Shown: in pieces, positions 1-64,000 of the stretch
Position numbering within the stretch: position 1 is the first letter of the stretch
Layout of the letters: each line of letters begins with the position of its first letter
Source: Tubiluchus corallicola
Taxonomy: Eukaryota > Animalia > Priapulida
Length of the DNA: 64,000 nucleotides
Reading direction: 5' to 3'
Assembly: GCA_030141605.1 (NCBI GenBank)
Contig: JAQGDQ010000601.1
Location: 62,001 to 126,000 of the forward strand
The notes under the pieces: generated by a model
Databases searched by the model: none
Seen by the model: the letters and a program-made list of their open reading frames with translations, nothing else
What the model was told of the DNA's origin: nothing
Translations under genes and position numbers: made by a program

Positions 1-339
1 ACGCATGGTGTGTGCCGGTTTACACTCGCACCTTTTCAACTAAACAACGTCTACTCAGGTTGGACCGTACCTAAAAGAAGCCCTCATACAGAAGCACTGA
101 ATTATGGACTTTCACAACTTGCACAAAGTGGCATTCTTGAAATGTCTATAAATAATTATATGACGCAGAATGGTTATCACTGTTTACATCAAGAACAGTC
201 TGTTGAATCACATAGGTTGGGTTTAGTGCATGTAGGTTCTGTGTTTTTAATCGTGGCAGTTGGCATACTGACAGGGATATGTTTAATAATAGCTGAAAAA
301 GTTTGGTTTGGTGTTCGTAAAAGAAACCGAACATGTTAA
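1..339 (+). CDS. 3' end of a variant ionotropic receptor (IR; S2 lobe end + M4 helix), truncated by window edge
   Basis: CRFTLAPF..YSGWTVPKRSPHTEALNYGLSQLAQSGILE..QEQSVESHRLGLVHVGSVFLIV aligns by eye with the C-terminus of the 2213-3673 ORF (CRFMVMPF..SSWAVPKESPYADALNYGLAALSQSGILK..QEQSVQSRPLRLHHLHPVFLVL) and fits the iGluR/IR S2-M4 pattern. Confidence 0.85.
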   Translation, partial: THGVCRFTLAPFQLNNVYSGWTVPKRSPHTEALNYGLSQLAQSGILEMSINNYMTQNGYHCLHQEQSVESHRLGLVHVGSVFLIVAVGILTGICLIIAEKVWFGVRKRNRTC

Positions 340-602
340 ATCTGAATCAAAGTACAAAGTTATAACCAAAGTTTAACTTGTCTGAGCAAAATGCAGCAAA
401 AGTTTAGTTAGTTGCACATTTACAATGCCTTGTTTTGCCTCCTATATTGTTATTATAGTCTCACAAATGTAAAACATTTTGTCTAAGGGTTTTCACAAAT
501 GTTTTGATATGGTTTGCCTAAAGGGGAAGATATGATCTGATATGTTAACTAGCTCCATTTGTTTTGTTTTGTTAATCTGAAAAAGAAAAGAGAACTTTAA
601 AG

Positions 603-1088
603 CAGGGGTGTGCAAATTATCTGACTAGCCGGGTGTGAAACTTTCCCACAATTCCTGCGGGCCACAGGCAGTTTGATCAAGGAGCCAAGTACAGAAAGGC
701 CTAATAATAATTTTTTTTGCATCCGAGCTGCGTACATCATTGCTACTGCACTACTACACTCAAGAAACTATTTTAGAAGTTATTAAAATTTATATACAAA
801 CCATATATTTCTACTTTCAGGACAGATAGTGGTAATTTCATTACAATGCATATTAGTAATGTTTATCACACGGTCTGTGTAGTACAGTGACATTAAGCTA
901 CAACCGTCTTGTAAGGGTTAATGGCATCCGATCTAGTAGAAAAAACTACCCGCACTATCTTTGGGACGTGGCACGGACTTCAGCTGGATACACTCAATTA
1001 ATCGCCCGGGCCGCACTTCCATTAGGTTGACAAATCTCTTCGTGGGCTGCACAAACTCTCTCGGCGGGCCGCAATTTGCACACCCCTG
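603..1088. mobile_element. hAT-type MITE
   Basis: TIRs CAGGGGTGTGCAAATT / AATTTGCACACCCCTG; identical 8-bp TSD CTTTAAAG at 595-602 and 1089-1096. Confidence 0.9.
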
Positions 1089-2248
1089 CTTTAAAGTATA
1101 GCCCACAAAAATTTCTGTACAAAGTTATTTTCCAGACCTGTTTGAAAGACTTACACAATTGGAAAAGTTCCTAATAATTCAAAATGTTTGCACCCCCTGG
1201 TAAAACGGCACTGCATCACCATCCCAGTTTGCACCACTGTTTCGCCAAAAAAGACATTGATCTGACAATTCAAAATAATCTAAACTTTTGCTTAGTTAGC
1301 ACACAGTGAGCTATCTCTGTTAATTTTTCAACGTTTACACAATGCCATCTAAACTTGTTTCAAATGATTTACCGTTGAAATGGCCTAACTGTTATTGCAG
1401 GAGTTTAAATTTACAAGTTGTATACGGTGTTATTGCTAATGCAAATCCTGCATGCAATAAGACAGTATGTAAGTGATGCAAAATTTCAAACCGAATTTTT
1501 AAACTTTATATATATGTGGATGATTTTAGGTGCTTTAATATACATAATTCACTATTAAGCTGCTACTAACCAGTACTTTATATATATATATATATATCAT
1601 TAAATCAGTTGGTGCCTGATCATAATTAGGAGGAACAAAAGTTCTTTTAGCACAATTAAATACATACTTCGTGCAGGTTTTAACACAACGAAGCTGAAAA
1701 CTTAGTTATTCAGTGTTGCTGCACAGTATTATGCAAACAAATTTACGTAGACAAATGTTTTACCCCATCAAATTTGTTTCTCTAATGTTTACTTATCAAC
1801 AAAACAGTTACTCAGCGTACTACTAATAAAATCCGCCTACAACTGCTGACAAAGGGCCTGACAAAAGATAAACAAAACCAACATAAATGGACAGGTTAGA
1901 TGAGCTAATGAATGGCATAGATGTCATGTGTGTCAACAAAAACCTTTTCAGCCTGGCCAATGAACAACATGCTATTCATCTAAAACAACCTTTACAAAAC
2001 TCTGCATGAACACGCTATTAAACTAACACCACGCAAATAACATAGCGAGTGTGCAATCACATTACAAAGTGTGTGCTCCGAAAAAGGAAGTCTGCATTCA
2101 ACAAATGGATATTTGTAATAATACTTGTTCACTCTGGGCTGAAATGAAAATATTAGGTTGGTTAATGCATGACTGCATCATCTGAAATTGTGCAAGACAG
2201 CGTTAATTAAATGTGAGGTACAGTAACTGTTTCCCGGCCTATTACAAG

Positions 2249-3673
2249 ATGTATCTGCCAGATAATGCAATGAACCACTACTTGATTCTAGTGACTGCTG
2301 CTCTTTTGACTTCTGTGGAGATAGAGGAATGTTCTGCGAGCAGCAACGTTCACACACGTAGACCAAAGTCAGAGATATTTTACCATTCCAGTGATTGTTA
2401 CAAAACAGGTGGATCAAAACTTGAAGACACCAATAAACAAATATGCTCGACTCGCAAGGGGGGTCAGTTTGTGCACTCGCTGAATGGAACCCACCTTCGA
2501 GTATCAATGTTTGAAGATGAACGGATAATGGAACCACTGATGTTATCATTACTGAATGACCTCAGCGTAAGTGCAAACTTCACTTACAGCTTCAATTACT
2601 TCTCACTGAAAAACTACAGTTATGAGGATGTTCTGAAACAAGGCATGACAGATCTGTTGATAGATCCACTGACGCACAGAGCTAAGCGAAGCGAATCTTT
2701 TACCTTCCTTCACGTCTTTTGGAGTTCATCCCAGATGGTGATATCCAAAAGGGAGGAAGACAGCATAGATGCATCGTTGCTGTCTCCATTTGCGAACACA
2801 GTTTGGATAGCAGTGGTAATATGCTGTGTAATCACGGGCGTAGTTATACACATGGAAGAAAAGTTATGCAAGCTTCACAAACAAGAACGTGTATCAAGTG
2901 CAGGATACTTTGCTAGGTACACCCTTGCATCACTTTTACAAAAAGACGGCACCTCTTTACCGACCAGAGTCTCATCCCGCATGTTGATGTCTGTGTGGTG
3001 GATGTTTGCTATAGTAATCACAGGAATGTACACGGGAACTTTAGTCGGAAGTTTGTTTCTCACCAAGCATAGTTATCCCATCACATCGGTCAACGATCTG
3101 ATAATGGGGCCGTATGTACCAGCTGTAGTGCAGCACTGGGGCTTTACAGACAGGCTACGCCACAGACCACCAGATTCTAACCTTGGGAAAATATGGAGGA
3201 ACATTGAATTGGATGAAAAGCTTCCAGTATATTCTGCAAATGATGGCCTTGAATTAACTTATACTGGCAAGTACGTTTTTACAGCTACAAGAAATTTCCT
3301 GAAGCTGCTACTGATGAATGATTTCCAGAAGTTTAATGCTTGCCGTTTCATGGTTATGCCCTTTCGAATGACCTCCGTCTCCGAAATTCATTCGAGTTGG
3401 GCGGTACCAAAAGAGAGTCCATATGCAGATGCACTAAACTATGGACTGGCAGCACTTTCACAAAGCGGCATTCTCAAGGCCACGATAGACAAGTTCCTTC
3501 AAAAAGATGGAGATCATTGTTTTTCAATGCAAGAACAATCGGTTCAGTCACGCCCTTTGCGCCTTCATCATCTACATCCAGTGTTTCTTGTTCTGATATT
3601 TGGAATAGTGTTTGCAGTTTGTGTAACATTGATTGAATGCATATGGTTTCACATGGTTCAAAACCCAGACTAA
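2249..3673 (+). CDS. Intronless variant ionotropic receptor (iGluR-family chemoreceptor, no amino-terminal domain)
   Basis: Single ORF; likely start is ATG 2249 or 2270, followed by the signal-peptide-like MNHYLILVTAALLTS. S1 motif DLLIDPLTHRAKRSESFTF; M1 LLSPFANTVWIAVVI; pore region ASLLQKDG..PTRVSSR; M3 VWWMFAIVITGMYTGTLVGSL; S2 and M4 present. Confidence 0.9.
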   Translation: MYLPDNAMNHYLILVTAALLTSVEIEECSASSNVHTRRPKSEIFYHSSDCYKTGGSKLEDTNKQICSTRKGGQFVHSLNGTHLRVSMFEDERIMEPLMLSLLNDLSVSANFTYSFNYFSLKNYSYEDVLKQGMTDLLIDPLTHRAKRSESFTFLHVFWSSSQMVISKREEDSIDASLLSPFANTVWIAVVICCVITGVVIHMEEKLCKLHKQERVSSAGYFARYTLASLLQKDGTSLPTRVSSRMLMSVWWMFAIVITGMYTGTLVGSLFLTKHSYPITSVNDLIMGPYVPAVVQHWGFTDRLRHRPPDSNLGKIWRNIELDEKLPVYSANDGLELTYTGKYVFTATRNFLKLLLMNDFQKFNACRFMVMPFRMTSVSEIHSSWAVPKESPYADALNYGLAALSQSGILKATIDKFLQKDGDHCFSMQEQSVQSRPLRLHHLHPVFLVLIFGIVFAVCVTLIECIWFHMVQNPD

Positions 3674-3754
3674 TGCCCAGTCCACACCGCTCTTCAAAAC
3701 ACTGATAGTCAAAAGACCGACATTCAAATGAATGGTATTCAAAACACTGAACTA

Positions 3755-4243
3755 CAGTAAGCTACGCATAACTCGAACACATCCAGAACTGAAAATTTGT
3801 CTGAGTTATGTGAAAGTACGAGTTAGATGATGTTCATAAGAAAACAAGATTGAGTCGCACATCAACGTCAAACAAGGCACTAGCAATGCTACAGCCTATG
3901 AAAATGACATAGTCTGAGTAGGCTGGTTAATAGAATTCGCCATTATTAATATTGTGATTTATAAACCACGTTCATTCAGCCGTTTTGTGCTCAACATTCT
4001 GTTAAGATAACACAAGAACTTATCAGTTAAAATCGTAATGTGATGCATTCTTTTGCATAGGCTTTCTCGCTTGAGAGGCTGTTCGAGATAGGCGGGGTAA
4101 TTTCGGTTAGATTTTTATAAGTTGTACTGGAAATTCAGTTTGCGTTATACGGTGTTTGGTGAAGGGAAAAGCCTTTCCACGAGATCTGTTCAAGATACAC
4201 AAGAAATTGAGTTATACCAGGTCAAGTTATACGTAATTTACTG
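3755..4243. mobile_element. Tc1/mariner (pogo/Tigger-like) MITE
   Basis: TA|CAGTAAGCTACGCATAACTCG ... GTTATACGTAATTTACTG|TA; same family as 6083-7417 in the opposite orientation. Confidence 0.8.
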
Positions 4244-5199
4244 TATGTCCACATGATTGGCATTTACTAACTGTTAAATTATTTGTTGAATGGCTGTTCC
4301 ATTCATGCCTCATACGTCCTAAATGGTGCCACACAACCAAGAAAACAGAAAAAACTGCCGCTGTTACATATATCACACACCTAGCATATTATTATACAGT
4401 TAGACTGGAACCCAGAATGTGAAAAATACTGTACCGCAATGATAACAGTGATGTTATCTATTTAAAAAAACAACTTAACAGCAATTATTACAATCAACAG
4501 TACATTTCACGAAATAACGTAGATGCGGAAATGCATCTTAAAATAATCTTTGCTGTATATATACGGTAATACTTGATTTAATAAGGCCATGCTATTCAAA
4601 TATCCTGTTTACTCCCCTAATTCGGATAATTTATTTTCTTGCAATAAATGATCCATAGGCATGAATTTATTATGGTTAACTACAACCAAATGTCGAAAGT
4701 TGACCTTTTTTGACCATTGTGCAATGTGGGGCTTAAGGGGGGCAAAATGTAACAAGGCGTTTCCGCAATTGAATCATATCCGGAGAGCGCATATATAAGT
4801 CAGCCCCTCCCATGCATAAGTAGTTAGTTAGTTAGTTAGTTAATCGCCATGTGTCTCAGGAGGCGATGCCACTATTATAATCTCCTTGTACGTATGTGTA
4901 TACAATTATAAATATGTACTTGCTTAATAAATGCAATGTATTACCTATACGTTTCTGCGGCCTTCATTACATTATTGTGATCACTTATGAGATAGCTCCA
5001 GGTCTCAGTAATGTCTTTTAGAACTAGTATGGGACATTCTATTCAAAAAAGAGAAGGGATTTAGTATCCCGAATTCGTGTGGCACATTTTACTTGTTTGT
5101 GCGGGGTGCCTCAGTATGGAGTACCTGTACCAAGAATGTGAACAATGTAGTACAGATTTCTGTCACTTACGTAAATCAGTAGAATAATGTACTTTTTGG

Positions 5200-5650
5200 C
5201 TTTTAAAACAGCGGAGCAGCTTATTCATGCTTTTGTAACTTCACATGTTGATTACTGCAGTTCACTTGCCTATGGAATACCAGACGGCTACATTCAGAAA
5301 CTTGAAAGAGTCCAAATTAAAAATGCTTCAGCTTGCATAAGCCCCCATAGTTAGCAAATTCTGTCATACAACACCAATTCTAAGGAAATTACATTGGCTT
5401 CTGGTCTGTGAAGAATTAAATTTAAAATTCTTCTAATTGCAAATGTATGAATGGGCTTGCACCAATTACTGCACCAGTATTTAACTCGACTTTTACAAAC
5501 TTATGCACCATCCCACCAACTAAGTGATCTGATACTAATACTCTAGTACAACCTAACCTTTCCGCAGGTGGGAGATAAATCTTTTTTCATCTGTTTATGG
5601 AATGCGTTTTTGAATGTCAAATTAAAACATTTTTTGTTATACCAAACTTT
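5200..5650 (+). mobile_element. Degenerate L2/CR1-clade LINE 3' fragment
   Basis: Translates to LIHAFVTSHVDYCSSLAYGIPDGYIQKLERVQ and, after frameshifts, HTTPILRKLHWL, typical of the L2 ORF2 C-terminus. Confidence 0.75.
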
Positions 5651-6082
5651 TTAACTTTTTGTTATTTTATTTTGTGCTAGTATAACCCAAGTAGGCCTAA
5701 GTGTTTATACACAATTGCATACCTTTTATATTTGATTCACAGACTTGTTTGTAAATTTTAAATGTTTTGCACACCGAAGAGCCCTTTTATATATATATCT
5801 CAGGCAACAAAATTATTTATTTTTATTTATTTGAAACCAAATTTTATCAAAAGTAAGGAAATTTGAAAAGACCGAATGTGGACCTGGCCTTACATACCAG
5901 TACACTGCAGTTTGGACTGCAAATAAAAGTTAAACAAAAGGTGTATTTAAGGTAATGTTCTTTGTGTTTTTTCTCTCCAAAACAGAGTTATAAAAAAATT
6001 CTCTTCTGCAATCCGACATTTTCACTGTTTTGATTTTTCCATCATTAATTTTCAAGCTTGAAATTAAAATTGTAGACAGTTA

Positions 6083-7417
6083 CAGTAAACTACGTATAAC
6101 ACGAATTCTTGTGTACCTCGAACAGATCTTGTGGAACGGCTATTTTCTTTTGTTTTTCTCTTTAACAAACATCGTGTAACTTGAATTATCACGAAACTCG
6201 AACCGAATCCCCGATAGAATTATTAAGAATCTGAGTGAAATTACAATGCTGATCTTGAGCAGCCTCCCAAATAAGAAATTCTGCTTGAAAGAGTGCATTA
6301 CATTACAATTTTAGCTCCTAGTTTCAGCAAAAATGCTAGGATTTCTGGTATTACAGGGCCGTAGTCGGCTTTTGAAAAGTGGTCCGGCCACAGATACGGA
6401 ACAGGTAGAAGAAGAATACAGCAGCAACATATAGAAGAGTATATTATAATTTATAATACAGAGTTATAATATAATAGAGCACTACACATACTCAATGATG
6501 ACATGATTGATTAAAACTTCCAAACACACATCTGCGCCGCTCATTTCTAGCAGTAAACTCGTTCGCAATTTCCTCAGGTCGAGAGCGTCTGTTCTATCCA
6601 TATGTACATGCAAAGTCATGAGATTGTTCAGTCTAGTTTGAGTCATTGTACTCCGCAAATAAGTTTTTACTCTACGCAGGGCTGAGAATGTCCTTTCACT
6701 TGTAGAATTTGTAGCCGGAATCACTAGTAGTATCCTGACAAGAATCACAATTTTGGAATAGATTGATCGCATCGCAGGTTTAAGTTCACGGAAATAACCG
6801 AATATATCCGACAGACTAACTGATTCACCTTGCTGATTTAGGCTGATTTGGAACCGGTGCTATATCCATGATAGATGAATTCATATTCTGTTTGTTGATT
6901 GGATATAATTTCTGTGATTGGATATAATAATGAAGTCTAAACCAAAATTGCTTCTTTTAGCTTCGAATAGAAACGATTTATGTGCTTTATTGTTGTCATT
7001 ATAAATAATGAAGGGGAGATGTCTAGGCACGTATGGCAGAAAAAGTAGTCCGGCCATGGCCGGACCGCCGACTACGGCCTTGTATTACCTTAGCAGAATG
7101 CTGCACATAACATGGCTTAATGAATGTGGTTCAATGTAGATCACAATATTATTATTGTCAAATTCTATTAACCATGCTACTCAGACGACAACAGAGATGC
7201 ACCAGTCATTTTATTTTTTATTATTCATAAAAAATGTTGTTTGATGCTTGATTAAAGGCTCAATTTGTCATTTTCACAGTGATGTGTTACTAGTGTATGA
7301 CTGACGTTGATGAGTGACTCATCTTGTTTACTTACGAACATTGTCTAACTTGTACTTTCGCATCACTCGAACAAATTTTCCGATCCTTCGAGTGTTCGAG
7401 TTATACATAGTTTACTG
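6083..7417. mobile_element. pogo/Tigger-like MITE interrupted by a nested hAT element
   Basis: TA|CAGTAAACTACGTATAAC ... GTTATACATAGTTTACTG|TA; internal sequence is the diverged reverse complement of 3755-4243. Confidence 0.8.
6354..7082 (-). mobile_element. Internally deleted hAT transposon carrying a hATC dimerisation-domain fragment
   Basis: TIRs CAGGGCCGTAGTCGGC / GCCGACTACGGCCTTG; ORF 6482-6772 LVIPATNSTSERTFSALRRVKTYLRSTMTQTRLNNLMTLHVH; flanked by TATTA on both sides. Confidence 0.85.
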
Positions 7418-7704
7418 TACTTTCAAAAAAGGCAATGCCTATTGCTGACTCTACCATATACATCTTAGTTTCTTCTCTCATAGCAAAAGTGATTACAAAA
7501 ATACAAAATCTTTACATTATAATGATATGAAAGGACAAAAAAGGTAACTATATAGCACACGAAATGCATTAAAATCAGACAAGCAGATTCATATGTACAT
7601 ACTTTGGCACCTTATGGCTTGTTTCTGAAGAAAATACAGCATGTAAGAACAAGCATACCTAGAGTACCTAATCACATGTCATATGTCTCCCAGCATTCCA
7701 GCTC

Positions 7705-10700
7705 TCAGAAGTCACTATTTAGCAACATAAATGCTTGTTCCTTAGTAGAATGAAATTTATCTAGCCATGAGGTTAACCTGGAAGTCAGCTCAGCAGCCTC
7801 TCCTATAGATTTTTCTGTGGATTGAACGATGGAAAGGTACTCCAGAAGTAGCTTTGCGGATTCAACCGGATGAGGAAATAATAACACCTGTAGTACATGT
7901 TAGAAAATAATTTATTAAAAACTTATTGCTTTACCTGGTAATTTTATCTTGAAATGCCATGTGACATAAGACAGTTAGTATCCGATAAAAATATTAAATG
8001 AGTGCAGAAGTTAACACAAACACAATTTTCTATTGTTATGTTCTCTTCTTGTCTCCTTTCAACTAATCATTACATAACAGCACTTATTTTTTCTTTGTTC
8101 TTCCTCTCTCAGAATCTTCTTTTCACTATCATTGTGGTTTAACAAATTCGTTTCCTTAGCCACAAAGCAGCAAACCATTCAAATTATTAAATTAATTTTT
8201 AGACCAAATTCATTTGCTAAGAGTATCCTCAACTATGTTGTAAAATTTGTATTTTGTTGTGAAAAATAAATAAATAAAAAATAAACTAAGTAACAGATTC
8301 TAATGACAGACATTCCCATTGTCACCACTTGACAGTGAAGTGAACGTAAACAGTAATACAAATAATGGCTTATCCACGGTCATTGGTCTTTCTTCCTTCT
8401 CAAGTTTTAGCAATTTGTTGCTTGGACTCTTGGTAATGAATAAATTAGCAAATACGTCATAATCAAAACATTGCAACAATAACAGCACCTTTCACTGTAA
8501 CTTGCAAATTTAAGGATGGTAGCTTTTAAGTTCAGTCTCTGTGGTCACACCATTGGATCTGACCACTAAATAGCACTATTATTACGTAGCTAATAACTGC
8601 CCCTTTTGCTAAACAAAAAGGTATTTCAGTATTAGAATTACATCAAAATGGAATTTATTGCCGACTGGTTTCGAACAAAACTGTTATTTAGCAAAGCATC
8701 TAAAGCAAAAAAATTTACCAGAATGTTAAAACAACACCGAAATACAATTCAGCAGTTAGATATCCAAAAGAGCTTGTACAACACCAACAGTGCATCGTGG
8801 TTTGTAGAATTTGGTAACAAAATGGCTGCTCCCTAATATTGAAAGTTCAGTTACTACTAACATATTGGTTTGTTTGTTTGTGGAGTGTCACATTATTTCA
8901 TGCCAATCAAGATATGTAATCTGTAAGATAAAGTGTTAAATTATCTATATAATGTTATATCATATATCTTTTGGCTACCTAACTACTGAATTGTATTTCG
9001 ATGTTGCTTCTAAATTCTGATAAATTTCTTTGTTTTAGATGCCTTGATAATGAACAATTTTGCTCAAAACCGGTCGGCAATAAATTCCACTTTGATGTAG
9101 TTACATTTATTTGTCAAATATGAATTCAATATTAGAATTATTTCAACATTTACATTTGGTAGTTATTTGTCCAACACATCTCTGGATTTAGGTGAATTCG
9201 TTTAAAAATATCCCGAAATTAAAATCCAGAAAAAGTACATAATGTGTATAAATATCGAATTCAACAAAAATGTCAGAGATGACGTTGTTGTGACAGGATT
9301 ATTTAATTAAACCTGTAGTATTTGAAAAGCACTCATTATTAAAATTAACTTGGAAAAATTTGACATATTTCCAAATAAAATTGACAATATGGCAAACATG
9401 GATAAGAACTGATTATTAATGCTTATTAAAAACTCATCAATTATTATACCAGCTCTTACCCCAAGTCTGATTGGTTCGTCTATTCCATCCCACTGTGACT
9501 TCCTACACAGTAGCTCATCAGACAAAACTCTCAGGTCAGGTTTTTCCAAAACTTCTTCTGAGTCCTTTGGTTCTGTCTGTTCTAGCTCATCAGCAACTTT
9601 ACTCAATTCACGTGTCACTTCTTTGCTTGCAACATTTATACCTTTGTCACCATTAGTTTCTTTTATTTCTGTAAGCATCTCACTTTCTCTATCAACACAT
9701 GCAAAATTTTCCTGCACTGCTGCACCACCAACACTAACTTCAGATTCGTTAGGCAAGCTAGCTGAGGTGGCACTCACAGAGACTTCTTCGTTACGCCGCC
9801 TTTGTTGCTCTATCATTTTTGCAACTTCATTTTCGATCAGTTTTATATCATGTTCCAGCTTGAACTTTACACAGAATTCTTTGTCAAGCAGTATGCGAGC
9901 AAAATCGGTTAAACTGTACGTTGAAAGTTCAATTAAACTACTGCTGCTTTCATCAATAGTTTCATCAACTGTTCCTACATCAGCATCTGCATGTTCTTCC
10001 ACTATATTCTCTTCAGTACTTACTACACTTAACACAGGTGTCAGCGTTGCATCACCACTAACAGCACCAACGTAGTCACCACTTGAGCCGGAGTATTCCA
10101 AACTAACAGATGCTGTAGTATCTTTTGCCCCATGAGCTTCATTTGACACCACAGAAACATCTTCTGCTAAAGGTAACACAAAGCTATGACTGACTTCACT
10201 GACACTAACTGTAGACACTTTTACGGTAACTGGACTTTTTTTAAATGGCACATAAGGTAATTCGTCAGTTTTATCAAAAGTTAAGCTTTTATTGCTAACT
10301 AATTCAGATGATTTACTTGTAGATTCAGTTTTATCAATGGATTCCTGTTCAACTTCGTTAGATTTACTCAAATGAGTAAGAGAGACGTTATAATTAATAC
10401 TGAAAATTTGACTAGAACGGTCGCTGTTAATAACATGCGCACCTTGCCGTGACGAATGTTTGGCATTTTCAAGACGTCTATACAGCATGGCTCTACAGTA
10501 GAATGCCTCTAAGCCTCTCTGTACAGCACTCACTCCCTCGATAGTCGTTGATATGTCTACAAGTGATTTTAATAGATTTTCCAACGTCACACCTTCAGCA
10601 AGGACCAAGGCAAGATATTTCTCCACATTCTGAGCACCTAAAACATGGCAAATAAAACAACACGACTGTCTGCAGTAATCAAAAGTGCTGCACTACTCAT

Positions 10701-13700
10701 CAATAAAATGAAATCTTGTGCACACTTCTGAAACACATCTTCATTTCAGAGAGACAAAATTGCTTGCAAGTAAACTTAGTCAACAACATTTTAATACGGA
10801 ATCTTTTAGTAATTTCTGTATGAGAATACAACAATGTGATGTTATTTATCACTGCAACAGTGAGGTGATGATATCACAAAATTTAAATCAATAAAATGAT
10901 GATTTGACGGCATCAGTGGTGCTTGTTCTTATCAGAAAATAAACTTTATCTTCTTAAAATGAAAACAGACAGTTCAGTCTATAGTGCAGTAATGCATAAT
11001 GAAATATTTAATGTTGTCAAATTTGTGCAAAATACTTAAAGTATTATACTTAGGTACATTCAAGACATTCCAGCATCTTTAGGATGGCTAGTATAGTAAT
11101 TACAGGTGACAGTAATTACAATAATAACAAATGCAGAAATAATGTGCTCTCTCAGCTTTTTGATTTACGAAGACCAACATGATATCAAATATACTCTTGC
11201 CATATACTTAACACACTATCAGACGGTATTACTAATTAATCCTCCTAATTAACATGGATTAATGACTAATAAAAAAAACTTATGCAAGATAAAGTTTTTT
11301 GCTTAAGTTACCAAATGGAAAGAATAATCTGCACAGTGTTTGAAATAACCACGCCTTCTTATTCAGCTGCAGTACCGCATCCAGGCAGTTAACAAGGTGG
11401 TACACCGAAGCAGGAACTCCAGAAAGAGTTAAGGACGGGATGCGAGCGCTCAATAGACACAACGTCAACTCATTAGCCAAATAAGAGACTATCTATAAAA
11501 ACATGCAAATTACATTTACCTGACACTTAAGTTGCCAGATGTAGTTAAAATACATAATAATCATATTAAATGAAGTCTTAATAATTTTTCCATTTATACA
11601 GCAATCAGATCAGTGGCGGCTCGTGTATAGGCATTGTGGAACTGCAGTACACCTTATTATCACTCAATATTATTGATAACATTCAATATAATAAGTCTTT
11701 TTAATTTAGTTCTTTCTTTATACTTGTACCGAACCACAGCATGTGGGGGTAGTTCTGTTTGCTTTACAGCCCAGCACAATGGTGTGTTTGGCTGTTGTGG
11801 GCATGGGGCCATGTGCACATGTTTGAGATAACATGCTGTACTCTGCACTGCTAAAGTCTGCTGCTAGGTAGAGAAAGTACTGTTGCTCACACAGTTTGTT
11901 GTCAGTTGTCACATGCTTAAAAACTGTATACTCTTGAACTGGCATATTCTTGTACTGCGGCAATTTAGGCTATTCGTAAGCAAAAAATTTTTTGGTTTAG
12001 GACTTTACCAAGTTGATGCATAAATTTTCATACATTTGTTTGTTTAAAATTACAACATTAAAATTGCATATGTTTGTTTTGTTTCACACCTTATTAAAAC
12101 AATGGCTAAAAATTTTCTTAAGCAGCACCCCACTAATTTTAATTATGAACCGCCACTGAATCACATGCTCACAAATGGCAAATGATAAAAAAAAATTACA
12201 TACGAGCAGTGAATGTTTCTACAGTTCCAGTACTCTTTATTAAACATAAATTAAATTTCTTATTCCTCCAATAAAGCATAAAAGACAAATTTCATGATTT
12301 AATTAAAGAATTGACCGAATTTTTAAGGGAATACAACAACTGTGGTACGACGAACCAACACTGCAATGCTCATAGAGATAATTTTCAAGCAAGTAGGATT
12401 AGTAGCATAGCTAGCAGCAACTTTTCAGAGAGCGGCACTTCTATCAAGTGAGCCGAAAAAGTTGATTCTCTCAAAACAGTAAAAATGCCTTTAATTGCCA
12501 CCCGACACAATATAATTTTGTACAAAAACGATGCTTACAGCACCTTCTGCCAAAAGCGTGCGAACGAGGAACCTGATAATTAATAAATTTAATATTTTTT
12601 ACAATGTTTACATAGTTTTCGTTGTTTTCAGAATTTCTGTACAGTACATGTCTTGATTTAACTGTGAAATACATTTGTAATTGCACTCTTTACTGTATGA
12701 ACATTTGAAGAAGGCTCTGAGTGGGCCTATCTTAGTTTTGCGTGGAAAATTAAATTTATTTCTTTGCGAGCAATTTCAGTAGTATTTTATCAAATTACAA
12801 CAACATTTTTCACAACTGCCGTAAAACCCCATCCAAGGATGTTGCAACGTTGCATTTCTTAAAGAGGATGGCAAACTCAAGTGCCGCGCCGAGCACCACA
12901 AGTTCTAGCTAAGGCCACTGAGTAGGTTACAGTACAAACAGCATTTAAGCAGTTTAGAGTAACATGAATGTCATCATATAACTGGGTGAGAGTAGCAAAT
13001 AAACCTTACAATTGAGTTTTGTTCAAAATTGTTCTGTTGTTGTTGTCAAGTATTTAACTAATGACCTATAGATCAACAATTAAATTCTATCTTTCAAAAA
13101 ATCCTTTATGTGGTTTCTAATGCATTTATACAAATAAAACCTAATGGTTACCATTTTGTCTGAAGCATTTTGAGGAAGATTTCGACTAGCTTTCAGGGTT
13201 TTGTACAACTGCTCAGCAGGATGTGTTGCCATGGTTACTGGTAAACATGTGCCCCATATGTGGTCAATGTATCTTAGAAGTGGCATATTATCGATCACGA
13301 ATGGCTCCCAAAGTAACTTGTTTGACAGTAGCAAATCTCTGCACATTTCAAGATTATCTACACAAAAAAGCAAAGTAGGCAGTAATTCAACAAGTGCACC
13401 TCTTACTTACAAAAGGAAATCTGTAAAGGTACGTATTTTCTAATGTAAGTAATGGATGTTATGAATTTTTACGTAAGCAATGGATGAGAATAAAAAAAAA
13501 TGGCAGCAAAACTGATTTAACCTCACCTTTATGAATCGCCACATCAGGAAGAAAATCTAGACATTCTAGCTTGCGAAGAAATTCATTGGGAAGACAGTTC
13601 AGCTTTACCAAACACTTTGCTAATATTTCCTCCACGACAACAGAAAGTTGGTAGACCTAAAAGCAAACAAACAAATGACAATGTTATCTATAGACTTCTA

Positions 13701-15439
13701 CTTAACAACTTATAGTGCAGTGAAGTCAAGTTATAGTTCGGCAATGCAAATGCGTACAATGACTAAAAATGAAATGAATGAAAATCAATGAACAGTGCAT
13801 GTAACTGTGTTACAACGAAGGCTTTAATTATCATTAGAATATCATTATCGCTAATAATGCCTCTTAAGGCGCTCCATGACACAGCTATTTCGAACTACCT
13901 ATCAAACATCGTGTTGTAGTTTTTCTGGAACTGTCCAAATTTACTTTGATGGAACAATTCCGTGAGTAATGTGGGAATCGAGAAAAAAGTAGTGTAGTTG
14001 TATTTTACTGTATTGTATATAAATTTGTATTATTATGTTGCCTGTAACTTGTCTTCCATCATCAATAAACTATTATTACTGCTCATAATTTTCACTAATA
14101 AAATTGGTCGTCCAACCTTCAGATTTTCCTGAGTTTCTGTAATACTGATAACTTCAGGAAATTTCCCAGCTTGTCGACACTCTGCTATGTACCGCAAAGC
14201 ATACAGCGTTGACTTCTCCATCTCCCCTGCTCTCCACAAGATATGTGCTGCCACCTTCAGTGAGGTTGCATCAACTCTTTTGGTCAATGCCGCTGCAGCT
14301 TCAGCTGGTTTGTGCAGGGCAAGAAAACTAAAATTAAAAAAATAGTACAACTTTAACTCTGAGACAGATAGATAGAGAAGATAATTTTGCAGCAAAATTA
14401 TTACTAAACTTTCGAAATAATGCGAACATTTGCCAGTATCTTATTCACTCTAATGCAAAATACACAAATGGTTTTGTTAAACTGCACAATTTGAAACTGC
14501 AGGATTATTTACTGACACAATAAACGAATGTCTTACCATCTTATTCCGAAATTTATTTACATTTACAACTATTGGGATTCACAAATTAAGAAAAATTAAA
14601 TTTATATATATAAATTTAATTTTTCTTAATTTGTGAATATATATATATATATATAAATATAAAACTTACACTTTGCATTTGCAATATAAATTATAAATAA
14701 GTAAATTACATGGTTGTCAAGGGTATCAAAAACGTCTAGTCTTATTTTCAGGTCGCACCTTTCACACAATAGATAAAAAACAGTGTGGAAATGGATTACT
14801 ATACTTTTCTAAAACTAAGAAGAATTCTTTTTTACTACCTGGCTGCAACACAGAACCCCATAGCCCAGTTGACATCAGCAAAGTTAACCAATTAAACTCA
14901 AACCAAAGCTAAGTGCAACAACCAATAGAATATTACCATTTAGCCGCTAATTCGTAGTTACCATCTTTGCTTAACTGATCAGCCCAGCCAGCATAAGCAG
15001 TCTCTAACAGAGGATCATAAGGGGAAAGTCGGATTTTTGCCAACACGGCTGCTTCCCTATAAGTAGTAAGGTCACACATTCAAAGTAAGGCCAGGAAAAG
15101 TATTCATATTACAATAAAGTCTCTTAATAAAATTTGAAAACTATAAAAGCCATGTTCTAAGATACCACATGGTGTACCCCATTTGCTTGAAAAAAATACT
15201 TATTTTTAAATTTAAATTTTTAATGTTTAAAACTTAGCGACAATATGGATGCACCCATACACTGGTTAGTAAGCAAAAAAGTAGCAAGCAAGCAGTAACC
15301 ATTGTTGCAATGAACAATAGTTTGTTTGTTACAAAAATTATTCAAAGGGAATACTGATTTTGAAATTTGTCTTTTAGCCTTCAGGGCATCAGCACTAATA
15401 CAATCCAAGAGAATACTGCACACACACACACACGCACGC

Positions 15440-15471
<32 letters not shown>

Positions 15472-18400
15472 GCACGCACACACGCACGCACACACACACA
15501 CACACACACACAGCAAACAAAAAAAACTAAACGACAAGGAAAAAAATGGGTTATGACCCAGAGATATCCGTATGGATGTCACGGAGTTCGAAGCTAAACT
15601 ACAATCACTAAGACAATGATTCCTAATGACCAAGCGACATCCGTACGATCCGTACAACACAGGGATATCGTAAGCATCATTTGCTAGTTAACGTCACGGA
15701 GTTCGAAGATAAACTACGACCATTCCCTACCTAAGACAATGACTTCTTACGACCCGGAGATATCCGTATGATCTGGCGTATGACACGGGGATATTGTAAG
15801 CATCATTTGCTCGTTAACATCATGGAGTTTGAAATTAAACTACAATCATTCCCTACCTAAGACAGTAATTCCTAACGACCCGAGGATATCCGTACGATCT
15901 GGCGTGTGACATGGGGATATCATAAGCATCACTTGCTCGTTAACATCACGGAGTTCGAGACTAAACTATGACCATTCCCTACTTGAGACTGATTCTTAAC
16001 ATCAAAGCCCACCCATATTCTGTATCCAAGCAAAACTCCACTGTCAGTCCACACTAAATTCACTTTTTGTGAATCCTACTAGTTATCCGATTACTGCGAC
16101 ATCTCGCTTGTGTTTCCCTTTAAACAAATTTACGCTGCTCCATATAAATTCCACAACTTAAAAATTAATTTAAATTTGTACAAAATATACGTACTTGAAA
16201 AACCCATTGTTCAATAGCATATGTAAAGCCTCTTGGACTCGGTGACAAGCTAGCAGATACAATAAAGCTTTGTGATGTTGCTCCATAGTAATCAGCTGTT
16301 CTGCATAGGTTCTACAGACGCTCTCAAATACCTCGGACGACCCGTGTGGAATGAGAGAAACCAAGTAATCACTGAAAAAGCCTGTCTCAGATGCGATCTT
16401 CAGGGCACCACCAATGTTGCCTTTCCAGATCTCTAACCAGAGGAGATAATCAATGTTACCAGAAGCTTTATGGTGTTCACCTGGTGGTAATAACAAAAAC
16501 TATTTTAAGAAACAATATGACCTAATATTAGCAGAATGTACAATCAAATACACAGCTAAAAATTTAGGTACCGATACAGGCAGTTTAAATTAGTACTTTT
16601 CTGAATTGTAAAGTGTGTCAATTACACTGGCACCTAGATACTTGTAGAAATTTGTAACGACTCAAGTAGAAACATGCATGGCAAAATACATAAAGTAAAA
16701 AAGTCTTATAAAATAATTTTAAAAGATCTATAAGTGATTCACTCTTTACTACTATTTATACCAGTGTTTTCATCTAACTTAAAATATTTTTAATGCAAGA
16801 CAATCGACCGCTACAAATTACGTAGTTGCAGCAAGCGCATTGTCATACAATGCATGTAAGACAACCAGTGTATTTTATAGAACTTAGCAGATCTTTGCCG
16901 TCTACATCTGTCAAAGCAATATTCTGCTGTCTTGCAATCTAATACAGTGAAACTAATTTTAAATCGACAATTCCAACATCGAAAACCATACAGCTGAAAC
17001 ATATAGTTACATAATATTGATAGCACACTAATGTCTATCAGCAGAAATTTTCTGAAGATACTTTCTATAAAAAAGTAGAATAAATAAAAGAAGTCTGATG
17101 TTCCTTGTTAATGAAAAAAGTTGTAAGAATAGCACAAAAATTCATGAATACATACTATAGATGCATAGCACCATAAGGGCTCTTTTATCTTCAATAACAA
17201 TGTGAAATCTAGTAGTTCACCACGAATTACCTTCCAGTTTCAGCAATCTAAACACTGCTCTACGATCAGTAAACATTCCAGTGTGAAGAACATCATTGCT
17301 GTCATCAATCGCTTCGTTTTCTTTATTGCCTGCATTATGAAATCACAAGCAATAAGAAATGTGTAACAACTTACTACACATTTGGATACATATTTTGGAT
17401 ACACATTTGGATACATGGCAGATATTTTGAGAAAATAAAAACAAAAAACTGAAAAGGTTTCTGTCATGAATAACGGCTTACATGATTGCAAAAGTTAGAA
17501 AAAGTCCATTAGTGGCAAACCTTGTTAAAATAATGATATACCAGATCAGCCTCCTGACCAAGCTGATTTTGTTAGTATTTATAAAAAGACGGAATAAGCA
17601 GTAAAAAAGAAAGCACGGCTCTTGTTAATAAAACGGATGTATTTCAGCAATGTATAATTTAGTGTATAATAAGCAGCATTACATTTAAGGTTCATAAAAA
17701 GAAAAGCTGAAACTTAACTGATTTCATTACAACAATCTAGTACATCAAAATTTCAGTCATCCAGATCTTATTAATCTGGGAAACTGTACTCCAGCTAATT
17801 CAAGCAAAAATTTAATTGAGACCACAAACAATTAATGGAACACGGACAGGTATCTGAGTGACTGGAATCCCTACCTGATAATCGCCTACAACATGCTGAA
17901 CTTATGCTAGGATAAAACATGAATTTATTGCATTCATTTATTTGTTTTATTAGTAGATACTTGTCTCTGCATTTACTTATCAATTAACTTTCAACAACAT
18001 TAGCTGATCAATTTTTACTGAAAAATAATCAAAAGCAATTAATTAACTAGACTGGCACTGGAGTAGAGACCTCAGCCAAAGGCCGTACAATTCTAAATTG
18101 TCCGTCTGACTCTTTTCATGGAAAAATAAATGATAAACAGAGATAACCTGATGCCAGATCCATATCAAAATATAACGGGTTCTTACTTACTTTGTCCCCG
18201 AACTAAAATTTCCGGGAAACTGGCTAAGTAATTTTTACCTAATCCTGCTAGCTAACAGAAAACAAGTGGTGACGAAACCATAATCACCTTGGCAGAGGTG
18301 ACAAAGGATTCACAAAACAATAACTGAATTAGTCATGAGGTCACTGTCAGATATAAATAATTCCACTTTTACCATAAATGTAATCAGCCAGAGCAATGCA

Positions 18401-21400
18401 ATCGGCATAAGACTGAACCTTTCCTTGATTATCCCGTACATTAGAACAAGGAAACAGAGACTTGGCCTTCTTCTTCTTCCTTGCAAGAATGCCCACTCGG
18501 CTGTGAGGAGCACTTACTTCGTCAACGTCTAACGTTGACATTAAATTTCTGAGAATATGTGAAGTTGTCATGGTCATTCCTGTCTGATCACCTGGAAAGA
18601 AAGAAAAAAAGAATATGGCTTTTGCATTGCTTTTCTAGGAAAAGTAGGAACAGTTAATATGTATCAATTTCATACATACTAAAAATGAAAAATCTCTTCA
18701 AGTAATTTCTAAGTGCTTATGCAAGTACTGATTTAAAATAGACATTTAACAAATGCGAGCTTGCAAACCAAAATCATCCATAAGTCAGGAAAGTTAAAAC
18801 TACGTTATGATGCTTCAAAGTAGAATGTACCAAAAATCTGGTCGAATGTCAATTTGTTTTTTTTTATAAAAATAAACGCTAAATTTCTTGGACTTTAATA
18901 TTCTAGAACCAAATTGTCAGGAAAATGTTTAAAAATACAAAACATCTAATTTTACAACCCCATACTCACTTTTCTGTCTAGAAACTAGTACTGCAATTAA
19001 GAAAAATTTGCATTTTCAAACTCGGCGGTAGCTCATGGAAGCAATCATTTTGCTTCTGGTTTTTTCTGTTGTCAAGCCCAGATCTTCGTCAGAAAGAACC
19101 AGCTACTGTATTTAAACAGCAACCAAAATTTGTGTGGTTGATAAGTGTTTCTTAGAAACGTGACAAAAAACAATGGCAAACTGTAACAGCAAATTTCTCA
19201 ATGTTACGTCTTTCAGTGTGTAGCATGCACTGATCTTCACGAAATGCAGCTTCAGGATATGTGAATAACTAGAAAAGCTTAATTGCCCACATATGGGCAA
19301 TTTTGGTATGCAAGTACACATTTAACAATTTTTAAAATTGTACAGAAGACAAGCTAAATGAAATCATTGAGAGATAAGTGTATGGCCAAGTTTCCATTTT
19401 CCACCAACATTGTATTAGGTCTGTGTATAACAAACTACCACCATTAGTTTCTTGAAATGATAACTTCTACAGCTTGAAAAACATGACGAGTAAATGTTGA
19501 TTCTTTTACATCACAATTAATGATTAGTTGTATTCAATCTTTCAGATTCAATTTTAAAATTACTGGTTTAGTGCAATAATCACTATTTTATATTACTAAA
19601 CATTAGGGGTATATATAATTATTCAGTTTATGTTTAGTACAAATGAGTGTAAAATCTCTTGTGAATAGATCATTGACAAGACTGAAACGTATGTGGCCTG
19701 GCTACCATAATATTAATTATACATATTAAAGGAAAAGATGCCAAATTTTAAATTCATATTTCTGACAATTGATTAGCTTCAAGCCAACACCATCCTATAT
19801 AATTCTGTATAACACAACATGACTAAACTCGTAAGTGAAGCAGAATGCAGTTGAATTATACTGTACAAATATCCACGCAAAGAGTACATAAAAGACAAAA
19901 CAATTGTTGTAACATTTAAAAAAGCACGGAAATCCAAATCAAACTGACATTTGATTACTTTATCTATTCCAAACGAAATTTTGCACTCCAAATATAAGAT
20001 TGCATCAAAATACCTGCTGCAGTATTTACATGTTCATTAGGTTTAACGAACTCATCTTGCTTCTGTTCAGTCACCTGAATGTCTCCAGTGGCAAACAGAA
20101 CGTTATCCTCTTCATTCACAGCAGGTGGCGTGTCTTCTTTGTGAACCCCCTTACGTTTTGGCTTGCGCCTTTTCGGTTTTTCTGAAGGCCAACAACAAGT
20201 AGAGAATTCTAGTGTATATACATTTACTGTATGTAAGATGAATATACAAAACGCAAACATGGGGCTTTCAGTTTTGCATCTGTTGGTAAGTATTATCTTT
20301 TAAAAAGCAGACAGGACTTCAGAACTCACACAATTACATTGGTATTATAATTTTAAGTAGATTCTTCTACAGAGTTAACTATTTTGACAAAATGCTGCAT
20401 AGTCTATGTACAACTTTACAGAAAAACAAGAAATAGAAAACTGCAAAAATAGTAAGCTAACTACAATGTTATAAAAAAATCAGGCAATTTTACACTGAAC
20501 TCAGGTACTGCAAAATAATTACAGTAAGTGTTTGTTTAATTTTAAACCAGCAGCTACCTGTAGGTGGCAGAGTAAACTGTTGTTCATTTATCTGCCATGA
20601 TTGCAAGCTAAAGTCTTCTCCACCACTGTAAACCAGATCTTTAACAGTTGGACTCCATGCGACACAGAGCAGTTTGTCAGTGTGACCTCGATAATTAGCT
20701 ATAGGCACCCCAGTAATTGCATTCCACACCTAAAAGTAAAAATTAAATATATGTATTGTACAATACAGTCAAGATTCTGTACATTTGTTAAAGTTAAAAA
20801 GACAACTTTTCAGTCACAGCCTTACATTTGAGCATTTTAATATAATTTTCTGCTAACAGACAAAATCGGTTACAAAAATTTTATGCACTAACATATCACT
20901 TTTTGCAAGTACGAAGCACACACTGTTATTTAAATCAGTACAAACATTCAAGGTCACCTTATTTCATCAGAAAGTACAAAGTTCCCCTTGAATCAATGAG
21001 AGTCAGAACTTTCACAAGTCTATGTCCTTTAGTGAAACAAGTGTAAAAACGTTTCATCCTACTAATAGACATTTTTGCTCGCAACATATTCTATTCCAAG
21101 TAAGATGCTGAGAATCAAATTCAGGAGATAAAAGACTTTAGTAACAAAAAATCTCATTATTTAATAAAGCATAGATACTTAATACATACACACACGCACA
21201 CGCACACCCACACACACACACACACACTCACATACACAGACACACACACACACACACACACTCACATACACAGACACACACGCACACACACAGACACACA
21301 CACACACAGACACACATACTGAGATTTCAAAATTACAGCCAAAGTCTGCTTTGAGATATTAGACAAATAGAGAAAACTAATGGACAGTATATACAAAATT

Positions 21401-24400
21401 AAGGTAAACCATTCATTATGTTACCATTTTAATATTCACAAATTTCATACTTCTTTTTATGCTGTATAATTTACTTATACAGTGGTGACATATAAGCCTT
21501 AGTGCGTCATAATGATATTTTCTTTTTTATTACAGGTGAAATACTAGTCTGTTAAGGTTCAAATTTGAACACCTATTTAATACAGTTTTAGTTATTATTT
21601 GTATCTGTGTATTTAACAGGTGAGACCAAAATGAAGTTTACCTTTCTGTATATCTTTATCTAGCAAGATGTTGTTTTTCCTTAAAAGTTAAAACTACATT
21701 ATTGAAAATAATTTCTTCAAACTAAGAAACTATCACACTTTGATAGCATCTAAATTTTGAAAATTATGCATATATTATTCTCATCAATAAGTTTCATCCA
21801 TTTTGTCATTTTTGTGTTTTCTTTCTTTAAAGTATCTTTTTCGTGTTCATTCATGCCACTTATTAAATGAACACTGCATAACTTTTATTATAGTGTTGAC
21901 CTGATGTGTCTTCATGTGCTGATGATTTATAAATCTTGTATGTTACATATTGTTCTGTATGAACATGTACACATTGCCATTGTATATAATAAATCTAATC
22001 TAATCTAATCTAATCTAATCTAATCTAATCAAAACTTCAGAACTAGAAAAATGTTTACTACACTACTAACTTTTCGACTATTCAACTGCAACTACGTCCA
22101 GTACCTGAGCAGTGTGGTCAAATGATACGGAAGCTAGAAGTTCTTCGCACAGTGGACTCCAACTTAAAGAGGTTATTCTATTCTTGTGCCCCACTAGCTG
22201 AGTGTGGTTTTCGGTGACTAGTACTGGGCCTTCCACATGTGAACAGTTTTCCAAATTACCTATAAACAAAGAACATTACAAACAGAATATTATCATACAG
22301 CTGCAAAGATCCCTTAATTGATTAACTGATTAATAAACTGAAGAAAAAATAAAAGTCGCTGTAATTTCAAACAAATGCAAACAAAACTCACTTCTTTTTG
22401 GACTGCCATCAAAAACTTCCGTGGCCGGCAAAACATACAATAATTGGCTAAGAATAAGACAGCACTTCAATAATACAGAACTTAAAACTAAATTTCTTGT
22501 TGGCTTCTGTGCAGATCGATAAACTTTATCCATCTCCTTACACACACTTTGCAATAAACAGTGCTGTTTTTCTAGTAATGTTTACTTATACTGTTGTAAT
22601 AATAGCATCATAATACACAAATTAAGAAAAATTAAATTTATATATATATAAATAAAATTTTTCTTATATATATATATATATAAAAGGTATTATGCTGAAC
22701 ACATAATAGCATCATCGTCTGTACCAGCTACACATTGAACGCAACAAAAAAAGGAAAAACCTGCATTATCCAACATTTACGTGCAATACAATCCATGTAA
22801 GGTCTTACTATTTCTGAGACATTTTACATATGAAAATTGTGTAGAGGGCAGCATGGGTGAATTAGGTCTCATGAATCATACAGGGTTAATTTCATTAACA
22901 ACTTACCTAATACAGACGCCAGGTTGTAAACAATGACATCGTGTTCACAAGCCCCCGACGCCATGAAACAGGAATACTGTGACACGGCCATCGAGCACTG
23001 GGAAAATTCTGGATGCCAGGCGATGCAGTTGATCAGTTTCCGGTGACCTTGAACAGTGCACAGATGCTTCAAAGTGCAGGCTTGGTAGATATCAATGGAG
23101 CTGAAAAATAATGTAATGTAAACATTCGACAATGGGACATTAGCACGTGACAACAACAACGAATTAGAAAATTAGGATATTTTTCATTCTTCTGCTTCAA
23201 TTATTATGCTTATCAAATTAAATTATTAAACGTTAACATTTAGTTAATAAGACGCACGTCGTGCATTTACACCATACCACAAGCTACAAGTTTACAGCAG
23301 TGGTGCAGCAGGTCAGTATCGGGATACAATATGTGGCGGGATTTCACTTAGCTGAATGCAAGCTGGCTACCAAGATTTAGCTATTGATTCTTGGCGGATT
23401 TGAGCTGATGTGTAGCTAGACATACCTACAATGCATTGCAACATCAACCATTGCATAAGCTCATTACTAAACATGATATGCATCAGTATTTTTCTTAGCA
23501 CTTGCACAACTGTCGCAAGGCTTCTTTCTTTAACTCGTTCATTGCGCTGTAAGATGGAATCCACATACCCTATAGTACAGCCTACTCAATGTAGATGGTT
23601 ATGGTAAGATAGGAACCCAATCCCCTAAAAGGAAAAACTGAACTAAACCAGCAGTTCTCAGCCATGCATGGATGTATGTACAATCTTACAATCTCTTTCA
23701 ACAATCTGCAGCAGCTAAAGAGCAAACAGCTCATGTTGTCCATCTAAATGATTGACTTCAAATAAATTATATCTGATCTTTCCTTATTTTATCTTAACAA
23801 GATAAATTCCCACGGTTAGTATGGCACAGAAAATTGTCTAGAACAGGTTTTGAACCCAGCAGTCACCAGTCCAATCAATGACAAACGCGGTGTTACTTAA
23901 TTTCGGTTGCTAAGCATATATAGTACCTACTCGGCTATATATCTCTCTCCCAATGTTTTTAGTTATTTGAAACTTATTATAGCTTAGCACCTATGATAAA
24001 AAGTAAATCTTTCCAATGAACATCAATATACAACAGCAATATACTTTAAATTACATGTATTTATTATTACCGTTGCAACTTTGATAATAGTAATACAGTA
24101 GGCGCCGCTTAAAGGACTCAATCGCTTAACTGACTCAAAACCGCCTGGAAAGGGCCGCTTCTATTCAAATATACATAAATACTATCGGTAACTGACTCAC
24201 ATAACTCTGCATTATTAACTCAATATTTTTCCTTCACCTACTTAAAATAAGACTTTTGTATGTGCCCAAAGAGCCTTTTCTACATTTATGTCATCTTTAC
24301 TTCCCTTTTGTGCACTATATATACAGAAGCAATCATGTTAGCCACCATTTTTTTTGCAAGCAGGTACGTTTATCATGCGCTAATACACTAGCGTAGCGGC

Positions 24401-27400
24401 TTTGTTTTGAATGTGTTACCCGCTTGTCCACTGTTACCCAAAGAATTTCTGGATTTAGAAAAGCATACTTTTTAATTTACTGCTAATTCACTTATATAAA
24501 TCAACATTTTAAAATATTTTTTCTAATTTTTAACTGCACAAAGGAATTTAGGCATTATTTTGTTTCTAATATTCATTAAAAACCTTTGCAGTGCATAGTA
24601 AACTGATGACTCATACTTCTATATCTGTAATACTACACCCATCGGTTAATAGGTTCAGTCGGTTAATTGGGTCAAAACACGTCGGCCCCAAAGTGAGTCT
24701 ATTAAGCGGTGCCTACTGTATATTCAAAAAGGCAAGAAAACGATACTACAAGTTTGATGATTTCATGTGATATTGTAATCTTTCCTAACTTAAATCCCAC
24801 AAACCTGGTGCATCTTTAATCAAAAGCACATACAATGTCAACCAAAATTACAGAGAAAAATCGCACCCATCTGCATTTCCAATTGCCATGACACTAGAAT
24901 CAGGTTTCCAACAAACTTCTGTTCTCAATGGTGGTTTATGGGTCATCCTGTTAACATCGACAATCACAGCGTTTACGTCAACTGCATCCTCGTTAAGCTT
25001 ACCAGGAAGATGCTGCAATACAACTCCATCACCACAGCTGTACACACCAAACACCTGCGCATTAGCTGAAACAAGTTAATCACAGGTAACAACAAGCAAG
25101 ACATCACAGCTACTGATGCAAACTGTTTGTCATTTGTCTGCCATGTTTATCATGTATATAATGTTTACCACATCATTATAGTTCTTTTTAGATATGCTAA
25201 AAGTATATGAAATAGCATTGCTTCATACTAATTTACACTTTTAATTAAAATGCTTCAGACAACGGAGAAACTAAGCTGTAAAATTGCATGTCATTTCGTT
25301 TAAAATGTAATTTTATAAAATGAAGTTATGCCAAAATGATCTAGAAGAGCTCATACCATTCACTCCACATTGTGGACCCCATGATAAGCTGTAGACAGTA
25401 CGTTGATGATACGTTCTAGATATCATGGGTGGTTTAGAAGACATCGTGTCTTGAATCCCAACTCTCCCGTCTTCCGTAGCATATGCTAACCAACCCTCCT
25501 TTGTAGGGTGCCAAGCGACCTGTGTGTGTAACAAAGCAAAAAATCAGAAATTTTATACAACAGTCATGGGCAGAAATGTACACCAACAAGCTTTTGAAAT
25601 TTTCTAATTAAAAAAACAGCAATGCAAGAGACATTGCTTGCTTAACGCAACAAAGGGAACTGTCATCTGGTGTATCCATTTTTCATTTTTTTTAAAAATT
25701 GCATTACGAGCAAATCTACTAATCTGATATTACAACCTAAGCACCACAATTTTTACCATCTATGATGCTGCCAATTAGCATCCTGCCCTCATAAAAAGTA
25801 CCTTATGTATAAATGTGGACAACTTAATTGTTTCAGAAATGATAACATAAAGCAATCTTTAACAATGTTAAAAAAGGCTTCATTCGAAACTGAATCCTCA
25901 TATAAATATATGCTACTAAAGCCATAGTCTTGTAAAATGTATTTCTCCAACCATGATTAGCCAAGGCAGAAAGAGTACAATAAATGTTCAACTGCATGTA
26001 CCTTCACACTCACCTCTCCCTGTATACAAAGCATCTGACTCCAAACTCTGTATAAACATTGCTTGAAAATGGCCGTTTACCAATACGATCGCCCATTCAG
26101 TATCGATTATTGGTAAAGATTATGATTAATCTGGTAATCTTTTAAAATGCCATCATTTCTAGCACAACTCAAATAAACAGACTAAAACACCAATTTTACT
26201 ATACAAAGCATTTCAGGAAAACATGATAGTATACTTACTGCAGACAGCCTTGACTTTATTCCTTGCCAGAATTGCTGTATATCATAGGCATCGGCAGACA
26301 TAGAAAGATTCCATACTCTCAAAACATTATCTCCAGCCCCGACTGCAAGCCGATTGGTCTGAGAAGATAATGCCAGGCAGTTCACAGCCCCACCGAGTGT
26401 AGAGATCACACATATGCTAGACAAGCTTGCCAAACTCCACTGTATGATTTGCCTGGTAACAAAGAAAATTTTTATCAAGCGTTTCTTATAGGTATCTCGC
26501 CAATAGTTAAAGAATACTGTAAAAGTGCTGATAAAATAGGAAAAGTTTAAATTTAATAAAAAGTCACAGCTACACAAATGATTATGAATTGAAATTAAAT
26601 GTTTTAACTTCAAAGCAATACAAGATTAATTATTGAGAAATATAGAAGAGCCATTTTTCTGCAATGCAAATTTCTACCTGTCCATGGAGATGGTGAAAAC
26701 TGAGTACGGTCCGGCTGAAATAATGTTAAATATGGTTCTAGAATGGACTGCTCCACAACTGCCAGCCACAAAATTCTTCCACTTTGCTTTCCCTGATTTT
26801 CCTAATTCCCAGATCAAAAGTTCTCCTCTAAAATAAAAAAGAGAATAAACTAAAGCAACCACTAGCAATATCACCATATAAAAATGTTAGCCAAAACTTT
26901 ACTTTTATAAGTTAAACACTCAAAAACATTACAATTTCCATCCACAGTTTGCACACATGTATTCTACTGGTCTGACATAACACCATTAGGTGACAAAATG
27001 TACAGAATAAGGATAGTCGACAACGACACAATATATAGACATAGCAAAAGCAAAATGCCAACAAAGACAGATCATCTCAGTTTGTAACAAAAGCCATGAC
27101 GAATCTGTTCAGAGATGTCACCATTCACGCTGTCACCAGTTTTATTTGTGACAATATTTGTAACATTTTATTATACTATGGTTAAATCACAACAATTGCT
27201 AACTACATACGTGCTAAAGGAAGCAAACTGCATCTACGCTAAACAATTATTTTACAAACTACTAATAATACACAGCTTGAAATTATTTCCTTACCCATGT
27301 GAACTAGACAATATTTCACCATGTCTATCTGGTAGCCAGCAAACAGTGACATACGTTCTAGTGCGTGCACTTTGATCGTCTGACCGTCCCCGTTGCCGGT

Positions 27401-30206
27401 TTTGAGTGGGTAACCTTAATACGGTCATCCGTTGTCCACTACGAACATTCCAAATAGAAACAGTACGATCGCGACATCCAGAAGCAAGTAATCCGGGTCC
27501 ACCATCTGTTTCTAAAGCAACTAGAAAAACAATTTTAATTTAACTAAAAGCACACCATCATCCTTATATTAGGGATACTAATGTCAAGAAACTGAAAACG
27601 AATAACAATTATAGTGGAAAATGTGAAAAATAAAATACTTCAGACAACTTTATTGAGTTACTCACTGAGTTAGATTCACTTTACAAGTTCTAGTGTAACA
27701 CTAGTCCTAAACACGTTTACATTTCCAATTTCTGGCAGTCACCACAGTTTATACATTTTTAGCAATAAAACATGAAGTTTTACGTTTCCTTGGAAAGTAA
27801 GCGCAAAAAGAAAACCTATTAATAATTGGCTAATATTGCCACGCAAACATTACAATTTAACAGTCAATACATGACTGGAATACTTTGCACAAAAAGCAAA
27901 AAATTTTAGCAGGAAGCCTTTAATGATAACCCAAAGAAAGAATCAACTTGTGCAACACAGTAATCTACATGATTTTCTCTGTGTAATCACCATTTACTAA
28001 TAGAAACTAAAAACAAAAAACCTTTTAAAAGCACATACATGCATGTTTAAACATCTGATGTCAAATATGTCTTGGTGAAAACTTAAAAATCTGTAATAGA
28101 TTCGGAAAGCAATTAATGAGGTCCGATTTCAAGTACAGAGTCGATTTTTTCCCAAGAAAGGTTTCACTAACGTTTTTGTTCACAGTAAAATTTTATTTAC
28201 AAGTAATATGCTCATCAATTTTTTTAATAAGATTAAAACTTCCTGAAACTTTATCAGCCTGCTTACCAGATGAAAGAGTTTCACCTGACGTAGGAGACCA
28301 AGTTAAGCACTCTATTTCATCATCATGTTCTCTTAACTTGTGTAAGACTGAGCCGCTTTTGCTGACATCATAGACAAGCACTAATCCATTTTTATACCTA
28401 CACATAGAAAACCAAGTGAAAAAACTTCTAAAAAAACATGCAATGGATAAACTAATTTTCAAAATGAATCAGTTAAAGATTTGAAACCAATTAGAAGTTA
28501 AAACAACTATGGGAAATAATTCTAAGCAGTTTGAAAAAATATGCAGATAGGAAGAGGTTAAAAAAATGCTCAAGTGGTGTCAGTAATTCTCAGTAATGGA
28601 AAAAAGGATCGTTAACTTTTGATACTTAACAAACAATGACATCACATGACATCACATGATGTCAGTATGTTAACCTAATTTTAATTGCTACTGCATTTGG
28701 TTAATCAATTTAGCTCTTATAAATTCAATTTGATTTTAAATTTTGTTTTGGTAACTAGTACACACTGTATCAAGCAATATCACAACTACTTAAACTCGTT
28801 AACTTAGTTTATAGCATTTAGTTTTAACTATATACAAAACAATTACATAGCAAATGGGGCACCTTCTATTACACTGACAGAGGACCACACACAGAGGAAA
28901 ATAAAGACGATACATTATACCAAAAAATATGAAAACAGACATTTGTAATGTGTGTGAGTCAATGATTTTGTTATCATTTGTCATTATACAGATCAACACA
29001 TATGAAGATAAATAAATGAAATTGATAATCTTTATTTCAGACGAAAAGCTGTTTATAAAATTTGTTTTAACATATGTCATATATATTTAATACAACATTT
29101 ATAATTTACCCCACAGCTATGTATTCAGTTACATGAGGACAGATTGCCAAACAGGAAATGGAATGAGACACTGGATGAAACCACTGCAGAGCTCCAGTTT
29201 TATAATTCCACTTGTAAATATAGCCTTTATCATCACAGGAAACAATAATATCCAAATTGAATGATGACCAACCAATTGCTGTTACTTTACCCTACAAAAT
29301 AAAAAACAATGTTAACAATAAATTACAGTTCTCATCAAAATCAACCACTGACTTACCGACCAGTCAAAGTACTGCTTAAAACTTTTCGGTTTTCTGCATA
29401 ATTTCCCACTCAGTTTGTGCATTTTTTTGTGTGGCTTGTCATTCAAATAGAGCGGTTTTTGCATAGTTTTTGGCAAATTTATACAAAACTCCTTGGCTTG
29501 CATGCAAAAATGTACACAGTTTTCATTAAAGCTATTATTCACAGCAAATCAGTGCAGTGAACTGAACAGATGGTAATTTCTACATGTAATTTGTTACATT
29601 TTATAAACTATGAACCTTCAAATAACATAAAGCAATTAATGAGTGGGAAATCACGCAGAAAACTGCTCTATGTATAAACAACCCCCTAAAGATACGACTT
29701 CCATTAATTTGCTGTTATGTGATAACAATTTGAAAAGTAATTTTTCTGCATACAGTCATCTGTCAGACTTATACTTTATAGCATAGTTATACCATTCTCT
29801 CAAACTTGACTATTAAAATAACGTCAGCATTCTGAATGCCTCACAGTTCCTTTAAATGTAGATTCCAAAGAAAAATAAAGATAAACGACAAGGTAACCAT
29901 TACATTACGCTCACGATGAGTTTCGTGAAATTTAACTGTTAGTTTGGTGTCTTCATCCCACACGACAACACATCCATCCTCATCACAACTGCAACCCAAG
30001 CGTGATCCTACTTCTGGCTTCCATGATACACCTGTTACTCTGCTTTGATGCGTACAAATCCAACCAGCAAAGCTTGAAGGCTTCGACTTTACATTTAAGA
30101 ATACGATATTATTTCTACAGCCGAAAGCAAGGAAACCATTCGAGTTATAATCGCATACACGACTGCAATACCAGTTCGGCGAAGGACAAAGGCCCACGCC
30201 GTTCAT
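7705..30206 (-). CDS. GEMIN5: Gem-associated protein 5 (WD40 SMN-complex subunit), roughly 22 exons
   Basis: N-terminus [23 protein letters not shown] matches the Gemin5 PPSPNWYC motif. Successive WD40 exons with GT-AG borders, e.g. 29904-30206, 29110-29291, 28267-28397, 27295-27520, ~26678-26827, ~26238-26452 ([20 protein letters not shown]), ~25356-25519 ([19 protein letters not shown]), ~22907-23100, ~22105-22259, ~20558-20729 ([13 protein letters not shown]). Then ~18351-18592 ([10 protein letters not shown]), TPR-like exons ~16195-16481, ~14937-15057 and ~14118-14328, a large exon 9460-10637 and a probable last exon 7705-7887 (FPHPVES). The 3' exons are less certain. Confidence 0.92.
11611..12158. 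mobile_element. hAT-type MITE in GEMIN5 intron
   Basis: TIRs CAGTGGCGGCTC / GAACCGCCACTG; 8-bp TSD AATCAGAT / AATCACAT (1 mismatch). Confidence 0.8.
14577..14638. repeat. Perfect 62-bp AT-rich palindrome followed by (TA)n
   Basis: ATTCACAAATTAAGAAAAATTAAATTTATAT|ATATAAATTTAATTTTTCTTAATTTGTGAAT; the left arm recurs at ~22616. Confidence 0.9.
15419..15511. repeat. (CA)n/(CACG)n microsatellite
   Basis: Directly visible; explains the spurious CV/HT-repeat ORFs. Confidence 0.95.
15553..16000. repeat. ~125-bp tandem repeat, about 3.5 copies
   Basis: Recurring unit ACGACCCG..GATATCCGTA.GATCTGGCG..GGGATAT..TAAGCATCATTTGCTCGTTAACATCACGGAGTTCGA..TAAACTA..ATCATTCCCTACCTAAGAC; unit starts near 15626, 15749 and 15875. 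Confidence 0.85.
21183..21318. repeat. (CA)n-rich microsatellite
   Basis: Directly visible. Confidence 0.95.
21992..22030. repeat. (AATCT)n pentanucleotide microsatellite
   Basis: Directly visible; could be the tail of a decayed L2-type retroposon. Confidence 0.85.
24096..24718. mobile_element. Tc1/mariner (pogo-like) MITE in GEMIN5 intron
   Basis: TA|CAGTAGGCGCCGCTTAAAGGACTCA ... TGAGTCTATTAAGCGGTGCCTACTG|TA. Confidence 0.85.
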
Positions 30207-32541
30207 ATTATAAAAAAGAGATGAGATTTTGTGCAGTAAATAACAGTCTGGGTTTTAAAAATCTCAAAGATGACTAAAACTAAAAAACTTTACATAGGAG
30301 TCACATGTATACGCGGCAATGACAGCAATCATAGTATGTTTCTTTTTTTGCGCGTCTCAATGTCGACGTTGAACAGTCGAAGTTGAAATTGACAGTAGAG
30401 ATGTGCATTGTCTGAAGTGATTGTGCGCATCTTAAGGGTGCAGTTTGTATGTTGATAACGCGCCCGTTCAGGCGTGCGCCCAAATATCTCGGCTGTTTTA
30501 TGTGTTTCAAAATAGTAATGGTATAAGGTCTAAGTAAGTCTTCTTCTTAATTTTTCGAATAATAGAAACAAAGCGCTTTAATAGTAAAGTCCGGATGTCT
30601 CTTATATTATACAAGGAATAATCTCCATGAAGGAAAACAAGTTATCGTGCATCTGTTGAGAGCTTCGTTAATTGGCGTTATTCTCACGTTTTACAATTGA
30701 ATGTAGATTTTCATCAAAAAAAGTTATTATTGACTTTTGAACTATTAAAGACCCACTGAAACTTCTTGCTATCAAAGATACCTAAAATGCAGTTGTGAAC
30801 ATATAAACTGCATTTCGGCTAGTTAAAGTGTAATATTGTTTCGTGTTGTGTGCTGGGAAGCCAGGTGAGACAACGCTAGGGTTTTTTGTGTTCATGTCAG
30901 AAAAAAGTTTGTTGTAGTAAAATTTATTTAATTGTGGATGACAGTTCACATCCTGTAAAGGCTAGATTCCAAAATCAAAAGTGCAAATTTTTTTTCTAAA
31001 ATAGGAAAAGGACAAGTTAGTGGGCAGTCTAGTACACGCAATGTTCAACACAGTGTTGCTGTACAAAGGTAAAACAAGCATGCCTACACTATTTTGTGAA
31101 TGTTAATATTACAATCACGAAGCTTGTATTATTTCATTGTGTAAGACTTAATATTACATTATATCAGTAGGCCTTTTATGCATGACAAAATGAATTTTGC
31201 TTTTCAATTCATTTGGATTTGAAGCCATGTGATTCGTCTTCACACAGCGTACGTAGTTGTAAATTGTCATAGTGTTACCAAATTTGGTGGAAGGTATAAA
31301 GTAAGGTTGAGGGTTATCTTTCTAGTTTGAGTCATTGATTTACCAAATATTCATGTACATAACATTACTACAGTCAAACCTCTTTGACAAACCTCTACGG
31401 ACCACATTTACACTGCAACAATATTGGCATTATCGTTGTTGCCGCCGTCATCATTATTGTCATCATCATCATAATCATTGTCATCATCATCATTATTATA
31501 TCAGTAAATACTAAGAGTACGTACTTTTATTTCCTACTATTAGTATAAGTAAACACTACATTTTGTCATAACCTTGAACAAATCATTGACCTATAATAAT
31601 ATATTTTATACAGAAAAAGCAAGTTAGTTGATTTCTATTAATTTTTTGACTCTGCACGGTTCGTTCCGTCACTTGATTTAATATTCAATGATCATAATTA
31701 AAATTAAAATTATAAATTGTTGTTAGTCCAATGAGTAATCCTATATTTTTAGAAAAATAATCTGCTAATCCGACAGACAAAGAATAGATCTACATAGTTC
31801 TGTTACACTTGGGATGAAAATAATTATTAAATTTTATCGTTAGCAGTATGATTTTTTTGCGCTATCATGTATAGTTAACAGAGCTTCAATAGTAAATAAC
31901 AATATCAACACTTACTCACTATTATGCTTATTCACAAAACTGAATATCCATGCAGGATCATTTTTTCTGTATTGTTGATCATTAATTTCCATATTCCATA
32001 ATTAATAAAATCATTTAAACATGTAAAGATAAGATTTAATAAAGTAATAGAAAGGTTTAATTCTTTACATATGTGAGCAATGAGGTATTTTTATCTGAGA
32101 ATGTGAAGCCAGCAAAAAATATCAATTTTCAGTTATTTTCTTAAACATAAAGAACAGTATGAGCTACGGTTTGCTTTGCCTTTCATTTCATGTAATTGGT
32201 ATTTTAAATGAACACAACTAACTCTTGACATAAATGAATTACTGTATCACAAGTAATTTATACAACATATCATATAAGCTTTTTTTACTCTAACCTAATT
32301 AAGTTCATAACAGTTGTATTCTTATACCTCTATGACTTTTTGCTATGTATTTCCTTAAAATATTAATTGTAAAACATTTAACAACATTAACAACTACCGT
32401 CCATGTGCATACAAACTACCTGGAATCATTTCTCCTCACACTTCCTTCACATTTGTGGTCACCGGGAACCTTATAAATCTGACGACTAATAGATCACACA
32501 GACAACAAACAGTAAACTAAGCTCCATATAGCTTAGCAGAA

Positions 32542-35500
32542 TTAAAGCGCCTGTTGTGCAGTGCTGGTTTCTTCTAACATCTTTTCCATGTCTTTTAGCG
32601 GGTATCTGTTATCTGACGGCTGCAAGTTAAACTTCTCCACCAAAATGTTCATCACGTTTGGAGTGATGAAAGCTGGCATCTTGGGACCAAGCCGGATGTT
32701 CTTGATGCCCAAATGTAACAACGTGAGCAGGACAGCAACCGCCTTCTGCTCAAACCAGGACACAGCTAATGATAGAGGTAAAGAGTTCACGTCTGTCTTC
32801 ATTGCATCAGCAAGAGCAGAAGCGACAGCCACAGCTCCATAGGCGTCATTACACTGACCAAGGTCCAGCAGACGTGGTATACCTGTGTTTCCTAACGTAC
32901 CAAGTTCCTGTCGATTGAACCTAAATTAATTCAAAAATGTTCAGCAGGTAGGAAAAATACTAGTGCCGGTTCAATGTTCAAGAATATTCAAATACGTTAA
33001 TGGACTTCTGGAGAAAAGGCAGGTAAAGAAAAAATTAAAAATTCCAAGTAAACATCTATCAATTTCATTAAGTGGGAACTAATTAAAGTCTTAAGAAGTT
33101 ATGGGCTTACCTCGAAAACTACTTATATAATTCACATATTCAACTGATTTGTTTTTTCCTTTTTTATTACAGTAAGTTTTCCTGCCAATTCATTCATTTT
33201 AGTTTACTGCATTCTCACGTCATAGAATGTATTGGAGTAGACCTAGTGTATCATTAAAGTGGTCCTCTGTCCGTCATAATTTCTTAGTCTCTGCTGTCTT
33301 TGGAAAAATTTCTAATTTTCGTTGTTACTTGACAGTTTATATTGATCTGCACCTCGTCATTTCAGCTGACAGGTGTGTTGCTTCAGTGGCTTATCTTGGA
33401 TAGGCATTCTTGATAATGAACCATGCTCTAGTCACGCCACAAACATTTCTTCGAGCATGCTATTCTAGGCCCAGTTTCACAAACCGTCACTAACTTAACG
33501 ACATTGTTATTAATAGTTAAGTGAATGTAATGACGACAACATCATTAAGTTAGTGCCTTCTTTGTGAAATCGGCCCCAGGCCTGCAGTATTCTGTTTCTT
33601 GAAACTGTGATGTTTTTTACAGTCTACTTTTCTGTGTCCTGAGCTTATTAAATTATTGTTAATAAAGTAAAGTTTTGCTTTGTTTTTTGAATATAACTAT
33701 AACAAACTTCATAGTTTCTACCACGTTACAACTTGAAAATACGTACTGCCAAACTTGAAACAGTTGGAGTTTTAAAAGGAATTATTAAGGTATTAATATT
33801 CGGTCAGAAGCGATTATTGGTCATTTCAAATAACTAAACCTGTATTTTGCACATCCCATTGTCAAAACTATGGTGTCATCTGGCAAACCATCAACGAGCT
33901 TCGTGTAGTAACTTCTTCTATTTTCAGGACCATCACAACCCCCGACAACAAATATCCTCTTTAGTGTACCTTGCTGGACTGCTTCAATGACCTACAAAAA
34001 AATGCATTTATTCGCCGTTTTTTGTTGTTATGAATTGTCGCATATGCCTGTGAAAGCCCGTGATCGATCCCGATCAAACTCAACGATCGTCAGTTTTGTT
34101 AAAAAAATGATCAACCTTTAGGTCAGTTTAACAAAAACAGCAATTAACAAAAATAATTTCTTACACAAGGTAGTATTGCAGAGTAGTACTATATTTTTCA
34201 AAAATGTAGAGCTTATAGCTATATTAACAGGAAGTTACTTAAAATAGTGCATTTTTTTTAAAAATAAATAATTTGTTTAAAGATTTAATAAAATCATTAA
34301 AATTCGTTAAAAATATCAAGTTATTCGATTCATTCATGGTATAATTAGCAAATTTTTGATAAATTAAGTCACTGTGATGTAAAGTGTTAGAGAGAGGAAT
34401 TCGGAAACGCGCCCAGCTTATTCAGGTATACGGCCATTACTGTCCACTCGGTGTAGACACATCAAAAGAAGGAAGTTAGAAGGAAAAATGCGGGGCAAAG
34501 ATACAAAAACCTTCGCAGGACTTCCACAACACTCTTCTTGCTGACTTGATACAGGATTTGTATCACAGTTATAGCAGTAGTTGTTATGTAGTTATAATAA
34601 AACTGTTATACGATCACAGTGTTTAAGGCCCGTACCTGTTTATGTACGCTGCTAATTATCAATGCCTTATTGGACATAATTATACAAGCACCATAATTAC
34701 CATAATATACAAGCAGGTTTAGTGGATGAATAACATCAGTGAGGCAAGAGGGTAAAAAATTAATATTGTTTTACCCTAATATAGTGGACCCCTGCAAAAC
34801 GTCAACCTGGTTGCATCCGGCAAACTACATAATGAGATCTGAACGTGTAATAATACTTTCACCTGTTCTGCTTTTGAAGCAATGACATCGTGGCCAAATC
34901 CTACAGCCATAGTCTTTTCTTCCCCAGTTGGAATGCACTGCTCTTGTGTAAATCCAGGCGTGTTTCTTGCTGATTCCAATAACACCTCCATATCTTCCTT
35001 TTTGTGGAGGTTCAAATGAGTACAGCCTGTAAAATTAGGCAGACAGGTAGTTATCTATAAACCTATCAAATACATTCACATAATACACATCTTTAATAAA
35101 CAAGTACAAAAATTCTACTTCAATGATGTAAAGAATTGCTAGATGTCTAAGAACTTTGGCGCATGATTAATTTTTTAGTATTACCTGGCCATCCAACATC
35201 ACCAACAGTGAAAAGTCTGTCTTTATAGGATTTCATAGGTTCAACCAAACAATTGGTAGTCACAACAATTGGTCCTGGGAAGTGTGGGAATTCATATTTT
35301 TGGATGTACCATGCACCGCCGTAATTTCCAACCAAGTGCTAATTAAACAAAACAAGACATACGCTGTATAATTAATGTCATTAATACTACTAGCGCAAAA
35401 TTCCCACATGACTATGCTACTAACTACCAACAGCCAAAAGCCAAAGATCCATCTCACGACTATTAAAGCACATATATATAACCAAAAGCTTTATATTCAA

Positions 35501-38500
35501 TGTGCAGTCGTCAAAAGCTATTGATCTGTACTGTTAAAACAACATGCCATATTGCATATACAATTAATGTCACTTGTTATAACAATGAAAATGAAAAGCT
35601 CAAAACTGAAAATCATTAGGGCTACAGATTAGTATCAATGATTTTGACAACGTCTGGGAGCATAAACATACAGGTCTATATAGCACTGTCCGGTAACATT
35701 AAGCTGAAAATGTACACTACCAGATGCACGATAACAAAATGTTTGACCCACTACTAGACCCACATGCCACAAATGCTACGGATCTACACACTATGAATGC
35801 CCGATATACAAAAGCTGTGGCCCTAAACTACAAACGTGATGTCTTTCTAGCTACAGCCTACGTATTTGTACTACTAATGCACAGCAGTCAAAACTACAGA
35901 GCCGTACTACTATTGCTTGCTAATCAAAAGCTATATAACAAACGCTATAATATATAATTATATATTATAATATATAATTATATATTATAGTCAAAAGTTC
36001 AAGTGAACAGCTGAGTGGTGAAGATTTTTGCTCTGCAGCCGAAGTTATGCAACACTGAGAATGATCAGTGAATAGCGATTATCATTAAATTTTTGATTAT
36101 CATTAACATTATCAATATGCATTTTGAGTGTGTTAATTTAGTATACTGGTTCTGCATATTTATTTCATTGAAAGAGGATCTATTTATATATGAACATGCT
36201 AAGGCACCTCTGCTGGTTCAGTAACTCATCTAGAGGATAAGCCTTTTAAAGACTTTGTTATTGGATTCCAGCTTGCAGTGTCCCAAATTGTATGAAAAAC
36301 AAACATACTTCTATAGCCAAATGAAACAAAATGAGCCTTTCTGACATATCATTTCTGACCAAAACTTATCATCTTCCTGCAGTTGAATTTTTACATGTGC
36401 TGAAAGTCTAGCGGGCAGCTCAAACTAAAAAAACCTGTTTTAGTCATAAACAAACCTGATGCCACGCCTTGCATCTTTTATTTGTAGTATGTACTAGTGC
36501 TCAGTAATCGTTTTCTTAACTGAAGAAAACGTGCTTAAAGAATTTTTATTAATTCACCTTGTATTTGCGAACTTCTGGATACCCATGACCTGGTAGTAAT
36601 TCACCGTGCGTGTAAACATTAATACCTGTACCTTCGGTTGCTTTCAGGATTTCCAACAAGTCGCCTACATCGTGTCCAGAAACTAAAATAGCCTGAAATT
36701 TACATACACAACTTGAGCATGTCATTATTAGTTCTATAATATACATGCTACACTTACTTAAGCACCTTATATTGCTAGAAAAAGAATAGAAAAACGAAAG
36801 ACGAGAAACGTATGATGATGATGATGACGACCAAGATGATTATGATGATGAAGATGATGATCCAAAAGAAATAATCTTGCTAGACATCATCTAAAATCAT
36901 TGCAAAATACACTGCTGTCTGGTAGGTTAACCATTATACCTTTCCTGGCATTGGTGTAGTGGATACTTCGTGTGGCGTTGGAACACCAAATCTGTCACAA
37001 TGGCCTTTATCCAGCAATTCCATGCCTTTCAGGTTGGCTTTTCCCACGCCTAGCGCCAGCTCTAAGTTTTTAGGCAAATCCATCCTTTCCTCATCAGGGG
37101 CAGTTTCTAGAAAGTCGAGGGCCTGAAATTCAGAAAACCCTTATAGAGTCCAGGTTGGTCCAGAAGGTCGAGGGTCGGAGCGTCCAGATTCGGCGAGATT
37201 TGTCTAGAATGTGCAAAATCTTAGATAACCCCCAACTGAAGCCACATACTTATGTGTTATACAAATTGACGGAGGTATGGCCTACTGTATGTATTTAATA
37301 GGTATTGCGTCTCTTTTACCTCAAATGTGAACTCAGCTATTTCCCTGCAACCCTTTCCCAGGAGCACAGCATGGCGAGCGTATGAAGCCATACCTTTCAA
37401 ACCAAACACTACCATCTGACGAACACCATTGACGTCCTTGCCAAAGATCTTGTCCTCTTCTTTGTAATTCACCTTTCTTCCTAACAAGTCAAACACGATG
37501 GTATGACGTAATAATTTAACGAAATTTAGTTAATTCGTGTTTGATAATTGATTATAATCAATATTGTTAAGCACAAAAGCTTATTACGATCAAGCACAAC
37601 AGATTGGTTTTTCCATCTGATGTTTTTTGTCTGAATCTACAAAGGCCGGTATTTTATTTATTCCAGGTACTTTACCTTCAGCTTCAAGTGTTTCTATATC
37701 AAAAGCAGGAGGAATGTAGGTGGCAGGACCTTCTGTAAACACTTCTGGTTTTATCTCTTTTTCCTGTATAATAATTCAAACTTTCATGGAAAAAATTAAT
37801 AGTAACAAGACTAGCTGGTAAATAATCGGGAAACTTAAAAAAGCAACCTAATTATAGTAGGGGTCAAAATCACTTAAGCAAGTTACAGCTCGCTTCAATT
37901 GTTCATTAATTCCTTGGTTTGTTCGTTTATTCATTCGTTCGTTCGTTCACTCATTCATTTATTCATTCACTATACCATTCATTTTCTGTCATTATTTTGT
38001 TCTCTTCATAGTGATTGACCCATTTATAACCCGATCAATTAGAATTCAGTAAAAAAAATTGAAAATTTTTTTCTCAACGAAATAAACATGAATCTCTATG
38101 TTACACTGACGGCAGCATTTTCACTGTTGTTGCTTACATAGTCCATACCTTACACATTTTTTCATACAATTCCTTCATTCGATCTCGATATTCCAGTGTT
38201 TGCTTTATATAGATCGGAAAGCGGTCGTGGTCGAAGTTAACGTTAGTTAGTGTGCTACAAGTAAATAAAACTTTGTAAACACAATAGCATAACTTGTCAA
38301 AACACTGAGCCGAATACGCTGTCAATAGACTGTACTGTAGGCCAATACAGCGTGCAGACCTATCACTGTGAATCTCTAACCAATGTTTGAGTGCAAAAGT
38401 GTCTTTTAGATCTGTGTGCAACTTTCCGGGTGTTGCTTCTTGTGCACGTGAAATTATCAATGCCTGTAAATGCTTTTTTACCACTAACCTAAACAGAGAA

Positions 38501-40592
38501 GAGAACGTATGGTCATAGACTTCAGCATCAATCGCAGCTCCAAGTTTTGTGGCTCTATGTCCGTACATTGCAACGCCGCGGAGAATGTAGCACAGCAGAT
38601 CTTGCAGGTGCGCCACTTCTGCCGTCTTTCCACACACCCCGATTGTGACGCAACCAGTCCTATTTTTCGTCTGCTCGCATTGGAAACAGAACATGTCTAT
38701 AAAAAAAGCCGCATATTTGTAGGTTTTAATCGAACACGCATAACCTTCTCGCAATAGGAATATTATTATTTAATTCAAATAAACTTTAGTAAATAAGATT
38801 TTATTTTCTTTACTGATGTTGATGTTTACTTTGTTGATATTGAAAAAATACAAATTTGGCGCTTTTAAGTCCCGCATCGTCAGTAGACAGGAATATTTAG
38901 TTTACTGTCAATGCGTGCCCGAGCGCTTAAATTATCTTACATCTGTCTGGAAAAAAACATACACATTTACACGCCTGAAGATAGGTGGGCAAATATGCAC
39001 GCGTCCTGTCGCAACATAGTGATTGCAAATCTAAATAGGTTAAGGTAACAATTAATCATTAATGTAAGCAATGCCCTCCACTATTGCAAGTTAATTTGAT
39101 TTCTCCAAAGTGATTCTGTCTGAAAGGAAAGTGACATACTGAAAAAATTTGTTCCATTGTTAGGCTTAAATGGGAAGTTACTTATAGTACTACATACTTA
39201 CATAATTACACAGCGAATTAATGACTGTGATCAGTCCGGTCTTAAAGTCAGTTGGGTGGTCTACTTTTGCATGGTGAATGAGGCATCTCTATGAGATGTT
39301 AGAGAATTCAGTTTGGTAGACAAGGTGAAGGAGAGGAGGTGGCTTCTCCTATTGCAAAGTTGTAGGCCCAGGCTTTTTTGGTAGTAACGTGACCCGCATG
39401 GAATATGCCACGGAGGCTTACAATCCACAGTCAACATTGGCATGGTAGAACATTCGTTTTTGAAATAGAGCTCAAGCTGTTTGAGAAGAGGTCAGACTTT
39501 TTCGGAATAAAAAGAAGTACTGCACATACCATTAGACACATTGGGCATTGGAGGACAGCTATAAGCCACGTGATTACGTGCACCAAAAACAGAACAATAA
39601 ACTCTTTTGACTATCACTCAAACTAACTTAGAATGAACCTGGTACTGACACTTGGCCGGGCCTCAACTGTTAGTGGAATTTAATGGCCACCTTGCAATCT
39701 CGCAATACATCTACACACAACCATTTGGGCCTGGAACACCTCGGAAAACCTTGAATCGGAATTTCTGAAAATTATCATGTGTAGAATTTCCTGTGAATAA
39801 ACGACAGGCCTATACTGGAAATGTCTGTTCATTCAGTTGGATAGTTAATTTTGTTTCATTTTTCTGTTTACCATTTTTGATGGACAATACTGTAGTTCTT
39901 TTTTTACTTTTTCAAATAAAGACAGATTTTAATTTATTCATGTTAAATGAATGTGTGAATTTATGCAAATTTTTCATGAAAATACAAATAGTCTAAAAAA
40001 TGAAACAAATGATAAAAATCGTGTAGTCAATATTTAAATCGAATGATTTTTATACAGTACAGCCATACAGTTCTGAAAAAGTTCATAAAGCATTAAACCC
40101 GAATGAAATACTGTCACGTTTGAACGAAAGCGACAGTGCAGCTGAAGTTGCTGAACGAATGCAAGATTCATAATCTTAATAATTTTTAGACGTTCTCTGG
40201 CTTAGTTTTTTATTCATTGCACCAAAGTATCACCTGTGAAGACTTTAGTAAAATGTAGAAAGTTTAGCGTTGAAAATTAAAAAAACTAAGACAATTTCAC
40301 TTCTGAATTGAATGCAACGCATTAATCATTCCTTATCTTAAAAACCTTAAATTACTATTAACTTAAGCACTTGTTAGATTTTAATAATTTTATTTAAAAA
40401 TTATAATTTGATGCGAAACTCACCCTCTTCTGCAAGCACTTTTGCCTTGGTTGCCAGGCTCCTCTTTTGGTTTGCCGAAGATTTGACGATCGCGGACATC
40501 GGTCGAACAATCCGGACAAAATCTGTCTGATTACGGAACAGCTGATGTGTTGCCAAACGACGTAATGCCGTGCGTGCTAACGGAGCAGCCAT
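32542..40592 (-). CDS. hcp: Hybrid cluster protein (prismane / hydroxylamine reductase / NO reductase), class I-type, 11 exons, 632 aa, with predicted mitochondrial presequence
   Basis: Frame-consistent GT-AG exons: 40424-40592, 38489-38696, 38149-38254, 37676-37763, 37320-37480, 36940-37122, 36558-36692, 35185-35338, 34863-35026, 33840-33991, 32542-32920 (1899 nt). Motifs: [16 protein letters not shown] (CX2CX8CX5C), [76 protein letters not shown]. Confidence 0.96.
33467..33577. mobile_element. Short PIF/Harbinger-like MITE in HCP intron 10
   Basis: Imperfect TIRs GGCCCAGTTTCACAAA / TTTGTGAAATCGGCCC. Confidence 0.5.
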
Positions 40593-41139
40593 TGTTTCAG
40601 AAAACTTTCAAAACTGCGACTTACGTATGGAAGAGTTATTTATTCTCAGCTCAAGCCTTCACTGAGACTGTAAGCTGACTAAACAGAATCTAGCGCTGAT
40701 TATCAGCTTGCTTGGTGTTTGATTATTTACAGGAACTCGTCTTAGCTAATAGTGACGAAAGTTTCCCCAGGTCAAGGCCTTGCAGGGAACTATAATAACC
40801 CACGTGTGCTACGTACCAGCTTATGCCAACAAAAACTGTACTGCTTTCACAACATTTCACAACATGTGTCAGAAAGAATCAGAAAACATTTAAAATACAT
40901 GTACTTTAACGTTAAAAAACTGATCTGAGAAACGCTGATAATTTACTGCCGTTAGTTTAATAATAATTTTCGTTGATGGCAGCCATGCTGAAATATATAC
41001 TAGTAGGTAGTCTATTGTAGTGCTGATAGTTATAACATGGGGTGATAGTAAGCAGTATGAATTGAAAGAAGTACGGATATGTAAGTCTATAGTCGATTGT
41101 CGGTTTTGATATTTTTTACCGCACTGAAAGAGCGTTCAC

Positions 41140-41228
41140 CGAAAAAATGCTACCTCGGCGCGAGGCCCCCTGGAGGGTGAGGCCCCGGGGAAGTATCTCC
41201 ACTTCCCCCCCTCCTGAAATAGGCCCTG
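41140..41228 (-). mobile_element. Partial copy (one end) of the hAT MITE at 48773-49037
   Basis: GAGGCCCCCTGGAGGGTGAGGCCCCGGGGAAGTATCTCCACTT..TGAAATAGGCCCTG is the near reverse complement of 48773-48845. Confidence 0.75.
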
Positions 41229-42007
41229 TGTCTGTGGTTATATGCCTATGTTTCTCTAAAGGTATATCAGTACGATATAATATTTCATTTCCTTGACTAT
41301 CACTGTATTGATGGGTTTCACCAATAGCCAGTACAGTGCATCAAGCACAGTATGCTTTTCACATGTCAGCGGGTATCAAGTTGACAGTCACGTGAAAAGC
41401 ATAAATGCAGTTATCTACCACACTATCTAAGACACTGCAATGCATTTTTAGAGAAAATAGCGCACAGTGTCATGACCGCTGACACAACTATGTTACGCAC
41501 ACAAATATACTAATAGATTAGCCTGTAACTCTAGACAAATAATGTACGATAAGATGGTTTATAAATTATGGGATCGTAATGATGCACCGGTAATTCATTA
41601 ACCTGATTGTTTGTTTAACGGAGGTTGACGGTCATAGATTTAAATGCCACGCGTGCGCATATAATTCTTTGCGCAAATTCCAATCTATAATTTCAGCTTA
41701 TCTTAAGTCGTAAGAGTGTGATCGATTTTTTTAGGTAGTCAACTCTTTGCAAACAGCAACAATTACTGTAAAAAGACGTTTTGTGAAGTTGTGATGAGGC
41801 GTAGCATCAGGGTCCAAAGGTGTCGGGTTAGTAGACCAACCTACTCGCAGTGAACCACCGGCAAAAGAACACAGTTTTAAATGTTTTTAAACGGAAACAG
41901 CAAATACTCTCTTAAATGATAGCAAGAACAGGAAAATTAAGGATAATATCTTTACATTAGGTCTGTAGGTAGCTACTAATAATCACTTTAATCAGCGCCA
42001 CGACAAT

Positions 42008-43158
42008 CAGGGGCGTCGTGCACCAAAAAAAATTAGCTGGGCCCGACTGTATATAATACCGGAACTTAAGTGTTTAAAAACGTATAATTTTGAATTCCCA
42101 CACCAGTTTTTTGCGTGCAAGAAAAACGATTTATATAAATAAATCGTTATTCCCAACTGGCATTTAATTTAAAGCTATAGCTACAGAAATTTAATTAAAA
42201 TTAAAAATTAATTTAAAATTAAAATTTAATTAAGTATTTATTAGCTGTCAGGAATCCAAAGATGACGACTACCAAAACATATGTACCTTTAATTTAATAT
42301 TTTTAACAATTACTAAACTTTTTATTCCGAGGCAAAATGAAGATATTGAACAAACAACAAACGTTATTTTTAAATGATTCAGCAACACAGTCAAAGCCAA
42401 CAACATAACATGAATACGTTACAGGATGACTATAGGGGTATAGTAGAAAAGCAATGACAGGTATTACAGTTTACACCAAGATAAAACAAAGAGGTTAAAG
42501 CGTAAAAAGCGATATACAGCGACACATATGAATTAATGCACTAAAAATTTGTACTAACGACGCAGAACATCATTCCAGAAGAACTCAACCACAGACTTCT
42601 TTGCTTTCTCAGCCTCAACTGCAAGGATCATCAGGTCACTCAGTCGTGACTGACTCATTGTACTGCGGAGAGCATTCTTGACAAATTTAAGAGCAGAAAA
42701 GGATCTCTCACAAGAGCAAGACGTAACGGACAGAGTCAGAATCAACTGGTATGCGATGAAGATCATTGGGTAAAGTTTGTCCAGTCCAGAAGAAGTCATA
42801 TAACAGTATACTGAGTGAATACAGTTTGTGTTGACATGTTCAGGAACAGTCTGCAGCCACAGCACGAGTGAACAAGCGGTACTCCAACTCGAGGATTTCT
42901 TCATCGAGATCAGCCATGTAGAAGGTGCAAAGAATCTTGACTTTCTCCATCTTGACATTAGATTCAATCAATAATCATACCTATGTGTATGTATATAATC
43001 GCATATCATGCAACAGTGGGAGCTTTCACCGTTCCTCAAAATTTCACACCTTACTGGTCTCATTGCAAGCCGCCGAAACCCTTAAAATTTTTGACATTTT
43101 GTAAACAATCGGGGGGCCCAGGCCTCCCCCCCCGGGCCCCTATAGCACGACGCCACTG
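42008..43158 (-). mobile_element. Internally deleted hAT transposon with hATC fragment
   Basis: TIRs CAGGGGCGTCGTGC / GCACGACGCCACTG; perfect 8-bp TSD ACGACAAT (42000-42007, 43159-43166); ORF 42554-42967 LTLSVTSCSCERSFSALKFVKNALRSTMSQSRLSDLMILAVE. Confidence 0.92.
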
Positions 43159-43754
43159 ACGACAATGTTAACCATTAAACAAGTCAGTATTTTCGGTGTT
43201 ATCAGCAGAGATTTAAAAATACAAAGGTGCAAAAATTTAGTAGCATTTTTAACAAAAAATGTTCGATAAAAGCACAGAGTTTGTTGAATTGGAAAAAGCT
43301 AAAGTCGTGAACTGTTGACACTGTAACAAGTTCTTTGCGTTTCAAACCTTTTTTACAGAATTCGAAGTTTTCCTCGTCTTGCTAACAGCAAAATACAATT
43401 TTGTTGCATTGCATTGACCACTGACTGCAATTAGTTTTTCTAATACATCTTTAGCTTTAAATGAAATATGCTGCATATTACTATACAAATAATTTTTAAC
43501 TACAAATATTTGTCACAGAGTCCCGGGAATCATGAATTCAAATCTGCCGCTAAGCATTTCTTTTGCAATATTGCTAACTAGTTCATTTCAGTTCCTACAA
43601 TCTGCGAAAACTTACATATAGACATAGACATATACATATTCTTAGATATCTTTATTGGTCATATATAATGCACATGGTAAACGTGATATTTGTCATTTCA
43701 GCTTTAGCTTTCCAATTTCGCAACTGCAAATTAAATTCAATTGTATATATAAAT

Positions 43755-44283
43755 CTATAATTCAGAACTCTGTTACCCGTCTCATTACGAAAGCTAGAAA
43801 ATATGATCATATTACACCCATTCTAAAAGAATTACATTGCTTACCGATAAAGTTCCGAATTCAATTTAAAATTCTTTTTGTCACCTACAAAATACTGCTT
43901 GGTTTGGCACCTGTATACCTTACTGATCTTTTAATACGCTGTAACATAGGAAGAACACTTCGTTCTAATGCTAATGAACAAATTCATTTACATCAACGAA
44001 TCACTAATACAGTATTCAATGGTGAAAAAGCTTTTTCTGTCCGTGCCCGCATCCCTGGAATAACTTACCTGTTGCTGTACGTTCTGCAAATTCATTAGAA
44101 TGTTTTAAACAACATCTTAAAACACATTTGTTTAAACTGTACTTTTTATGTTGAGTTAATTTTAATTTAAATTTCTTTTAAAATTTAAGTTTTCAATGAA
44201 TTTTAAATTTATTTTATTGTTCAGCGTGCTGAGATTTTAAATGATGTAGTGCGCTATATAAATAAATTTTACATTACATTACA
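43755..44283 (+). mobile_element. L2-clade LINE 3' end
   Basis: IQNSVTRLITKARKYDHITPILKELHCLPIKFRIQFKIL..LAPVYLTDLL..RTLRS..GEKAFSV; FKQHLKTHLF; 3' end GCGCTATATAAATAAA followed by a (TTACA)n tail. Confidence 0.85.
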
Positions 44284-45113
44284 ATTAAAATAAAGCTTAA
44301 ATTGAAAAGTGTTTAGAGTTTAGCTACTATTTAATGCTTTGATTGAAGTGGGAATAAATGATAATATAAAGCTATTTGTTCTTGAAACGGGTACATTAAA
44401 TGTTAAATATTAATCTGACTTTGTTTGCCAGAAACTTAAATTCTTTATGTAAAGGAAGATGAAAGTTGTCTGCCATAAATTTTCTTTAACATCTTCAATA
44501 ATATAGGTACTGTTGTTTTACATGAGATTAAACTTGAATCATTTATATATTGTTAACTCGTGTTTTAACCAGAAATTACAAATTAACCATTTGATGCTTG
44601 TGATCACTAGAAGCAACGCCTCGAACCGCCCAACCTCGTTAGGTTATTTTTTCTTTTTTTTTGTAGTTATGTGCTAAATTTTGGAGCGTTATATACGTGA
44701 CAACATTTATATAGAGTGAAAGTAAAGTTAGTGGCTGAGTTATTAATTAGGTGAGAGTCAGTACTTTAATTTGCGTTTGGCTGTCTATCTGTACTTTACC
44801 TAATGTTAGTAGTTGTGTCAAATTTAGTCTGAAGTAATAAATGTATTCGCTCGAAAGAATGTGATTACAATAGGCTATATTTTAGTCTGGGCACCTTTTA
44901 ATCAAATAGTTGTGCTTTTTTCCAACTACCAGTCGTACGAATAAGGTACGTATTTTATTAACCGCAAAACCAGTATTTAATCAGCAACTCAAAGACGTAA
45001 GCCTTGTGAATTTTTTCATATAAGAACATATTAATCAATATTATTTTCACAAATTTACTATTTTACTTGACAGTATACTTTCTAGTTCTTACAGATGGTC
45101 ACTATGCAGATTA

Positions 45114-45293
45114 AAGAGGCGTCTACGTAGCATCGCGATGCGTATGCGTTTGGCAGGGGCGGAATAGATAAAATCGGTTTATATTGTTTTCAATGCACTA
45201 ATTTATGCAGCCTGTGTTATGCGTTATTCTTTTTCTGCAGCTATTCCGCAGGTGGAAGGGCATACGCGTCCGGATGCTACGTAAACACCACTT
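45114..45293. mobile_element. Short Harbinger-like MITE
   Basis: Imperfect TIRs AAAGAGGCGTCTACGTAGCATC / GATGCTACGTAAACACCACTTT in a TTA/TA context. Confidence 0.6.
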
Positions 45294-45449
45294 TACAATT
45301 AAACTTTTATGACAATTACTAAGGCATCACATAATTAAATTAAAACACATAGCCGATACATACATAACTCACATCTAAACATTATTTCAGAACGAGGGGA
45401 ATCTGTACTGTGGGTATTCAAGTGCGACGAAAACAACCATATTTCTGGT

Positions 45450-45790
45450 AGTTTGCGAAATGAATTAAATAGTGAACAATTTAATTTACAGCCGTGCATA
45501 TTTGTGCATTCAATATATGGGAACACAGAGTTACATGAGCACAAACGTATAATCATCACAACCCACAATTTATCTCACAATTTAGCTATAGAAACAGGTC
45601 GTTGGGCAAATGTACCTCGTGTGCGCAGGCTGTGTCATTGTGGAGAAATGCAGACAGAAGAACACTAAAAATTTGCTTCATAAACCACGCGTTGAATTAT
45701 AGCAACATTGCAAATTTATTCGATGGAGAATTAATGTCAATTGGAAAATTTATTTGCGACTGTACGCGTAGATTTTGAATTAAAAAGTAT
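45450..45790 (+). mobile_element. Non-LTR retrotransposon ORF2 C-terminal fragment (CCHC region)
   Basis: SHNLAIETGRWANVPRVRRLCHCGEMQTEEH is typical of the LINE C-terminal zinc-knuckle region. Confidence 0.75.
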
Positions 45791-46366
45791 AGACTTTTGT
45801 TAGCGGACATATAACCGCATCATTGTGATTATCATTTAGGTAAAATATTTTTTATGAAATGCGTACAAATGCTTAGTTAGTAGTTTTTTCTCTACATAGA
45901 TTTTAAAATTAAATTTGTATACCTGTGTATATACATTGTGCAGCTATGTTGGATCAAATGGTTTGTATAATCTGGAAATCATTACCCGAGCTCTGCCCGC
46001 TGATAAAACCATCGGGTATACGTTGATTTTGTAATTTTCGTGTAAGAAATTTGATTTTCAGAAATAAAATATCTATCTATCTATATATCTATCTATAACT
46101 TGAAACAAGAAAATCTCTTTTTAATGAAAGATTAGATCATCAGAATATAATTATGTACACTGTACTCAAGCAACAAATCGTCTATACTAAGTACATAGAA
46201 AATAAAAACACTAAGATTGTCAGTAGTGATTTTGATACAATAGCATAGCAAAACTCTAATAAATGTACAGCAGACCACTTATAAAATTAAGTATGGCTGA
46301 AAACAGGCAATCACGTGTGTCTGGTTTCCTTATTATTTAACCTACTAATTATTTGATATGTTGCTC

Positions 46367-49300
46367 TTATATTGCCTGAACACACGAATCATTGGTGCCT
46401 TCTTTCTTCAGTGTCTCTTTACAACCATGCGCTTCAGTCTCCTCTGAAACAATAGGAATATACTGTGAAACTTCAGCTAGAATTTTAAAACATTAATTAT
46501 TATCTAGTTGTCTGGAGGCAAGTCTTACGCGTAAACTAATAAGGCATAAATTTAGATGTTAAAATAGATAATGCATGTTTTTATTTATATACATGTAAAT
46601 GTATTATGCATACTTTTACATAACGTAAATATTGTAATTATCATGCAAACATTAGGCTATAATATTTTATGTCAATAATTACTAAAGTGGATTACTAAGT
46701 ATAAATAATGGACAAATATTATATCTATATGAAAGTTAACAAATACGCTAAAAGCTAAGAAATACTACATGTCATGCACTATTAAGAAAGACAGCTGCCA
46801 AAATTTATTGTAATATAATTTAAAATACAAAGCATTAGTTAAAAAAACAGTGCTTGGTACATCAATCAATCATACAATCTTCTAAATATTTTACTATACA
46901 ATCAAATATATAAATTTTACTACTAAATATATATTATAAATACAGTGAAGAAATAATAATGTTCACATATCAAATTACACAAATAAGTCTCTCACTTCAG
47001 GCGAACTGTATAGTGCAAAATGTGGCGAAGTATTGAACATATTGCACAGTGTACCGAAAATAAAAAATACTGAAAATAACCGCAAGAAATGAGGTCTGAC
47101 TCGAAACACACTAAAGGCCCAACTAAATTTATTAATAAAAGGGAATATGCCAACCGTTGAAGTAAGACACATAAATAAGCAAAGTACAAGCCTGACATAT
47201 AAAAACTGAATAAATAAGTAAACAAATAAATAATAATATCAATCAAATAGTTAACTGAAGCTGAAGGTTCAACTCAAAGATAAATAAATACATCCCAGCA
47301 ACTAAACAAACATATAAACAAATAAACACTTACAAATAAAAAACAACTAGCAATTAAAAATAAGCAGATATATAAGCAAACAAGCAGCAAGTAGACAGAA
47401 CAGAAAAGCACACATTTTTTGTCTAGTCTGGCTAAAAAAGGTTTTAAATTTTCTATGAAATGTGTTGGGCACGCAGAGTCACGTGACTTACTCTACTAGA
47501 TATACAGGTTTCTACATCTTTGACGTCAGTCTGGAATATAAGAACTACCCAGCAGCATTGCAACCCCTTTTAATATCGTTGACTGTATTCTAGTACGACT
47601 TTGTGTATATCGTATACTTAGGCTGCATTAATTGCTTTAGTTAATTGAATGAGTCATTAGTTAGTTACTCATTAAGCGAATTTATCTACTACAATAAAGC
47701 AAGTTGTGACTGTAGGTATATGAGCTTGCATCTAGTTAACTCTGGGAAGGGTCCCACCTCATACCTGTCCTAGATCTCCTTTACAAAAAAGCAAGTGATT
47801 GGTTATACGCTCAACTGAACAGGCTGTCTAGTCAATAAACCGTCGTATTAGAGGACAAGGTCATCCACTTTTACCTTTTCTAGAAATTGAAACCAGGTTC
47901 AACACAGTGTGTCGAACGTGTTAAGGCAGTGAAGTCGTCCAACATGGCTTCCGCCGGACATTTATTAACAGTCGAAGTCAAGACATAATTATTACGGCGA
48001 CAGAAAGGGTTGCGTGCTCGAGCCGTGAGGCGAAAACAACAATCAACTGGCTATTATTTGTTATCTGACGTACTGCTGTAAACGGAAAATCAGGAGATCT
48101 GGTGCAGAAACAATCAGGCAATGACCAGATGTTGTATCAACAGTAGTTTCACGAGCTCCGGAGAGTCAGGACTCCACTGCACTCCACTAGGATTGGAGAA
48201 ATAACCTCATACGACTCTGGTACCTCACAAGCATTGTGGAACTGACCACGTAAGATTCCACCCACTGCTCGAGCTTTGGAAGAGTAGCTGCTCAAGACTC
48301 CACAAAGTTCGCATAACGAGTTAGTCACGTTATTCCAGCTTTCAGAGTGATGGAGAACTCAAATATTGGAATCCGACAGCTTGCGTCTGCAGTCACTACA
48401 ACTGTTAAGTATACTTACCTTACATCCTCCTCCCTCGGGTTAACTATTCTTCTGGTTATCTTAGGGTTTGTTATGGTTTTGAATTAAAGTAAATTGCTTT
48501 CGGTTCTTATTACTTTATTAAAAAATTAATTTATCAGTAATATTAAAAACTGTGTCGTTTGCTTCTATTCGGAATACGTATCTGTGAACTATGCTGAAAT
48601 GGAAAGATTCACTGAACCCACGTGTCAGCACGTATCATAAATTAGGAGAAATAAAGTGTTTGTGGTGTCGTAACGAAAGCGTCCAATACTCGCAACTCGG
48701 GATGTTACCCATATAACCAATCTCATTTACTGTATACGAGAACGCCCCATACCACAAGTGGTGCCCCACATACAGGGCCTATTTCAAGGGGGGAAAGTGG
48801 GGATACTTCCCCGGGGTCTCACCCTCCAGGGGGCCTCACACCGAGGTAACATTATTTTTTTGCTTTATGCGAACATACTGTATAACTCCATATTTTCTCT
48901 TCGAAAATGCTTCTCCGGCGTTCTAGCAGTTAAAAAATTTTCTGGGCGCCAACCATGGTGGCATACGCCCCCCCCCCCCCGAGGAGGTCTCACACGCCCC
49001 ACTTCCCCGGACCTCGCTTAGGCTGAAATAGGCCCTGCCCACATATCACATAGTCCTCCTATTATATGTGCAACGCTCCCTTTTGGGCTTAATTGAATGG
49101 CGTAGGTGGGATGGGGAGACTATGCATTATTACACTCGTACAGCAAAATGTTACACCCGCTCTTCCTGATGTTAAGATCCGCCAGTCGAGATGTTGCTGA
49201 CTTAATCTGGCCTTTTTTGCAATGGAAATTATTTATTATAGTGACGCATATTCAATTACATCAATAAAAAACTCATCATAATACAAGAACACAAAATTTT

Positions 49301-52300
49301 AAAACACTCTCATTTAAGTAATCTTACTAATAATATTAGTAATATCAAAATGCAGGCATAGTCTTGAGAGTTGTTGGCATGTAAAATTCTAAAATATGCT
49401 TGCAGGGCAAATATTACAGGGAAGCCTGACTCAGGCGATCGAACACCTGGTGAAGCACATTATCAGTAATTTCAACTTCAAGATTCTTGCCAGGGCTGAT
49501 TATTTTGTAAACGTGCAACTTTGTCAGTACTCTTGTTCACTACTTTTTCAGTATTCGGCTCTTTACTCAATGTAGAACCTATCTGGAGCGGAGCGTTATG
49601 TTTGACACCAGGTTCGCTGCAGGAGCTGCCGGACTCAGTGAGCATGCTGCACTGGTCCGCCTTCAGAGCTCCACTCCTGATTTGGAAGGTTTACTCCACT
49701 ACACATGGCCGTTAGGTCACTTGACCTCCTCCGCCCTCTAGCCGTTGGCTGCTTGTGCAGCTCCTCCGCCTAGTGTCGAGATACAGTGTGGGAATTCCGC
49801 AAGCCTACAGCACCTAGTATTCCTAGGCGGTCACCCATCCACGTACTAAGCAGGCTCTACGTTGCTTAACTTCGGTGATCAGACGAGACCGGTGTTTTCA
49901 ACGTGATTTGGCCGTAGTTATTGTTCACTACTTTTTCAGTATTCGGCTCTTTACTCAATGTAGAACCTATCTGGACCATTATCAGCAATATGCAACTAGA
50001 ATGAGATAGTGAACCAGCAAGGGTGTTTTAGCTATTTCTGGTGTATAATTACTCTGCGTCAATGAGAGAAGCCATTGGAGCATAATAAATTGCCTAGTAG
50101 CAGCTTCCTTGAAAGTTACGCATCTATTAAATGACTAGGCATAGAAATATTAAAAAAAACTTACGTTCCACATTGCGTATTTTCAGGAAATATATCACCA
50201 CAGCAACATGCACAGCCGCGACAAGAAGGAGAAAGCCAAGAACAGGGGCAATAACAAACTTCCACCAAAAACCCCAGTCTATTACAGCTGAAAAAATGAA
50301 CACTTTTTAACTCACGAGTCTGCAGTTTTTCACTCTTTTCCAAACTTTACTGCCTAAAATAAGAGGATTTCGTATTTTTAGTGTTTGCACAGGTGCAAAG
50401 ATCAAATTACTAGGGGTGCCTAGAAAAGACACACTTCTGGGCCTGGCCGAAGACGGGCCTTACCCACTCAGAAGCTGCAGCAGTGACGTCATGCATTAAT
50501 TTCCTTCACCGGCCTAGTTCTGTGTCTGTGTTCAGAATTCTGCTAGGTGTCTGTGTTCAGAATTCTGCTAGGTGTCTGTGTTCAGAATTCTGCTAGGTGT
50601 CTGTGTTCAGTTTTGCTTCTTTAGTCTTTCCCTTTCCTGACGTCATTAAAGATAGTAACTCTCTTTACAATATTCAAGTTAATACTAAATCTGCATTGTT
50701 TTGTTGCAACTATATTAATCCCTGAGCCAGACAACATCTTGGTACCTCTTCTTGGTACATCTTCAGAGAGCAAATGCCTATGCCTGGAGATTACAAAGAT
50801 GCCTGGTGAACATTTTAATGGCACAGCTTTGTGGACGGTACTGACCCATTCTGATAGTTTTGTGTTAGAAATGATGTATGCCAAGGGAGTGTTTTGTCAC
50901 CTCTACTTCTCTGAACAATTATCTAAATTTGTGTCAGGTACTTGTCGCATTGGCATAATCTCAATAAATTAATTACTTTAAGCTGACGATCGTTGTTCTG
51001 TGGCTCCCACGTTTGGTGGATATAAGATTTTACACAATTTTAATCCTAGAAAACCAATTGTATTTATTTTATACCAACTAATTCATCTATATCACTCCTG
51101 AGGATGCACATATATGCATGCTTGACAAAATAAAACGAGAAATTGACGATGTCTAACGATTGCTCTGATGTTTTTAAACCCAAATATATACCCAGATAGT
51201 ATCTCACTTTCAACTATTTGCGTCAATTGTCAGTAATACACACTCACCTACATATGTTGCCTCTACCTCGTCTATATATTGTAGTAATTTTCTACCTCAT
51301 TTCAACTGATCTTAACAAAGTGTTAGAGAGCGTATTCTTTATAACTGTAATGCGATGCTACACGGTTTAATGAACAACTCATATTCTTGGATGTTGCTGC
51401 GGCTCAGCGGATAATAAAGTGATACTCAGTTATCCAGTGAGCCGACGTAAAACTGTGTTTAAAAAGAAATGGATGTAAAGAAATGGTACAATGCCTTCAG
51501 TCGTGTAATTGTGAAATTAAAAGCCTTTTGAATGATCCATTTCTTCACATCTGCCATTTCACATTCAGAAACAGTAAAATTAAGCAGAAATTCCACAATT
51601 GCAGACAGCTACTACCTTTTCAAATTACATTCATATTAATAAAGGTGTATCTTTTTTCTACTTACAATATGCTGTTACTTCGGCTGTTCTACTATATTCA
51701 TAATCTAAAAACAAAAATATAATCGCAAGTTATCACAGCTGAAAAAATTTTTGAAAGAAAGAAGAAAGATTAAAGATATAAAATGTTGGCAGGTTAAAAA
51801 ATTTTAAATAATAGCAGGCAATAAAATAAGTGCAAAGCGCATCGGTTTGATTTTTCAGCCAAATTTGCAATGCACCCATGTGCAATTATGCCCACTGCAA
51901 CCAAATCCAATACAAATACTATAATTATATGCGATAAAATGTAAGTAAATTGAAAATTGATGATATATTACAAATAAACAATTTAGGGTTTAGTGGGGAA
52001 ATGTAAAAAAATTGTTCCCCGTGCGATCATGACAGTCTAACATTTCCAACGTTAGATCGCTCAAGCTAGAGTGATTTTAACTAATTAGAGAAGTTTTATT
52101 CTTATAATACAGACGTGTAAAGAATAAGTTCGGGTGGGGGACTCGCTGAATTCCAGGCTGTGGATCAAAAAGTCAGATACACAATGTACAATTTGGTCTG
52201 ATATAAAATCGTTCTTGTGAAATTTCATGACGATCCGCTGCGAATTCGCAATTAAAGCTTAAAGGACAAGAAAAGGGATACCTGAAGTAGCTTTCAGAAA

Positions 52301-55300
52301 CATCGCCTTAAAAAATTATATTACTTTATAGCAATTTTATGCTTATATTTTACTCGCGTTTGAAAAAATTTTGTTCCTTACTTTCATTTTAACTCTCCCG
52401 CAATACTGTTCCGACCGCGTCACTAGATGACGTCATATACGCACAAAGTAAATCAGGGGAAGAAAAGGAAATGTTAAACTATGTCCCAAAAGCTTTCCAT
52501 TATTTAGCATACCTGGCTTACCTGCTGGAAAGACTTGTGTAACTAGAAAAGAAAATTATTAACGATCTAAAATGTTTTCACCAATTTAATTTTAAATCTT
52601 TTGGCAAGATACAGTAAGTAAAAATTTTACTTAGTTAGTGACGTGTCTGCTATGAATGCTCAGATTATTTTTTCAAACTTTACTCACTGTTATCTAGACT
52701 TGTTTCAAATGACTTATTGTCAAAATGGCTGCATATAACGCACAGCGTTACTGCCGTTGCAAGCACTGCATGCAAAAGGCAGTACATAAGTGATATTAAA
52801 TTTCAATAAGAGTTTATGTCAATGGAGGGTTTTCTTGTGCTTTAATTTTTTTCGAAAACGATGCTATCACCGTCATCTTGAATTCGTAACGATACGGATT
52901 GAAAATCCGACCTAGTCAATATATGCGGAATTCATTCGAGTATATTTCTATAAAATGATCCATTGTGGATTCACGTAGCTCTTTTACGTTTTTTTGAAGA
53001 TGATGTTATTGTCGCCATCTATTCAAAATGGGAGATCAAAAGTCTGCTTCTGTCATTCCATACAAAATATATCACGTTCTAGTGTATTCCCTTAATAAAG
53101 TTTCATTACAATCCATTGTAGAATCAGATAGCCTTAGCTTTTTTCGTAAATGATGTTACTGAAGCTATCTTGAATTCAAAATGGCAAATAAAAAATGCGA
53201 CATGCAGAACTTGTTTTAATGTGTTCTTATAAAGTTTTAGAATCATCTGTTGCAACCTAGCTGTGCCTAGGATTTTTTGAAAATGATGTAATTGTCACCA
53301 TTCTAAATTCAAAGTGGCAGATTGAAAATCCGACTCCATCGATCAGTACGAAATTCGTTCCAGAATATTGGCTATGAAATCTTACTGTGATGGCCCATTG
53401 CCAATTGGCAGAGCCTTAGATCTAAGCTTTTTTGGAAACTGACGTTATTGCCGCCATCTTGAATTCAAAATGACGGTTCGACAATCCAGTCGATGCAGAA
53501 TTTGTTTTAGTATATTCGCTTGAAGTTTCATGATAACGCGTTCTATATTCGTGGACACCCTACCAAACAAGAAACATCCAGATAAGAAATCATTGGTCGA
53601 GCTACGACCTTAAAGTTATACAGTAAAACTATGGTTATGTGTTTGATTATAGAAATAATGAACTTGAACTACATCTACTTTGCATATTAAGAGAAAGATT
53701 GTTAGGATAATAGATAGACATTTTTTTATTAATAGATGTGTGGCCAAATGCTAAAATTTTATCATTGAAATCAGTAATTTGGTTAGAGGGTTAAACAGGT
53801 CAATGGTCATGCATGCTAGACTGATTCTAAATAATTAGATTTTTTAATTCAGTTTTTTAATTTTCAGCTTGAAGTTGCCTTGGGTAATTATCAAGATAAT
53901 TATTAATGATGGCACAAACAAACACACAAACAAATGAACTGTAGAAAATAAACTTTTCAAAAACAGGTAATGTGAAAAAATTGACAGAACCTGGATTTGA
54001 ATCAGCGACTTAATTATTTACCTTGGTAGGAATATCCTCTGCAACCACATTTATAGGGTCCATCACGACCGAAATCCATATTCCAAATCGATATACCATG
54101 ATTTCCGCTCTTCAGTCGATTTTGCTCAATCGTAATTAGATAGTCAGTGTATTGAGTTTCTTCTACAATAATGACTGCGCCCCATAGGTACCAAATGCAA
54201 GAATAGTTTTTGTTGTAATGGTTAACGAATTCTTCAGTTACCACGCATTGCATTATAGCTCCTTCTCCAATGGCTACCACTACGTCTTCTGGCTCCTTGT
54301 AGAAAACTAACGGCTTTTCCAAAAATTTTATTTCAATTTCGAAACCCCTATTTGTTACGAGGGAGTTAGACGTGAAATGAAGAAACATCGACTGACCAGA
54401 AGACTCATAACCTGGAGGAAGTGTGTCGCCACAAAGTTTAGCTATCCTGGACGATTCATCAACATCGCTCCCATCGTAGATGTAAAGCGCATCGAAAACA
54501 CAAAGGTCGTCGTACTCGACTGCAAACTTTTTGAATGATATATATACAATCTGAAAATGACGCAGCGGTTAAGATACGTTCTAAATGACTATGAAGCAAA
54601 TAATTGCTTTACTAAACTTAGAAGTGAATATGGCAAAGCAACATTGCATATAGTGGTCATTACTGTATAATACTATAGATAGAGGTTTAAGATTCAAAGG
54701 GACACAAAGGCAGTTAAAAACGGCCCTACTGAGAGAAGTTTTACCTTAGTTTATTTTAATAACCAGCATATTTCATATACCTTTTATGCATTTGTGCCTT
54801 ATTGTGTTTAGAATATGTGCGCGTGGGAGTAGTGTGTTTTAATCTAATATATAATATCTTATTACCCATGTATTGGTAAAGTTTAATGTATATTTTGTAC
54901 TGTGATTTATATTTTAACACTTTTTAAACTATAAAATTTCTGAAAATGTATACGATTTTAGCCTTATCTACTATTTAAACTTTATAGATGTGCATAATTT
55001 TACTAGGGATGTATCGCAGTATGTTGTGTTTATTCTATAATTCTTAACTTTACATTTTAAGAACAGCATTTTTTATTTTTAAAATTCAATATGCTTAATT
55101 TATTATTGGATGTATGTGGATGTATTATTTTTGTGTTTTATTTATTTTACAATACTTTTCCTAAATTCTTATTTTTAGTACTAGTATTTCTTGTTTTTTA
55201 GTAATTAACATGCTAATTTTACTTTGGATGTCTTGCAATGTGTTGTGTTTATTTTATAATGGTTTTCTTAATTTCTTGTTTTTAGTATTTACTAACCACA

Positions 55301-58300
55301 CTTGGGCCATGATGGAAATAACGTTAAGTCTTTACATATCCAAGCAAAAACCAAATTTGTTTCTCTTCTACTTACCTGGGTAAATGACAAACGACCAAGG
55401 TTTTTTACATTTTTACCTGTTTTGACATGGACATTGTTAACATTATTAATCTAATGATCATTACTATGTCATAAACATTATTGCACTGATTGCATTTATT
55501 GTGATGTATTTTGTTTACCACAGCAGTTTTTTTGTATTGTTGTGTAAACGAATGACTACAAGTTACTATTAGATGGAGCAATATGATTGAAGTAGCAAGA
55601 TGTGTTTGAGATATGACATCATGAGCTGACAAGGATTTCTCGTTTCTGCTGCCTGATTTAGAATGATTCACGATGTCATGGGCTCCAGTATGAATAACAT
55701 CACTGCTGACATATGAAGGTAGCTTCTGTAGTCGTCTCCCCATGGCTGTCTGTCATCTGTAAATTGATTTGGTCGTCCTGTATGAGTCTACGTGTTACAT
55801 TTTCTGCCCTAATTCTACAAGGTGCCTCTGTACTCACTATAACCTACAGCAGGGTGTCTTACCATGTGACGAAGTCCAAATTTGGACCTGTTTTTATTTC
55901 TTCTTCTTCAAGGTCTCATTCCATCTATTGCAGACATTGAGGTATCAACATTTATTAGAGCATTCCACCCACTTCTATCTGCAACTAACAGCGTAAGTTC
56001 TTCTACTCCTAAAGATAGATTTGGTTAAAGTTGTTGAACATCTTTATTTATCTTAGCTATCCAAGTTGTTACTGGTTTGCCAGGTGGTTTTTTGCAAAGT
56101 TTAACTTGATAAATTGATTTGAGCTGGAAAGATGGTTTCATCATCTCATTTTGCAAAAACAACGGTAGCCTACTTTCCAATTATCTTCCTATCCAATCAC
56201 GCTAAAGTTGTCACACATATCATTACGGACAGGATCAAGCGTCTCCTCTTTTCAGCAAACTGACTTTACTCCTTAGCATTGCATCACCAAGTGCATCCTC
56301 ACCACCTCAGAACCCTGGACTAGCAGAAGAGGAAGGGAGGAGAGAGGTAGTTTGCAAAGTTTTCTTGGTAGGTTCTTTTACACTGACTGTAACTCTCTGG
56401 CTGCTATAATGGTTTGGAGTTCTTACAAAGTTCATCTCCAGTCTCAAAGTACATTACCAGCAGAGTTCAGAAAAAGGCTGCTCTTGGATCTCTTTGCCAA
56501 ACCTTCGGGCATTTATCAAGGCACTCGCCATTTTTCAACTCGTTCAACATTCCTACTGAAGTCCTGGTGGAGACCTAATGTCCACGCCTCCCCACCAGCT
56601 GTTACCATCATTTCGTGATTTCTGTTTTGCAAACGATGTTACACTCTTTACAAAACTGATTGCAGGCTTCCAGGTGCATTTGAAATGTGCCCATTGGAAG
56701 TCTCACCATTGGGCCTTACTATCCAAGCGAAGATTAAATTCCCGAGACTTCACGTCCAGTTCCTTCTACCTCTGACACAGGAGAAGGCGTACAAGTTGTG
56801 AGTCATTTTATTTACCTTAGTTCAAAGATCACTTCTAATCCAAGTCCAAGATAGAAAAACGTACTTAGCTTGTGAGGATTACCTTTAGTCACTCGAAGGT
56901 TTGCTGCAGCTATAATATCAGATGACCAAAAAAAACCATCTACTGCACAGCACCATGATGTCAGTTTTGCTTCATGGCGGTGAGACATGTACCCCTTTGA
57001 CGACTGATTGACGACACTCACTGACGACCTCACTGATACCTCACTGACGACCTCGGGCTCCTATTGAGGCCTTCCATCAAAGTCACTTGCATGCCACACT
57101 TTGCCTGCTAAATTTACTTTTTCACCAAGAAGAATCGGGGGAGGGGGCACATAACCTCGACAGTAACTAGAAGGCTACAGCAGAATGAAGCCTCTTGCTA
57201 CGTTGTCTTTTTGCATCATTACATAGCATCATAATAGAGTCTTCGGTTTTTATCACAATGTGTTTTCACTTATTGCCGTACCAAGTTTGCAACACGGTCA
57301 GAACATCTGCAAAAGCCATTAACTAAAGTCCTAAAGCAATAGGTCGTTTTCTGATCAATGGCTCACGCAGTGGGGACATTTTAACTTCCTGTTTAACACC
57401 ATTCTGTTTTTTTTTTACTAATGGCAGGCATCATACCTTTTTTGTATGAGATTTATTTAATAAAAATGGCATGCTAAAGTTAATAAATAATTTAAGGGGC
57501 AAAAATCCTATGTCGAGCAATAGAGTTTGTTTATGTCGCCCAATTTGTAAAAATGTATGCTTTGAGTCGAGAAACGTGAAATGGGGCGAAGGAAATAGCC
57601 AGGGCACCAGGCGCTGGGTGTGCTTACCGCATCAACACACCTTAATCCGGCCCTGTAAAAGCTGTGTGATATGGGTTTACTATGACGTCAGTAACTGTTT
57701 TTTATTTTGTACACCAAAAAAACTCCGCAAACAAAAGCTTACCATTGACTGAGGAGCAATGATGAGCCATCTACAATCTGCGTAATTTGGGTAATATCCT
57801 GGATATCCTGGAGAATATATTGAACTTTCTGTTGTTACTTCCAGAACTTCGCCGTTGCACTCATGTGGTGGTACAGTTGGTTTCGTAGTCGGTGCCACTG
57901 TATCAGTAGTCGTATCATTGGCAGTAGTTGTATAACTGTCAACTGTCAATAAACAATAATTATGCTCATTACTGTTCATTTTTACGTCCATCATTACAAT
58001 GTACCTATTCGTTTTGACAATTTAGGCTGTCATATGTGCTTCTTGCTTACATCGATGACATTCTTTCGAAGTCCTGTTGTAATAGATGTTATCAAAGGCC
58101 AGCTAAATGTTGTTGCAAAATATTATGCAATACTTTTATTATTTTTTTTACTTCTTAATTACTTTTGGTTAGGAAACGTTGATATTTCCTATCTACATGG
58201 ATCACTGTACTACCCTTTCAGTTAACTGGTTAAGCTCAAAATATATACAATTGAGAAAGGTAGCACCAACATCAGCAGCATCAGCACCACCAGCAGCAGT

Positions 58301-58845
58301 AGTAGTAGTAGTAGCAGCAGCAGCAGTAGTAGTATGACAATGTATGTTGAAGATGATAATGATGATGATGACGATGATGCCGAACAATACGACGTTAGAA
58401 AATGATGACAATGACAACAATGACAATGATGAAGATGGTGACGACTGCAACATTTATCCCCACCATGCCTATAACCTGTATATTTCTACACTACGCAGCA
58501 GCCTATGCACATGGAAGCTATCACAAGCATACCCTAGCTTGGGTAATATTCACGTAGTAATTTAGTATGAACTTTACGTCTTATATTAAACTTTACACTT
58601 TTCACCTAGAAGGTTTGTGATTGTTCGTCAGTCTTATTCACACGATGATAAAATTTTTAACGCTCGGTTACAAAAATCAGTTGAATGTGAATTTTTGACA
58701 GATAAAACCTAGCTAAAATCTTTTGCCAAAATCAGATTATAATATAATTATTTATCTTACCAAAAGTATCATGTAGAGCAATCCGCGAAGTAATTAGTAA
58801 TACTGACAAAAGTAGAAAAACGTTACAGTTCTTGTATAAACCCAT
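46367..58845 (-). CDS. Single-pass membrane protein: signal peptide, Thr-rich segment, CUB domain, Ig-like domain, TM helix, short tail (~344 aa model)
   Basis: Frame-consistent exons: 58761-58845 (MGLYKNCNVFLLLSVLLITSRIAL), 57743-57942 (CNGEVL..IYSPGYPGYYPNYADCRWLIIAP), 54022-54550 (rest of CUB: CVFDALYIYDG..KLCG..MFLHFTSN..RGF; Ig: EPEDVVV..MQC..W..DGPYKC), micro-exon 52522-52542, 50165-50287 (TM: WWKFVIAPVLGFLLLVAAVHVAVVIYFLKIR), 46367-46443 (ends DSCVQAI*). The last three exons are less certain. Confidence 0.75.
47463..48400 (+). mobile_element. Possible LTR retrotransposon remnant (LTR 47463-47904 plus decayed gag-like start)
   Basis: TGTTG...CAACA termini with an internal TATA-like site and AATAAA, followed by ATGGCTTCC.. 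and a stop-interrupted basic ORF; no second LTR or TSD found. Confidence 0.4.
48773..49037. mobile_element. hAT-type MITE
   Basis: TIRs CAGGGCCTATTTCA / TGAAATAGGCCCTG; perfect 8-bp TSD CCCACATA (48765-48772, 49038-49045). Confidence 0.92.
49588..49920 (-). mobile_element. 5S rRNA-derived SINE (SINE3-type), 333 bp, flanked by a 55-bp direct duplication
   Basis: 5S head 49801-49919 joined without an oligo-T terminator to a ~210-bp GC-rich body ending GCTCCGC(TCC); identical flanks at 49533-49587 and 49921-49975. Confidence 0.85.
49801..49919 (-). rRNA. Full-length 5S rRNA-like sequence (SINE head, probably not a functional rDNA unit)
   Basis: Reverse complement AACTACGGCCAAATCACGTTGAAAACACCGGTCTCGTCTGATCACCGAAGTTAAGCAACGTAGAGCCTGCTTAGTACGTGGATGGGTGACCGCCTAGGAATACTAGGTGCTGTAGGCTT matches the metazoan 5S layout, including boxes A and C. 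Confidence 0.85.
50522..50610. repeat. 25-bp minisatellite, about 3.6 copies
   Basis: Unit GTGTCTGTGTTCAGAATTCTGCTAG. Confidence 0.95.
50700..50930 (+). mobile_element. Decayed LINE reverse-transcriptase fragment
   Basis: 50858 onward reads FCVRNDVCQGSVLSPLLL*, matching the RT GVxQGxVLSPxLF motif. Confidence 0.65.
52850..53615. repeat. Degenerate ~130-155-bp tandem array (5 units), resembling a Helentron-associated (HINE) element
   Basis: Recurring TGA(T/C)GTTATTG(T/C)CGCCATCTTGAATTCAAAATGGC core near 52860, 53003, 53151, 53283 and 53440; ends in the short hairpin GGTCGAGCTACGACC. Confidence 0.65.
58262..58445. repeat. Compound trinucleotide repeats (CAG/TAG/GAT/GAC)
   Basis: Directly visible, in intron 1 of the CUB-Ig gene. 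Confidence 0.9.
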
Positions 58846-61800
58846 TTTGCTTCTACTGTGATGAAAACAAAATTAAATACAAGTATCAGGTCTACACCCG
58901 ATGATTTATCACTAATATAAACACGAATATGGACTCTTTACACACAATTATACCTTTGACATTTAATTGCCATTTAATAATCTTATGCGGATGCAAACAC
59001 GCGCGCATTTGATCGGTTGCATAGTTTTATTTCAGAACAAAGTCCATAAATATTACAACACAAATCATAATTAACAATTAAACATTATAATATAAATCAA
59101 TATAGCAATTATCGGTTAGTAGTATCTCACAATTAAATACACTTAATTAATTATTTGCAATATTTACAATTTAGCTTTATTGTGCTACAATTCAAAGGCA
59201 TTTATTCCAGTTTGGCTAATATAAACTAATTCTGCTGTCATCTCTGTGTTATCATTTGTCACTTATGTCACTTGACTCTGAATGGTACATTTGTTAACTA
59301 TCATACATGCTGTGAAGTACGTGAAGCGAGATTAAAGTCTGAGCAGTACACTCACACCATGAAGTTTAAGTATTATATTCACGTTTAAACAATTGAAAAA
59401 TGCAACGGAGAAACCACGTTTCAGCTTGTATTTCAAGGGCAACGTCTCGACTACAATTGCACAGTACCTAAGCTTCTTCAATACGCTGGACAATACACTG
59501 GACAACATTTTGACCAATAACATGCCAAGATTAGTGTTATACACCGGGGGGTCGCTCTTAACCTGTAGAATTTCACTACAGATATTATACCACAACGTAA
59601 AAGCATAGATCAATAAAAAGTGTATTTTAGTCTGATGCCAAGTTATAATAAAGTTAACCAATGAAAAATCAATGTTTATATCAATGTTTAGAAGAATCGT
59701 ACAATAAAAGTCTTTTATTAGCCCAATTACGGCAACATCTTCGGCAAGTCTTACATGAAACGAAATGTCGCGATGTAGTGTCGCTTTCGTATATTTCATG
59801 CGAGTTTTGGTGGCCTCGACATTTGCTTTACAACTTTTCTGCAGCGATTTTACTCTACCTGCTCTAGAGTCGTGCGCCTGAAGTTATAAATCTGATTCCA
59901 ATAAAAGTAACAATATCAATGTTTATTAACAACATATAATAATCATAGCTTATACGCAATGGTGAGCAACGAGGACGAAGATTTTTGCAGCCACTACCGG
60001 ATTGGGTGTCCAGGATATGTGAATGACTCTTAAAGCAAATGCCAAGTCTCTCGGGAAGTTGAGCTTATTTTAATATTTGAAAAAAATGTCAGAAAGTTTC
60101 AGCAATAAAATTGTTATAAGCGGCTCGTGTAATTAGTAAATCAATTTATAGTTGCGATCACTTTAAGCTTGAGCGATTTTTAGACGAATGTAAAAATACA
60201 GTTCCGGTTCGCATGTAAAATAAATACTTATCCCGTCAGCAATATTTTATTTGACTTATAGAGCAAACTCTATAAACAAAGTAGCCCGCTCGGCACGTAC
60301 TATTTGCTCGCAAGTTTGCCTGCGTATCTGAAAGTCAAAAAAATTCTACAATTTAATATTTACACAATTAACGTACACTAATTAGGCATTTTAATATATA
60401 TAGCTGTACAATAAAGCTATTTAACCACTTTAAATTGAGAATTGATCCAATGACTAATTTCAAGAAAAACACAGTTAAACACAGCGTCAGAGAAAATAGA
60501 ACTTCTAAGCAAACTGTAGAAATTTTGCAACGCTTACCTTCACAACAGCTTACCTTCACGATTCACGCTGCCCAGCAGACACCAGCTTACGTCATTTTTT
60601 TTTTCAAAATATGCCGGCAGCCACGTGCGTTTGGTCGTAAATAAAAAGTATTTCAATTTCTTTTACATTTTTAAGCAAAGTGTTTTATGAGGATATTTTG
60701 TGTTGTAATTTCAATATTTTAAACTGTACAGTGAAATGCAATAAATGTTCTTCGAGGGTTGGTTCTTCCTTTAAGTACTTGCGTGACGTCATGCGTCACG
60801 TGTTTTGGGAAGGGTTCCCAACTTTTCACGACAGTCGATATAACAGCAAAAAAAGCGGCATAAAACTTCAAATTTAAACTGTAAACATTCTCAAAAGATG
60901 GCCAAGATACTTAATAAAAGTTTTACCACAAGATAAACGCCATTCATCAATTAGCGTTTGAGTCATCCTGTATTTAAATAAAAAGCGGCCCAAGCACATG
61001 TCCTATGGCATAATGTCGCTTAGGTTACTCTCCATGGCCATTCTGATATTATGTCACATTTTATCGCAAATCAAAGATATCGACTGCTATTGGGAAAAGT
61101 AACTAGACAAATTAATATTTTCTCTACGCCGTATGCAAGATCATACAGCACCCATGAAATAAGGTAAAAAAGCACATGATCTGGATTTAAGATTTGCAGG
61201 GAAACGCCAAGCTTATTGGGAACATACCTCCACACAATAAAATTGTATATAGGCGATATTGAGGATTAAAAATATTATTCTCAGTACTCTGTACTATTAC
61301 GCATCCACCTATAATTAACAATTCTCATTATGCGTGCATATGCTCCAGTTGACATATTTACAAGAACTTCTGAAGCTAGCATGCCACAAACGGTTATAAT
61401 GTTGCTGCGTTATTTTAAGCCTGTTTTGTTTACTGTAGCTCTAAAAGTAAAATTTCATAAAAGTAAAATAAATAAAAGTCCTTTTGTTTACAGTTACACA
61501 AGTAGTATACAGAAAAACTATCACATGTTAAACTTTGTTTTTACTTCGGCACGACACATATTACATTATATAACAACAATTACACTGTAATTGAATAACA
61601 TTATCACCAGAGACTGAAATTTTAGTCTACAAATGACAACCTACTGTATGTTTGCCTGTATATAGTAATGTTGCAGATCTTAAATTAACCAAAATTCAAA
61701 AGATTATAAATTTTGCACTTTTGAAACTTCCGTGTCAGAGAGTTTTTGCCGACATGCCGTCAACTTGCGACGTAAAACTCTCTATGTTGTTAAGCGCGTT

Positions 61801-62029
61801 TGGAAGGGAGAAACCATAACACTAAATTACGGCGAATAAGACAGTGCATGCATGCCCAGAGTTACCAACTTAGCACTGTTTTAAATGTTGATACAGGTGC
61901 ATAATTAGTTCCGTCAAAGATTTGTTTATTTATTATAATTACTATACGGAATCCGTCCACTTCATTTCGTTTTAACGTCCAGAAGCAGCTGATCAATTCG
62001 GTAACCGCGCGTTCCGCACACACAGCACA

Positions 62030-62253
62030 ACGTACTGGATACGTTGCAGTTCAGCCCAACAAACGTGCTGGCAACGTTTACATAAACGTACTGCATACGT
62101 CGCAGCTCAGCCCAACAAACGTGCTGGCAGCGTTTACATAAACGTACTGCATACGTCGCAGCTCAGCCCAACAAACGTGCTGGCAGCGTTTACATAAACG
62201 TACTGCATACGTCGCAGCTCAGCCCAACAAACTTACTGCCAACGTTTACGTAA
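62030..62253. repeat. 56-bp minisatellite, 4 copies
   Basis: Unit ACGTACTGCATACGTCGCAGCTCAGCCCAACAAACGTGCTGGCAGCGTTTACATAA at 62030, 62086, 62142 and 62198. Confidence 0.95.
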
Positions 62254-62474
62254 ATCACGTGGCAGCTAAATCCCAATACTTAAAAGCAATACTGCATGAG
62301 AAGCAGCTTGAAAACTCATGATTGCGGATGCCTCTTTCCAACAACCAAGTTCTGACTCTGCAGTGTTCAGCATTATAATTCAGAGAAACAAGACTTTTGT
62401 GAAGTGAACGTTTGCTCTTCCAATTGCAGCAAAAAAAGACATTTCAACTCATTCATTAAAGCGGGATTACGTAC

Positions 62475-63251
62475 ATGATCATGCATCATTGCTATTCAGC
62501 TAACACAGACGCGCACACGGAAGAAAATCCGGTTGAAAGACCCATACATAGACCACTATTCTCTGCACATCCGAATTGCGAGTATGGACTACCACTTCCA
62601 AATTCCAGAAATCGTTCATCAAATCGGTTTTCTCATTTGCCAGCCATTGACCATGCAAATAAAGGAGCAGTTCGAGGCAAATTTGGCCGAAGACTGCGAC
62701 GAAGATCTGGTAGAGGATGGCATGGGCAAAGTCTCTCTAGGGGCATCGGGCCTGCAGGAATGGGAACACACCATTCTTTCTGGAAGGGTAGGCCTGAATC
62801 AGGACAGCGTCGCATGAAACTCCACACTATGCAAGCCTTTCAACAGTGCACTGGATCACTTAAATGGAACTATACCGATCCAACCGAGAAATTAACAGAA
62901 AAAGCGCATAAGACAGAGAGACCTTTTGTCGCAAAATGTTTCACTTTCACAATTCCCAAAGAGAACTTAATTGTGACAGTCTCGGAACAAGTTCTCCACG
63001 TTTCTGGGCAGTATGTTAGTAAAGAAACTGGTAATTTTATTGAATTGGAACAGAAGTACCAGTTGCCAAATGGCGTGGATGCTACCAAACTCAAGACCCA
63101 CATGAGGCACGGCATGCTCATTATAAAAGAGGAAAATTCTCACACAGAAATACCGGTAGTTGTTGCTAGTGATGATGATGATCATGTTAGTGATGATGGC
63201 GAGGATAACACTAGAGAGTTTATGATTACAGGTGGGCAAGAGAAAGAGTAA
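62475..63251 (+). CDS. Small heat-shock protein-like (HSP20/alpha-crystallin domain) with Arg/Gly-rich N-terminus and acidic tail
   Basis: FTFTIPKENLIVTVSEQVLHVSGQY..FIELEQKYQLPNGVDATKLKTHMRHGMLII fits the ACD beta-strand pattern, followed by an IXI/V-like EIPV motif. Start uncertain (possible acceptor TTCAG near 62499). Confidence 0.78.
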   Translation: MIMHHCYSANTDAHTEENPVERPIHRPLFSAHPNCEYGLPLPNSRNRSSNRFSHLPAIDHANKGAVRGKFGRRLRRRSGRGWHGQSLSRGIGPAGMGTHHSFWKGRPESGQRRMKLHTMQAFQQCTGSLKWNYTDPTEKLTEKAHKTERPFVAKCFTFTIPKENLIVTVSEQVLHVSGQYVSKETGNFIELEQKYQLPNGVDATKLKTHMRHGMLIIKEENSHTEIPVVVASDDDDHVSDDGEDNTREFMITGGQEKE

Positions 63252-63685
63252 CAATTATATGTTAATGAAAATATGATAATGAAAGTCGGACCAAGTTTAA
63301 GATTGCTCAATGGGAATTCCATGGGCATAATATATTACAGCTTTTGATTATTAAGGCAATTAGAAATCACGTTATGTTACTTTTGGTTTGGACACTTCAT
63401 AAAGAAAAGGTTAAAACAATGTATCTTGAACAGCAGTGCTCATGTATTTCCAATAAGATTTGAAGTCTGAATTTACTTCATTTGCAAGAAGACGTGATGA
63501 AGAAAAATACTTGCAGTGGATTATGCTGTTTCGGACTTTGCAATCTGTGATATACTACTACTATATATATATATATAACACATATAATACTTTCATTGCT
63601 TTTGTGATCTTATGGAAGGAATCTCTTCAACGTGAGCAAATTGTCGTTCTTGGCGCAATTTAAACAGTTTGATTTACAGTTTGTG

Positions 63686-63900
63686 TCATATCTGGAAAAC
63701 GCTAAAAATAGGATGGCTTTGATCGACCAAACTCATACTACTGTTGAGAAATGAAAAATTGCTAATTACATTATTAGCTCTGTGTATAAAACCGCTACGT
63801 TTGCGATTTATATCGTAGGCATCATCTGGCTTAGAGGTCTGTACACAGCCAAGATGAACTGGCCGTGTGCACCAAGTCACTGAAGTACCTGCTTAAGCAA
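63686..63900 (-). mobile_element. LINE ORF2 fragment downstream of the RT core
   Basis: HLGCVQTSKPDDAYDINRKRSGFIHRANNVISNFSFL resembles the (Y/H)LG..DD.DI.R....RAN...F segment of non-LTR ORF2. Confidence 0.6.
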
Positions 63901-64000
63901 GTTTTGGGTTAACAGTGTCGGGTCTGTTATTATTTGCATGAAACAAAATACATTTGCTTTTCACTATATTCGTTTGAATGTTGACAAAATTTATATTAAA

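What the first reader, a model, noticed from the sequence alone, without database searches (positions are those of the whole stretch)
32542..40592. Intact, intron-rich hybrid cluster protein (HCP) gene in an animal genome
Seen: 11 GT-AG exons splice in frame into a 632-aa protein. It keeps the N-terminal [4Fe-4S] motif CX2CX8CX5C (class I spacing) and the hybrid-cluster ligand motifs His (SGHD), Glu (THGE), Cys (TTNC), persulfide Cys (GGCDG), Cys (GCAK), Cys (GQCND) and Glu/Lys (WFEQK). Established: HCPs are characteristic of anaerobic and facultative bacteria and archaea and some microbial eukaryotes (anaerobic protists, Chlamydomonas). They are linked to NO reduction to N2O, hydroxylamine reduction and protein S-nitrosylation, and are not part of the standard enzyme set of model animals. 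Ten spliceosomal introns, intronic MITEs and a position 2.3 kb from GEMIN5 argue against bacterial contamination. Inference: this animal has its own anaerobic NO-detoxifying / N2O-producing Fe-S enzyme, from ancient horizontal transfer or patchy retention.
Basis: partly seen in the sequence, partly recalled or inferred. Interest (0 to 1): 0.93.

Follow-up and report, generated by a model that had tools for sequence, protein, structure and literature searches.

The report
Hybrid cluster protein in marine animals
This animal has an intact, intron-rich gene for an iron-sulfur enzyme so far described from microbes; worms, clams and a lamp shell share it, and the enzyme is likely sent to mitochondria, where it would remove nitric oxide when oxygen is low.

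Summary
Eleven exons and ten GT-AG introns give a 632-aa class I hybrid cluster protein (HCP) with every cluster ligand. A transcriptome-like run under the same species label skips introns 8-10 at their exact lengths, and 28 of 31 changed codons are silent. So the gene is real and under selection. It is not peculiar to this animal: orthologues occur in 16 named annelid, bivalve and brachiopod species, share several intron positions and form one clade (100/100). That clade sits among eukaryotic HCPs; grouping it with bacteria is rejected (AU p=0.019). Likely role: mitochondrial NO-to-N2O reductase in hypoxia-tolerant animals (untested, about 50%). Databases label these genes automatically. In ten searches I found no paper describing an animal HCP clade; a 2007 Riftia cDNA was put down as possible contamination. 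Two key HCP papers were not readable. The scan's own index returned no earlier animal HCP.

The parts
40424..40592 (-). Exon 1 (aa 1-56): Arg/Lys-rich N-terminal extension, predicted mitochondrial presequence
   Evidence: No Pfam hit; 11 R+K against 4 D+E, net +5 in the first 30 aa; helical moment 0.56 against a 95th percentile of 0.43 in the rest of the protein; similar extension in 24 of 24 orthologues checked. Junction to exon 2 not tested with RNA.
38489..38696 (-). Exon 2: cubane [4Fe-4S] motif C60-C63-C72-C78 (class I spacing)
   Evidence: (E 1.5e-12)
38149..38254 (-). Exon 3: helical N-terminal domain (TLTNVNFD motif)
37676..37763 (-). Exon 4: linker of the helical domain
   Evidence: length matches orthologues in the alignment
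37320..37480 (-). Exon 5: second helical bundle (the part reduced in class III)
36940..37122 (-). Exon 6
36558..36692 (-). Exon 7: hybrid-cluster ligands His312 and Glu336
   Evidence: loose end of the X6 contig continues into it
35185..35338 (-). Exon 8: ligand Cys380
34863..35026 (-). Exon 9
33840..33991 (-). Exon 10: Cys475 (persulfide Cys position) and Cys503
32542..32920 (-). Exon 11: Cys530, Glu564, Lys566 and stop codon
   Evidence: (E 2.7e-37)
33467..33580 (.). MITE-like hairpin repeat in intron 10 (ends approximate)
   Evidence: Inner inverted arms 33488-33507 and 33536-33555; summed contig depth about 7,900 in this bin of run X1 against 11-51 in other covered bins
9310..30254 (-). 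Neighbouring GEMIN5 gene (context only; ends approximate)
   Evidence: TPR_GEMI5 E 4e-30, WD40 pieces, weak GEMI5_RBS hit

Best explanation
The locus is an intact, spliced animal gene for a class I hybrid cluster protein, shared with annelids, bivalves and a brachiopod, whose product is likely imported into mitochondria and there likely reduces nitric oxide to nitrous oxide when oxygen is low. Shown: gene structure, all 11 cluster ligands plus the active-site Lys, splicing of the last four introns in a close relative, purifying selection, one lophotrochozoan clade nested among eukaryotic HCPs. Inferred: exon 1 is a cleaved presequence; the mitochondrial ISC machinery loads a [4Fe-4S] cubane (C60, C63, C72, C78) and the 4Fe-S-O hybrid cluster (H312, E336, C380, C475, C503, C530, E564); a general matrix donor (ferredoxin or an NAD(P)H flavoprotein) feeds electrons through the cubane; 2 NO become N2O. 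This would limit NO inhibition of cytochrome c oxidase and NO damage to Fe-S enzymes during hypoxia and recovery, when oxygen-dependent NO removal fails. On origin, the gene most likely is a remnant of the eukaryotic mitochondrial HCP, kept in this lineage and lost in most other animals. Separate odds: real functional gene 0.95; mitochondrial 0.85; vertical from holozoan ancestors 0.55; NO reduction as main role 0.5.
For: Gene. Splicing: one X6 contig skips 919, 871 and 158 nt, the lengths of introns 10, 9 and 8. Selection: 28 of 31 changed codons are synonymous among the 32 X6 differences listed. Ligands: aligned through the Owenia orthologue to D. vulgaris HCP 1e2u, E 1e-141; 9 of 9 hybrid-site positions identical in 28 of 28 clade members and the 4 cubane Cys in 27 of 28, the miss being an N-terminally truncated row. 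Fold of the Owenia orthologue: pLDDT 87, best match D. vulgaris HCP, target TM 0.94, rmsd 2.1 A; residues 1-56 low confidence. Presequence. Phylogeny: animal clade 100/100 and 99 under the mixture model; animals plus prokaryotes rejected, p=0.019. Precedent: Acanthamoeba HCP confirmed mitochondrial by microscopy and among the top hypoxia/anoxia-induced proteins (PMC13632651, passages). High-affinity NO reductase is the favoured role of bacterial HCP, and hydroxylamine and peroxide turnover are judged unphysiological (PMC10210160, introduction). NO inhibits bivalve cytochrome oxidase at low pO2 (PMC7205294, abstract).
Against: No activity, localisation or induction data exist here for any animal HCP. 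The function of class I HCPs is unsettled even in microbes and their electron donor is unknown; no reductase partner is in the window. The exon 1-exon 2 junction was not tested with reads, and Met58 could start a cytosolic form of bacterial length. No targeting predictor was available; the presequence call rests on composition and conservation. X6 is only guessed to be RNA and is about 92% identical, so it may be a sister species. The sister group of the animal clade is unresolved and unicellular holozoans do not group with it in the free trees. The eukaryote-prokaryote split has moderate support (90/82), and only 15 prokaryote rows were used. Four searches of hypoxia or genome papers' supplements found no HCP entry, or no files.
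Confidence: 0.5

Rival explanations
1. Same gene and place, other chemistry: the enzyme is an electron sink or redox valve for anaerobic mitochondria, or removes hydroxylamine, peroxide or reactive sulfur species rather than NO.
For: Hydroxylamine reductase and peroxidase activities are reported for HCPs; Chlamydomonas HCP4 was proposed to reoxidise ferredoxin (PMC8003979, passages); a methanogen expresses class I HCP constitutively without nitrogen oxides. Several named carriers live in sulfidic settings (Solemya, Lamellibrachia, Ridgeia; recalled).
Against: The kinetics of those activities are judged unphysiological; the active site does not differ from bacterial HCP at any ligand.
Confidence: 0.25
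2. The enzyme is an S-nitrosylase or NO store that helps switch mitochondria into metabolic depression, rather than destroying NO.
For: Transnitrosylation was reported for E. coli HCP and a dinitrosyl intermediate exists; NO is proposed to start metabolic depression in Arctica (abstract).
Against: The nitrosylase role is described as debated; nothing tested here bears on it.
Confidence: 0.15
3. Origin rival (independent of function): the gene entered the lophotrochozoan stem once by transfer from a protist or alga, rather than descending from holozoan ancestors with many losses.
For: Named animal hits are confined to three lophotrochozoan phyla; long stem of 0.24 changes per site; holozoan HCPs scatter in the tree, and the amoeba Clydonella is sister in 2 of 4 trees but not in the other two.
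Against: Animals plus Salpingoeca and Amoebidium (each with one unnamed sister row; Pigoraptor left out) as one clade is not rejected, p=0.179; HCP is present in choanoflagellate, ichthyosporean and filasterean data and is counted among LECA mitochondrial proteins (PMC13777428, passages). Two unnamed rows (P0024, P0059) branch just outside the named animals and may be deeper animal lineages.
Confidence: 0.4
4. Bacterial contamination, assembly chimera, or recent bacterium-to-animal transfer.
For: Most HCPs are prokaryotic; no single contig laid spans HCP and GEMIN5.
Against: Ten spliceosomal introns, spliced contig in X6, near-identical intron and intergenic contigs in run X4 of a second study (24 of 30 bins covered), shared intron positions, AU rejection; none of the 74 or so named prokaryote loci given to the large tree falls in the 125-row clade holding the gene.
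Confidence: 0.02

Closest known systems
Class I hybrid cluster proteins of Desulfovibrio vulgaris (PDB 1e2u/1e1d), D. desulfuricans (1gn9) and Methanothermococcus (8cnr)
   Same: Cubane spacing CX2CX8CX5C, all hybrid-cluster ligands, three-domain fold (Owenia proxy: target TM 0.93-0.95, 39-42% identity), no reductase gene nearby
   Different: Eukaryotic gene with 10 introns and a 57-aa presequence-like extension; animal host; activity untested
Mitochondrial HCP of Acanthamoeba castellanii (PMC13632651); HCP1-4 of Chlamydomonas reinhardtii
   Same: Eukaryotic, organelle-targeted; amoebozoan and green-algal HCPs lie in the same large eukaryotic clade. The Acanthamoeba sequence itself was not in my trees.
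   Different: Multicellular animal host; animals are not known to have the hydrogenase/PFOR set that accompanies HCP in those protists (recalled); distinct clade with a long stem
Database-annotated 'hydroxylamine reductase-like' or 'Hcp' proteins of Mytilus, Mercenaria, Dreissena, Mya, Lamellibrachia, Ridgeia, Helobdella; unnamed proteins of Owenia and Lingula
   Same: Direct orthologues, 50-59% identical over the full alignment; shared intron positions 2, 4, 7 and 9 in gene fragments
   Different: Automatic labels only; no functional study found. Introns 8 and 10 are absent from the annelid-type fragments that cover them.
E. coli class II Hcp-Hcr NO reductase
   Same: Hybrid-cluster ligands; the model for the proposed reaction
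   Different: No class II insertion in the cubane motif; no Hcr-like or diflavin partner detected in the window

Membership tests
Hybrid cluster protein (Prismane, PF03063) | Profile match along the whole domain | tested here: met
   7 of 10 exon peptides hit PF03063 in order, profile positions 1-503 of 513
Hybrid cluster protein (Prismane, PF03063) | Four N-terminal Cys for the cubane cluster | tested here: met
   C60, C63, C72, C78; 27 of 28 orthologues
Hybrid cluster protein (Prismane, PF03063) | Hybrid-cluster ligands His, Glu, four Cys, Glu, plus Lys | tested here: met
   H312, E336, C380, C475, C503, C530, E564, K566 match D. vulgaris H244, E268, C312, C406, C434, C459, E494, K496 through the Owenia alignment (that these residues are the ligands is recalled); 28 of 28 orthologues
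Hybrid cluster protein (Prismane, PF03063) | HCP fold rather than CODH | tested here: met
   Owenia orthologue as proxy (59% identical): HCP E 7e-55, target TM 0.94; CODH E 1e-18, TM about 0.5
Hybrid cluster protein (Prismane, PF03063) | Bound hybrid cluster and NO or hydroxylamine reductase activity | not testable with these tools
   Needs anaerobic expression, EPR and assays
Class I HCP | No insertion in the cubane motif and full-length N-terminal helical domain | tested here: met
   CX2CX8CX5C as in 1e2u; full-length alignment from residue 1 of the bacterial chain; class III chains align only over part (class definitions)
Class I HCP | Monomer | not tested
   No complex prediction was run
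Class II HCP (Hcp-Hcr) | Insertion in the cubane motif; adjacent hcr gene | tested here: not met
   Spacing is class I; no reductase-domain match in the window with diflavin-HCP fusions as queries. Hcr itself was not used as a query.
Mitochondrial matrix protein with cleavable presequence | Basic, acid-poor, amphipathic N-terminal extension | tested here: met
   24 of 24 orthologues with net +2 to +8 in the first 30 aa
Mitochondrial matrix protein with cleavable presequence | Import and cleavage shown; exon 1 spliced to exon 2 | not testable with these tools
   No targeting predictor; reads were laid only on 29,000-35,900
Gene transferred from prokaryotes | Nests with a prokaryotic donor | tested here: not met
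   AU p=0.019 against animals plus the 15 prokaryote rows

The most novel reading that the evidence does not exclude
Annelids, bivalves and brachiopods keep a working, mitochondrial, anaerobic NO reductase inherited from the ancestral eukaryotic mitochondrion. It would be a host-encoded step of denitrification-like chemistry in animals, part of their tolerance of hypoxia and sulfide, and a source of some of the N2O that benthic animals emit and that is usually credited to their bacteria.
Probability: 0.35. Interest if true: 0.9.

Novelty: new member of a known kind. Interest (0 to 1): 0.7.

Why it matters
A 2023 structural paper places HCP in anaerobic prokaryotes and 'a few unicellular eukaryotes'. 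A conserved, expressed clade in three animal phyla widens that range to Metazoa. It adds a candidate to the short list of anaerobic enzymes in animal mitochondria, and it bears on whether such enzymes are ancestral or acquired. It makes three questions testable in easy animals (mussel, clam, leech): what a class I HCP does and which donor it uses; how hypoxia-tolerant invertebrates clear NO without oxygen; and whether part of benthic-animal N2O is host-made. It also warns that HCP transcripts in invertebrate data may be discarded as contamination, as a Riftia plume cDNA possibly was in 2007.

Tried and rejected
No whole genome is held, so copy number, other anaerobic genes and an electron donor could not be sought genome-wide. 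The run search gave 'no RNA holder listed'; X6 came in by species label only. Contig depth was not used to rank expression. HCP-GEMIN5 linkage could not be shown by one contig: pieces are short and none spans the stretch. A reductase partner was sought with six long HCP-containing proteins (four flavodoxin or diflavin-type fusions, two other long forms) and the Owenia protein as tblastn queries: only HCP exons matched. A CACGTG box 210 bp upstream is at chance level, about one RCGTG per kb per strand; rejected as evidence of hypoxia control. My first guess at exon boundaries was out of frame and was replaced. Five prokaryote loci were dropped from the large tree by my ORF filter (three carry THSE or THCE variants checked by eye); L034 was added back for the 51-row tree. 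Absence from other animal phyla is not claimed: each search scored only about 8,000 candidates and showed 120, and lost two of its own alignment members (P0010, P0057). van Lis 2020 was not held; Hagen 2022 was not looked up. Supplement searches were blank for PMC12717985, PMC8476170, PMC12403961 and PMC7181582 (one file without text), unavailable for PMC11203016, and uninformative for PMC13777428 (one file cut when stored). No complex prediction was run, since no binding claim is made.
Full report
OBSERVATION. The gene is there as described. Eleven minus-strand exons between 40592 and 32542 join to 1,899 nt, a 632-aa protein with no internal stop; 10 of 10 introns are GT-AG with pyrimidine-rich acceptors, 158-1,727 nt long. 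Coding GC is 46% and intron GC 28-43%, against 31-44% across the window. Seven of ten exon peptides scanned hit Pfam Prismane in profile order. The neighbours are animal-type genes: GEMIN5 on the same strand about 2.3 kb downstream, a ligand-gated ion channel, CUB-domain exons, an Hsp20 and hAT transposase remnants. One MITE-like hairpin lies in intron 10.

EXPRESSION AND SELECTION. Reads were laid on 29,000-35,900, which holds exons 8-11. Run X6 (same species label, another study, RNA by guess, 70,053 contigs) has one 887-nt contig that skips 919, 871 and 158 nt, the lengths of introns 10, 9 and 8. A second contig runs from exon 8 into a loose end that matches the end of exon 7 at 27 of 30 letters (compared by eye). 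X6 covers only exon bins, 7 of 30. It differs from the window at 67 of 825 laid letters, so it is a divergent population or sister species. The tool listed 40 of 117 difference rows; the 32 with X6 change 31 codons, 28 silently. In exon 11, 25 of the contig's 29 differences are listed: 23 silent on 72 silent sites and 2 replacements on 225 sites, a ratio near 0.03 by hand, or about 0.08 if the four unlisted ones were all replacements. Run X4, from a second study, has near-identical contigs over introns and the intergenic stretch (24 of 30 bins), one spanning 31853-32758. No contig links HCP to GEMIN5 directly. Introns 1-6 are untested.

WHAT THE PROTEIN IS. The cubane motif is C60-x2-C63-x8-C72-x5-C78. 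The hybrid-site residues H312, E336, C380, C475, C503, C530, E564 and K566 line up, through the Owenia orthologue, with D. vulgaris H244, E268, C312, C406, C434, C459, E494 and K496 (their role as ligands is recalled). These and W562 are identical in 28 of 28 clade members; the cubane Cys in 27 of 28, the miss being truncated. The Owenia orthologue (59% identical) was folded as a proxy: pLDDT 87, best matches class I HCPs at target TM 0.93-0.95, CODH far behind. By the class definitions in PMC10210160 (introduction read) it is class I.

THE MISSED FEATURE. Bacterial HCP begins at the MFC motif. Here 57 residues precede it, 56 of them from exon 1, with 11 Arg/Lys, 4 acids, net +5 in the first 30 and a helical moment above the 95th percentile of the rest of the protein. 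All 24 animal-clade sequences examined carry an extension of 37-72 aa, net +2 to +8; I left out five rows with cut N-termini (P0004, P0017, P0024, P0057, P0122). Salpingoeca, Amoebidium, Echinamoeba, Stygamoeba, Fabomonas and Clydonella proteins carry the same kind. I infer a mitochondrial presequence. Acanthamoeba HCP is mitochondrial by microscopy and among the most hypoxia- and anoxia-induced mitochondrial proteins (PMC13632651, passages).

DISTRIBUTION AND ORIGIN. Three searches and cluster look-ups name orthologues in 16 species of 12 genera: Owenia, Helobdella, Lamellibrachia, Ridgeia, Lingula, Mytilus (five species), Mya, Mercenaria, Dreissena, Mactra, Solemya and Sinanodonta, plus unnamed assemblies. 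In one search, apart from one repeated-domain algal protein (P0121), scores fall from 483 bits or more for this group to 461 or less for the rest. No other animal phylum is named, but the searches are incomplete. Gene fragments called on genomic contigs stop or start at the window's intron 2 (six fragments in two clusters, and a read-through insert in the Helobdella model), intron 4 (one), intron 7 (five) and intron 9 (seven); introns 8 and 10 are missing from the annelid-type fragments that cover them (read by eye). In a 329-row FastTree (462 sequences, cut by coverage and 80% identity) the 27-row animal clade (support 99) lies in a 125-row clade whose named members are all eukaryotes. In a 51-row IQ-TREE the animal clade has 100/100, bivalves 100/99, window plus Owenia 99/96, eukaryote against prokaryote rows 90/82; the mixture model agrees on the clade (99) and gives 88 for the split. 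Animals plus prokaryotes is rejected (p=0.019). Animals plus Salpingoeca and Amoebidium is not (p=0.179), though it is not found either. So the gene was in the common ancestor of annelids, molluscs and brachiopods, and came from the eukaryotic pool. Vertical descent with many losses (0.55) and one old eukaryote-to-animal transfer (0.4) remain open. PMC13777428 counts HCP among anaerobe-enriched LECA mitochondrial proteins (passages).

HOW IT LIKELY WORKS. After import and cleavage, the matrix Fe-S machinery would load both clusters. A general donor would reduce the cubane, which passes electrons to the hybrid cluster; there two NO would be coupled to N2O. This rests on bacterial HCPs, where high-affinity NO reduction is favoured and hydroxylamine and peroxide turnover are judged too weak. 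The need is plausible: in the clam Arctica, NO builds up at low pO2 and inhibits cytochrome oxidase (PMC7205294, abstract only; Arctica HCP was not checked). Many named carriers burrow, close their shells at low tide or live at seeps and vents (recalled). Against: nothing was measured, class I donors are unknown and no partner gene is nearby. Rivals are a redox valve or other substrate (0.25) and a nitrosylase (0.15).

WHAT IS IN PRINT. Ten searches (terms combining hybrid cluster protein, hydroxylamine reductase or prismane with metazoa, animals, invertebrate, bivalve, annelid, mussel and genus names, plus MitoTOL, class I structure and N2O emission) found no paper describing an animal HCP clade or function. 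Two passing mentions exist. [quoted passage not shown] A Riftia plume cDNA library gave an HCP-like clone, which the authors thought could be bacterial contamination (PMC2175520, passages). PMC10210160 limits eukaryotic HCP to a few unicellular species. PMC1484493 (passages) and PMC8003979 (passages) treat protists and algae only in what I saw. PMC13777428 names no annelid or mollusc in its main text, but its data set includes Capitella, Helobdella and Lingula and I could not see its Fig. 6B. van Lis 2020 was not held and Hagen 2022 was not seen; either may mention animals. The scan's index gave no animal HCP by words or sequence.

VERDICT. A real, selected and (in a close relative) spliced class I HCP, belonging to an old lophotrochozoan clade that is annotated in databases but apparently undescribed, with a likely mitochondrial address. 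The enzyme type is known; the host range is the news. Interest 0.7.

Noticed in passing
P0349, P0353, P0354, P0358-P0360, P0379, P0382: HCPs of 750-1,240 aa fused behind a flavodoxin domain, with an FAD-binding domain in P0353 (Pfam shown for P0353 and P0349; the others judged from N-terminal sequence), several with presequence-like starts. They may reveal the unknown electron donor of eukaryotic class I HCPs.
   Followed up: partly
P0024 and P0059: Two unnamed HCPs form the sister group (100/99) of all named lophotrochozoan HCPs; they may come from a deeper animal lineage.
   Followed up: partly
PMC2175520, EST EF648468: A Riftia plume HCP cDNA put down as possible contamination may be the host gene, since Lamellibrachia and Ridgeia have orthologues. 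The EST was not fetched.
   Followed up: no
P0008 and P0055: Database gene models look mis-spliced at positions of this gene's introns: Helobdella has an 11-aa insert at intron 2; Solemya lacks roughly the exon 4 segment.
   Followed up: partly
window 33467-33580: High-copy hairpin (MITE-like) element in intron 10, also present in runs X4 and X5.
   Followed up: partly
window 40801-40806: CACGTG box about 210 bp upstream of the HCP start; at chance level.
   Followed up: yes
window 29291-29902: Run X5 holds a contig that skips this 612-nt GEMIN5 intron, so X5 contains RNA or a processed copy although guessed to be DNA.
   Followed up: no
window 2207-3673 (+), 62460-63251 (+), 54014-58021 (-): Single-ORF ligand-gated ion channel, an Hsp20-domain ORF and CUB-domain exons.
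   Followed up: no
window 6482-6859 (-), 42554-42967 (-): hAT transposase dimerisation-domain remnants.
   Followed up: no
cluster 8 (Mytilus): Several HCP accessions per Mytilus species, two of them close in number on equally long contigs, hint at local duplication in mussels.
   Followed up: no

Follow-up and report, generated by a model that had tools for sequence, protein, structure and literature searches.

The window, by which is meant the whole 64,000-nucleotide stretch of DNA that was analysed, carries on its minus strand a gene for hybrid cluster protein (HCP), an iron-sulfur enzyme described mostly from microbes. The HCP gene has 11 exons that give one intact frame of 632 amino acids, and 10 of its 10 introns are GT-AG. 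An in-frame stop lies six codons upstream of Met1; the start codon, at 40592, is flanked by A at -3 and G at +4. Intron 1 divides the Asp57 codon as G/AC, and Met58 opens the sequence MFCFQCEQT. The features are listed here in the order of the gene; a slash within a motif marks the putative cut.

40424..40592, minus strand: exon 1, 169 nt (40592-40424), GTGAGT directly after; Met1-Glu56 and the first base of Asp57; predicted mitochondrial presequence and short linker
40548..40562, minus strand: RRLAT, residues 11-15; within the amphipathic part, an unlikely cut site
40449..40463, minus strand: R44-S45-L46/A47-T48, R-3 type motif, likely processing site; matching position in orthologues
38697..40423, minus strand: intron 1, 1,727 nt, phase 1, GT-AG, 3' end TTATAG; precisely absent from the X2 contig
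38489..38696, minus strand: exon 2; Met58 at 38694-38692; C60-x2-C63-x8-C72-x5-C78; covered in X2
38149..38254, minus strand: exon 3; intron 2 absent from the X2 contig
37676..37763, minus strand: exon 4; GT-AG and frame
37320..37480, minus strand: exon 5; GT-AG and frame
36940..37122, minus strand: exon 6; GT-AG and frame
36558..36692, minus strand: exon 7; hybrid-cluster site H312, E336
35185..35338, minus strand: exon 8; C380
34863..35026, minus strand: exon 9; GT-AG and frame
33840..33991, minus strand: exon 10; C475 (persulfide-type position), C503
32542..32920, minus strand: exon 11; C530, E564, K566, stop codon

Two public runs, X1 and X2, were compared with window positions 38100-41050. 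X1 resembles genomic DNA from the same organism or from one very close to it. X2 gave a 424-nt spliced contig from a close relative, with 30 differing letters across three aligned contig pieces. The preliminary description of this locus had joined exon 1 to position 38696, and the X2 contig shows exactly that joint in the relative: 40424 is joined to 38696, exactly 1,727 nt are omitted, and intron 2 is likewise spliced out. The contig reaches 40424-40529 of exon 1, stopping before Met1. RNA support thus covers introns 1 and 2, and introns 3-10 were placed by GT-AG ends, frame and homology. Exon 2 of the relative differs from that of the window at 16 positions in 205 nt; of the differences listed for X2, nine of ten in exon 2 leave the amino acid unchanged, compared with three of five changed codons in exon 1. 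No similar copy of exon 1 was found elsewhere within the window, nor was a second HCP found there. A contig of X1 over 38950-39430, in intron 1, has about twice the depth and 20 differences, and is probably a repeat copy.

Several other features were seen in the window. Downstream of HCP lies a Gemin5-like multi-exon gene (about 9300-30254, minus strand), its WD40 and TPR_GEMI5 matches falling below curated cut-offs. An intronless, ionotropic-receptor-like frame of 488 aa (2207-3673, plus strand) matches the ligand-gated ion channel family PF00060. CUB-domain exons lie at 54014-58021 (minus strand), an HSP20-like frame at 62460-63251 (plus strand), and two hAT transposase fragments at 42554-42967 and 6482-6859 (both minus strand). 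A 56-aa frame at 47883-48050 (minus strand) scored 21.4 bits against the Pfam IL8/chemokine cut-off of 21.3 (E 3e-4), likely by chance (104 frames).

The core of the window protein is that of an intact HCP of class I type, in which none of the 12 cluster-site residues is missing. PF03063 matched exon 2 (E 1.5e-12) and exon 11 (E 2.7e-37), and also matched the Owenia orthologue (E 2.5e-143), to which the window core is 62% identical across 575 aa. The hybrid-cluster site consists of H312, E336, C380, C475, C503, C530, E564 and K566, a set of His, Glu, four Cys and Glu plus Lys, and its motifs agree with those of Desulfovibrio vulgaris HCP. These eight residues and the four cubane cysteines are invariant in all 26 proteins of the animal clade. 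The persulfide Cys and the second Glu of the site are named in PMC10210160, from which the class definitions were also taken. The cubane motif, C60-x2-C63-x8-C72-x5-C78, aligns without gaps to 1e2u, 8cnr and 1gn9, while E. coli 7de4 has 57 residues over the stretch where the window motif takes 53, i.e., the four-residue class II insertion is absent here. A class II Hcp-Hcr system was rejected, the cubane insertion being absent and no hcr-like reductase gene having been detected in the window. We call the protein class I-type, not class III, because its N-terminal domain is full and that of class III is shortened: the Owenia orthologue covers D. vulgaris residues 1-550 in one stretch, versus only about 418 columns for class III.

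As a stand-in for the window protein, an AF2 model was made of the Owenia orthologue. Residues 1-66 of the model have pLDDT below 50, and its core matches D. vulgaris HCP with a TM score of 0.92 by target. Against the HCPs of D. vulgaris, D. desulfuricans and Methanothermococcus (1e2u, 1gn9 and 8cnr), TM scores by target are 0.90-0.93 at 39-42% identity. Cubane spacing, a full N-terminal domain, the site residues and the fold are common to these proteins and animal HCP; compared with them, the window protein has in addition a 57-aa leader, and its gene is a nuclear animal gene with 10 introns.

The leader is N-terminal, basic, acid-poor, amphipathic and outside the folded domain. Residues 1-54 have a net charge of +10 and, as described before, one acidic residue, namely D24, with E55, E56 and D57 coming after; every 54-mer of the mature protein has a charge of +4 or less and at least two acidic residues. 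Over 11-residue stretches of the first 30 residues, the hydrophobic moment peaks at 0.75, a value that no mature 30-mer attains. Two other destinations were rejected. A secretory signal peptide lacks its hydrophobic core here, the best 11-residue Kyte-Doolittle mean being 1.26 in a segment containing two Arg, and the peroxisomal PTS2 pattern R-[LVIQ]-x5-[HQ]-[LAF] is unmatched in the leader.

An R-2 or R-3 processing motif near the mature start is a mark of a cleavable matrix presequence, and the R-x-L/A-T type of pattern reflects a cut by MPP followed by Icp55-type trimming. Both motifs named in the preliminary description are present, RRLAT at residues 11-15 and RSLAT at 44-48, and only the second keeps its proposed role. 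RSL/AT lies 14 residues ahead of Met58; motifs in orthologues sit 13-22 residues before the core, so that of the two window motifs only RSLAT corresponds. R44 is preserved in the X2 relative through a synonymous change. RRLAT lies within the amphipathic part and is not likely to be a cleavage site. The presequence itself is of an ordinary kind. Charge, scarcity of acidic residues, hydrophobic moment, and the absence of a PTS2 or hydrophobic core are strong sequence evidence for the mitochondrial-type presequence proposed earlier. The leader is likely to send HCP to mitochondria, and mitochondrial targeting of the protein is, on these predicted properties, very probable.

To place the gene among animals, the N-terminal half of the Owenia protein was used as query, and 120 clusters were listed. 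The animal orthologue group comprises at least 25 clusters at 252 bits or more, above the remaining matches of the 120 listed. Named members are Owenia, Lingula, Helobdella, Mytilus, Mya, Mercenaria, Dreissena, Mactra, Sinanodonta and Solemya, and Lamellibrachia and Ridgeia are added as cluster members. As judged from these sequences, HCP carriers span annelids, one brachiopod and bivalves, that is, three animal phyla; among the named matches in the two listings, each drawn from 7,998 candidates, there is no oyster, scallop, gastropod, cephalopod or non-lophotrochozoan animal. The 'hydroxylamine reductase-like' genes of Mytilus, Mya, Mercenaria, Dreissena, Lingula, Owenia, Helobdella and Lamellibrachia, whose names are automatic, are leader-bearing orthologues. 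A metagenome scan with a bivalve-type exon-2 fragment gave 80 loci, which share 47-69% identity with the query; none comes close to being identical with it. Several HCP records come from Mytilus species (the cluster of P0013), some on contigs of equal length, which suggests tandem copies.

Leader statistics were computed for the window protein and the 24 orthologues with sequence before the core; P0057, which has none, was left out, and three truncated representatives were swapped for full-length cluster members. Leader length is 55-72 aa in 24 of the 25 and 37 aa in the remaining one. The acidic fraction is 0.030 in leaders versus 0.118 in the core, and the Arg fraction 0.123 versus 0.040. 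The pattern R-x-[FLY]-[SAGT] occurs within the last 22 leader residues in 11 of 25 rows versus 2.3 expected (0 of 100,000 draws), a p-value that is inflated because the rows are related and because the pattern was loosened after the window leader had been seen; as defined, the motif is missing from the other 14 leaders.

Intron positions were compared by setting nine exon-like fragments from genomic contigs against full-length cluster partners. The fragments break at this gene's intron sites 2 (four fragments), 4 (one), 7 (two) and 9 (three). For intron 1, the comparison with other animals is based on a single protein fragment, P0227, which breaks three residues ahead of the core Met. One bivalve-type fragment stops at a site where the window gene has no intron. 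From the leaders and shared intron sites of the orthologues we infer that the gene already existed, with its leader and some of its introns, before annelids, brachiopods and molluscs diverged. In the Helobdella model P0008, 11 residues are inserted precisely where intron 2 lies, probably through a mis-called splice.

We give a probability of roughly 0.68 to the following reading as the whole explanation: the leader-bearing, class I-type HCP of animals would enter the mitochondrial matrix and there reduce NO to N2O at low oxygen. As its sequence suggests, HCP would be imported through TOM/TIM23 into the matrix, the leader probably being cut near R44-S45-L46/A47 by MPP and then trimmed by an Icp55-type activity. 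The matrix ISC machinery would load the [4Fe-4S] and hybrid clusters into HCP, and for the electron donor our guess is a matrix ferredoxin or flavin reductase. By analogy, HCP would then reduce NO to N2O when oxygen is low, and removal of NO would relieve complex IV and Fe-S enzymes in hypoxia and reoxygenation. Bacterial HCP is a high-affinity NO reductase (PMC10210160), and in hypoxic Mytilus gills NO goes up and complex IV activity is lower at 1 kPa (PMC6411825). Given targeting, NO reduction is by analogy the probable main job of the protein.

A NO-protective role is plausible by analogy with the bacterial and Acanthamoeba proteins. Microscopy places the HCP of Acanthamoeba castellanii in mitochondria; its level increases under hypoxia and anoxia, and NO elimination has been hypothesised for it (PMC13632651). 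Like animal HCP it is eukaryotic and mitochondrial, a likeness of description in which the location is shown there and predicted here; its host is a protist with hydrogenase and PFOR, whereas the present host is an animal. Chlamydomonas HCP1-4 are leader-bearing too, and HCP2 is said to be mitochondrial; they differ in their link to nitrate metabolism and in that the destination given for three of the four is the plastid (PMC8003979). The class II Hcp-Hcr system of E. coli has the family and the proposed NO-to-N2O chemistry in common with animal HCP.

Some of this is known already: mitochondrial HCP has been found in the protist Acanthamoeba, the animal genes are annotated in databases, and a clam paper names the family. 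The last, on the Ruditapes (Manila clam) genome, lists HCP as a species-specific antioxidant family in a passage that makes no mention of targeting or origin (PMC5499747). Passages on eukaryotic HCP in PMC1484493 and PMC10210160 deal with microbial eukaryotes only. HCP is counted among the anaerobe-enriched proteins of the reconstructed LECA mitochondrion, in passages that do not include animal HCP (PMC13777428), and the term HCP is absent from the main text of PMC13342648. No paper on animal mitochondrial HCP was found in a search lying mostly outside subscription journals, a statement that excludes the figures of PMC13777428 (a 203-species HCP heat map including Capitella) and the tables of PMC13342648, which may show animal HCP.

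A mitochondrial HCP might instead have another job in anaerobic mitochondria, as an electron sink for ferredoxin, a scavenger of hydroxylamine or peroxide, or an S-nitrosylase. The function of HCP is disputed even in bacteria, where hydroxylamine reductase, peroxidase and S-nitrosylase have also been proposed, and all of the activities just listed have been reported or proposed for HCPs; the kinetics with hydroxylamine and peroxide, however, have been judged incompatible with a physiological role (PMC10210160). Chlamydomonas HCP4 has been proposed as a competitor for ferredoxin electrons (PMC8003979), and the animal carriers include inhabitants of sediments, seeps and vents (Solemya, Lamellibrachia and Ridgeia), but an electron sink still requires a terminal substrate. 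We regard such another job as unlikely.

The leader also bears on the origin of the animal gene. The preliminary description proposed that a targeting exon had been grafted onto a prokaryote-like gene, by implication in this lineage. The leader type proved to be common to lophotrochozoan orthologues and protist HCPs, the HCPs of the ichthyosporean Amoebidium and the choanoflagellate Salpingoeca among them, and in the tree the protein sits among eukaryotic HCPs. Any graft is therefore older, and probably much older, than the divergence of annelids, brachiopods and molluscs, and the notion of a recent graft in this lineage was given up.

Trees were built from 300 near-full-length sequences, reduced to 236 by dereplication. 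In the FastTree of all 236, a 25-leaf animal clade lies within an 86-leaf group rich in leader-bearing eukaryotic sequences. A C20 tree was then computed for 62 hand-picked rows, in which the label 'animal' on rows without a name, and 'prok' on eight others without one, was assigned by us. It recovered the animal clade at 100/99, with the window protein paired with Owenia (95/89) and with Amoebidium plus P0182 as the sister of the animals (90/88). A branch of 28 rows (99/95) holds the animals, Amoebidium, Salpingoeca and chlorophytes, the chlorophyte HCPs thus falling in one branch with those of animals. In a 36-row LG+G4 tree, Clydonella and the reductase fusions adjoin the animals (86/72), so the sister differs between trees. 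AU tests on the 36-row set rejected no constraint. Joining the animals to Amoebidium and P0182 gave p 0.34 at a cost of 10 log-likelihood units, joining them to the four holozoan-group rows gave p-AU 0.068 (19 units worse), and joining them to eight named prokaryotes gave p-AU 0.086 (32 units worse).

A recent prokaryote-to-animal transfer was rejected: the clade spans three phyla, has 10 introns with several shared sites, and falls among prokaryotes in none of the trees. An older gift, in which an early lophotrochozoan received hcp straight from a prokaryote and added the targeting exon afterwards, we rate as rather improbable. All named animal matches listed are lophotrochozoan, intron 1 lies at the boundary of leader and core, resemblance to the core is little lower in named prokaryotes (48-51%) than in protists (50-51%), and the p-AU of 0.086 leaves a prokaryotic grouping standing. 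In no tree, however, do the animals fall among prokaryotes, and that grouping costs 32 log-likelihood units versus 10 for animals plus Amoebidium. Also against a direct gift are the leader-bearing HCPs of Amoebidium and Salpingoeca, the Atlas's best cluster, which is 79% eukaryotic, and the place of HCP in the anaerobe-enriched set of the reconstructed LECA mitochondrion (PMC13777428). Descent of animal HCP from that of a unicellular eukaryote is favoured by these sequence comparisons, and transfer between eukaryotes is also possible. Most likely, the HCP gene was inherited from a unicellular eukaryote and lost in many other animals.

Combining this descent with NO reduction, we put forward as a tentative suggestion, on balance doubtful, that annelid, brachiopod and bivalve mitochondria retain an ancestral anaerobe-type NO reductase from unicellular eukaryotes and make N2O with it. 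If so, animals would have their own enzymatic NO sink in hypoxia. Invertebrate N2O has been attributed to microbes (PMC5640653); part of the N2O of bivalves and worms, now credited to microbes of gut and shell, would then come from the animal's own cells, which offers a host-side hypothesis for invertebrate N2O emission. The interest of the locus lies in the presence of a predicted mitochondrial class I HCP across animal phyla. Given an intact, leader-bearing HCP in three phyla, the enzymes of animal mitochondria would come to include an Fe-S-O enzyme of the anaerobe type, a candidate off-switch for the NO that accumulates in hypoxic mussel tissue. It would make the long-disputed function of HCP testable in mussels, clams and leeches, and it would supply an animal example for a matter under debate, namely whether the anaerobic enzymes of mitochondria are ancestral or were acquired by transfer.

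The retained internal Met had been proposed as a possible start for a cytosolic isoform. Met58 is indeed present in 26 of 26 animal-clade proteins, and a start there would yield a complete core. The equivalent Met is kept in 104 of 105 proteins with long leaders and in 77 of 80 with only 1-12 residues ahead of it; it is residue 6 in PDB 8cnr and residue 4 in 1gn9, and five extra N-terminal residues are seen in the 8cnr crystal (PMC10210160). Since this Met is internal in prokaryotic HCPs too, its retention is explained without an alternative start and loses its value as a sign of an isoform. Dual localisation, with a shorter cytosolic isoform starting at Met58 (or Met32), is in our judgement quite improbable: structure alone accounts for retention of the Met, the context of Met1 is strong, Met32 is in frame ahead of Met58, and in the one contig available (X2) no transcript start within intron 1 was seen.

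That the gene is an artefact, whether it stems from contaminating bacteria, is a pseudogene or owes its exon 1 to chance, is scarcely credible, even though a Riftia plume HCP cDNA (GenBank EF648468) was in 2007 ascribed to possible bacterial contamination (PMC2175520): the X2 splice joint and the intact 11-exon frame with its ten spliceosomal introns rule it out, the spliced contig of the relative has a synonymous bias, the neighbours of HCP in the window are animal-type, and the orthologues sit on chromosome-scale animal contigs. The Riftia cDNA may itself be a host gene, given the leader-bearing HCPs of Lamellibrachia and Ridgeia (P0233, P0235).

As to the electron donor of the proposed NO reductase, no flavoreductase family was found among the 98 frames of at least 55 aa upstream of HCP, and tblastn of seven reductase domains gave no match in the window. 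A weak search for a lophotrochozoan orthologue of the HCP-fused diflavin reductase named none among the 29 matches listed from 7,996 candidates; the animals in that list were represented by Latimeria CPR and by a diflavin reductase of a spider, at 23-27%. Fusions of flavodoxin and FAD domains to HCP, about 1,200 aa long, make up seven of 150 representatives (P0305, P0306, P0308, P0312, P0314, P0329 and P0338), and the reductase part of P0305 is nearest to Aphanomyces proteins (41-43%). Other fusions are flavodoxin-HCP (P0301) and cytochrome b5-HCP (P0335). The domains joined in these fusions suggest which proteins naturally supply electrons to class I HCP in eukaryotes.
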